NCBI RefSeq assembly: GCF_009914755.1
Contig: NC_060942.1
Direction: 5' to 3' (one strand)
Source: the human T2T-CHM13v2.0 reference genome, Homo sapiens
DNA length: 64,000 bases
The position numbers were made by a program, and so were the translations under genes. The notes under the pieces are model-generated. The model saw only the letters and a program-made list of their open reading frames with translations. It made no database searches and was not told the origin of the DNA. Below, piece by piece: positions 1 through 64,000 of the stretch (the stretch's first letter is position 1; each line of letters starts with the position of its first letter).

Positions 1-244
1 ATTACGATCTCATTCAGAAATATCAAATATAAAAATCTTCATTAAAGAGGGATCTTTGATCTTCTACTTTGCTAGTGACTTAAACCAATACCTAGGCTGA
101 CTACGAGATAATTTAGCATTGGCAATTGTAGCTATGGGTTCACAGCCCTGGGGGGATTCTAGAACCTACAATGTTTTCATTTCATATAATAAAAGTTTAA
201 CTTTACTACCATCTCTTCTTTACCTTCCTTCAGTTCCTTTTTAA

Positions 245-770
245 AATATTTTAAGAGTAGAGCAAAAAGTGCAATGGATTTCTATATCTCCATCAACCAA
301 TTTCAACAATTATCAATTTGTGACCAATTCTGAATTCTATACACCCACAAACTGCCCTGTCTCACCTACTTCTGATAATGGTTAAGCAAAACACAAGTAT
401 CATATTATTGTATCTGTAAATATTTCAAAAAATTTTTAAACATAGCCATAATACCAATAATGTAATTAACACAATTAATGATGTCTTAATATCACTAAAC
501 ATATTTTGTGTTCACATTTGTCTCACATTTTCTGTTTTTAAGAATTGTTTAAAGCAATAATACAAACAAGGTCCGTACATAGCATTTAAGTGAAATGTCT
601 CTTAATTATCTTTTAGTCTATGCGTTCTCCCTGTACTTTTTTTCTCCCTGTACTTTACCTAAGTAAATATCAAATATTTTGTCCTATAGAGTTTTCCACA
701 TCGCTAACAACCTCCCTGTGCTGTATTTAACAAGTTTCTCTGTTCCCTATAATTCCTGCAAATTGGTATT
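245..770 (-). mobile_element. Old LINE-1 (L1MC/L1ME-type) 3' end fragment
   Basis: Diverged similarity to the antisense 3' UTR of old L1M families (e.g. ccaatttcaacaattatcaattt); boundaries approximate. Confidence 0.4.
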
Positions 771-1159
771 AATTAGAAACTCAAAGTGCTGAACAGAAAG
801 AAAATAATTCTATAAACACAGAAATAACAATTGTCTCATTTAATTTGCAGATCTAAATCATTATATAGTTTAGATACTGGAAATCATCTAATTTATTTTT
901 TGTTTGTTTGTTTTACAAGTCAGAAAATCTTGACTGAAATTAGTAAATTAATGCAATGAAAAAAGACTTCTTAGACAAAAGTGCTATGAAAGAAAACCCT
1001 AAATCCAAGCTTAGTGCTCTTCCAAATAAACCACTCTACCTCATAAAGACCAACTTTTAAAGAAAAGTAAGCTATAGAAAAGAGCATAACTAAATGTTGA
1101 GAGAACATAACAGTGTTTTATGGACATTAACATTTTTTAATTCAATGAAGATTATAGTT

Positions 1160-3460
<2,301 letters not shown>

Positions 3461-3486
3461 AAAGCAAGCATAAATTCAACACTCCT

Positions 3487-4605
<1,119 letters not shown>

Positions 4606-4609
4606 AGTG

Positions 4610-5265
4610 CAAAGTGCAAATTAAAACCATAATGAGATATCTATCTATGAAAATGACTAAAATTAAAAAAAATAGTTGCAACATGAAATGCTGGCAAGTA
4701 TGTGGAGAAACTGGGTCACTTAGGCATTGCTGGTTAGAATGCAAAATGATGTAACCACTCTGGAAAATACTTTGGCAGTTCCTTTCAAATCTAAAGATGA
4801 ACTTAACAATAAGACGCAGCAATTGCACTCTTAAACATATATCCCAGATAACATTTTCATTCAGATTGTACATGAATATTCTTAGCAGTTTTGTCCACAA
4901 TAGCCAAAACCTGCACGCTACCTAGATGTCTCTCAGTGGGTGAATGGCTAAACAAATTGTGGTACATCCATACAATGGAATACAATCCAGAAAAAAAGGA
5001 AGACTATTGATACATGCAACAATTTTGATGAACTCCATACTAATTATGCTGAGTGAAAAAACCTGCAATCTCAAAAGGATACATATTGCATGATTCCATT
5101 TATATTCATGACATAACATAATTACAGAGTGGGAGAACAGATTAGCAGATGCCTAGGCCTAGAGATAGGGGAGGAGTAATATCAAGGAATGCTGTGGTGG
5201 GGTAAGTCTCATGATGTTGGTGATGATATACAAAGCTACACATAAAATAAAAGTTCACAGAGCTG

Positions 5266-5303
<38 letters not shown>

Positions 5304-5510
5304 TAACTGCAAGTATTACCGCTGAAATCTGAATAAGTTCCATTGCCTGTATCAATATAAATTTTATGGTATTATTGTTATTATTGTTGTACTATAGTTA
5401 TATATGATGTTAGTATAACATTGGGAACTGATAGTTGAAGGGAGCACAGGACTTTCCTGTGTATTTCTAAGCAATTTCCTATAAAACTATAATTATTTCA
5501 AAATAAAAAG
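4610..5510 (+). mobile_element. L1MD-type 3' end
   Basis: ORF2 tail (aaattaaaaccataatgagata) and a 3' UTR with internal (CA)n, ending aattatttcaaaataaaaag. Confidence 0.7.
5269..5301. repeat. (CA)n microsatellite
   Basis: Seen directly. Confidence 0.95.
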
Positions 5511-8057
5511 CTTCTCAAGACTGAACCAGGAAGAGATTGAAACTCTGAATAGACCCATAACGAATTCCAAAATTTAATCAGTAATAAAAAGCCTACCAAC
5601 CAGAAAAAGCCCAGTACCAGAGAGATTCATTGCCAAATTCTACCAGACATACAAAGAAGAGCTGGTACCATTCCTACTGAAATTATTCCAAAAAACTGAG
5701 GAGGAGGAATTCCTCCCTAGACTCATTCTATTAGGCCAGCATCATTCTGCTACCAAAATCTGGCAGAGACACAATGAAAAAGGAAAATTTCAGGCCACTC
5801 TCCTTGATGAACATAGATGCAAAAATTCTCAACGAAATACTAGCAAACCAAATTCAACAGCACATCAAAAAGCTAATCCACCACAATCAAGTCAGCTTTT
5901 TAACTGGGATGCAAGGCTGGTTCAACATACACAAATTAATAATGTCATTTATTACACAAACAGAACTAAAAACTACATGATCATCTCAATAGATGCAGAA
6001 AAGGCTTTTGATAAGATTTAACATCCATTCATGTTAAAAACCTTCAACAAACCTGGCATCAAAGGAACATATCTCAAAATAATAAGAGCCATCTAATAAG
6101 ACAAACCCACAGCCATCATCATACTGAACGGACAAAAGCTGGATTCACTTCCCTTGAGAACCAGAAAAAGACAAGGATTCCCACTGTCACCACTTCTATT
6201 CAACATAGTACTGGCAGTCCTGGCCACAGCAGTCAGGCAGAAGGAATAAATAAAACGCATCCAAATAGAGAGAGGGTTAAAGTATCCTTGTTTGCAGACA
6301 ATACATTTCTATATCTAAAAAAAAAAACCGATAGTCTCTGCCCAAAAGGCTCCTAGATCTGATAAAGAATTTCAGCAAAGTTTCAGGATACAAAATCAAT
6401 GGATAAAAATCAGTAGCATGTCTATACACCAACAACACCCCAGCTGAATGCCAAGTCAAGAACACAAGCCTATTCACAATAACCACACACAAAACATTAC
6501 CTAGGAATACAGCTAACCAGGAGGTGAAAGATCTCTACAATGAGAATTATAAAACACTGCTGAAAGAAATCACAGATGACACAAATGGAAAATTATTCCA
6601 TAGTCTTGGATTTGAAGAATCAATATTGTTAAAATGGCCACATTTCCCAAAGCAATTTACAGATTCATTGCTATTCCTACAAAACTACCAATGACATTCT
6701 TCACAGAATTAGAAAACAACTATGCTAAAAAATTCATATGGAACCAAAAAAATAAAAAAATCCCCACTTCAAACTATACTACAAGGCTACAGTAACCAAA
6801 ACAGCGCGGTACTGGTACAAAAACAGAGACATAGACCAATGAAACAGAATAAAGAGCCCAGAAATAAAGCTGCACACTTTCAACCATCTGGTCTTTGACA
6901 AAGTCAACAAAAACAAGCAACGGAGAAAGGACACCCTCTTCAATAAATAGTACTGGGATAACTGGCTAGCTATATGCAAAAGATTGAAACTGGACCCCGT
7001 CCCTACACCACTATATTCAAAAATCAACTAAAGATGAATTAAGACTTAAATATAAAACTGAAAGCTATAAAAACCCTGGAAGATAACCTAGGAAATACCA
7101 TTCTGGACATAGGCCCTGGCAAAGATTTCATGAAGATGCCAAAAGCAATTGCAACAAAAATTGACAAATGGGAGCTAATTGAACTAAAGAGATTCTGCAT
7201 AGCAAAATAAACTATCAACAGAGTAAACAGACAACCCACAGAATGGGAGAAAATATTTTCTAACTGTGCATCTGACAAAGGTCTAATTTCCAGAATCTAT
7301 AAGGAACTTGAGCAAACTAACTAATAAGTACAAACCAAAGAAACCCATTAAAAAGTGGGCAAACGACATGTAGACTTTTCAAAAAAAAGAAATACACGTG
7401 GCCAACAGGTATATCAAAAAATGCTCAACATCATTAATCACTAGAGAAATGCTAATCAAAACCACAATGCGATATCATCTCACACCAGTCAGAATGGCCA
7501 TTAAAAAGTCAAAAAATAACAGATGCTGGTGAGGTTGTGAAGAAAAGGAAACGCTTATGCATTAGTTCAGCCACTGTGGAAAGCAGTTGGATGATTTTTC
7601 AAAGAACTCAAAACAGAATTACCATTCAACCCAGCAATCTTTCTTTCCTTCTTTTTTTTTTTCACCAATCTCATGATTGCATATATACCCCAAAAAAATA
7701 AAGTATTCTACCATAAAGATACATGTACACGTATGTTCATTGCAACACTATGCACAATAGCAAAAACATGGAATCATCCCGAATGCCCATCAATAGTAGA
7801 CTGGATAAAGAAAACATGGAATGTTTACACCATGGAATAGTACACAGCCATAAAAAGAATGAGATCATGTCCTTTGCAGCCACATGGATGGAGCTGGAGA
7901 CTGTTAAATCTTGGAAGTGAAATAACACAGGAACAGAAAAGCAAATATCACATGTTCTCACTTACATTGAGTACACATGGACGCAAAGAAGGGAACAACA
8001 GACACTGGACCCTACTTGAGGGTGGGGTGAGGGAGGAAGGTGAGGATCAAAAAATTA

Positions 8058-8406
8058 TTAGGTTGGTATAAAAATAATTGTGGATTTGCCATTATTATTA
8101 TTATTTTTTTTACACCAAGTCTCACTGTCTCCAAGGCTGGAGTGCAGTGGCATGATCTTGGCTCACCACAACCTCTGCCTCCCAGGTTCAAGCGATTCTC
8201 ATGCCTCAGCTTCCTGAGTAACTCGGATGACAGCCATGCACCCCAACACTCGGCTAATTTTCTGTATTTTTAGTAGAGATGGGATTTCGCCATGTTGGCT
8301 GGGCTGGTCTTGAACTCCTGACCTCAGGTGATCCATCTGCCTTGGCCTCCCAAGGTGCTGGGATTACAGGCATGAGCCACTGTGCCCAGCCTGCCATTAC
8401 TTTTAA
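8058..8406. mobile_element. Half MADE1 (Hsmar1 MITE) split by an Alu
   Basis: ttaggttggtataaaaataattgtggatttgccatta (8058-8094) and tgccattacttttaa (8392-8406) match the left half of MADE1; flanked by TA at 8056-57 and 8407-08. Confidence 0.75.
8095..8391 (-). mobile_element. AluS-type SINE with an (ATT)n-converted tail
   Basis: Antisense Alu dimer; TSD tgccatta at 8087-8094 and 8392-8399. Confidence 0.92.
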
Positions 8407-9149
8407 TACCTATTGAGTACTACTAATATGCTTATTACCGTGATGAAATAATCTGAACACCAAACTCCCGTAACACACAATTTATATGACAAACCTGCAC
8501 ATGTACCACTGAAATTAAAATAACAGTTAAAAAAAGTAAAAAAAATTATAAAAAGCTTAAAATAAAGGCATAAAGGAAAAGCAAAAAGATAGCTAGAAAA
8601 TCCTCATGCTTGTGGAAATTAAAAAATACACTATAAATAACCTATATAAAAGAATATATCACAATGGAACTTAGAAAATATTTTGGACAATGATTTTGAA
8701 TATAAACATATCATAACATGTGGAATACAACCAGAGAAGCAATTAGAGGAGATGGTGTGGAAGTGGGAGGGAGTCTATTTTAGACAGGTTCTTCTGAGAA
8801 ATTCTCTTTGATGAAGTGACATCTACCTATAATTAACTGAAGGAATGTGCCAAAGGATTTTAGGGAAGAGTTTCCAGGCATTGCTGACAAATATGCAAAG
8901 GTTCTATAGCAGAATGTGCTTAGAGTGGCCCAAATAAAGTAATGATAGGTAATTATTAATTCTAGAACCAGTTCTAGTACAAAAGTATAAACTAACAACA
9001 ACAACAAAAAGATCTACTGCATTTCAGCTGATATTGCTGCAAAGGATTCCATCATGCTGGCCCCAGCTTTCCTTCCTGCAACCCTCAGGCTGTTTTCATC
9101 AATGTGGCAGTAGCTTGGCTTGTTAACTTGCCAGGGTAAAATCTTAGAT

Positions 9150-9343
9150 CTTTCACAGTTCTTGCCAGGAAGCTGATTGTTAAAATTTTATGAATTTTGC
9201 AAGCCAGTTGTGGTTTTGTTGGTAGCTCAAAATGAACCATGGTGAATAGATTTATAACACAGAAATCAGCAAATGCTACAAATCAAGATTTGTTTTTGTT
9301 TTTGTCTTGAGAGCTAGTTGTTAAACATTTATGAGTACACCAC
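9150..9343 (+). mobile_element. MER63-like hAT-Blackjack DNA transposon relic
   Basis: gctgattgttaaaattttatgaattttgcaagccagttg ... gagagctagttgttaaacatttatgagtacaccac resembles MER63. Confidence 0.65.
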
Positions 9344-10218
9344 GACCAGAGAAAGATGCACAAAAAGACAGGACAAGCGCTGTATCATTTGGCAGAACAT
9401 AAGGTCACTGGAAGAGCAGATGAGAGAATTACAGATGTAATGGCTGAGCTGGGTTAGGTTATCAATGCTGGAACGGGTTACGCTCAGTCAGAAAACAATA
9501 AATAGATAATTTGGTGGTTCTAGAAACAGGGATATGAGAATGAATAGAGTCATAAAAATGGACTGGTAGAAAAGGAAAGGTACTATTTTGTCTAAAAAGT
9601 TTACACATCAATTGTTTCAAAACTTGTGTCTTCTTAAACTCTCTATTTCCCACTTCTCTCTTTTGAAAATAATCACCTCCTACTTCAGAAACGAAACAGA
9701 AGAAATCAGACTTAGATTTGAATTCACTATCCCAAAACCCACAAAGCAAAGACATCTGTGCCCTTCCTCACATGCTTTTGCTTTGGCAATGCAGGGGTCT
9801 TCCTCTACTGGTTTCTTATTCTTCTATTTGTGCTAGGGAGCTCATACATCCTCTTGAATTATTACTTCAATTACCATTTTTAAATTATTATCTTACTAGA
9901 AATCTGTTTTGTGCTCTTTTCTTAGAATAATTGTTTCTCTTGGCATGCATGAAGCCACACATTCTTTTCTTTTCTACCCCATTACAATAAATAGAAATGC
10001 TTTTTTTCCCCAATGTTATGATCTAAGGAAACCATTTCATTATTGTTTACAATCTGATTGTCTTTACCCATTTTCCTTTCCTCTCTGGCCAATTATTCTA
10101 TTTTCTTCTAATGACACATTAACATTACATTACACTTTTATGATCTTTTCCTTTACTTCTCTTTTTTCCATTAGAATATACAATCTGTGTTATTCACTTC
10201 TCTAATCTTAGCATCTTC

Positions 10219-10438
10219 AGCAGCAACATCCAATAGAACTTTCATGATGAAAATATCCTAAATCTGTACGGTTCAAAATGGAAGGCACTAGCCACAGTAT
10301 CACCTGAGATCACTTCCGATCCCTTGAATATCAATATAACTTGGCTAAAGCAACCAAATAATTGACTTTTAATTGTATTTTATTTTAATTAATTTAAATA
10401 GCTACATGTGGCTATTGGCTACCATACTGGACAGCACA
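10219..10438 (+). mobile_element. MER3-like hAT-Charlie MITE
   Basis: tccaatagaactttc ... aatagctacatgtggctattggctaccatactggacagcac. Confidence 0.75.
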
Positions 10439-10839
10439 AATCTATGCAATGCCTGGCACATCTGGTTGAAAATGTCTGGTTGAAAATGAAAGGAAGCATG
10501 ATGAAAAAACACACGAATGAATGAAATACCTGCAGTCTGTTTATAATCCTACAGATTTGCCTGGAAGTTCACTTTGCCCTCTGTCTATTAAAGTTTTCTA
10601 GCATTGGTTCTGTTATCCAGTTTTTATTAGAATATTTACTTGTTTCCACATTTCAAGAGTATATGACACATATACATCTTTTTGTTTCACCATTCTTATG
10701 CTAGCATCTCAGCAAATCACTATATTCCTCTAATTTTGTTTGCTTCTTCATAGCTAAAGCAAAAATTCTGATCTATCATTCTGGTCAGAAAATCTCACTT
10801 TACCCATTTTCTCTCACAATTGTATTGGTAATTGTCTTG

Positions 10840-11400
10840 CTTTATTTGTAGTGAAAAATTGCATAACAGTATAAAAATAACGTTGTACCCTATAACCCGG
10901 CCTAAAAAAATAGTTAATAATACAATTTAAATTCCTATTCAGTCCTCAGTGGTCACATTTCCTTTCTTGCCTCACCAGAAACTACAGCCATCAAAATCAT
11001 AATCCAATGATTTCAGTATATTTTTACCACATGTATGTCCTCCAAACAAAATACTGTGTAGTGTTGGGTTAGCTTTAAAACTATCTGAATAATAGTATAC
11101 TGTAAAAAAATTCGACATAATATTTTCCTATTTAGGGCACGTTTTTAGGTGTATTCATGTCACCACACGCAGCTATATTGTATTCTTTCACTGCTGTATA
11201 GAATTTTATTGTATTAGTATATCTATTCTCCTATTGATAAACACTTCCATTGTTTTTAAATATTTTCCCTTTTGTAACCAATTTTGTTTTAAGGATTCTT
11301 GTACACTTTTCTTTGTGTATAGCACTAGAGTATCTCTAGGGCAGGCATGTGGGGAAACACATGTTGGTGTGTGTGTGTGTTTTACCTTCAAGAGTTCTAG
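10840..11400 (-). mobile_element. Old L1ME-type 3' fragment
   Basis: Antisense L1M 3' motifs (ttctttcactgctgtatagaatttta, cattgtttttaaatattttc). Confidence 0.4.
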
Positions 11401-12115
11401 ATAAAATACTTTGTTAATTCTTTGCATTACGAAGATCTTCTCCCACTTTATTCCATGTTTTTTCTTTGACAAAGTGTTGATTTTTTAATGGAAAAAAGCA
11501 TTCGTTGGGATCATCTATTGCTCAAATCCACAAATAATTACTAAAGTTAGCAACTAGACAACTTAGAAAACTCATTCCAAACACCCATAAAAATTAAAGC
11601 CTCAAAGTCAATGATGGTAAGTGCCATCTACTCTTGTAAAACCTAATACTTATCTGTATTTATAGATTTTATCTTCAACATATTGTTTCTTTTTATCAAT
11701 GTTATTTTAATAGCTTTGATATAGCTATGCAATTAATAATAAACTACTTTCCTATTCTTTCATATTCTCATGAAAATATTGTTTAGTTCATCTTAAATAA
11801 TTTCATTAGCCATTTTTCCCTCCTTTATCTTTTCCAGTAAATAGTGCAAATATATTGGTATTCTTCCAGTAATTATAAAGATCATATTCACCTGTTTACT
11901 TTTACTGGTTTTTATCTATAGCTTAGCTGATTCACTTTATCCAAATATGCCCAATATTAGTTAGAAGTCTACATGTCTTTTGTAAAGAAGATAAAAACGG
12001 TTTAACAATGGAAAATACTTCCTAATCTATAGAATATTTGAAAAATAACGACTTGCTTTTTTCCAGCTTTACACCTATAATATAGCTGAAATTTTGAACT
12101 CACTTAATGTCATAG

Positions 12116-12709
12116 TGTAAGGTACGTGGATGTGCCTTATTCAAGGAATAGGCCAAGGCAGACATCCAGGCCTGCGTGACTCAGCTGGATTGGTGTACAG
12201 GCGCACACCTCCACTTGTTATATAACCTATTTGTGTAAGTTCATACTTGGTTCTAAGCCACTAGTGTCTGTAGAAGGTATAACTACCCTTCTGACGCTGT
12301 GCATAGGGCTTGACACAGCACTGGCACCCACAGAAAGAGACAGAGAGAGAACCACAACTGTCCATCTTGCATACAGACACAGGGGAGCCACGGCACGGCC
12401 CAGAGGGAGAAAGAGTTAAGCTGCTGACCTTAAAGGCAAGGGAGAGGCTGACGTGCAGGCATGAGGGTGGCAGGAGCCACAGAGCTAGAGCAGACAGCTC
12501 AGAATAGGACAGTGTGAGAAAGCTGCTAATGAGAGAGCTAGCGTAAGACAGCTGCTGATGAGAGAGCTGCTGAATTAAACCGCACTTCACCTGCCTACAG
12601 CCCCGAGTGTTCTTTCAGCTATCTGCCCATCCACTCACTCCCCTCGAACCTTGGCATGGGCTCGAACCTGACCCCAGGCGTGATATTTGGTGTAGTCGTG
12701 GACCTAACA
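12116..12709 (+). mobile_element. Solo LTR, LTR18B-like (HERVL18/ERVL)
   Basis: TG...CA termini; starts tgtaaggtacgtggatgtgcc as in LTR18; perfect 5-bp TSD catag at 12111-12115 and 12710-12714. Confidence 0.85.
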
Positions 12710-12731
12710 CATAGTTTAAAAATTGTGTCAA

Positions 12732-12853
12732 CGGGGCTTAAAACCTAGATGACTGATTGATAGGGGCAGCCAACCACCATGGCACATATATACGTATGTA
12801 ACAAACCTGTAAGTTCTGTACATGTATCCTGGAACTGAAAGTAAAAAATAAAA
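12732..12853 (+). mobile_element. About 120-bp L1PA (PA7/8-like) 3' stub
   Basis: ggggcttaaaacctagatgac...catgtatcctggaactgaaagtaaaa; degenerate TSD aaaattgtgtcaa / aaaatagtgtcca. Confidence 0.8.
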
Positions 12854-13863
12854 TAGTGTCCAATATTTTATCCATACAGCTTCTAAACCCCTATGCAAGG
12901 TTAAACATAACAAATAAGACCACAGAATACACAAACAATCGAGCAAGGCAGCAAACAGGAAACAGAGACAGGATCTCAACCAAGGTCTGAAAACAGGAAT
13001 TTGATTGACTGTCCTCAATTAATTTAAAAACAAAAATTTTAAAAAAACCTGTAACCTGAAACACAATATTTATGGAAAAGATATTGGGAAATTTCAGCAG
13101 TCAATCCATAAGAAAAACAGAATTACAGGGACTCACATGCTGTCAGCATTCTCCCTGCCTTGGCCTCAGATTCTCTTTTTATAGTCATTTCAATTTTCTT
13201 TCTGCAGTTTGACTTTTCCGTGTTTCAGAAATCTTAGCTGCTGACACCTCCTGAGTTTTATAATATAAAGCTTCAGCCACCAAAGAGAAGCTGACTCTTT
13301 CTTACACTTGATTCCAATTATCTCTAGAGGATTTTAATTAGCCTTACTTAGACCAGGTGTCTGTATCTGATCCAATCAATTGTTGCTGGGAAGTCAGGAT
13401 ACTTGAACTGTGCTGCTTGAGTCTGTTCTCTTTTCCCTGGCTACATTCATGGATGGGGTGAGGATGCTGTCTACTAACATGGCTGCCCTCATGATGATAC
13501 TGGGGCTGATGGGGCCGAGGAGAGAAGAGAGGAGCAAGTCTAAGTTGACATTTCTAGAGGCTCTCTTCCAAAAATAGCAGTCAGATTAACAGGTGGTGGT
13601 TCTACAGCCAGTAGAAAAATATTTTGGCTATCATGCAGAGATGTTCCTGATATATTTTTTCTTTTTTCGTTTTTTCATCTCATCTCTGTAGACACCTGAG
13701 ATGGGATGTTCCTGATAAGCAGTTTTTCAACAGAAAACAAAGCTATATTATGAGGTAGCAAAGATTATATCACTAGAAGTCATAAAAGAGAAGCTATAAA
13801 ATAATTTATTAAGTATGATATAGAAGGGATTAAAGAAATGTCTAAGAGACTTAACTGAATTAT

Positions 13864-13945
13864 TCTCGATCTCCTGACTTCGTGATCCGCCCACCTCAGG
13901 TTCCTGAAGTGCTGGGATTACAGGCGTGAGCCACTGCGCCTGGCC
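13864..13945 (-). mobile_element. Tailless Alu fragment (first ~80 nt only) with a 16-bp TSD
   Basis: The minus strand reads GGCCAGGCGCAGTGGCTCAC...TCAGGAGATCGAGA, flanked by taactgaattattctc at 13852-13867 and 13946-13961. Confidence 0.9.
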
Positions 13946-16049
13946 TAACTGAATTATTCTCTAAGACCCACTTTAATATTCTATAATGCTTGATTTATTT
14001 CATTTCAGTCACCCATTGTTTCCTTTAGTAACATTAGCTTGTAGCTTTATGTTTATGTCACTGTGACTTATTTAGGAAACAAAGATGAATAGATGAATAA
14101 GGCAATTTGCACCCTCAAGGAATCCATCAATTTGACCAGACACATCTTTTTTGGTAATAGCAAGGAATTTTTTCAAAGGGCATAGAAGTTACATGCCCAT
14201 GAGACAATAAAAATATTAAATCATACATTCCTGCCATCTCTTGCCTCTGTATTTTACGTTCTGTATTCTAACCACACCAGTCATTAAGACAAGCCATCTG
14301 CTTCCATGAAGCCATTCCTTTGCAAAGTCTCTTTACTCTTCCTTTCCTTAGGTCTCTAACTAATATAAAGTTTCCTTTTACTTCTCACTACAAAACGTAT
14401 TTGCTTTCTTCTTTCCTTGTACTTTCTTATCAATTCAGTATCATATTGCACTTACAGTCTCTTGAATAATTGTGTACGTGTGTTACTTTTCCTACTGAAG
14501 AGATCTGAAACAGCAAGGGCTTTGTCTGTTTTATTTTTTATAATCAAAGCCCAACAGAGTATAAAATTATTTAATTGTATTATAATAAAATGAGGATTGT
14601 CAACAATGGGAAAATTTCTGAAAAATGAGATCTTGAAAATCAAAGTTTGAGTTATTGTTAATAAAATAAAGTAAAATAATTAACATTTACATGTATTTTA
14701 AAGAGCTTCCAGACTTAATATTTGCTCTTAATGTGAAGGAGCATAATCCTGCCTTAAACATAGAAAAGATTCATATTTTATAATAAACTATATGTCAATA
14801 TTCTACTCACAGATTCTAGGGAAAATATTCCAGTTTTCAAGATGCAGTCACTATGATTCATTCTTAACAATTATTTTCAAAGTTATTTCAAAGAACAATA
14901 AAGAAAAATGATTTTCAAATAAAGCAAAAACAATAAAAGCAGACAGAAATGCCAAAAATGTACTTGTCAAATATTGACTATTATTTTAACTTAAGTTCCA
15001 AAATGTAAAAATCTTATTTTAGAAAATTTATAGTAACTTAATAGGAGACAAGAATAAATCATGCCTTGAGAATTGCTTTCACAAAGAATATCTTCTTTAC
15101 AATCTTTTTTATTGTACAATAATAGACTAGATTTTTTGCAACAATGCAGAAGGTATTACAAAATAGTAAAAAATCATGAAAATATCATTGTTCCACATCT
15201 TTCCTATACACAGTTACAATAATTTCTTTTATAAATCTTTAAACTCTGTAACTATGATTCCTAATCTCTCTTCTCTTTCTTTGATAAAGTTCTATTGACT
15301 TTATATTATGTCTGTATTACATCCAATAGATTAGAGTTAAGATGCTTTAAATATTACATCTCATGGTTTTGCTAAAGCCAAGCACATCTTCGGAAAGATT
15401 AAATATCATTTTTCTCATATAAATCAAATTAGAACTCACAGAGTCAGCTTCTACCCATATATCCACAAAGATATCTCATACTGTATTCAGAATTTGTCTG
15501 AGTAAAGAGATGAGCCTTTCACCTTCTGGTAATTACTTGAGACTTAAAGAGTGACAGGCAATTCAAATCAGCCTTCACGATGTTAAATTATTTCCTAGGT
15601 CAATATCATGTATCATGTGTTATTATTTCACCTCTGAGTTACATCAAACAATTTTGCAGTGAATATCCTACAAGCATTTACATTTTCTGACAAAATATAA
15701 AGTACTTACATCATTTATATTGAATAAGTACTTTTTGTCTCAAATGTAAAATAAATTTTGATAAATTTGAAGCTTCAAAATTCTTATGAAAAAACTATTT
15801 TGTGAATTAGAAAGTACTATTCTGTTTTATTATGACATAGCTTTTGTTCCTGAAGAAATTTCTTTCAATTCTATTTTTAAGAATGTCAATAACTATTTAT
15901 TGAACACTTCTGCAGATGTTTGATAGACATATGGAGGTATATAAGAAAATAATGAGACAACTCCTGCCCTCCAGAAGTTTTTATTTATTTGGAGATACTA
16001 CTAACACATAAAATATCTAGAAAAGTCTTAACCCAAGAAAAACAAAAAT

Positions 16050-16205
16050 GATAGCTTACACTTAAAACATACCAGTTATTCATTTACTCCTCAGCAGCCT
16101 ACTGGCCCTATTTTTGTAGAGAAGATCCTAAAGCACTGAGAGGTTAAACCATTTACCAGGTGCTATCGCTGGGCAGTGCAGAGTCGGATTTAGCCCAGGA
16201 GTGTG
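16050..16205 (-). mobile_element. MIR fragment (an L2 3' fragment lies just upstream, about 15890-15985)
   Basis: cctatttttgtagagaag...gcactgagaggttaaacc...ggatttagcccagg. Confidence 0.55.
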
Positions 16206-16210
16206 TCACC

Positions 16211-16650
<440 letters not shown>

Positions 16651-17034
16651 TCAATCAAACTTTAAATTGTAAGCCTGGTTGAATGGAATTAGGAGAATTA
16701 CAAAGTCTGTGCTTGAGACCATAGAATTAGTCTCAAAATCAAATAGATTAAAAGTTTAAAAGGAAAAAAAAAAAACAAGAGAAATATGATTTATAAAAGA
16801 TCAGACTCTCGAGCATAACACCAAAATCACAAAATATTTTAGAGCTATGACTTCATAAATATATAAAGCTTCTCCGCATTATCACTCATGTCAGGAAAAG
16901 ATACTGCAAATGTGGATAACAAAGACTTTCTGGATTAATATATAAATAGTTAGAAAAATCAGTAATTAAAAATGAAATATCCAAACAGAAAAGATGAACT
17001 AACGACCTGGAACTGGCAACCCCTACACAAACTG

Positions 17035-17099
17035 AGAGAGAAAGAGAAGGAGAGAAGGAGACAGGGAGAGAGGGAGAAAAGCAGAGAAGGAGGGAGGGG

Positions 17100-17130
<31 letters not shown>

Positions 17131-17131
17131 C
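17035..17131. repeat. Polypurine (GA)-rich low-complexity tract
   Basis: Seen directly. Confidence 0.9.
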
Positions 17132-17479
17132 AAGCAAGGGACAAAAGTCAGTCTTCGGTAACCAGTAACAAGATGAAACAAGTTTTGCAGAAGTTATAAT
17201 AAAATAGAAGAATCAAATGATCACATAGCAAAATGTAGTAGAGACATGCAAACTGCAAAAGAATGGCATATAAAGCAATAACATATTTATGTTGTGAATG
17301 TGAATATTAAATCCTATAAGGGATAGAAAATAATATATGATATAAATATTACACATTCGTCTTTGAGAAAGGAAAGCATGAAATAAAAAGAACCTCTTTT
17401 AATTCAGGGAAACTTTCCTAATGAAATAACAAATGTAAAGAAAAATCACTTTTATCTAGCAAATTTAAATTCAGATAAC

Positions 17480-17692
17480 CATGTTGTAAATCACTTATCT
17501 TCAATGGTCATTACAGCTAGAGAAGAGAGAGTATTTGCAACCCTGGGAACCAAAGAAAGAAGCTATTTCTTAACAAAAGTAAGCTTAAACTTGAGATAGC
17601 ATTACTGTTAAAGGTAGATGATATATGCTATTTCCAGCCGTTCTGTGTCAAAGGATAAATCCTTTCGTGTGTAAAATTATAGTCTCTTCCAC
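17480..17692 (-). pseudogene. Candidate relic exon 16 (low end uncertain)
   Basis: Acceptor tttacattttag|GTGG; frame 0 reads VEETIILHTKGFIL*HRTAGNSIYHLPLTVMLSQV; donor weak. Confidence 0.35.
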
Positions 17693-18100
17693 CTAAAATG
17701 TAAACTTTGTTTTCAACGCAAGTTTAGTATGTATTTAGATAATAATGTGACATGTTAAAAGCAAAGCTAAGAGATAATATTGGTTCAGAAACTGCATTTA
17801 TATTAATCATTTCAGATATATCTGTATCTACAAAGAGTTATCTACAAAAAAAATACTTTTGTTGTTCTAAAATCAAAAAATTGCCACAAAAACTTTACTT
17901 GAGTAAAATAAAAGTAAGCCTCTGACAGCTTCTAAACCTAAATATAATAAAACTATTTGGAGCTTTATTTATTCTTAGACATTATTTTTTGTCAATGTAT
18001 AACTGTTCGTTAGCAGTAAATATTATATGAAATGCACAATGAAACACTTTTGATGAAATAGTCTTTTATATCTTAACTACTCTGGATTATATTTTGGGAT

Positions 18101-18487
18101 TGTGGTAGAAATAACAATATGTGTTCATTGCACAATTTCCTCTTTCTCAGAAATAGGAAAACAATATTTGCCGGCCTCTCTTGAAGACAGTTTCAGGACC
18201 ATGTAATTGGAATTCTGGCCAATGGAATGTAGAGTAGATCTTGACCTTAAAATCATTCCTTTTGCCTCTCCAGCCCTTTTCCTTTCCATGGAACCTTAGA
18301 AGCCATGTGATCCAGATGGTAAAGCTACAGTGAAAGAAGCTGGATCCCTACGCCACTCCTTCAAGAGGACCCCATGAAGGAAAGCTGCCTTAACCACATC
18401 ACTAACATCATCAAAGAAGAGATCTTTGTTTTGTTAAACCACTGTGATGTTGGACTTTTGCAAAACATAGTCTAACCTGTTCTAATA
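18101..18487 (+). mobile_element. MLT1 (MaLR; MLT1I/J-like) LTR
   Basis: tgtggtag start; ttctggccaatggaatgtag; ttgttaaaccactg...ctaata end. Confidence 0.65.
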
Positions 18488-18528
18488 GAGGGCTGCACTA
18501 TTAGGTTTATTAACTAATCAAAATATTA

Positions 18529-18835
<307 letters not shown>

Positions 18836-18839
18836 TCAG

Positions 18840-19970
18840 CAACAATAATGGAAATGGCTCAGGTGATGATTCACTGTCCTCAAAACCAAAAGAATGAAGT
18901 CTACATAAGTGAAATACAAATGATTTAACTTTTTTTTTTTTTTTTTTTTTTTACTTTTAACAGTGGAGTAGTAGAGCATGGGAAACTAACCATTTATATT
19001 ATTTGGGACGTTTTCTTTGTTGAAAGCCAAGAAAACTTCCTGCATACTAAGAATCTTCACAACTTCCTTAGAATATCTGAATTAGGCATTCTCAATTATA
19101 AACATAATAACAATTTTTTAAAAATTCAATAACATGATTTTTCACAGAAACAAGGTCATACTGGCTATTCACATCTGGTTATTTGGATACCACTATCATA
19201 CTTTTTGTTATTTTTGCTTACTCTTTGTAGTGTTATTTAAGTCAATTTACACCAATTCACATTAGGATTATATATTTTCTGGTAGATATGAAAATAAATA
19301 CATAGCTATTATAACACAAATTTTCATATACAACTTTAAACTAATCTTGTTACTGCAGGTGATATAAATACTCCTACTAGGAGCCACTCTATAATAAAGG
19401 ATGGTAGGTTCCCAGGTAATCAAACTGCACCCTCCTCCACCCCAAATAGCACCATGTTTGTTAAAACATTATTTTATCAGCTGAAGATATTGAATTATTA
19501 ATTGCATCTGTTCTCTCTATTCAGTCCCGCAGCTGGTCTACTCCCATTTTTATATCATAACAAGACTTTGTAGTTTTTTGTCTAAAGGTTTTTGGCCTGG
19601 AGAAAAGCTGAAGCAGTCTGAAATCTCTTTGATCTTAATTCATGGGATATCCTGGAGAGGAATGTAGGATCAGTGAGGTGGTGATGGAAGAGGTCTGTGA
19701 GCCCAGCAAGGCTATGGTAGCAGCAAAGGAGGTGACCAGATTTTGGAGACATGACTGCTGGGTGCACTGCAGGCTGCATCACAGGCATGAGAGCTCCCAG
19801 CTGCACTCAGCTTCTTATGGGCCTGGGAGCCACATCAAGTCAGCAGTGATCTATGAGATCCATGAAAAGGCTGGTACTCTCAATGGAAGAGATGACACAT
19901 GGCAGGAGGGTTTGGTTGGGTATGGGGAGGCGGATGCAAGTAATAAGATTGTCTGAGGGTAAATTTGCTG
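18840..19970 (-). pseudogene. Relic exon 15 (large; low end uncertain, abuts an Alu)
   Basis: Acceptor cctttctactagtttag|CAG. Phase 1 reads AANLPSDNLITCIRLPIPNQTLLPCVISSIESTSLFMDLIDHC*LDVAPRPIRS*VQLGALMPVMQPAVHPAVMSPKSGHLLCCYHSLAGLTDLFHHHLTDPTFLSRISHELRSKRFQTASAFLQAKNL*. Confidence 0.65.
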
Positions 19971-20216
19971 CTAAACTAGTAGAAAGGCACCACAGAATTG
20001 GAATTTAGTTGACTTAGAGAAAAATCTTAAGTGTGGTGTTCTTTACATACTCCGTTTCTGGGCTATGATCCATGCTTTCTATACCAGCAAAAGTATATTA
20101 GTAGAGCCTAAACATTTTTAGCAGAGTTTTTCTAAGCGAACTGTAAGTTTTGCTTAAAGATGGTAGTAATAGATTTCTCCAACACAATTTTTAATATAAT
20201 TCTCTCATGCCTTCTC

Positions 20217-20219
<3 letters not shown>

Positions 20220-20259
<40 letters not shown>
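20220..20259. repeat. (CA)n microsatellite
   Basis: Seen directly. Confidence 0.95.
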
Positions 20260-20262
<3 letters not shown>

Positions 20263-20286
20263 CTGAATACTCCTTGATGCACATAC

Positions 20287-20462
20287 CAATACCCCGTGAT
20301 GCTCTTCCTTCTAATTTTATACACTCCAGGTCCCTCTCAGTAGCAAAGAAACACATCTCTTTGAGAAACACATCCAGTAACTTATCTAAAGAAAGACTGA
20401 ATCTCCCAATAAGGGAAACATTATCTTCATGCCGTTTCTACCTATGGATTATTTATGATGCT
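20287..20462 (-). pseudogene. Relic exon 14 (176 nt)
   Basis: Acceptor gtttatcttacag|, donor TTG|gtatgt. Reads KRHEDNVSLIGRFSLSLDKLLDVFLKEMCFFATERDLECIKLEGRASRGI and ends phase 1, matching exon 15. Confidence 0.7.
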
Positions 20463-20775
20463 CTGTAAGATAAACGTCAGAAATATTTTTTTTAATTGCA
20501 CGGCTTTGTCCATTAATTTAATTACTTTTTTAAAGGTATCAAGAAACAGCTGCCTTGAACTTTTTCAAATCTACTGTCTGTTAAGGAACTAAATGTTGAG
20601 AACACAGTTACATTGATTAATGTGGTATTAAGGCATATGAAATATGATCTTTAAGAGGTTTAATTATTGCCTTTGTAAGAGAGACTGATATTATCAACTA
20701 TTCTGAGGTTATGTTTGAATTACAAAGAAATTACTCAGTGTTTGTTAACATTAGTTTAGAAATTTTAACACTCAC

Positions 20776-21039
20776 CAAGTTCTGTTTATTCTTCTAAAGC
20801 ATAACACTCCATTCTATTAGTCATTTTTATAAACCTTGTAGGGTTTAAAGTTTGGATAACGTGAGGGGAGTATTGAGTTTTCCCACAGAGGATACATCTA
20901 AAATTCTACTGAAAATTGTTACCTAGGGCTGATTTTTCTGCTTCTGCAAAAGGATATCCATGCATTGGCATGGCATCTCCAGAGTATATCCAATTTTTAT
21001 TCATCCAGATTCCCTAAATGATCTTCCTCAAAATGCGAA
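20776..21039 (-). pseudogene. Relic exon 13 (264 nt)
   Basis: Strong donor TTG|gtgagt; acceptor gtattaattcagtag|. Frame 0 reads IKIGYTLEMPCQCMDILLQKQKNQP*VTIFSRILDVSSVGKLNTPLTLSKL* but has 7 stops, so the frame is uncertain. Confidence 0.5.
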
Positions 21040-21529
21040 CTACTGAATTAATACAAAGCATATGTTGCTAAATAAAAAAACTTCTAGTTCATATGAGCTA
21101 CCAAATTAAAATTTAATAAAAATGGAGAGACTAACTCTCCCTTAATTACGACCTTGTCAAAAGGTCATGAGTTTTCTTTTCCTACTAGAGGCCTTCAAAC
21201 ACTAAATTGAAAACAGGTAATACACTGTTGCCCTGCCCCCAACCCATCACCACTAGTCACTCAATGTTCCTCCACTTAACAATCTTTACCAGATCCCAGT
21301 AAGCCATCTATAGGGAAGGAAAATATCAGACTAAAATGAATAAGAAAATAAAGAAGAATAGAGTGAAGTTTGAACAATGTGGTTTTATTTCCCCATAATT
21401 ACAGCTTTAAGCTGTTAGTTGAGAAAATGTAATAAAACGCTAAGGTTTCCTGTTATGTTTCATTCTAAACAGTAAAGCGCCTTAATAGCTTCCCACTCCA
21501 TGACTGACCAATAATTCAATAGCAGAATT

Positions 21530-21553
21530 TGTGTGTGTGTGTGTGTGTGTGTG
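21530..21553. repeat. (TG)n microsatellite
   Basis: Seen directly. Confidence 0.9.
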
Positions 21554-21572
21554 GAAAGATATTTTCTTATAC

Positions 21573-21902
21573 GTTTCATAAAGAAAATAAAAATGGATAT
21601 CACTCTGGATTTATCATTATGCCATAGGGGAAAAAGGAAGTAATGCTTTCATTAGTAATTCTATTATTGAAATATGTTTAAGTATAAATGTTTGGACTCT
21701 TTTAAATCACTATGACTAAGCAAAGATCTCAATACAAGCAATATTTAATATTTTTCTAGAAATTTGTTAATATTCAGTAAAGAAATCAAAATTCATCCAA
21801 CAGTATAGCTTTTGAGAAGCACTAAATGAAGCTGGAAAATTAAGCTTTCCACTAATTTCCTATTGTTGTTAAATTCTTCATTAAGAGAAACAGGTTTTGT
21901 TG
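21573..21902 (-). pseudogene. Relic exon 12 (low end uncertain)
   Basis: Acceptor tggtttgttttgcag|. Phase 1 reads TKPVSLNEEFNNNRKLVESLIFQLHLVLLKSYTVG*ILISLLNINKFLEKY*ILLVLRSLLSHSDLKESKHLYLNIFQ. Confidence 0.55.
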
Positions 21903-22262
21903 CTGCAAAACAAACCAGAGATATAAAAAATATAAATAAATAATAACACCCACTAAGAAATCTGTGTTTAGTGAAATAACAGACAAATAAGAGTGGAAAT
22001 GTGTAGCCATCTGGAGAATAAGAAAATCAAAAATAATAAGCAGCATTGGGAATTTATTACAAAGAAATTACGCCAACAGTTTCTTACAGCAGTTTTCTAT
22101 GGAAATGTTCAAACTAGTGGGTAAAGAAATACATTTTATACTATATATTTGGACCCTACTGATATAATTTTATACATGATTTCATGGCATAATATTTGCT
22201 AAGTAATCTAAATTAGCTTGGCTATAAATGCTGTCATACTGATGCAAAATTTGCTATCATAC

Positions 22263-22574
22263 CACAGTCAGTCCCCAGAAATGACACAGTTTGATGGAAC
22301 TGTCTAGAGCCAGAGGTTGTGACATGGGGCTGTCTGCAACATTGTGTTTCAGAGAAATTAATAAATCTGAAAGCAACTGAGATATCAGGAAGACACAAAA
22401 TAGAAGGTAGAAAGGAAAGGAGATAATGAAAACTACATAGGTCAAAGAAACAAGCAAAAGTTCATCCCCACTGCACTTCAGGAGGGGTGTATATTTCACA
22501 TGGGGACGTGAAATGATTCCCATCATCATAAGATTCATTTTGACAATTCTAACTCTCATCTGCTACTTCAGAAT
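22263..22574 (-). pseudogene. Relic exon 11 (312 nt, phase 1-1)
   Basis: Acceptor ttttttccctcttccttctcctacatctag|, donor GTG|gtatga. Reads DSEVADES*NCQNESYDDGNHFTSPCEIYTPPEVQWG*TFACFFDLCSFHYLLSFLPSILCLPDISVAFRFINFSETQCCRQPHVTTSGSRQFHQTVSFLGTDC. Confidence 0.7.
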
Positions 22575-22952
22575 CTAGATGTAGGAGAAGGAAGAGGGAA
22601 AAAATATTTAAAATGTTCTTTCCCAGTGTCTTCATCAATTTTCAAATTTTCCGCTAATTTTCAATATTTCAGAAATCAAATTCCATTATCAGGTGACATT
22701 TTCGGGCTACATCTTCAAATGTGGAAATTGTCATTTTGTTTATCTTTGAACCCACAGCACCTGGCAAATATTATGTGCTCAAAAATATTTCTTGAACAGA
22801 ATTGTTGAACTATGAATGAGGGACCGTCTGCAGAATTTTAGTTTAAAATGGTCATAATTATTGGAGCAGAAAAAAAACAGCTTTAGTTTATTCCACTTAA
22901 GAGTTAATTATATTTTTTAAAAAGAGCAATTTTGGGGCATATTTTCTTAAAA

Positions 22953-23125
22953 CTATGCTGTTCTCTGTCATAGCCACTAGCCATATTCAATTTAAAAATT
23001 AAAAATACAGTTCCTTGGCTACATTAACCACCTTCAACTACTCAATAGTCACATGTAGCTATAGGCTACTGCATCATAGCACAGTTCTATGATTGCAGAA
23101 AAGTCTTTTGGACAGTGTTGTTTTA
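22953..23125 (-). mobile_element. MER3/MER33-like hAT MITE fragment
   Basis: tagccactagcca...ctcaatagtcacatgtagcta...gcagaaaagtcttttggacagtg. Confidence 0.6.
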
Positions 23126-23179
23126 GAGCATGTAAGCACCATATCCTCATTTCCCATGCATATTTTCTAAATTGTATGT

Positions 23180-24270
23180 TAATTTGTTCATTCAAAAAAG
23201 TATTCAATATATATTATATGCTTGGCACTGATGATGCCAGAATAAATGAGACCCTTTTCTAACTACTTCAAATCTTTTGTAGGAATATATCAGTCAACAG
23301 ACAGTAACACTACAGAGAGAGAGAGGCAAGTGCTATGCCATGGAGGGCTTATTGAAGAAGACCATGATTAGAGGCAAAAAATGATCAAGAAGACTACTGA
23401 AGTGATCATAGTAAACATTATTTATAATAATAATATTTATTATTATAATACAATAATAATATTTATTATTATAATACAATAATAATTAAGCTACAAGAAG
23501 TAGAAATGGAAAGGAGGAAAAAGGATCAAATGCTATTTAAGAGACAGAAACAGTGTGATTTGATGATAAATTAAATGCAGTAACAGAGAAAGAGGGATCT
23601 AGAATGACTCCCATACCTCTGGCATGAATGAATAGCCTACACTGCCACTATCTGAAATCAGATCTACGTGAGGAAAACCAGGTGAGCAGAGGAGAGAGGA
23701 CCACTGAAACTTCACATATGGGTGCTTTTTAATGACGATGGTATATGTGTGTCCAATATTCATGAGAAGGTTTGATGGATACATAGTTTTGGGAATTATT
23801 ATTATAGAACTATAGTTGGATCAGATCACATAACAACAGCAATAAAGAAAAGGAATTTTGACATTAAAGTCAAGAATAATTAACATTAACAATTTCTAGA
23901 GAAATTGAAGGATAAAAATGAATGGGATCATAGAAAACAAGAGAAAGGAGTTGCAACCTGGAGTCAAGTTTCCAAAAAGTACATTAAGACAAAGACTAGA
24001 AAAAATACAAACATGTCCATTTCATCTAGCAGAAGGTCATGAATGACCTTAACACAAACATTTCCCATAAATGATAGGAGCAGAGTTTAGGTAACAAGAT
24101 GTCCAGGACAGCAAGAATGAGGATGATGAAAGACATGCATAGACCACTCTTTCTAGGACTTGAGCAGATATGAGCTGGAAAGAGCTAGACATGAAGTGAG
24201 ATATAGATGCAAAGGAGGATGCTATTTGTTTTCTGGTTTTAATGGGGAAAAGACTTGAACATTTATTGCT
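23180..24270 (-). mobile_element. LINE-2 fragments
   Basis: ttcattcaaaaaagtattcaa...atgcttggcactg; aatgactcccatacctctggcatgaatgaatag. Confidence 0.5.
23426..23486. repeat. AT-rich 26-bp tandem repeat (2.3 copies)
   Basis: aataataatatttattattataatac at 23426-23451 and 23452-23477, plus a partial copy. Confidence 0.9.
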
Positions 24271-24599
24271 GTGTCCACAATCTATGCATCTAATAGGTTC
24301 ATCTTAGCCAGTTTGGATTGATTGCAGTTTATCTCCAGAGCTACTGACCCTTGGCCAATGCTGTAAAATGTATTAACTAAAGATAAATGATGTTTTGTAA
24401 CCATGGGTCCATGAATTGTTTCAGAGCAAGATGTATCAGCCTGCCAGCACTGTTTAGTAATAATAATTGAATTTATAATTGCACCTAATTTCAGTGGAGC
24501 CTGGGGGAGGAAGACATTCAAAGTAAAGGCTGGTAACATAGCTAGAATATGTCTATATGAAAAGCTTATTATAAGAGATCTCCACTGTGAGCAGATTTG

Positions 24600-24830
24600 G
24601 GTCTCCTGCTACAGAAGTGCTTCACATGCACACCAGTAGTTGTTACAGTCTGGTACAGGCTAAGAGCATCTGCGTGACCCAGAGGTGGGAGAACAAAGAA
24701 ACCTGTGCCTGGGACCTCTAGGTCCTTTTTCATGCATATTTTTCTTGTGTTGTTTCTGTGTTATGCTATATCCTTTGCCCGTTATAAAGTTGTTCTGGGA
24801 GTACAAACCGAGCAAATGGAGTTTCTTAAG
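24600..24830 (+). mobile_element. Old ERVL-class LTR remnant (MER68/MER77/MER21-like 3' part)
   Basis: agcatctgcgtgaccc...gggagaacaaagaaacctgtgcctgg...tatcctttgcccgttataaa. Confidence 0.4.
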
Positions 24831-25080
24831 CAATGGAACACTTAAGGTGATTAAAGTGTAATTACCTCTGACTAACATAATTTCTCTAGCAAAAATGCTT
24901 AGCTTTTTCAGCCTCTCAAAGAATTTGTCGCAAGTGTAATTTTTAGACTCAACAGTTACAATTTATGAGGATAGTTTTTACCTCAAGGAAAACAAATTTA
25001 AATAATAAAATCTCATTTACACAAAGAAAATTTTTAAAGAAACAAAAATAATTGTCTAGTTTGTCCATTAAACAACTTAC

Positions 25081-25378
25081 CATCAATACAGGGATGTTCA
25101 AATAACTAATTTCCATGCAAACTATAACTTGTTGGTTGTGTTCTTTTACTGTCTGTTCAACCATATTGTTGCCCCTCCACCTTTGCTATTTTATTTAACA
25201 TGCCCAGGTATCTCATCCAGTTCATTGGTTTGTGGTTAAATCCAAAGGTTTTCCAGGATCTAAGGGTAGGTTGAATCCCTTCGGTTCATATGAAAGGTCT
25301 TCTAATTACCTCTGTTCACACACACATTCAGTAAGTACCCAGAAAGGGAGGCCAGATGGTAATGTTCATAGATATAAA
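25081..25378 (-). pseudogene. Relic exon 10 (ancestral acceptor appears mutated; cryptic AG at 25260-61)
   Basis: Donor ATG|gtaagt. Reads LYL*TLPSGLPFWVLTECVCEQR*LEDLSYEPKGFNLPLDPGKPLDLTTNQ*TG*DTWAC*IK*QRWRGNNMVEQTVKEH. Confidence 0.6.
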
Positions 25379-25454
25379 TTAATATAAAATAGACATATCA
25401 TGATTAAAGTAGTTTAATCAAATGCCAAAGAACATAGCTTTTCAATCAGTTAGA

Positions 25455-25670
25455 TGTAGAATTCAGTTCCTCATGGGCCCCATTACTGGCTGGCTATCTG
25501 ACCTTGGGAAGGGTAGTTAATGTATTTGAGCTTCAGCCTTTTGCTGCGGAAAATGGTAAAAATAACAATACTTCGCAGTGTTATTGTGAGGGTTAAAATA
25601 AGATAATGTGTACAGAATATTTAGTCCAGTCACCAGCATATAATAACCACTTAATACATGGTAATAATTT
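25455..25670 (+). mobile_element. MIR SINE
   Basis: tgaccttgggaag...gagcttcagcc...gttattgtgagggttaaaataagataatgtgt core. Confidence 0.75.
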
Positions 25671-25789
25671 AAATTCAGTGAACTAGGGTTCATTAACAAA
25701 TTACATGTCCATAAATACAATGTGTGCAAATATCAGTTTTCTAATATAAGGATAAGTTTAAATTTACCTAACTGAATTTTTATGAACAT

Positions 25790-26227
25790 TGACTGAAAAT
25801 ATAAAGGGACTATGGCCAGACCACATATGAAAATAAAACTCTAATCCACACATCTGCATCAACCAGTCCAGAAAGCCAAACCATAACTTCCACAGTGATC
25901 AGCATGGAACAGTCAGGACTTTGTTGATGACTGCCAGCTTTCCTAATTATTGCCCCTGGTTCCAACTCGAGACCAAGCAGAGAAAGCCAGATAAGATCCT
26001 CAGACCAGTCACATAAAGTATCCTGCTTCTAGTTAGCCCTCCTTCAGCATCCCCATGTCAACAACCTCCAGTCAAAACATACCTGAAGCTTTATAGCTTC
26101 CCCACTCCCCTGTCTGCATTTGAGTCTCTGTCCAATGCAAGTAATAGTAGCTCACTCCCTTCCTCTAGCAAGATCTGAATAAATAGCCTTGGCTTGTTCT
26201 AATGTGAGTGGTCTTCTTCTATTTCAG
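25790..26227 (+). mobile_element. MER67-like ERV1 LTR
   Basis: ctatggccagaccacatatg...gtcaggactt...gactgccagc...gcttctagttagccc...ctgaataaatagcc. Confidence 0.7.
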
Positions 26228-26263
26228 CAGCATTATAAATGAAGTTAAAAGTTCAACATCGAT

Positions 26264-26333
26264 TTTAAAATGCCATATACGGCATACACACACACACACA
26301 CACACGGCAAACACACACACACACACACACACA
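26264..26333. repeat. Interrupted (CA)n microsatellite
   Basis: Seen directly. Confidence 0.9.
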
Positions 26334-28051
26334 ATTTGTGTTATTGTGCAGAAAACAGACATGAAGTTACCATGGCCATTAGAGCTCACACACATGCAAC
26401 CATCTGCTTGTAGATGTACTAATTTTCCACCAGGTATATAACCCAGATGCTTATAAAATAATCAGTCCAATTCTCTCCCTATATCATTACCTCAATACAA
26501 ATTCTTCGTCTACTTTAAATATTCCAGTTGCTTAATCTTTCTGCTTTTCCCTGCTCATTCACCATACATCATCTTCCTTTCCATGTTGTCTGTAATCTGC
26601 CATCTAGCATTTTAGCAGCCAATATTCTCATTAATCTCATTAATCTTCAGTCCCATAAGCCTAGATAAACTGAGTAGACAAATATGGATTTTCCCCCAGA
26701 AATTGTCTTTCCTAGAGGGCTCCTGTTTTGTGTGTAATTGTTTTCCCACTCCATCCACATAGTCTGACATTGCTGTCAATCGTAGTAACCCTATCCCCAA
26801 CATAAATGCTCTTGGGACAGGCAAATTGAACCAACTGAGGTCAAGAAGAATTCATCGAGTGTTTCTAGATTTTCTTTATAGGTGCAAGTTTGGGAATTTA
26901 TGAGTCCAGTGCTCTTGGAAATCATGGTTCTAGACTGGTGGAATAAGCCAGTGTGAGAATGAAGTCCATATTATAAAGATAAAAGAAAGAAGAATATATG
27001 CAATTATCCCGTTCACTGCTATGGAATATAGAACAGGAAGAAAAATTCTGAGGATGTGGTAACAAATTAGTTGAGTCTAAGGTTGTGTTGAATCTGAGGT
27101 GGGAGCAGGAGAGAGAAGTCTGGGTTGTGGATAAAAGCTCTGGCAGCAATCCCAACCCATCCAGGGATAGTGGGTAGACTAACAATCAAACTCATATTTT
27201 CGATAGTTCTGGAAATTAGACAGATATAGTTTATAATAAAACTTTATGACTACAACAGTAAAGTAAGAAGTATTATATATTCAAGATAGAAATACACTAG
27301 TTTCTGTACGAATGTCTAAATAACAATTGAACATAAATAGCTGAAAATCCTCTGGATTCTTGGATTTGTCTTACAACTAGTCATGTCTCTGAGTTCTTAA
27401 ACTTGGTAAGTGGTGTTCTAAAACCTATTACTACAGCAGGACCAAGAAACAATATTTTGAGGGTAGGAGGGAGATGTCAAGAATGCTGTATTTGGGTCAA
27501 GATGCCCAGAGCAATCAATACACAACAGATTATCCAATGATAAATAGGAGTGATAAGCTACCAAGTCAATTCACAAATATTTATTGAGCAGTGGATGAAT
27601 GTCAAGAAAACAATAATAGAAAATGCTTTGAATTGGCAATCGGGAGATTCTTATATTCCTGAGTTTGAAGATTGCTGGATCTGACTTTTGTCAAATCACA
27701 AATCAGCTCTGAATATCACTTTTCTCACCTGTAAAGGGGAGGTGTTGGCGTGGATCATCTTATTTGGGGTGCTTTCGAGCAAGCAAGTATAAAATTCTCA
27801 GCCTCTCCGCCAGGAAGTTGTTCAGTATTTGACTTGATTGAGCAGACACTTAAAAAATTAAATATCAAGAAAAGAAATCAATAACAGTTCAAAGGAATAA
27901 TACATGAGCCACCACAAGGCGGCCTTATAAGCAAAATAAAAGTTGAAATAATTATTTTAAAGGAATAAGACGCTAGAGACGCAGTTACAGACAAGACGAA
28001 GTTCCTCTAGGCGGCCAGCGGAGGGAGACTCTGCTTCCCTTCCCCCGGCAG

Positions 28052-28118
28052 TGGGGACTGGGGGACTGGGGGACTGGGGGACTGGGGGACTGGGGGACTG
28101 GGGGACTGGGGACAGGGG
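28052..28118 (+). repeat. G-rich 8-bp minisatellite (TGGGGGAC)6 flanked by TGGGGAC units
   Basis: Six perfect copies at 28059-28106; degenerate copies continue to about 28203. Confidence 0.95.
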
Positions 28119-28370
28119 TTGGAGGACTGGGAAACTGGAGGACGGAGAACAGGGGGACAAAACGACTGGGGGACTGGGGAATTATGGGACTGGGGATTTG
28201 GGGAATTGTTTTCAAACGCGCGGGGCAAGGACTCCCCACCGCCTCTGGAAGGGGTGAAGAACTAGTCGACTCTAACTCCCTCAGGGCGGCCAGGGAATTG
28301 CATTTGGTTCTCCCGCGGGAGTCGCGCAGGCGTGCGGCCAGGGGGAGTGGGCGCCGCCCGGCAGCGCCCC

Positions 28371-28410
28371 GCGCCGAGGCACAAGCGCCCGCGCCGAGGC
28401 ACAAGCGCCC
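28371..28410. repeat. Perfect 20-bp tandem duplication
   Basis: gcgccgaggcacaagcgccc twice. Confidence 0.95.
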
Positions 28411-28419
28411 CCGACTCAC

Positions 28420-28620
28420 CGGCTCCGCGCGTTTCCCCGCGCGTCTCCCGGACCCGCGCCTGCCCACCCCTCCGGCTCTGCTGCGGTCGAGGCCCCAAGT
28501 CGGTTATCCCGTGTCCAGGCAACCGCGGGGGCGGCGGCGGCGGCGTGAGGAGCGGGCGGCTGCTGCTCCGGGGCCTCCTGGCTCGAGCCCTTAGCCCCCG
28601 ACTCCCGGCGTTTCGGCGCC
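28420..28620 (-). ncRNA. Candidate non-coding first exon of a minus-strand transcript (TSS position estimated)
   Basis: Consensus donor CCG|GTGAGT at 28420/28419 inside the CpG island; no ATG upstream in this stretch on the minus strand. Confidence 0.5.
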
Positions 28621-28973
28621 CGATCAGCGCTCCAGGCCGCCCCCGCTCCGCCTTCTCCCAGTGCCTTTCCCTTTCTCTTGTAACCGATTTGCCAACCCAA
28701 CTCCTTTCCCTCTTTACCGGAGAGGGAAGGAGTGGAGACGAGTCAACGCCCCTTCGTACAGCAGTGAGGTTAGAACGTGAGGGGATCACAGACTTCGTCC
28801 ACCTTCGGGAGGACCGCAGGACCTCTTTCTTTCTTGCCACTTGGGATGATACAACCAGGACTCCATGCGATAACCCCATGTGGTTTGGTTGTGACTTCAG
28901 TATTGAGAAACCTCAACAAACTGTTAAGGAAGAAAGAACTTTTCCTAGTGTCTGAAAGTGGGGAAAATGACTA

Positions 28974-29230
<257 letters not shown>

Positions 29231-29561
29231 CAGTGGCACAAAATGTATTACCTACATTTTGTTTCTTCATCTGTGAATATACACTGTGAACTGAAATAGG
29301 CTTCAGAGGACAGTCGTGTCTTACACTATTCTCACCGTCTTCTTCAATGAAAACAAACACTGGACTATAAACTGAAGATGGTTAAAAAAAAAAAAACAGA
29401 ATCAGAATAAAGATTAGCATTCTCATCCAGAGAAATCATTTTTCCAGGCAACACTGAGAACAGGCAATTGCCTGCCAAGGTTAAATCAGCAAAGTCTATT
29501 ACTTTAAGAGGCAATTTAATTAGTAATCCTTTCTAAGAGGGGAAAACCAGCAAGTCCGTAC

Positions 29562-29634
29562 CTGGAATGTGGTCCTTTCAGCCAAAGATGAAAAAAAGGA
29601 AGCAATAACTAACAAACTGGTGGAAGGTCTTAAT
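29562..29634 (-). pseudogene. Relic exon 9 (73 nt, phase 1-2)
   Basis: Acceptor ctgcatatattaatttaag|, donor CAG|gtacgg. Reads D*DLPPVC*LLLPFFHLWLKGPHS. Confidence 0.55.
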
Positions 29635-29948
29635 CTTAAATTAATATATGCAGAAGCAGAGCTCTTTTTGTAATTAAAAAATGGATTCAAGAATGCACTC
29701 CACTTTCCCATCTCCCTCCATTAATTATTAAACTTTGGCTTGTTCTCAATACAATGTTAAATTATAAACCAAATGAATCATTTGCATGCCAGTAAATATG
29801 TATTCATGAGGGTTCACAATATGTAAATGTGCATATTAAAACAATAGCTAGATTTTTTTCTCATAAAATAAAACTTTACCTACTAGAAATCTCATTATTG
29901 ACAAGTTTCTCTTAATTAGAACTCACTGATAATTGCTAAACCCCTGTT

Positions 29949-30873
29949 GTGGCAGGCAGAATTCTAAAATGGACGCCCATGACCCTACCCCTTGGTATAC
30001 ACACCTGCATAATCCTTAGGACTTTAAATTTGGTGGATTTCATTTTCCTGATTAGTTTGTTACCTGACACAATTGACTTGAAAAAGGGAGATTATCCAGG
30101 ATGGGTTGGCCTTTATTAGGTAAACCCTTAAAAGGGACTGACCTCTTCCTGGAGTCGGAGGTTTGAAGCATCAGAGGGATTTATCAAAGGGATATTCTCT
30201 ATTGTCACCTTTGAAGATTGACAAGACCCTATGGTAAGGAAGGCAGGCAGCCTCTAGCAGCCGACAATGATCCCAGGTGACGGCGAGCAAGGCAATGGGG
30301 ACCTCAGTCCTACAACTGCAAGAAACTGAATTCTACAAATAATCTGGATGTGCTTGGAAGAGAACACTGAACTCAAAATGAAAATATGTCCTGGTTGGGC
30401 ACGGTGGCTCATGCCTGTAATCCCAGCACTTTGGGAGGCCAAGGCAGGCAAATAACTTGAGGCCAGGAGTTCAAGACCAGCCTGGCCAACATGGTGAATC
30501 CCCGTCCCTACCAAAAATACAAAAAAATTAGCCAGGTATGGTGGCACGCACCTGTGGTCCCAGCTACTCAGGAGGCTGAGGTGGGAGGATTGCTTGAGCT
30601 TGGGAGGCAGACATTGCAGTGAGTCAAGATTGTGCCACTGCACTCTAGCCTGAGCACAGAGCAAGATCCTATCTTAAAAAAAAAAAAAAAAAAAGGAGAT
30701 TATGGATTATGTCCTGCCATCACCTTGATTTCAGCCTCGTGAGACCCTGAGCAGACAACCCAGGCAAGCTCACTTGGGCTACTTACTTAGAGAACCGTGA
30801 GGCTAATAAATGGACATTGTTTTAAACTGCTAGACTTACCATAATTTGTTACACAGCCAAAGAAAGCTAATAC
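29949..30873 (+). mobile_element. MLT1E-like MaLR LTR interrupted by an Alu
   Basis: tgtggcaggcagaattctaa start; ggagattatcc; ataatttgttacacagcc...ctaataca end. Confidence 0.8.
30393..30694 (+). mobile_element. AluJ-like SINE
   Basis: cttgaggccaggagttc and ggaggattgcttgag; flanking tatgtcct repeat. Confidence 0.9.
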
Positions 30874-31040
30874 ACATATTAACTTACTTCACATAAACAA
30901 AAGTGGGTATTTTGAAATTAAAAAATATAGGAGTATCTCAGTAAACCCAGTGCAGGATTGTGGCTGAAACTCAAATAGAACAGAAATCAGACACTGCAAA
31001 ATCAATACCAGACTTATCATCATAAACAAGAACCTAGTAG

Positions 31041-31575
31041 TGATGGGGTTTAGGACATGCTACCCTAAATTTTTTTAAGCTGAAGAAATTTTAGAAAATT
31101 GCAGAAGCAGGAAAGTCACTCTGACCTTCCTCTCCATCTGTCTCCCTGGAAGGTCATAAAACCTAGAAAGGATTTTCTTACCTTCCCCAGGCTCAGGTCA
31201 TAAGACCCGCATGTGGGAGGTGCCCTCATATACCTGGAGGAAAGGAGCATCCTTATCCCTTATTGCTGAAGACACAGGGACACAGAGAAGAATCCAACCA
31301 AACAGGCCTTGTTAAGTTTCCCCCAGTTTATTACCATTAGCTCATACCCTTTCTGTGTGTAATATTTTTCCACGACTATTCACTTTTCATCGAACCTACT
31401 AGAAAAATCACTCAGGTTTAACTGTTTTTTTGGATATTCCTTTCCTTGTGAAGGCTCCAGGGTCATGTAAAACTTCAGTGTGTATGCTTTTCTCTTGTTC
31501 ATATGTTTTTTCGTTATAGGGGCCTCAGCTATGAACCTAAATGTATAAAGGAAAGGACATTTTTCCTCCAGTACA
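31041..31575 (+). mobile_element. MER34-family ERV1 solo LTR
   Basis: tgatggggtttaggacatgctacc...ttttaagctgaag...aacaggccttgttaagtttccccc...taca; near-TSD gtag/atag. Confidence 0.8.
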
Positions 31576-32523
31576 ATAGTCAAGGTGATCTTATTAGCAA
31601 ATAGCAAACCAGATTTTCCACAAAAGCAGAACAAACATAAATATCCAATTTTTCTATAGCAACAATAAAAGACAGAATAAAGTGATATAATAATCATGCA
31701 GAGAGAAGACAATAATCAAATAATACATTTCCTACAAAACTATCATTCAGCAGCAGAGTTAAAAATATTTTCAAAGAAAAAAAAAACAAATTTTACCATT
31801 TGCCAGCCTACACTGAACAGTGTACTTTAGGAAGAAAGAAAATAGTAAAGACATTGGACAGACGTATAGTTAAATCTAAGAAAGCTTTCAGTATATGAAA
31901 CGTTCAGCCATACATTTGTCTTCCAAGTGTTCTTGGTTTTCTCTCCCTAACCATCTTTTATCCAATTAGTCCTTAGGACCTAAGCATGCTTATGTTTTAA
32001 TATATTTCCTGACAATGCTAGACCATTTCATGAATTAGATTTAACAATGACTATTCTATGCTCCTTTTAAAACTTACATCAGAATTATTTTCAGCCACTT
32101 TTAGGGTAACTAAATGTATATCACACCTGTCATGGAGAATGAGCTAAGATCTCTTACTAATAGTAATGTTTTATTAAGATAGAGCATAAGGGTCCACAGT
32201 AGGTAATTGGATCTGGTATCTAATTATATCTGAAAGAGTGACATGATATCAATTTTTCTAAATTAAAAATTATTGTCTTTGGCAGCCATTCTCCAAAATT
32301 CAATTTGCTTACGTCGAATTACTTCTTACAGTAACCAATTCATTTTTATTTTGTAACTGACACTGATATACAATGAGAAAGTAAGAAGTTCCAAATGAGT
32401 ATTACTGGTATTTCCGTATAATGGCCTATTTTTTAAAATATTTCAAATCAGACCATTTTGCCTTTTCATAAATGGTATAGAATGTGGAGACCATCTTAAC
32501 CCCATTTATGTGCTAAAGATTAC

Positions 32524-32769
32524 CATTACAGCTTCCTAAAGCTAATGTTAAATGATCCTAAATGTTAAACGTTCCTACAGATATCCCTGTTGTCACCCTC
32601 CAGGCCAGTGTGCCTCAAGTTTTGTCATAAGCTTTAATTCATCCCATCTGGTTCTCATAAAGCATGTGGATCTGCTCTCAATCTGTATGCTTTCAGAATA
32701 CCTAGGCTCCAACACTTCATCAGAGAACACAGCCTCAGACTCTCTCTGGGCAGTTTTAATAAAGCTTGC
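32524..32769 (-). pseudogene. Relic exon 8 (246 nt)
   Basis: Acceptor attgtatcctttcag|, donor ATG|gtaatc. Frame ambiguous: phase 1 gives ...QIHMLYENQMG*IKAYDKT*GTLAWRVTTGISVGTFNI*DHLTLALGSCN with many stops; frame 0 is open for 58 codons. Confidence 0.6.
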
Positions 32770-32900
32770 CTGAAAGGATACAATTTACAGAATATACGTT
32801 GTTTTAAAGATGTAAAGTACTGTGCCTTTTGGACATGCTTTCAGCTCTTTTTCTGAATCAGATGAAACCAACGCCAGGTTATTGATTAAAACATTATTAC

Positions 32901-32959
32901 CTTACTGCATTATAGAGTCATTTTTACTGTGTTCCATCACTCTAATTTATCAAAGAGCA
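32901..32959 (-). pseudogene. Relic exon 7 (59 nt, phase 2-1)
   Basis: Acceptor tgtcttttcatatag|, donor AAG|gtaata. Reads AL**IRVMEHSKNDSIMQ*. Confidence 0.45.
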
Positions 32960-33935
32960 CTATATGAAAAAGACATATGAAACATACTACTACACTTTAA
33001 AAAGTTTCAGATGATATTGTCCACCATATCATTCAATGGTTCCATGCAAAATTCTATGTAAGAAACGAGTGTGTGTGTGTGCACACATGTGCATGGGCTA
33101 GTGTGAGGGAGGGGGTAGAGAGAGGGAAAAAACGAGAAAGGTTTAAGGAGGTTGAGTGCAAGGACAAATCAGACAGCAGTTGTTTAACCCAAGAAAATAG
33201 TGTAAATCACGTATAAATTGTGGCGCTTATGTCTTGTCTACCAGATGTTAAGCTTAATATAAGCAATTATGTTAACTCTTTGGTCCTGATTTTCTACTGA
33301 TACTTATGTTATATTAGTATTTCATTATATATTTTTGTTGTATTGGCCTTAAATTTTTTGTGAGAAGTGAGTTGTAGAAAAGTAAAAATAAAAGTGAATA
33401 TAAAGGGAATGCTAAATAAAGGTACAGCCTGTGAAATTCATGCCATTTAATAAGCTGTCAGTATTATTTCTGCACTGTTTGGGGAAAATTAAATTGTTAT
33501 TCTCTAAGACAGCCATGATGTTACCTGATTCATAACAGTCTTAGCACATTTAGATATTGCCTATAAGATAGCATTGTCTAAAACTGAATCTAGTGTCCTA
33601 GAATTGATCATGATTTTGGAAAGTAGCAGACTCAGAAGCTGTTACAGGCATGGCTTCTACATCTCTGACTCCTCATAGAAATAGATTTAAATCCTGTAGT
33701 GAAAAATTTTTCTGGTGGCTTAACCTTATTATCTATGCCAGAAATCCTATTTCAACTACCATGCACAACAGTCCTTTTAGTCAGCAAGCATCCTCCCATT
33801 TTGATAGTCTTCATTTCCTTTGACTTTTCTTTTTTTCCCCTTAATGGTAGGAACCTAGCATTCTGGTATAAAATTTTCTTTTTCTTTAACTGTCAAAACA
33901 AGTCAATAGAGAATACACTTGAACAGAGAGGCATA

Positions 33936-34011
33936 TAGATACATGTATATATATATATATAGATAGATAGATAGATACATGTGTATATATATATATGCGT
34001 GCATCTATTTA

Positions 34012-34052
<41 letters not shown>

Positions 34053-34090
34053 GCATGTGTGTCTATATATATTCACACACATACACATAT
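33936..34090. repeat. Compound microsatellite (TA)n-(GATA)n-(TA)n-(TC)n-(TA)n-(CA)n
   Basis: Seen directly. Confidence 0.9.
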
Positions 34091-34269
34091 CATGACTAGG
34101 TCTCCTGAATTGTCTTTCACTAAAAAACTACTAAGAGAAAATGAAGAAACACTTGTCTTTTCTCATGGCTATTTCTATAATCAATGAGCGTAATCACTTG
34201 CTAATTTCTAAGTTTATTCATTGGTGATTTACTTTTCCTGAAAAAGTTCTGAATAATAATTACAGTAGT

Positions 34270-34500
34270 TTTACTACCATTTATGTATTGAACACTGTCA
34301 CATGTCAGATTGTACACTTTCCTCTCCTCAAATCTATCTCTTGAAAAAATATATATTATCTTTCTTTTTCATAGCAACTGTGATTTGGAACAAGTTAAGT
34401 GACTTGTCCAGAGCCACACAGTTTGCAATGAGCAGAATTAAACTCAAACCAAACTGTGACTCAAATCAGTGCACTTCACAGTATGTTACTCAGCCTGTTT
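34270..34500 (-). mobile_element. MIR SINE
   Basis: ctaccatttatgtattgaacact...gttaagtgacttgtccagagccacacag. Confidence 0.7.
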
Positions 34501-35878
34501 TATAGGCATGCATAAAAAATCATCTTCAAATGACTAATTAAGCATGGTTTACTCCATTTTTCCTGTGAAACATGAGCCAAACAAAATGGTCATAATAATC
34601 ATGAGGGAGGTGGATGATGAATGTCATAAAGAACAATGTTTTCATTAGTTGGGATCCTGTCAAGAAATAGATGAAATGCTCAAGTGAGGTCACTGAGCAA
34701 AATCTAATAAAGACAGTGTTTACCAAATGTGACAAGGTTAAGGGAACCCTCAGGGGTGGTGTACTCTATAAGGCTACCAATAAATGAAAGCTGTCACCAC
34801 TCCTGGGCCTGAGAAAGCAAGGATGGACTCGGGCACATACAGAGCTTAGAAGTCACCACTTTACCCTAAAAAAAAAAACAAGTTTCTTACATACATTGCA
34901 GAAGTGAGGTCACAGGGTAAACCATGGCCCCTCAAATTGGAGAATGATAGGCAAATACGTCTTTAAACAAAAAGTTATGAAACATACAAAAAGTTAGGAG
35001 ACATACAAACAAAAGCAAAAAATTAAAAAAAATGGCAGTGTGAAAAGACAGCAAGCATCAGAACCAGACCAGGATAATGGCAGGGATGTTGGAATTATCA
35101 GACTATGAATTTAAAACAACTATGATTACTATGCTAAGGGCTTTAATTGAAGAGGTAGATAATGTGCAAGAACAGATGGTTAATATAAGCAGAGAGATGG
35201 AAATTCTTAAAAAAGAATTAAAAAGAAATGCTAGATATAAAAAACACTGTAACAAATAAAGATTGTCTTTGCTTGCTCAGTATTAGACTGAGCATGGCTG
35301 AGGAAAGAATCTCTGAGCTTGAATACATGTCTTTCAAATTTGAAAATCTGGGACAATAAAGACTAAAAAAAAAAAAAAAACAGAACCAACTATCCACAAA
35401 CTGTGGGACAACTACAAAAGGTGTAATATATTCATAATGAGAATACCAGAAGAAGAAGAGAGAAGGAACAGATATTTCAAGCAATAACGAGTGAGAATTT
35501 TCATAAATAAATGTCAGACACCAAACAATAGATCCAGAAAGCTCAGAGAACACTGAGCAAGATAAATGCCCCCAAAAAGCCAAATGTAGGCACATCATAT
35601 CCAAACTGCAAAGAAATGAAATTTTTTTTTTAATCATAAAAGAAGCAGAGGGAAGAAAGCACCTTACTTAGAAAGGAGCAGAGTTACAGCTGACTTCTCA
35701 AAACCCGTGTAAGCAAGAAAAGAGTAGACTGAGATACATGAAGTTTTGAAAGAAAGAAACCCACCAACCTAGAATTCTGTATCCTGCAAAATTATCCTTC
35801 AGAAGTGGGAAAATAATGACTTTCTCAGACAAATTAAAATTGAGGTAATTTGTTGCCGGTTGACCTGCCTTGCAAGAA

Positions 35879-36180
35879 TTTTTTTTTTTTTTTTTTGAAA
35901 CGGAGTCTCGCTCTGTCACGCAGGCTGGAGTGCAGTGGCGCGATCTTGGCTTCACTGCAAGCTCTGCCTCCCAGGTTCACGCCATTCTCCTGCCTCAGCC
36001 TCCTGAATAGCTGGGACTACAGGCGTCCGCCACCAGGCCCGGCTAATTTTTTTTGTATTTTTAGTAGAGGTGGGGTTGCACCATGTTAGCCAGGATGGTC
36101 TCGATCTCCTGACCTCGTGATCCACCCACCTCGGCCTCCCAGAGTGCTGGGATTACAGGCGTAAGTCATCAAGCCTGGCC
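35879..36180 (-). mobile_element. AluY
   Basis: ggttcacgccattctcc, gttagccaggatggtctcgatc; flanking caagaa. Confidence 0.93.
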
Positions 36181-36765
36181 AAGAAATTTTAAAAGAAGTT
36201 CTTCAGAGAGAAGAAAGATGATATATTTCAGAAGCAGATGTACATTTAAAAAATGAGCATCAGGGAATGAGTAAGTAAAGGTAAAATAAATATTTCTTTG
36301 TATTCTTAATTGGTCTAATAGATAACTGTTCAAAATTACAATAAAAGCAATGTATTGAATGATTTTACCATTTTGATAAATGAAAAAATGACAGCAATGT
36401 CATAAGTGTCAGGAGGGAAAAATTAGAAATAAATTACCTGCATTACCCATGAAGCAGTGCAGAATTTTTTGAAAGTACAGTTACATTAATTATAAAAGTA
36501 TACTGCAAATTCTAGTGCAACCACTAAAAAATTAAGAAATATATCTGATACCCTGAGAGAAGACAAAATGAAATCATATAAAATGCTCTATTAAAACCAG
36601 AAAAGGCAGAAACAGAGGGGAAGATTTAAAAAGACAAGCAACCAAGAAAACGTTCAACAATAGTAAAGTGTTGTAAATATGCTAGATATTCCCGCAACTA
36701 TATCAATAATCATTTCAACTATAAATGGTCTAAATCACCAATTAAAAAAGAATCTGACAGAGTGA

Positions 36766-37064
<299 letters not shown>

Positions 37065-37361
37065 CACATTCTTAATATAAGGACACAGATAGAATAAAAC
37101 TAAAAGTTGAAGAAAGATACACCATGCTAACACAAATTAAAAGAAAAATTGCCTGGCTTTATTAATGTCAAACAAAGCATACTCTATAATTAGGAATATT
37201 ATAAGATATAAAGATAGGAATTCCATAATGATAAAGGGGTAAATCTTCCAAAAAGACATAACAATTCTGAATATGCTTGCAACTTGATGTGTATCCACAT
37301 CAAAATACATAAGGCAAAAACTAATATAACTGCAAAGAGAAATAGAAAAACCACCATTATG

Positions 37362-38563
37362 TGGTCATGTGTCACATAAAGATTGAAATACATTCTGAGA
37401 AGCCCATCATTAGGCAATTTTGTCATAGTGCAAACGTCATCCCATGTACTTACCCAAACCTAGATGGTGTAGCCAACCACACATCCAGGCTACATGGTAT
37501 AGTCTATTGCTCCTAGGATGGAAACCTGTGTAGCATGTTACATTACTGAATAGTCTAGGCAATAGTAACAATGCTAAGTATTTGTGTATCTAAGTCTATC
37601 GAAATATAGAAAAGGTACAGTACAAATATGATATAAAAGATAAAAATGGTACACCTGTATAGGGAAACTTACTATGAAGGAGCTTGCAGGACTGGAAGTT
37701 GCTTTGGGTGAGTCAGTGAGTGAGTGGTGAGTGAATGTGAAGGCCCAGGCCATTACACTACTGTAGACTTTTAAGAACCATACACTTAGGCTACAATAAA
37801 TTTATTTTAAAAATATTTTCCTTCTTCAATAATAAATTAACCTTAGGGTATTATAACTTTTTAACTTTATTCATTTTGTAACTTTTTAAAAACTTTTTGA
37901 TTCTTTTGTAATAATAACATAAAACACAAACACATTGTCAGCTGTACAAAAATATATTCTATAATATATTTAATTTTCTATTTATTTAATTTTATTTCTA
38001 TTTCATTTTATTTTTTTCTATTTAATTTTATTTTTACTCTTCAAGTTAGAAAACAAAGACACAAATACACACATTAACCTAGGCCTATACAGGTTTAGGA
38101 TCATCAATATCACCTCTTCTACCTCCACATGTCATCCTACTAGAAGCTCTTCAGGGCAAAAATATGTATGGAGCTGTCATCTCCTACCATAACAATCCCT
38201 TCTTCCAAAATGGCTCCTGAAAGGCCTGCATTAAGCTGCTTCATAGTGAACTTCTTTTCTTCTTATAAGTAGAAGTATACTTTAGCAATAAATAGTATAA
38301 TACACACATACATCAGTGACATTTATTATCATTATCAAGTATGTACTATACATAATTGTACTTCTTGTACTTTTATAAGACTAGCAAGACAGTGGGTTTG
38401 TTTACACCAGCATCAACACTAACACGTGAGTAATGCGTCGCACTACAAGCTTATGATGGCTATGTCATCACTGGACATTTTCAGCTTCATTATACTCTTA
38501 TCAGACCACCACTGTATATGTGGTCCCAGGTTGTCCAAAACATTGTTACGTGCTGTCTGACTA
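37362..38563. mobile_element. Tigger3b/MER7-like TcMar-Tigger DNA transposon
   Basis: Degenerate terminal repeats (tggtcatgtgtcacataa ... ttacgtgctgtctgacta); internal aaacctagatggtgtagcc; L1 sequence resumes at TA 38564-65. Confidence 0.8.
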
Positions 38564-41309
38564 TAGTTGGAGACCTCAACACACTTCTAACAGTAATTGA
38601 GAGATCTAGCAACCAGAAATCAGTAAGGATACAGTTGAACTAAACAGTATAATCAATCAATTGAATCTAATTGACATTTATAGAATACTTCATCTAACAA
38701 CAGAAGACACATTATTGTCTAGCTTACATGGAACATTCACCAAGATAGACCACATTTCGAACCATGAAACATAGCTTAACAAGTCTAGGAGAATTAAAAT
38801 CATATGAAGTATGTTCTTAGATCATAATGAAATTAGACTAGAAATCAATAACAGAAAAAATGGTCAGAAAGTACCACATTATTTGGAAATTAAACAATAT
38901 ACTTCTAAATAATACACGGGTCAAAAAATTGGTCTCGAGAAATTTTGAAAATATTTTGAACCAAATGAAAATGAAAACATAACTTGTCAAAATCTGTGGG
39001 ATACAGTGAAAACAGTGCCTACGTTGAAATTTATAGCATGCAAAGCACAGAATAGAAAAATGAAAGATATTAGATAAATAAATAAAGTTTTCCCCTTAGG
39101 AAGCTGGAGAAAGAAGAGAAATATAAATACATAAAACAAGCAGAAGAAAAAATAATCATAATAATTGAAACAGAAATCAGTGAAATTTAAAATAAGAAAA
39201 TACTGGAGACAGTCAATGAACCCTAAAGCTCGTTCTTTTAAAAGGTCAATAAATTTGACAAACCTTTAACCAGGCTAACCAAGTAAAAAGAAGAGGAGAC
39301 ATAAATTATGAATATCAAAAATTAAACAGAGGCCATCACTACTGATGCCATGAACATTAAAAAATTATACAGGACAACTATAAGCAACTCTATACCCACA
39401 AATTTGATAACTTAGATAAAATGAATCAATTTCTTGAAAAACACAATTTACCAAAAATAGATAACCTGAGTAGGCTTATATTTATTAAATAAATTGAATC
39501 ACTAATTAATAATCTTCCAAATCAGTAAGCACCACATCAAGATGTTTTCACTGGTGAATTCTACCAAACATAAGAAAACATGATACCATTTTCTACAACC
39601 TCTTCAAGAAAACAGTAGCAGAGGCAACTCATTTTATGGGGACAGCATTACCTAGTACCCAACTGGACAAAGACATTATAAGAAAGGCAAATTATAGGCC
39701 AATATTTTTTACGAACATCAATGTAACACTCCTCCAATATATTAAGAAATTCAATCCAACAATTTTATAAAAAGAATTCCATGCTAATACCAAATGAGAT
39801 TTATTCCAGGTGTGTGAGATTGGTTTAACATTTGAAAATCAATTAATTCATCACACCAGCAGGCTGAAGAACAAAGTTATATGATCCTATCATTAGATGC
39901 AGAAAAATAACATTTGACAAAATCTAACACCTATTAATGATTTTTAAACTCTCAGCAAATTAGAAATAAAGGGAAACTTCCTCATCTTGATAAAGAAAAC
40001 CTACAATAACCTACATATAACATCATACTTAATTGTGAGAAGCTAGATGCTTTCCCCCCAAAATCAGGAGCAAGCCAAGAATGCCTCCTCCCACCACTAC
40101 AACTTCATCCTGGAATTCCTAACTCTTGCAAAAAATGGGTATAAGAGGTATGAACATTGCGAAGCATTAAATACAATCACCTTTGTTTGCAGATACTATG
40201 ATGGTCTATATAAAAAAATCCAAACAATGAATGAGAAAATTCCTGGAACTAATAAATTATTATAGCAAGGTTGCAAAAGACCAAATTAAAACACACACAC
40301 ACAAAATTGCTTCTCTATGTATCACCAATAAATGATTGGAATTTGAAGTAAAAAGTGCAACAACATCTACTTAAGCTTCCCCATAATTAAATACTTAGGT
40401 ATAAATCTAGCAAAGTATATACAAGAACTATGTGAGGAAAACTATAAAACTTTGATGAAACAAATAAAAAAATTTAAATAAATGGAGAGATATTATATGT
40501 CTGTGGATAAGAATATTCAAAACTGTAAAGATGAAAGTTCATTATGACTTGATCCTTGTTGTAGATATCAACAAACTATTCTAATATTTATGTGGAAAAG
40601 CAAGAGACTCAGAATGGCCAACAAAATACTGAAGAAGAAATAAGCCATATGACTGACGCCACCTGACTTTAAGACTAACTACAAAGCTACAGTAATCAAG
40701 ACCGTGGTATTAGTGAAAGAACAGACAAACAGAGCAATGGAACAGAAGACAGACTCCAGAGAAATATCAAAACAAATAGTCAGCAGGTCTTTGACAAAGA
40801 ACCAAAGGCAATTCAACTGAGAAAGGACAGTCTCTTCAAGAAATGGTCCCAGAACAATTGGACATCTCATGCAACAACAACAAAAAAATGAATTTAGACA
40901 AAGTTAACTAAAAATGAATCATAGACTTTAATGTAAAACACAGGCTACCTCAAAATAGATTATAGACCTAAATGTAAATCACAAACCTATAAAATAGGAG
41001 AAAATCTAGGTGACCTTAGATTTGGGTATGACTTTTTAGGTATACCAAAAGCACAATCCATGAAAGAAAAAAATGATAAGTTGTACTTCATTAAAATTAA
41101 AAACCCCTATTATTCAAAAGATGGTGATAAGGAAATGGAAAGACAAGTTACAGACTATGAGAAAATATTTTCAAAACACATATGTGATAAAAGATACAAA
41201 GAACTATCAAAATATGCTTTAAAACCCAACAATAAGAAAACAAGCAACTTTATCTTAAAAAATGTCCAAAAGATCTGAACAGATACTTTATGTACATATC
41301 TGATACCTG

Positions 41310-43835
41310 TGAAGGGAGAGAAGCAGGATGAACCCCAGGCTGTAGTGCAGTTCTGAGAATGTCTCAGCCAACCCAATGCAAAACTCCAAAGCAAAAAATG
41401 TCTAATATACAAGTCACATGTTGGGTAGATATGGCCTGGCTCTAGTGCTTCTGCCAAGCTCAGGCATTGACTGGGAGAAGCCTAAAGAGAGCATGGACTC
41501 AGTGTGAATGCTATGAGGTACCTCTAAGATGCATCAGCTGGAGGCTGTCGACTAATTATACTACTTGTAGCATATTCCTTATTTTTTTTCCAGGGAGATC
41601 TGAGCCAGGCATGTCTATGGCTTGGAAGGTAGTATATTCGTATAGTTTGGTGTCCTAGTTAAAATGTATGCCTTTAAAGAAGCCTGGTATCAAGTTTTCT
41701 ATTTAAATAACAGTTTTCAGCAGGACAGTTCTTGACCTTTGACAAACCAAATGCAATTTGGTTCCTAGTGCCATTTGCCAGACACTCTGAAAAACATCTC
41801 AACTTGTGACAGACTTCCCTAATTCTGTTGCATTTGGTAAGACAAAAGGCAAGAAGCAGAATAGTTTACCCTACACCTTCAATATGCCACACAGCAGTTT
41901 ACAGCTTCAGGTGCAACTCAAAACTGACCACATTAAAGGTTACCTGGTAAACAGGTCAGAGCAACATACACAAAATTAGTATATTTATCCTTCTATATCC
42001 AAAGAGGTTCACCAAGTCTTTTGCCTCTTTGATTAGTGATATAATGCGCCATCGTTTGCATCTCTCTGTAGAAAATATATCTTGATGTACCCAAGATATA
42101 TTGTACACCACTGCTAAATATGTAGTATATTTATTTACACTATATACATCCTGGATTTGGGAAAATAACCACATGATTTGTGGATGGTCATAAAGAATCC
42201 AGTGGAAGGAGAAAGGGGACCAAGAGTCCCCACATCCCCTGGGATTCCCATTGCCCTCACTCTATTATACTTTGGTGGTATTCAGGGTCTCTGAATATTA
42301 GCACTATTTCAGAGGTAGGACCTAATAATACCAGAAGTTCTGGGTACATTCCTTTATCCAATATATATGGTAATGGCTATAGGCCCTTCAAGGCAAGGTT
42401 TAGAGGGAGAGTCATAGCCTATGCCAGTGGCTACTCAGTTAAGGTATTTTGTGTCAGCCTCCTCTGGGAAGCTGAGGTCTGAAACTTGGTAAAAGTATAT
42501 GAATCCCTTAAGGAGACTTGATCTAGGTTTTGTCCACCAGATCTACAGACTCAGCTTATGTCACAAAACACCTCATAGGCTGCCTAACTATTTTATTCCT
42601 AGAGACCCCCTGAGCAATTGAACATCATCACAGTTTCCCATGGAACATTTAATCTGCTGTCACTCTGTCTGTGAAGCTCATTATGATCACTATTCCAACC
42701 TTGTATGTGACAGTAAAGTGCATCACCAGCCTTCTGCAGAAAAAGGGATGACTCAGTCAACAATAGAAGTACCTTGAGATTTGGGGGTTCCAATTGCATA
42801 GCCTTGCTCATCTCTGCCCAATATTGCCCTTTTGACTACTCAGTGAGTCTCTGCGTCCCCACCCCTGCCCTAAACTTAGTATAAAAGACCCAGAAGTCTC
42901 TTCCAAGTACTGGCTCTCTGCCTCCATTAATTAATTGGTGGTGGATCCCTGCCTTCATTAGAGTCAAGCCATTGGCTTGATTCTTAATCGTATTTGTCCT
43001 GAAACTTGAGGAGATGAGGACTTCAACAAAAGCTGACATAGGAGCTTTCTCATTTTCAACTCATGTTCTGAATTAGTATTCAAGGCCTCAGTTTGTTATT
43101 TTCTCTGTATATACTATGCAGGGTCATGTGACAAAGTTAGCTGACAACTCAGCCTTTATAATCATTATTGTTGCAAAAGAGAGACTAATTTACAAACCAG
43201 CTGATTCCTAACACCTTACATTCTGTCGAATAATGATGTTATCCCTTGACTCAGACTACTGTGTAATATTTCTCTCTAGTGAGCATGTCGGCCATGTGCT
43301 TCTTAGCTATATGAGAAACCAATCTCAGAATCCCAATTTGAAGCTGTGTTTGCTGGGGCCACATATGCTACCAAATACTGCTATGAACAAAAAGAAGGCA
43401 TTACAAATAGGTACTGTGGAGAGCCAAATAAAAGGATAACATACAACATATGAGCAGGATTTGGGGAAATCAAATGATTGGTTAAAAATCCTGGGAATAA
43501 CAAAATGGTGAGTTTTTACCATCCACAGCCAGAGCACGTAATAGGAAATAGAGGTAACAGAACCCAGAATTATCAACTATACTCCTAGAAGAGGGTCATC
43601 TGACAGGAGTTCTAGCTATCAGTAGAGTAGTAAGAGTGAAACGGGAAAATTAATTTCCAAATATCACCCTTCTTCTGCCCTCCAATCTCTTGCTGGAAAT
43701 CCCATTAGGAGATGGAAGCCAGAAAGCAAGGGTTCTCCTTTATTTATTCCAAATAATTCAACCATTTAGAGCACAGAGCAGGATGGTGAATGGTGAAGAA
43801 ATAGATTCAGATGAGCAAATAAAAGTATCCAACGG
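41310..43835 (-). mobile_element. Ancient ERVL-class remnant (LTR16/LTR33-like pieces around a HERV16/ERVL-like internal gag-pro fragment)
   Basis: The minus strand at about 42150-42400 resembles the ERVL protease region; LTR-like segments at about 41310-41620 and 43600-43835. Confidence 0.55.
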
Positions 43836-44625
43836 GGTGTTAAATGCTTCTACAGATGTCTAGGAGGGTGCCCTAAACCCACGTGACCCAATGTGGGTCT
43901 AGCCTCAGGATAAGAGATAATAGGAAATAGTAGAAATTCAGGATAGTTTTGATAAGGATACAAAAGGTTCCTGGGTTACTTTCTGGTTGAAACCCAAGAA
44001 GATGCTGACCCTCAGAGAGCAGTCCATAAAACCAGCATGGTATAATAACAATATATTAGGAATTGTGACAGAGCAATTTCATGTAGAGGTAATCTGAGAA
44101 AGGCTCCATCATGCTCCAATCTCTCACAGTCACAGAAAAGAGAGAAAGTGAGACTGAATCTTTCCCATATTCACTGCTCTTCTTGAGAGGGCGACAGGGC
44201 ATCTGAGATGGTGAGACGAATTGATGAAATCCCCTAAATAGTTATGGAACCCAAAAACCAATGCATAAAAGCTACTGTGGAACCTTAAACATGGCCTCAG
44301 ATGCCAGTGGTACTAGATGCTAACAACCAAAGACTTCAGGGTAGGCTCCTTCTCAGATGCGTGGCATAAGATAGAGGACATACCACACCCATCGATGACA
44401 AGAAACTCCATAAAACATGGTGAGTAGAGGAGTCTTGAGTATACTCTGAGTTCATTAAGTGCAATTGAAACAAAATGTACTAAAATATATAAGCTCCATT
44501 GAAACCTACTAGATTCAATTATGAGCCATCAACCAAGTATTCAAAACAGAGATTATGTAATTGATAAGTAAAAAGTTACATTTGCCACCTGCATATGTGA
44601 TTTGAAAATTCCTACCCAGAAAGCT

Positions 44626-44626
<1 letters not shown>

Positions 44627-44656
<30 letters not shown>
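44627..44656. repeat. (CA)n microsatellite
   Basis: Seen directly. Confidence 0.95.
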
Positions 44657-44657
<1 letters not shown>

Positions 44658-45844
44658 TATATCTACATAGTCTGTTGCACTAAAAATAATTTGAGCAAAA
44701 TTGAGATCCGGGTGAATAGAAAAATTTTTCAATACCCATAGTTCTGTTCTGACTACCATCAGACATTTCAATTTGTAATTCCAATAAAATATATTACCCA
44801 AATGGCCTACTGTGTTAATCAGCACCATTTAGCTTAAACTCCACAAGCTTTATCTTCTACATACAATCTATAGCTCAATGTCATAAAAAAGTTATGTTTC
44901 TAAAGAAGAACATACATTTGCAGTTATTTTATTTTACTTTAATCTGTGACTACTTCTAACTGATAGTACTTAAAGCTTATAAATTTTACAAAAGGAATAA
45001 CACAGTGATTATTCCTAGTGAAGCCCCTAGGGTGTGTAAGTCCAAGCAGTGATGACCACCACATGTCTTATTTAGCCTTCAAATTTTTCCTCTGACACAA
45101 GATGCTATTGCTAAATTAATTATAATGTAGAATTCCCATTATGATTATGTGTATGTGTTTCCTTGCAGTCTTTAACGTTTAACCATAAGATCAAAACAAA
45201 AATTTCCATTGTAATAAAACTCTACTTTCCATTAAATTTTAATACATTAGAAATATAAAACTAATATTTTTCTTGATTTTTAAAAGATAACAATGAACAT
45301 TTGTGAATAATGAGAAGACATTTGTGCTTCAAATGAACACAGCATATGCCAGGTTTCAGCCCCAAGGTAATTTTTATGACCGAGTTACCAGATCCTAAAG
45401 TTTTTATGGTAGATATGTCACCTCTTTAAATATACATACAATAATTTCAAGTCTTTTGTCATATGAATTATTTCTGTTAATAATTTGGAAGCTCAAAAAT
45501 GATTCTCCTTCTTAGTATGTCATCATGTCTGTTAAAATGTTATTTTATATCTTCTATCTTATTGAATTTTTCTGCTTCAAGCTCTATTTTTTATTGTATG
45601 ATTGTATACCGAAATACAAAAACACACTAACAAAAGTAATGTTTCTAAGGCTACATGGACTAATGGTTGCATTTAGGAAAATGTTACATTTAAAAGATTA
45701 ATATTCTTCTTAAATTATTATTAAATATAATGCACCTACTAACCTAGTAAGTAGCTTGCATTTAGCTATTGCTCTTAATTTTTAAATTCTTTGCTGCTAA
45801 ATCTCCACTGATCTGCAAACATATTTAGGAGGAAGAAGGAAGTA

Positions 45845-46090
45845 TAGCAAGCATTTATTATCCTTACTGGATACCTATTAAATATCAGATGCTGTTCTAA
45901 ATGCTTTAAATTCATTAATTTATTTAATCATCACAAAAATTATCTGGAGTAGTTACTAATACTATGCCATTTTTATAGATGAATAAACAAATGTATGTTT
46001 GTAGAAAATATCACAGACAATAGGTGCAGAAAGCTGTCTAATCCAAGCAGCTAAATTACAGACTCATAATCTTAGCCACTTTTCTGCCTT
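45845..46090 (-). mobile_element. MIR SINE
   Basis: tgctgttctaaatgcttt...tttaatcatcacaa...ccatttttatagatgaataaac. Confidence 0.7.
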
Positions 46091-46284
46091 ACTGCAAATA
46101 TGGGAAAACACAGGAAAATATAAACTGTTTACTCTAAAATTACAGTCTTATATTTTTAAGTAAAATTTAGGTAATCAGATTTTAATTCTATATCTGCTGA
46201 AAATGTTTTTTAGAATCAACTGAATTTAGGAGAATAGGATCAGTTAAATCATATGATTCAAGAAACAACCATAAAAAAACTTAC

Positions 46285-46394
46285 CGTAAAAAGAAGTTTA
46301 ATTTTCCTGAAAGATACATTTCTTTAATATCTCAGAGCTATGTTATGTGGCAGCCTTGATGACAGAGGAAGTTATTGCCTAACACCACAATATC
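46285..46394 (-). pseudogene. Relic exon 6 (110 nt, phase 0-2)
   Basis: Branch-like gttaat plus gttgtttatcttttag|, donor ACG|gtaagt. Reads DIVVLGNNFLCHQGCHIT*L*DIKEMYLSGKLNFFL. Confidence 0.65.
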
Positions 46395-47934
46395 CTAAAA
46401 GATAAACAACATATTAACTTGTTCGAAAACATATTTTAGGCTTCGGTGCTAAAGGGATATTTCTAAATATAGCAAATCTACCTCCGCATTATAATTAGTT
46501 CAATTTTGTTATAATGTTAACACTAGAATTTCTTTGTAATAAATACCCCATGACTACTTTACTAGTCCCTCCAGATTACAAAAAATCTTCAAAATAGCAC
46601 ATTATGTAGGAAATGCTTCACCTGTGAATATGTGAGGCAAATTGTTCTACATACACGAAAACCTCCTGGTTTCAGTTCCTATGTCCTCCCTCACCTATCT
46701 CTGCTTTTCACCTCCTACAAACTTGCATGCATCTCCACTCCCACCCATGCCACATAGAAGTCTTTCTAGCTCAAGGAATATGTGAAGAGGATAGTAAATG
46801 CCTGACAAGCTCTAATTCTATCTTGTAACAATCAGAACTTTTATTTCCCTGCAGGTTTTTCACCTCTGGGAAATGAGAGCCCATTATTCCACCTGACACA
46901 TGAAGCATAAATAAAATAAACAGAGGGAAAAATAAAACAGGCTGTGATAACCATAACCTTGAAGGAAACAAATAGCTGAAGAGGTTAAATGTTGGTATGA
47001 TCTAGTATTGATTCTTTAAATATCTCATTGGAAAATAAGAATGAAACTAAACAAATGTATTATTATATTTAGTAAGATTTATTTTTTCTAATTTAAAGAT
47101 CTAGCATTCCTACTATGCCATAGAGCTTTAAATTACTCTCTTAAAATTATTAATGATAACATTAAGCATCCTAAAGCAATTCTTTTTAGTTAAGAGAAGT
47201 TTTATTTAAAACTTATTTTATTTTTATTTAAGTTTTATTTAAGAAGTTTTATTTAAAAGAGCAATTTTATTTAAGTTATTAGCAATGGTTTGTAGATAAA
47301 TGGATTAACTCATGAAATTAACTCTTAGGTTTAAAATAATTTATTTGATTTAACATGTAGTTGGAAATGAGAAATTATTTTCTTAAAGTAGTCAGCATCA
47401 AAACTATTTTTGATAAAGTGTTTTTTTTAGAAAATGAAACTATCCATACATTGAGTCATTTATTCATTCACTAAACAAATGTTTACTAACCACTTAGCTA
47501 TTTGCCAAAATTTTTATTGCAGTGAACAAAACAAAGGCTCTGCCCTGATAAAGTTTACATTCCACTATGGGAAACAGACAATTAATCCATACACAAATGG
47601 ATATGTAATGTCAGGTGCCAAGAAGAAAAATAAGAGAAGTTAAGGAAGTAGAGTTATGAGGGTGGGTATTATTTTAGATGTATTGTTTAGGAAGATCTCT
47701 TGGAGAGGGAATCATTTAAAGAGAGATTTGAATGAAGTAAGGGAACAAGTCACAAGGCTATTTGGAGAAGTGTCACTGACTGAGGGAACTACAGATGCCA
47801 AGACCCAGAGGCAAGATAATGTAGATGTTTCTGCTATTTTTATATATTTATAGTAGTGTTAGAGGGTCAAACTGCTTTCTGAAAAGTTATGTACTGAAAT
47901 TAATTGGATTTAAAGGGAATTAATATTAGGAGCA

Positions 47935-48310
47935 TGATATGGTTTGGCTGTGTCCCCACCCAAATCTCATCTTCAATTGTAGTTCCCATTATCCCCATAT
48001 ATCATGGGAGGGACCCAGTGGGAGGTAATTTAATCATGCGGGCCATTACCTTTATGCTGTTCTCATGATAGTGAGTGAGTTCTCAGGAGATTTGATGGTT
48101 TTATAAGGGGCGTTTCCTCCTTTCGCTGGGCACTTCTCCTTGTTGCCACCATGTGAAGAAAGACATGTTTGCTTCCCCTTCCGCCATGATTGTAAGTTTC
48201 CTGAGGCCTCCCCAGCCATGCTGAACTGTGAATCAATTAAACCTATTTCCTTTATAAATTACCCAGTCTTGGATATGTCTTTATTAGCAATGTGAGAACA
48301 GATTAATACA
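47935..48310 (+). mobile_element. THE1C-like MaLR solo LTR
   Basis: tgatatggtttggctgtgtccccacccaaatctc ... gaacagattaataca; perfect TSD gagca at 47930-34 and 48311-15. Confidence 0.93.
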
Positions 48311-49651
48311 GAGCAGATCACACACATTTTTTACAACTTCAAAAGCGATGACATAAACAGTTGTAGGTACCACCAACTGGGTCACCTAGGTAGGTAGTTA
48401 AGCATGACTGGGTGCTACCATAATGTGGGTCTTTAAAATGCACAAAATCAATAACTTGAAATCAGTTGGCAACTCTTAATATCAGACCTAGGCTTGCAAG
48501 AGCTGAGAGAATGAAGAAGAAAATGCAGTTGTAAGAGTTTGAGAGAGCCATTGAGTGGGCATGGGAGACAGTCCAACCCACACAGCTGAGAGTTATGCAA
48601 GGCTGGGGGGTAAGGTGTGCTGGTAAACGTGCCTTGTTTTTTCTTAGAGTGGGTTCTTAACCTCCAGTACAGCAGCTGAGCAAAGGCTTATTTCTTCCCT
48701 GTGGAAGTAGCTACAACTCTTCTCTTGCCATGTAGTTCCCTTTGCCTAGGAAAACAATCATATATAGATGTAGTACAACCTTGCATTATGCTGACATCAT
48801 TACCCTCCTCACCTATCAAATAGAGGTGAACCTGCATTGCTGAAATATGTATTATAGAGAAAAATAATCTTGCTGTGTTTGTGGAAGAAAAATTAGGACA
48901 GTGTGCCTGGAGGCCAATGAGTGAACAGAACTGCTAGAAAATTACATCAAATAAGCAGGTATGTAGCGAAGACCAAATCCTGTAAAACTTAGATATGGCA
49001 GCAGGGCCAAATCATACAGTCATTAGGACTTTAGATTTTACTGTCAGTGCTATGAGAAGCAATTGGAAGGTTATGAGCAGGGGAATAAAATAACCTGTCT
49101 TACATTTTATAAGAAACACTGGCAGTTGAGCAGAGGATAGGACCTAGGAGTTGAGAAAGGGAAACTGAAGTGTTAGCTAACTATTCTGATGAGGGATTAT
49201 TGCAGATTAAACATCATCTAGTCATGCTTATGGTAGTAAATGGTCAGATTGTGAATATACTGTTATAGATAGAGCAAGTAGGATTTTCTCATAGACCAGG
49301 TGTTGTTAGAAATAGAGAGAAGTCAAGTATAACTACAAGGTTTTTTCTTTTGCTCAATCCAAATGAATGTAGATATCATTTAAAATGATGGAATACACAG
49401 GAAAAGGAGTATTTTAACAGAGGTTCAGGAAGAAATCAACAGTCTCATTTTGAACATATTAAGATTGAAATACCTAATAAAAACCCAAGGCAGGATGTAG
49501 ACTCCAAGATAAAAGAGAAAGGCTAGGTGAGACATATAAATCATTGCATCAGAATCTTAGGCATAGCAGTTGAAAATATGGAACTCAATGAAAGTCTCTA
49601 AGGAGTAAGTATAACTACAGAATAAGTCTGAGACTGATTGGTGGGCAACAA

Positions 49652-49652
<1 letters not shown>

Positions 49653-49691
<39 letters not shown>
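49653..49691. repeat. (ATT)13 microsatellite
   Basis: Seen directly. Confidence 0.95.
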
Positions 49692-51174
49692 TTGAATCTA
49701 GAAACTTGACAAGGGTCCAGAGAAAGAGCCTGGGAATGAGTGAAAGACAAAGGACACTCAGAAGAGTAAGAGCATTATCAAATTGAAGCAAACCAAAGGT
49801 TTTAAGATCTAACAAGTGTGATCGAGTGTGTCAAATAATCTATATGAGGTGACGATTGACAATCAGTGAATCTCAGATGTATAGGTCTTTGGGGTTCACA
49901 ACTGCATGATCTCAGTGAGGCAGTAGAGTGCAATGAGAACAGGATGGGAGAAGAAATAGAAGTATACACAACAATTGTGAGGCATGTAATATAAGACAAA
50001 ATAAAAGTATGGCCTGAAGCTGCAGGAAAATGTGAGGTAAAGAAATATTTTAGTAAGCTAATAAATATTACTGCATGCTTATGTGGCAGTGAAAATGGCC
50101 CAGTATAGAGGAACACTGGATGTAATAGAGGCAAAAGATAAATGTGGGTGCAAAACAATTAAGTAAATGTGAAGAATGAGGATGAAGAAGCATGGTAAAA
50201 TTACACACTGAATAAACCACTAGGCTCAAACCACAGGCTATAAAAAGAGAACATTTTAGAAGTATATAACTGGCCTCACAGACAAGTTAGATATTCCTAA
50301 GAGATGAAACAGAACAGAAATAAAAAATAGCACCAGGAGCAGAAGTTGTGAGTTTCCTGTACTCCAGAAACCAACAGAGGCACCTGGAATTTAAGTCATC
50401 CTGAATAAGAGGGACTAAAAGTGCTCTACAAGAGTCAGTGACCAGAACTCAGCTTACTTCTGGAACCCTTTTGTTTACCCTGGTCCTACTTTTGAGCAGG
50501 TTCTGGATAAAAACAAGAAAGCCCCCAACATTGGTTGGGTCTTATGGCTTACATGAAACTCTGCTGTTAGGAAAAAAGAGGGCATCGGTAAGTGCGGCCA
50601 CATGTCTAGAAATGGAGCAAACTCACCTTCTGGCAAACCAACATAAGGAATATAAAAAAGAGAAGCAACAAAATCAACAATTTGGAAGTAAATTTACTTT
50701 ATGTGACAAAAAATTAAATGGTTTTTGCAAAATACTCTAAATAATTATATTTAGAATCCTAGATGATAACAAATATCTACGAAATGCCAATTCAATGCTA
50801 GACATAATTTTAGGTGTTGGGAATAGCACCAAACAAACAAGACACACAAAAATCATTACCTTCATGGAATTTAAATTCCATGGATGAAATAATGAAAATA
50901 ATTTCATATAAATATACAAGAAACTCTGAAATAGAACAAGATGAAATAAATCATAAGCAATCTATATGAGGTGAATCAAATTAAAATGTTGGAAATATAG
51001 TCATCATTAACATTTTTAAATGCAAAAAAAATTAATAAGCCCTAGACTGAAAACTTGAAGAGAATCAATAAATTGGAAAACCAAGAACACATATAGAAAC
51101 ATAACAACATTCAAAAATATGAAGAATGAATTTTAAAATGTAAACATTATTTCAACACACATCTAGTAGGAGCT

Positions 51175-51330
51175 CTAGATCAGGGGTTAAAGAGCCAGAT
51201 AGTAAATATTTTAGGTTTTGCAAGCCAGACAATACCAGAGCATCTATAGACAATTCAAAAACAAATGGGTAATAAAAGTTTGTTAACAAAAACAGGCAAT
51301 GTTCTTAGTTTGCCAATCTCTCTTCTAGAA
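51175..51330 (+). mobile_element. MER58-like hAT-Charlie fragment within old L1/HAL1 ORF1-like debris
   Basis: caggggt...agccagatagtaaatattttagg...acaaaaacaggc...tagtttgccaa. Confidence 0.6.
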
Positions 51331-51812
51331 GAAAAACAGAAACTGGTGGAAAATCAGTATTAAGAGGTAAGGGTAAACAATTTTCCAGGAATAAAGAAAT
51401 TCATTAGTACTCCATTCAAAAGGACTTTCTGACAGCAAAGCAGAAGTAAAAAAAATAAATAAACACATAGATGCATTATAGTATAACTACAAAATATCAA
51501 AGACAGAAGATTTTAAAAGCCACCTGAGGACAAGAACTGCTGACTTACAAGGGAACAATAATTAAACCTGTAGCAGATTTCTTATCAGCTCAATAATGCC
51601 AAGAAAAATTGAATAATATATGAAAGTTGTCAACCTAACCCAAAATCTGATACCCTACTAATTATTCGAGAAGGTAGCCCAATTAAATTACTTTATAATA
51701 AAAAATACTACAATATGTTAACACTATCGAGCAGACACTAAAATATGTAAACCATAAACTTCAGCAAGAAGAAAATCCAACACAGAATGAAGAAATGGGG
51801 ATTAAAATATAC

Positions 51813-52340
51813 ACAGCTGATTGTCATTATTCACAGTGATGTTCTATATAGGTGTTGGAAACTGAATTTTTGAATTCTGAGCCATTGCTCCTGGTAGAAA
51901 TTTATAAGTGTATATCTATATCTATAGGTATACATCTATATCTAGATATATATATATATCACATATAATGTTAAATCTTAAAAATAACATCATAGTTGAT
52001 TCTATTTTATTTATTTTGCAGAAAAGAAAATGAGGTTCAGAGTGTTAAGTGACTTGCCATATCAAAGTTGTGTCAGAGTTGGGAGTCAGACTCGGTCCCA
52101 CTAACCCCAGACCTGGAGCTTCTTGCACTACATCGAATGCTCCTAACATCTCCACTCTCTGGTCATCTGTGCATGAGATCTGAGCAAGAAGGCAGAGCAT
52201 AGTCTTGTTCCACCTCAACTGTGAATGTGTGTCTACTTCAATTTCTCACCACCTGAGTATGGATTTTAGGGTTCCAAATAAATTTCAGTGAATAGGCAAA
52301 TTTACAAATATCACATCTGGGAACAATGAGGGTCAATTAC
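51813..52340 (-). mobile_element. MER82-like TcMar-Tigger element
   Basis: cagctgattgtcattattcac start; ggattttagggttccaaataaatttcagtgaataggcaaattt...aatgagggtcaatt end. Confidence 0.7.
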
Positions 52341-52531
52341 ATACCTATCTGTATTCATGATATCAGTATAGTTTCCTATTACATGAAAAACAAATGTGAT
52401 ATATTTGGTTTTGTGAAAACTTAAGCTACAAATTTCAGACAGAAAAATAAGATAGAGGGGCATCATTCGTGAAATAAGTATATAAGATTGACTTCTGTAT
52501 CTCTCTGGGGAGTCATGTAGACTTATCAAAT

Positions 52532-53071
52532 TGTGCAGAAAAGTGTTAACATGTTAATAGGCCTGATATTGCTATCCTGAGATACTCCCCTAGTTAGTGC
52601 TTGGTTGACATTTGGGAACTAACATTTCAGGAGGGTTCTTACTATTCCGTAACTGATAAAGGTGGCTCACTGGACATAAAGTATTAGTGCAAACAGTGTA
52701 GCTTGCCAAATACCTGGTTTTCTTCTGGGAGTCTGGGATTTTGGTACATGCTAGGCAAAGGGCACTCAATCTAAAATCCCTGGGCACTGAGTTTTTAATG
52801 AGCCTCCCTGGCAGACGATATCTCACTCATGTTGCCACAACACATTGTTAGAGGAATTAAGTGATCCACTAGGAGAGGACTCTTGGGAGCACGTGCCAGG
52901 TTTCTTCAAGACTTTGCTCCATGTGCCTTTTCCATGTGATGATTTTGCTTTGTATCTTCATGCTGTAATAAGTCAATATATCAAGGTCCCTAAGTATGAC
53001 TATATGTTGAGTGCTGTGAGTCCTCCTAGTGAATCGCTGAAACTGCAGTTGGTTTCAGGGACCACTACTCA
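52532..53071 (+). mobile_element. MER68-like ERVL LTR
   Basis: tgtgcagaaaagtgttaacat start; ctgggagtctgggattttggtacatgctaggc; gagtcctcctagtgaatc. Confidence 0.8.
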
Positions 53072-53089
53072 TGAATGAATGTCTATTAA

Positions 53090-53555
53090 TTCTTTAAAAA
53101 GGAGATCCTGCCATTTTTGACAACATGATGAACCTGGAGGACATTAGGCTAAGTGAAATTAACCAGACATAGAAAGTGAGATGCATGATCTCACTTACAT
53201 TGAAATTTTAAAAAGTCAAATACAGAGAAGTAGAGAGTAGAATGGTGGTTACCAGGGTCAGGGAGTTAGGGAAAATAGGGAGATATTGGTCAAAGGGTAC
53301 AAAAGTTCAGTTATGTAGAGTGAATTTGTCTAAAGAGATAATGTACAACATGATGATTGTAGTTAACAATACTGTATCATAAACTGGAAGTTTCCCAAGA
53401 GAGTAAGTTTCAGTGCTCTTATGACACTTACAAAAAATGGTAACTGTGAAGAGATGGGTATGTTAATTTGCTTGACTGTAGCAATCATTTTACCATGCAT
53501 GTGCATATCAAAACATCATATTGTATACCTTAAACATATACAATTTTTACTTTAA
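53090..53555 (+). mobile_element. L1MA (MA8/9-like) 3' end
   Basis: gatcctgccatttttgacaacatgatgaacctggaggacatta...atcaaaacatcatattgtataccttaaa. Confidence 0.8.
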
Positions 53556-54137
53556 ATGTTTTAAACTCCAAAACATTTATAATTATTTGTGAAAATTTTA
53601 TAGCCTTAGGAAGCATTGCTTCCAGATATAATCCTATAGCTTTTTAAGTACTTTTTTTTAACCCAGTACAATCAACTATAAATTGGACAAAATATATAAG
53701 CATCTCTTTTTTTTTGGACATTAGAAAACAGGCAAAGCAGAATTCTAATCTATGAGAGAAGGAAGAGCTGCACATGAGTTGAGCTGCACATTTGCCCAGT
53801 TCTCTGTCCAGGATATGGTCCCCTACTGTGGCACAGGGAGCTGGGGCCCAAGGGTAGTGGCAGTCTCACTGAACTGGGAAATGAGAACTAGTTAAAGGCT
53901 GCTGAAGCATTAAATTTGGGGTTCAAGGTAACAGAAAACAGGGAGCTGGATGGAGTTGGCAGAACTCTCTGTACCTCCACTGCCATTGGTAAGGATAGAA
54001 GTACTGGGAAGATCCAGAAAGAGAAGTTATTTCCCAAAGTAACAGACCATGAAGACTCAGTGCCAGGCACAAAAGTCATTATTCAGAGTTCACAGAGTTC
54101 ATTCTCATGATCATTAAGCAATAAGGACTTAGCAAGG

Positions 54138-54525
54138 TGATATTGATTGGATCTGTGTTCCCTCCCAAATCTCATGTTCAATTGTAATCCCCAATGTTGG
54201 AGGTGGGACTTGATGGGAGGCGATTGGATCATGGAGGTGGATCCTTTATGAATGGATTAGAACCATGCCTTTTGTGCTATTTTCATGATAGAGTTCTCAC
54301 AAGATCTGATTGTTTAAAAGTAGGTAATTCCTCCCCACCCCCCTTTTTCCTGCTCTGGCCATGTAAAGTGCTGGCTCCCTTTTCGCCTTCTGCTATGACT
54401 GTAAGTTTCCTGAGGCCTCCCCAGAAGCAGAAGCTGCAGAACCATGAGCCAATTAAAACTCTTTTCTTTATACATTACCCAGGGTCAGGCATTTCTTTAT
54501 GGTGATGCGAGAACAGACTAATGTG
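54138..54525 (+). mobile_element. MSTA-like MaLR solo LTR
   Basis: tgatattgattggatctgtgttccctcccaaatctcatg...gaacagactaatgtg; near-TSD caagg/ccagg. Confidence 0.88.
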
Positions 54526-54967
54526 CCAGGGAAGAGCTAGAAAAAGTAGAGTGTGAAAGCAAGAGAGTTAAGAATAAGCCCTGATAGACATTGGAAGTCA
54601 GTTTCCAGATAATGAAAATGCCTACTTTTAATCAAAAATTGTAACCATCATGGGAGAGATGCCAGCAGTTAATTAGTGGGAAAGCTAATACATAAAATGT
54701 CCCATTCTTGTATTAAATTTTCTACATGACGTCATGGTCTGACACTAATGTTTTTGTCTCATATTTTACAATGTTTCCTTTATGCCTATTTATTTTATTG
54801 TAAACAATCATCCAGACAACATGTTATAATTAAATGTGTTTAAAATTTACCAGTTTATGAAATTTAATGAAGCAACTATCCTATCCAATCCCTAGTCTTC
54901 TTCCTGAATGCAGATTCAAACTAATACTCAAGATTGCCACAAAATCTTAAATTGGATATAATAAAAT

Positions 54968-55017
54968 ACACAGACACACACGCGCGCGTGCACACACACA
55001 CACACACACACACACAC
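54968..55017. repeat. (CA)n with an internal (CG)4
   Basis: Seen directly. Confidence 0.9.
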
Positions 55018-55631
55018 TAGCTTCTCCAAATCTTATGTTCCTTTGCCTCCTTTTGTGATTAATACAAATTAATATTCACGGTACTTATAACACAAGACTT
55101 TGGAGTCATATTTGAACACTCCTAAAAGACTCAGAGTCCAAAACACCTGGAGTCACATTTGAAGACCGTGCTGCAACATCTCCCACCCTACCCTGCTCAG
55201 CAAACAATGGGTTGCCAAATCATGAAGATCCCATTCTGCACTCCAAAATCCCGACAGAATAATGTCCTCAAAGCACAGCTTTAACCACATCATTTTCCTG
55301 CTCCCAAACCACTCTTCACCTAGTGCACATTACTTTAATTGAAGAGGAGCTATGAAAAATAAATACTCTCATATACTAAATTTATAATCTTAAATATGGT
55401 AAGGACAGCAATGTTGCAAGAACCCTGAATCATCACAGCCCTGGAGGTTAAGGAAAGCATTGTGTGTTAGTAAGCCACTAATAAAGTACAGTAGACAAAT
55501 CTAGTTACAAAATAAAATGGCAGTTGCTTAAATAATGGTAGCCTGTTTAGTATGTAAATAGTAAATTTTGCCCCTGGCAGACTTTGGTTTCTATTTGTCA
55601 ATTCTCAAAAACATTAAAGATATTTCTAAAT

Positions 55632-55680
55632 TGTGTGTTTGTGCGTGTGTGTGTGTGTGTTGTACGTGTGTGTGTGTGTG
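55632..55680. repeat. Interrupted (TG)n microsatellite
   Basis: Seen directly. Confidence 0.9.
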
Positions 55681-57373
55681 GAAGAGAGAGACAAAAAGAT
55701 AATTTCATTTATTTTTAGTAATCTATTCTGGTCACAGCAATGCCCACTGGCAGAAATACTTTGATTTTAGAGGACAAAGAATATATTACCAGCCAAATCC
55801 ATCTGGGATAAAAGGGTTGCTCTATGTATAATAAAACATTAATTCACCAGAAATATATATTATTCATATTATAGTCATACATTATTAGTGTTCTATGCTA
55901 AATAAAAGAAGATGGACAGGAAAATGACACATAGAAAAAAAGCTACATGTTCATTTCATTTTTGGAATAATGTAAATAATTGGAAATCTGTTTAAGAGCA
56001 AATCTTATTTGGATTGATACTAATTCAAGTCATGGAGCTCATTGTTATCTAAGCACTCCATGCCACTCAGCAATTTTATTTATTCCCTTTTAGCTCCCGC
56101 TCTCATTCATACTACCACTACTCACCAAAAGTGTACTGGTAGAGCCTCTAATTCCTTAACTGCCTTACTAATTTATTGTAAAACAAAAGTGAGATTTTCA
56201 CCACAAACACCCTCAAGTTACTATCACTGGTCTTTCAGAAAATTACTCACAGTTGGACCCATCCTTCTTCCTATATGATCATGTGATATTCTTCCTATTC
56301 TACATCAATTCCTCTACTTGAATTTTTTATTTTTATAAATCATTTTATTTTTATTGAAAAATAATATACATATGTCTATATAATTTTTAACACTAAGCTA
56401 CAAAAATAATATCAAGGAAAAACAAATCTTCTTACACTAAATCTTCGGTGCCCCATCCCTAAGAAGTTCTTTGAAAGCTTCAAGAAATTTAAAAACTTTT
56501 CATACAAATGAGGACATACTGTTTACCCTTTATGTTCCTTTTTGATCCAATATGATCAGTTCTTTTTCCTTTCATTTTATTATTTTTTCTTCACAGCCTC
56601 CTTTACTTGACCCTTAAATTTTCTACAGGTCTTCTGTCATTGCCTTTCCTTCCAAACTATGAACTCTCACTGCACTATATATAGTATCTTGGTTTTAACT
56701 CTACTATCTATTGCTTGACATTTACAAACTTCTATCTTTAAGCAAATTAAAGCCTGCTTAAAAGTAGCAAATCCAGGTTATATGCATATTTACAATATAC
56801 CTAAAGTCTTCAAACTTTTCCTGTTCAAAACTGAACTTACGGTTGGGAAATGACAACTTTTAAAAGTCACAGGCTGTTAAGCCTGGGCTGGTGATTTTTG
56901 GCAATACAGTCTTCTCAATAAATTAGCAGAGTTCCATTTTATTTGTGCCTGGTCATTTTTAAGTATCCAGAAACATGGATATAGCCTAGTCACATTCAAT
57001 AAACCTAAAAAATCTTGTCCTTTGCTTGCAAACCATTATTTCAATCTATCATCTTCTTTTGCTTAGTGTTCATTAACTAAATGTTCTTTGAAAGTCTAGG
57101 ATTTAGTAGGAAGATTATACCATAATCCTAATTTATGCTGCATAAGAACTCCAATCTAATATCCTGCTAAGGCCAGGACTTTGCTGCCTCTGCTAGTATC
57201 AATTTCAGCCTGGGATAGGAATGTTGGTTTTTTTCAGCACTTAAGGTTTCAATTTACAATTTCAGGAAACAAAAAAGCTGCATGTTCTGCCCTTCTTGCT
57301 TTCAGACAGGCTACCTCTAGTCTATCTACTTCTTGTAGGGCACTGATACATTTCATTAAAATGTAAGTATTAC

Positions 57374-57449
57374 CTGCCAACATTTTAGATTTTTCCATAA
57401 TTAAACTTATGAGGCATAATAATGTTCACCTAACACCAACTTCACTTGC
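57374..57449 (-). pseudogene. Relic exon 5 (76 nt, phase 2-0)
   Basis: Acceptor ttttttcctgttctttatcatttttaaag|, donor CAG|gtaata. Reads (R)QVKLVLGEHYYAS*V*LWKNLKCWQ. Confidence 0.65.
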
Positions 57450-57871
57450 CTTTAAAAATGATAAAGAACAGGAAAAAATAGAGCATTCACAGCAAGAGCG
57501 GAGAAGTCTCAGGACTCCCACACATACGTTCCAGTTTCTCAGTCATTACTCCTTCCAGATATGCATGGTCATGAGAGATAAGGATGAATGTGGGTGGAAA
57601 AATATAAGCTAAGAGAAGCAATCAGCTCTAGGGTACTTTTATCCTGGCCAGTCATGCAGTCCCTCAGGTTTAGGCGACTAGTCACACCACTCCCCAAAAT
57701 GTTCTTGATCATTGGGTCACATAGCCTTCTCAGCTGTACTGCCTAGTCATAGTTCTCTGGGACAGCTTTATGTCATCAATACCACTGAGTTATATTTTAT
57801 TAATAGCAATGAGAATGTAAAAGAAAAAAGGCTCGTTCCAATATATAAAACTTGACTGAATTCTCACATAC

Positions 57872-58137
57872 CTTGGATCAACTCTGTGTAATCTATCAAC
57901 AATTCCTTGAGTTAATGTCACAAGAAAATTTCCCAAGAGTCAAATCAGAAATGAGACTTGAGGAAAGGCTTTAGAAACTGCCATTAACTTTTCCTTGCTA
58001 CCATTTTGAGCTTTGAATTCCTGTGGCTGCTCAGCGCACTTTTCTATCTCCTTCAATCGGTCAAACACATATTTTAGGGTCTATTATTTGTAGCATCCTA
58101 TTTCCAAGTAATGACTCATATTAGGTAAATATTGTTT
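57872..58137 (-). pseudogene. Relic exon 4 (266 nt)
   Basis: Acceptor ttttcttgtttgtggttag|, donor AAG|gtatgt. Reads KYVFDRLKEIEKCAEQPQEFKAQNGSKEKLMAVSKAFPQVSFLI*LLGNFLVTLTQGIVDRLHRVDP. Confidence 0.72.
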
Positions 58138-58854
58138 CTAACCACAAACAAGAAAATGGCCAAATAACAGATGCCAATAAAAATAGTGAATACTTTACTT
58201 ACTTAACAAGAAGTCCAGAGATAAAGGTTTACTGCAATTGCTTCAGCTGCTCAATGATACCACTAACAACCCAGCTGTATTATTTTTCTACCTGACCATG
58301 CATAGCATTTGCTTTATTTCAGACCTCATGATACCACATCCATATTCAAGGCAGAAAAAACAATAAGGGGCATTTTTTCATAAAATCAAAGCATATTTCT
58401 TTTTCTACTTCGTTGATCAAAACAGTGGCTAAGAAAAGCATTATTAGCTTTAAGAGTCTATATTTTGAAGACAATAAGAGTAAAGGGTCTCTGTAAAGGT
58501 AGTGGATTAACCAGTGGATGATTTTTGCCACAGCGAGTTCTCTAAAATTAATATAATGATTAAAGAACCTACCCAAAATGTAGGACAAACTTTTGCCTCA
58601 ACATTCAATCCAGCTACTCATAATTATAAGCCTCCTTCAAGAGTCTGATAAGTAAAAAATAGTGTATGTGTATAGCGTACTTCTGAAATTACATAAACCA
58701 AAACATCATCTATTAGTAGTATTATTAATTCTTTATTCTGTTTGCTTTTACTGTACTTTTTGGATTTTCTACCATGAATAAATAATACCATTGAAACATA
58801 TCTCTTAAAGGAATTGTATAAAATTTTATACATTTGTGGAAATGTCAAAGTCAT

Positions 58855-59030
58855 TATATAGAGATAGATATATAGATATAGATATATTTTTTAAAAGACT
58901 CTTTGTAAATCTATATACAGCACATACATGTATATGTATATATACAGATCATATATGTATGTACACATATATATGGGGAAATATTTTACAATTAAATATA
59001 CATAAATACATATGTATAAATATATCTGTT
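58855..59030. repeat. (TA)-rich low-complexity tract
   Basis: Seen directly. Confidence 0.75.
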
Positions 59031-60332
59031 TCCCTCAATTTTCTCAACATAATCACAACCCTTGATATGATTTTTTTTTAATTTTAGAATTCCTATCTTG
59101 CATTGAAACCAAAATCAATTCTCATTCTCCAAATTTTATTTTTATAGTTACCAGTAATTATGACCTCATAGTTATTTTTATACTCACATTAAGAATCTAT
59201 TACCTTTGTTTTCCAATCTGGTTTAATATTCACTACTATTTCCTTTTGTTTTCCCTATTCCATTGAATTTATCACATGAGCTGCTCTTATTAAGTAGCTA
59301 ATGGCATTTGCAACTGGCTCACAAGTATGTTTTTCTTTCAGTTTGGAATAGAAAAATGACACTGTCACTTCCTTAAGTGAGCTAAGATTTGATATGGAAA
59401 ATAGAGACATATACCAGAAATTAGAATGGAGAGGAATAACGTATGATAAATGGGAGAGGTATGTACACCTAACTATAAAACTGGGTAGGTAGTGTTTTTA
59501 GGAGAGGGTCTATTACAATAAGTGGAACTTTCAATATGGTTTTATGTTAAATGGCTCTAATGTATAATATTTTAAAATTCCATTTTAGAGTGAGAGATGC
59601 TTCTTGTATAGCCCCTCTAGCTTCTGTCAACATAGGTACTGAACCTAGGTATTTAATTTAGTATAAACTAATTGGTCATAAATTAGTCATAAATTTATGA
59701 CCAATATAAGTCCATAAAAAAACTTTTGAACTTTATGCTTTTGTAGTTTTGATTATGTCCAAACATGAAAATATTTCAGTCTTAGACAGATTCCTAGTTT
59801 TAGGAATGATTATCAGGTTTGTACACTGCCAGTAAGTTAATTGTGCTCTTTAATTTTACTTTGAAAGTTGATTTCTTTTATTTGGTTCCAATTACAATAT
59901 CCATTTATTCAGATAGTATTTAATGAGAATATAAGAAAGAACTGGAAGTCATCTTCTCCACATCACCAGAAAAATATGTTGTTTATATAGCCAAATCACA
60001 AAGGCACTATATGAATTACCAAGAAAAATTCCTATATTTAATATAGGAGATATTTTGCAGATTACTTGTCTAATATTTAAAATTTTCTATTTATATATTA
60101 AATAAGAAATGTAGAATCTAAAATGTGTTCTTAGATGGTAGCTATAGAACAATTTAATTGTTGAAAGATTTCACTGGGGAAAATAAATGATTGGGAACCT
60201 CAGTAAGGCATTTTTACTTTGGGTTGTTGTTTTCTTTGCTTAAATTCTACAGATGATTGCAAAGGTATTGCAAATGGGCTTAGATTTGCACCAAAAGAAA
60301 CTATTTTTTTACAAGTGAAAGGAAGAAAATAC

Positions 60333-60544
60333 CCTTCACTGGCTTAAAATGTCAGAGAACTCTGGCTTTTAACCTCTGGATGATGGCTTAACTAAGTCAC
60401 ATGGAGAAAGAACCACAGGAAAAGCTTATCAGAAGCTATAAATCGTGTCAAGATGAATCTTTGAATGTGGCTGGCACATTTATCCATCTGTTTAAATTAC
60501 TTGAAAATGCTTTTATAGGTGAGCGTAATCTTGATGAATTAGAT
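60333..60544 (-). pseudogene. Relic exon 3 (212 nt)
   Basis: Acceptor gtattttttaaaag|, donor AGG|gtattt. Reads HSKIHLDTIYSF**AFPVVLSPCDLV, then after one inferred frameshift AIIQRLKARVL*HFKPVK. Confidence 0.5.
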
Positions 60545-60745
60545 CTTTTAAAAAATACGTTGTCAAGTTTCTTTCTCTTAATCAGTAATTTTCTTATTAA
60601 CACAAGTGTAAAATATTTAAAGAGAAATGTATTATGAAATAAGGCTATATAATTCAAATAAAGTACCTAAAACTCTTTAGTTAAAAACAAACTTTGTGAA
60701 ATATGCTTATTAACTCTTGAAGCATTTTTACTTTCTTTTTCAAAT

Positions 60746-60926
60746 GGGGTTGCCAGAGTTAGGGGGAAAAATCAGGATGCTGAATAAAATTTAAATATTA
60801 GATAAAAATACATAGAATTTTAATATAAGTATGTCCCATCAAATATTTTGGAAATCATTAAATTATCACTCATTTACATGAAATTCAAATTTATATAGGT
60901 ATCATTGATATTACCTAGCAACCCTA
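60746..60926. mobile_element. MER53 palindromic hAT MITE
   Basis: ggggttgccag ... ctagcaacccta terminal repeats; central taagtatgtcccat. Confidence 0.8.
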
Positions 60927-61150
60927 TTTTCAGCGTGTGAGCAGAAAACATAAATCTCTTTTATTTTAGTAATATATGTATACTTAGAATCATAAAGATT
61001 ATATTCTGATATACATTGTCTTTATTTATATTTTTACTCCTCAATTTCATTTGTCTTTATCATCAAGACTAACTAAAATTTACATGACCACAAAAAGTAA
61101 GGGATTACACATTTAAAAATTCCATTTCAACACAGTGAGATATATTCTAC

Positions 61151-61679
61151 GGGTAATTAAACATGAATATATTGTTCACATTAATGATGGCGATGAAGTC
61201 AACAAAAGTATCATTCATTAGAATACAAACTTGTGTACTCATTCAAACACTTTTTTTTTTCTAAATAATATGCAACAACTCTAACATCAAGGCTTTTGCT
61301 GGATAACAGTGTCAACAGCTTATCAAATAAAGCATCGCCTGAAGGAAATTTTATAATACTCATCTCAAAAATCCTCACATTGGAATAAAGTCAGCTCAAT
61401 GATGGCCTTAGGGATTCTGTCCCACTCAGGATGTTTTCTATTTAAAGGAGCTGGGAAGTATAGGTTCATTCTGTAGCTCATTCTGGGCCACTCTAAGGTT
61501 GGTTTAGCTCATCTGTTTTGTTTAGTAGCCTGTTGGTGAATAGGAATCAATAGCCTAGAGCAATCTTAAATCAGACCCACTGTGCTAGACCAGTCAATTC
61601 TGTGCCATTGCTAAATCTTCGATCTAGTCCAATTCATATCATCATACTCCAGTCTCCTAGCTCCTGGAGATTTTCTTCT
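61151..61679 (-). pseudogene. Relic exon 2 (low end uncertain)
   Basis: Acceptor cattttctgtccatgcag|. Internal frame MNLYFPAPLNRKHPEWDRIPKAIIELTLFQCEDF*DEYYKISFRRCFI**AVDTVIQQKP. Confidence 0.55.
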
Positions 61680-61985
61680 CTGCATGGACAGAAAATGTAA
61701 TGTTCTTACAGCAAAATTCACATAAAATAATGTTACAAAATATCAACAATCCTCATGTGCTTTGTAGAATAATATTAGAACAAATTAAGATTAACCAAAG
61801 AACTAATAGTTCTTTATGGCCCTACGTATAACATACAAATAATCCAGATTAGCTTGCCCATCTGCTTCATATTATAGACACTCAAAAGGAGTAAATATTA
61901 ATAATGAATGACAACAGCTTGTAGCACATATAATTTGCTTCATACACAGCATAACTTTTCAACTAATTGCGCACAAATTATTTAC

Positions 61986-62506
61986 CAGAGGGACACATTA
62001 TGTTCATTATGGTAACTTTTCCAAAGCATACATGCTGGAGGTCCATTCCTTGATTTTCTGATTTGGTAGATATAGAGTTAACAGGATGCATCCAGTTAAA
62101 AATTTCTGAAGGGAGCTGATGCCCTTGTTTGGTTGAAACCATTTTTTTCCCTAGCCATGTCTAGGTGAGAAAAGAAATTCTAAATTGTTTCATGTAAGCA
62201 GGTAGGATAACCAGTGCAACATTATTGATTTATTTATTTTGTGGCTCTAAGGAAATCCATGGCAGATGATGTGGGAGCATAGTTTTATAATTTTTCTCAT
62301 ACTGTTTTTTGACTTTCGCATTGAATGATGAGCTATCATGAGAAGTGCTGAATGTGAATTCTGTAAATTAAAACAAAGTTACCCTAGACTCTTCATCTCG
62401 GGTAACTGAGATTCCAAAAACAAGAGTATCTGGCAATTTTTATGCTGTACATTGAAACTTTGGAGATTCAGTTTTTGCAATCAAGCCCACTTGAGAAGTA
62501 GGAAAT
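61986..62506 (-). pseudogene. Relic exon 1 of this window (521 nt, phase 2-1)
   Basis: Acceptor ctcttccttttatctataag|, donor CTG|gtaaat; 173 codons in one frame with only 4 stops and no frameshift. Confidence 0.75.
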
Positions 62507-62529
62507 CTTATAGATAAAAGGAAGAGACA

Positions 62530-62660
62530 GGGCTTTAGAGTTAGAAAGAATTGTGTTTGAATCCCCACAGCTCCAGTTTACTAGTCCACATTTAGGGCTT
62601 TGGGCAATGCTTAGTTTCTTAATCTGTAAAGGGGAATAAGTCACTATAAAGATGAAATAA
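62530..62660 (+). mobile_element. MIR fragment
   Basis: gggctttagagttagaaaga...tttgaatcccc...ttagtttcttaatctgtaaa. Confidence 0.6.
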
Positions 62661-62689
62661 AATAAAACCCAATTTTTTTCTCATTAAAG

Positions 62690-63540
62690 TTTAATAAAAT
62701 TTATCAATCACTAGTAAGTCTGATCAACAACAAAAAAGAAAAAATACAAAGAACCAGTATGAAAACTGAAAAGGTTATATCGTTAGAGATCCTATGGACA
62801 TTAATAGGATAGTAAAATTTATAAGCAACTTTCCGCTAATAAATTTGACCACATGGGTGAAATGAACAAATTACTGGGGGGAGTGGAGGAACTTACTAAA
62901 ACTGACAGAAAATGTAACAGAAAATCTGAATACTGTTATACTTACTTTAAAAGTTGACTTTGTAACAAAAAGTATTCCCCCCTATAAATTCCAGACCTAG
63001 CTGATTTCACTGGCGAATCCACCAAATGTTAGAAGAGAAATAATACCAGTTCTGCACAAATACCTTTAAAAAATAGGAAAAACAGGAATATTTATTCACT
63101 CATTTTATCACAGCACTAACATGATATCAAAAGCAGCAAATAAAAATAAAGTGGTATACGAATAAATCTTCTAAAGATATAAAAACTTTAACCTAATGTA
63201 AATGACGAGTTAATAGGTGCAGCACACCAACATGGCACATGTATACATATGTAACAAACTTGCACGTTGTGCACATGTACCCTAAAACTTAAAGTATAAT
63301 TAAAAAAAAACTTTAACAAATATCAGCAAGTTTAATAGAGCAACAAATAATTCTATAATAAATCATAATCAGGTAGGATTTACCTCAGGAGTGCAAAGTT
63401 CATTCAATGTTAGAAAACCAAGAATGTTGCTCATTTATTCAACAGAAAAAAAAAAGCCATCTTTCACCATTTTAAAAGATATTGACAAATCCTTTGATAA
63501 AATTAAATACCTGTTAACAACATCAACAACAACAACAAAA
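62690..63540 (+). mobile_element. Old L1M ORF2 fragment
   Basis: gcaactttccgctaataaatttgac...gatttcactggcgaatccaccaa...tttgataaaattaaatacc. Confidence 0.7.
63191..63310 (+). mobile_element. About 115-bp L1PA3/4-like 3' stub
   Basis: acctaatgtaaatgacgag...cacatgtaccctaaaacttaaagtataa; TSD aaaactttaac on both sides. Confidence 0.9.
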
Positions 63541-63624
63541 AAACTTTGGGGCAGGTGCAGTGTCTCACCCCTGTAATAGATTGATAAATAGATAAAGAAA
63601 ATATCAAAATATCAAAATAAATTG

Positions 63625-63995
63625 ATAGATAAATGGATAAAGAAAATATGGCATATGCATGCAATGGAATATGGTTCTACCTAAAAAAAGAAAATCATGT
63701 CACACGCCGCAATAAGCATAAAACTGTAGGACATTATGTGAGGTGAAATGTATGATTTCATTTATGTGAGCTATCTTAAGTAGTCAAACTCATAGGAACA
63801 GAAAGTAGAATGGTATTTGTCAAGAGCCAGGGAAAGGGTGAAAGGGGCAGTTGTTGCTTAAGGGCTACTGAGATTTAGTTTTGCAAGATGTAAAAGTTCT
63901 AGACATCTGCCTCATAACAATGAATATACTTAATACTACTAAACTGTACATGTAAAAAGGTATAAGATGGCAAAATTTGTGTTTTTATTGCAATT
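63625..63995 (+). mobile_element. L1MB-type 3' end
   Basis: gataaatggataaagaaaatatgg...acagaaagtagaatggt...ttagttttgcaagatg...actactaaactgtac. Confidence 0.8.
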
Positions 63996-64000
63996 AATAT

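What the first reader, a model, noticed from the sequence alone, without database searches (positions are those of the whole stretch)
27970..28830. CpG-island promoter inside an intron of the dead gene, pointing into its downstream exons
Seen: an isolated CpG island between relic exons 9 and 10, with a consensus minus-strand donor (CCG|GTGAGT, 28420) and no intact CDS anywhere in the window. Known: retained CpG density implies germline hypomethylation, typical of active promoters. Inference: a live transcript (lncRNA, or long 5' UTR of a gene beyond the window's left edge) that may recycle pseudogene exons. This would help explain the well-preserved splice sites despite coding decay.
Basis: partly seen in the sequence, partly recalled or inferred. 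Interest (0 to 1): 0.75.

Follow-up and report, generated by a model that had tools for sequence, protein, structure and literature searches.

The report
CCDC178 gene's ordinary CpG-island promoter
The CpG island is real, but it is the already annotated promoter and non-coding first exons of the live, testis-expressed gene CCDC178, not a promoter hidden inside a dead gene.

Summary
Window 28121-28930 is the only CpG island in the 64 kb that is not a repeat: 810 bp, GC 0.64, CpG obs/exp 0.87, against 0.356 and 0.22 for the whole window. A minus-strand donor CCG|GTGAGT has its last exon base at 28420.

The island is a minus-strand promoter, and its transcript is the long 5' UTR of a gene whose coding exons lie beyond the left edge. 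The gene is CCDC178, which RefSeq lists as protein-coding. The 28420 donor is the donor of its exon 1 (28420-28488). All four exon forms in the island (three alternative first exons, one with two starts) have a GT donor and no AG acceptor. All annotated transcripts continue into non-coding exon 2 (27729-27848).

Nothing supports a "dead gene" with "relic exons 9 and 10". RefSeq places no exon upstream of 28807. No minus-strand open frame of the 111 tested matched Pfam above cutoff. Ccdc178 knockout mice are male-infertile (PMC11327391).

The promoter's short repeats and the island's methylation are already in print (PMC5887250, PMC10314401, PMC11328442). Verdict: already known, low interest.

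The parts
28121..28930 (.). CpG island (810 bp, GC 0.64, 73 CpG, obs/exp 0.87); no TATA or CCAAT motif, 5 GGGCGG boxes
28420..28488 (-). CCDC178 exon 1 of the selected transcript (longer form to 28507); non-coding; no AG upstream; donor CCG|GTGAGT
   Evidence: hub RefSeq table. The STR offsets -57 and -79 in PMC5887250 fit a start at 28488
28718..28807 (-). alternative first exon (most upstream annotated start); donor CCG|GTAAAG; no AG upstream
   Evidence: hub table
28240..28338 (-). alternative first exon; donor GCG|GTGGGG; no AG upstream
   Evidence: hub table
27729..27848 (-). CCDC178 exon 2, non-coding; T-rich tract plus AG acceptor; donor CAG|GTGAGA; holds an upstream ATG at 27758-27756
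   Evidence: hub table
28525..28545 (.). (GCG)7 trinucleotide repeat just upstream of the 28488/28507 starts; it contains the '-57 (CGC)5' core-promoter STR printed for CCDC178
   Evidence: PMC5887250 Table 1 passage
28363..28410 (.). 20-bp unit repeated 2.3 times, directly downstream of the 28420 donor in intron 1
28053..28195 (+). (GGGGACTG) x 18.4 minisatellite in intron 1; G-quadruplex-type motif on the plus strand, which is the template strand for CCDC178
28511..28523 (-). weak RFX X-box-like site (one perfect half-site, second half with 2 mismatches) just upstream of the 28507 start; not above chance

Best explanation
The island is the TATA-less CpG-island promoter and 5' end of the protein-coding gene CCDC178, which runs on the minus strand. 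Transcription starts at several places inside the island: annotated starts lie at 28807, 28507, 28488 and 28338. Each start exon is non-coding and ends in a GT donor. All annotated transcripts continue into non-coding exon 2 (27729-27848). From there the transcript crosses a long intron to the coding exons beyond the window's left edge. The retained CpG density reflects low germline methylation of an active promoter of a gene expressed mainly in testis. In somatic tissues the island is variably methylated.

Shown: the island, the splice-site anatomy, the match to the RefSeq exons, and the printed core-promoter repeat offsets. Inferred: germline hypomethylation, Sp1-type GC-box use, and early termination of any plus-strand divergent transcript.
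For: Island statistics come and the GC profile.

The hub's RefSeq table puts the CCDC178 span end at 28807 and lists exons 28718-28807, 28420-28488, 28420-28507, 28240-28338 and 27729-27848, none of them coding.

4 of 4 island exon forms have a GT donor and 0 of 4 have an AG acceptor. Exon 2 has a T-rich tract plus AG and a GTGAGA donor.

(PMC5887250, Table 1 passage) lists CCDC178 ENST00000300227 core-promoter repeats at -79 (AGC)3 and -57 (CGC)5. On the minus strand these begin at 28567 and 28545 (array 28525-28545). That is exactly 79 and 57 bases upstream of 28488.

(PMC10314401, passages): array probe cg05994094 is labelled CCDC178, 'Island'. (PMC11328442, passages): an 857-bp, 10-probe region assigned to CCDC178 is more methylated in female placenta, and expression is 1.46-fold higher in males.

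(PMC11327391, part 1 of 2 of the text): CCDC178 protein is predominantly in testis and knockout males are infertile.

5 GGGCGG boxes against 1.76 in shuffles (11 of 300 shuffles reach 5); 0 TATA and 0 CCAAT motifs.

in the 2 kb downstream on the minus strand there is 1 poly(A) hexamer, against a window mean of 2.3 per kb, and the 5' splice-like hits there belong to just two sites, the annotated donors at 28420 and 27729. In the 2 kb on the plus strand there are 6 poly(A) hexamers and one donor-like site.

the island sequence is single-copy in its own genome (1 match, itself).
Against: No expression, CAGE, chromatin or methylation data could be read here, so actual initiation rests on the RefSeq models and the cited papers. 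I could not map the papers' hg19 coordinates onto this window. Equating their 'CCDC178 island' with this island is therefore an inference, based on this being the only non-repeat island in the 64 kb that holds every annotated CCDC178 start. The coding exons lie outside the window and were not inspected. The motif counts are small, and the consensus motifs were recalled from memory.
Confidence: 0.95

Rival explanations
1. One reading: an internal promoter inside an intron of a decayed gene makes a lncRNA that reuses the pseudogene's downstream exons.
For: The window has no CDS (hub table). The exons it holds are non-coding yet have good splice sites. For the isoform that starts at 28807, the stretch 28489-28717 of the island is indeed intronic.
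Against: RefSeq shows no exon upstream of 28807 and no pseudogene in the window. 0 of 4 island exon forms have an acceptor. 0 of 19 open frames of 110 aa or more and 0 of 111 minus-strand open frames of 60 aa or more match Pfam above cutoff; the single sub-cutoff hit is 16.5 bits against a cutoff of 27. The 20 kb upstream matches only dispersed repeats elsewhere in the genome (though only 39 of 53229 candidates were scored). CCDC178 is protein-coding and functional.
Confidence: 0.02
2. The island chiefly serves a plus-strand transcript, or is a true bidirectional promoter with a stable divergent gene.
For: CpG-island promoters commonly fire in both directions (general knowledge). A GC|GTGAGG donor-like site lies on the plus strand at 28544/28545.
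Against: RefSeq lists no plus-strand gene in the window or within 100 kb after it (hub table). On the plus strand there are 6 poly(A) hexamers within 2 kb and only one consensus-like donor, at 30233. A literature search for CCDC178-AS1 and CCDC178-DT found 0 papers.
Confidence: 0.03
3. The stretch is GC-rich only because of tandem repeats, and has no promoter function.
For: One search reports six overlapping tandem-repeat rows in 27000-30000: five arrays in 28053-28545, two of them overlapping, and a sixth at 28969-28991.
Against: The most CpG-dense part (28300-28700, GC 0.71-0.79) is mostly non-repetitive. It holds the annotated start exons and the GC boxes.
Confidence: 0.01

Closest known systems
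CCDC178 (C18orf34) promoter CpG island, as annotated in RefSeq/Ensembl and probed on Illumina methylation arrays (cg05994094)
   Same: Same place, strand, start exons and donor. The printed core-promoter repeat offsets fit a start at 28488 to the base.
   Different: Nothing found. This is the same object.
Generic TATA-less CpG-island promoter with dispersed start sites and alternative non-coding first exons
   Same: Several starts spread over about 470 bp, GC boxes, no TATA motif, and short first exons spliced to a common exon 2.
   Different: The gene is expressed mainly in testis. By general knowledge, many CpG-island promoters serve broadly expressed genes. Somatic methylation of the island varies with sex and in tumours.
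Intronic alternative promoters or lncRNA promoters embedded in pseudogenes
   Same: A CpG island followed by non-coding spliced exons.
   Different: There are no upstream exons, and the host gene is not a pseudogene. The defining features are not met (see Membership tests).

Membership tests
CpG island (criteria recalled: Gardiner-Garden & Frommer; Takai & Jones) | Length >= 200 bp (>= 500 in the stricter version), GC >= 0.50 (0.55), CpG obs/exp >= 0.60 (0.65) | tested here: met
   810 bp, GC 0.64, obs/exp 0.87
CpG island (criteria recalled: Gardiner-Garden & Frommer; Takai & Jones) | Not an Alu or other CpG-rich interspersed repeat | tested here: met
   No overlap with the masked stretches in the hub table. 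Single copy in its own genome (1 match, itself).
Promoter / 5' end of CCDC178 | Annotated transcription starts of the gene lie inside the element, on the gene's strand | tested here: met
   The hub RefSeq table gives first exons that end at 28807, 28507, 28488 and 28338 on the minus strand. 0 of 4 have an AG acceptor. The printed STR offsets fit 28488.
Promoter / 5' end of CCDC178 | Start exons splice to the gene's next exon through canonical sites | tested here: met
   4 of 4 GT donors. Exon 2 has a T-rich tract plus AG.
Promoter / 5' end of CCDC178 | Measured initiation (CAGE), H3K4me3, and an unmethylated state in the germline | not testable with these tools
   No expression or chromatin data are available here. 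Only array-methylation reports in somatic tissues were read.
   None in the RefSeq table. No Pfam-recognisable relic among 111 minus-strand open frames. Only dispersed repeats matched in a partial test of the upstream 20 kb.
   RefSeq type is protein_coding (hub table). The mouse protein was detected, and the knockout is male-infertile (PMC11327391). The human coding exons lie outside the window and were not inspected.
Bidirectional gene-pair promoter | A second annotated gene starts within about 1 kb on the opposite strand | tested here: not met
   The hub table has no other gene in the window and none within 100 kb after it. 0 papers for CCDC178-AS1 or CCDC178-DT.

The most novel reading that the evidence does not exclude
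The G-quadruplex-type minisatellite (GGGGACTG)x18 lies on the template strand about 290-435 bp downstream of the main start. Together with the promoter trinucleotide repeats reported as human-specific, it might act as a length-dependent modulator of CCDC178 transcription or of the island's methylation. That could contribute to the sex-linked and tumour-linked methylation differences reported for this island. A short-lived plus-strand divergent RNA may also arise here, but that would be generic to CpG-island promoters.
Probability: 0.07. Interest if true: 0.3.

Novelty: already known. Interest (0 to 1): 0.05.

Why it matters
It matters little beyond correcting the record. The window has no pseudogene mystery here, only the non-coding 5' end of a working spermiogenesis gene. 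The useful lesson for the scan is that spliced exons without an open frame next to a CpG island usually mean 5' UTR exons of a gene whose coding part lies outside the window. They need not mean coding decay.

Tried and rejected
- Rfam over the whole window at gathering thresholds gave 0 matches.
- Pfam on 19 stop-to-stop open frames of 110 aa or more, both strands, gave 0 families.
- Pfam on all 111 minus-strand open frames of 60 aa or more gave 0 above cutoff. One chance-level hit appeared (YmiA-like, 16.5 bits against a cutoff of 27, E 0.0072). The 92 plus-strand frames of 60 aa or more were not scanned, except those of 110 aa or more that were. Pfam has little power on short decayed exons or on coiled-coil proteins, so this is weak negative evidence.
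- A paralogy test of the 20 kb upstream of the island against its own genome gave 79 matches. All fall on a few query segments that each hit many chromosomes, so they are dispersed repeats. Only 39 of 53229 first-look candidates were scored, so a single-copy paralogue could have been missed.
- The RFX idea (a cilia or flagella regulator): no strict X-box was found. One relaxed site lies at 28523-28511. Half-site counts are at chance (123 of 300 shuffles reach the observed count). The literature search CCDC178 + RFX2 found 1 paper, a tumour expression list that I saw only as a listing. Rejected as unsupported.
- Earlier findings of this scan were not open to the session.
- Cross-species conservation of the splice sites could not be tested, because no other eukaryote genome is held.
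- The hg19 coordinates in the papers could not be mapped onto the window.
- Supplements of the cited papers were not opened. They may hold probe-level positions.

Full report
**1. The observation**

The stretch was read directly and profiled. GC rises from about 0.35-0.40 in the flanks to 0.70-0.79 between 28200 and 28700.

A script gave these figures:

| Span | Length | GC | CpG count | CpG obs/exp |
|---|---|---|---|---|
| Sliding-window block 28121-28930 | 810 bp | 0.64 | 73 | 0.87 |
| Whole window | 64000 bp | 0.356 | 444 | 0.22 |

The window averages 6.9 CpG per kb, against 76 in kb 28.

Four other stretches pass the lax 200-bp test. Three (3791-4220, 18481-18890, 35831-36090) coincide with stretches the hub table lists as masked repeats. 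The fourth (12541-12740) has only 8 CpG in 200 bp. The island is therefore real, far above background, and isolated.

The donor is also real. On the minus strand the sequence reads CCG|GTGAGT with the last exon base at 28420. It is the only GGTRAGT on the minus strand in 27000-30000. The window holds 8 such heptamers on each strand, so the motif alone is not strong evidence.

**2. What it is**

The hub's RefSeq table places CCDC178 on the minus strand with its span ending at 28807. In this window it lists the following exons, none of them coding:

- 27729-27848 and 28420-28488 (selected transcript NM_001105528.4)
- 28240-28338, 28420-28507 and 28718-28807 (other transcripts)

I checked the splice anatomy of each.

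- All four island exon forms end in a GT donor: GTAAAG after 28718, GTGAGT after 28420 (shared by two forms), and GTGGGG after 28240.
- None of the four is preceded by AG. All are therefore start exons, not internal exons.
- Exon 2 (27729-27848) has a T-rich tract plus AG at its 5' side and CAG|GTGAGA at its 3' side.

An independent printed check fits to the base. PMC5887250 (Table 1 passage) lists for CCDC178 (C18orf34), transcript ENST00000300227, the core-promoter repeats -79 (AGC)3 and -57 (CGC)5. On the minus strand these repeats begin at 28567 and 28545 (the GCG array is 28525-28545). That is 79 and 57 bases upstream of 28488, the RefSeq exon 1 start.

The island sequence is single-copy in its own genome.

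**3. The 'dead gene'**

I found nothing to support it.

- RefSeq lists no exon upstream of 28807 and no pseudogene in the window.
- Rfam gave 0 matches over the whole window.
- Of 19 stop-to-stop open frames of 110 aa or more, 0 matched Pfam at E <= 0.01.
- Of all 111 minus-strand open frames of 60 aa or more, 0 matched above cutoff. One chance-level hit was seen (16.5 bits against a cutoff of 27).
- The 20 kb upstream of the island (28831-48830), searched against its own genome, matched only at a few segments that each hit many chromosomes. These are dispersed repeats. That test is partial, because only 39 of 53229 candidates were scored.

CCDC178 itself is alive. RefSeq types it protein_coding. 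In mice the protein is predominantly in testis, interacts with CFAP53, KIF3A and IFT88, and its knockout causes complete male infertility with manchette and flagellum defects (PMC11327391, part 1 of 2 of the text).

These are 5' UTR exons, and the coding exons lie beyond the left edge.

**4. How it most likely works**

The island has 0 TATA and 0 CCAAT motifs. It has 5 GGGCGG boxes, against 1.76 in composition-matched shuffles; 11 of 300 shuffles reach 5. The consensus motifs used were recalled from memory. This is the usual make-up of a TATA-less CpG-island promoter with dispersed initiation.

Strand asymmetry fits productive transcription on the minus strand. In the 2 kb downstream on that strand there is 1 poly(A) hexamer, against a window mean of 2.3 per kb. 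The 5' splice-like hits there belong to just two sites, the annotated donors at 28420 and 27729. In the 2 kb on the plus strand there are 6 poly(A) hexamers and one donor-like site, at 30233. By the recalled U1/poly(A) model of promoter directionality, any divergent plus-strand RNA would be cut short. The counts are small, so this is an inference.

Retained CpG implies low methylation in the germline. That is plausible for a gene expressed in testis, but it was not tested here.

**5. Somatic methylation is already in print**

- Probe cg05994094 is labelled CCDC178, 'Island' (PMC10314401, passages).
- An 857-bp, 10-probe region assigned to CCDC178 is more methylated in female first-trimester placenta, and expression is 1.46-fold higher in males (PMC11328442, passages).
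- CCDC178 is among the genes hypermethylated in colorectal tumours (PMC4844165, passages).
- C18orf34 is listed among genes that gain promoter CpG-island methylation in cultured mesenchymal stem cells (PMC4736560, passage).

I could not map the papers' hg19 coordinates to the window. Identifying their island with this one rests on it being the only non-repeat island near the annotated starts.

**6. Searches in print**

| Search terms | Papers |
|---|---|
| 'CCDC178' | 105 (30 listed) |
| 'C18orf34' | 23 (20 listed) |
| 'cg05994094' | 2 |
| 'CCDC178 promoter', 'promoter of CCDC178', 'CCDC178 methylation', 'CCDC178-AS1', 'CCDC178-DT' | 0 |
| 'CCDC178' + 'RFX2' | 1 (an unrelated tumour gene list, seen only as a listing) |

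There seems to be no dedicated study of this promoter. It is nevertheless annotated, probed on arrays, and tabulated.

**7. Verdict**

The feature is already known, so interest is low.

Noticed in passing
window 28053-28195 (+), also 28167-28208: A minisatellite (GGGGACTG) x 18.4 with 72% matches forms a 66-nt G-quadruplex-type motif on the plus strand, which is the template strand for CCDC178. It sits in intron 1, about 290-435 bp downstream of the 28488 start. It is probably length-polymorphic, but that was not tested.
   Followed up: partly
window 27758-27756 (-), exon 2 of CCDC178: An upstream ATG with A at -3 opens a frame (MIHANTSPLQ...) that runs to the end of exon 2, although RefSeq annotates no coding sequence in the window. 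It is either a uORF that ends in exon 3 or an unannotated N-terminal extension. Exon 3 lies outside the window and was not inspected. The 28240-28338 start exon also carries a short 13-codon uORF.
   Followed up: partly
window 28363-28410: A 20-bp unit is repeated 2.3 times (96% matches), directly downstream of the 28420 donor.
   Followed up: no
window 28523-28511 (-): A weak RFX X-box-like site lies just upstream of the 28507 start: one perfect half-site, a 1-nt spacer, and a second half with 2 mismatches. That is suggestive for a flagellum-related gene, but it is statistically at chance, and two similar sites occur elsewhere in the window.
   Followed up: partly
window 26807-30420: Strand asymmetry around the island: the minus strand is depleted of poly(A) hexamers (1 in 2 kb), while the plus strand has 6 in 2 kb and almost no donor-like sites.
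   Followed up: partly
window 2181-3230 (+) and 5578-6356 (+): Long stop-to-stop open frames lie inside or overlapping masked repeats. By eye they look like LINE-1 ORF2 fragments, a judgement from recall. Pfam gave no match at E <= 0.01.
   Followed up: partly
window about 47935-48311 and about 37365-38553: A dispersed repeat of about 375 bp is 87-89% identical to more than 30 places on many chromosomes. An older element of about 1.1 kb is 73-79% identical to several places. Repeats of about 300 bp at roughly 30380-30690, 35880-36190 and 36810-37060 match each other's targets in both orientations.
   Followed up: no
window 11353-12552 and 12541-12740: RefSeq lists a functional enhancer in CCDC178 intron 2 (hub table). 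Its right edge touches a borderline CpG-rich 200 bp (8 CpG, obs/exp 0.61).
   Followed up: no
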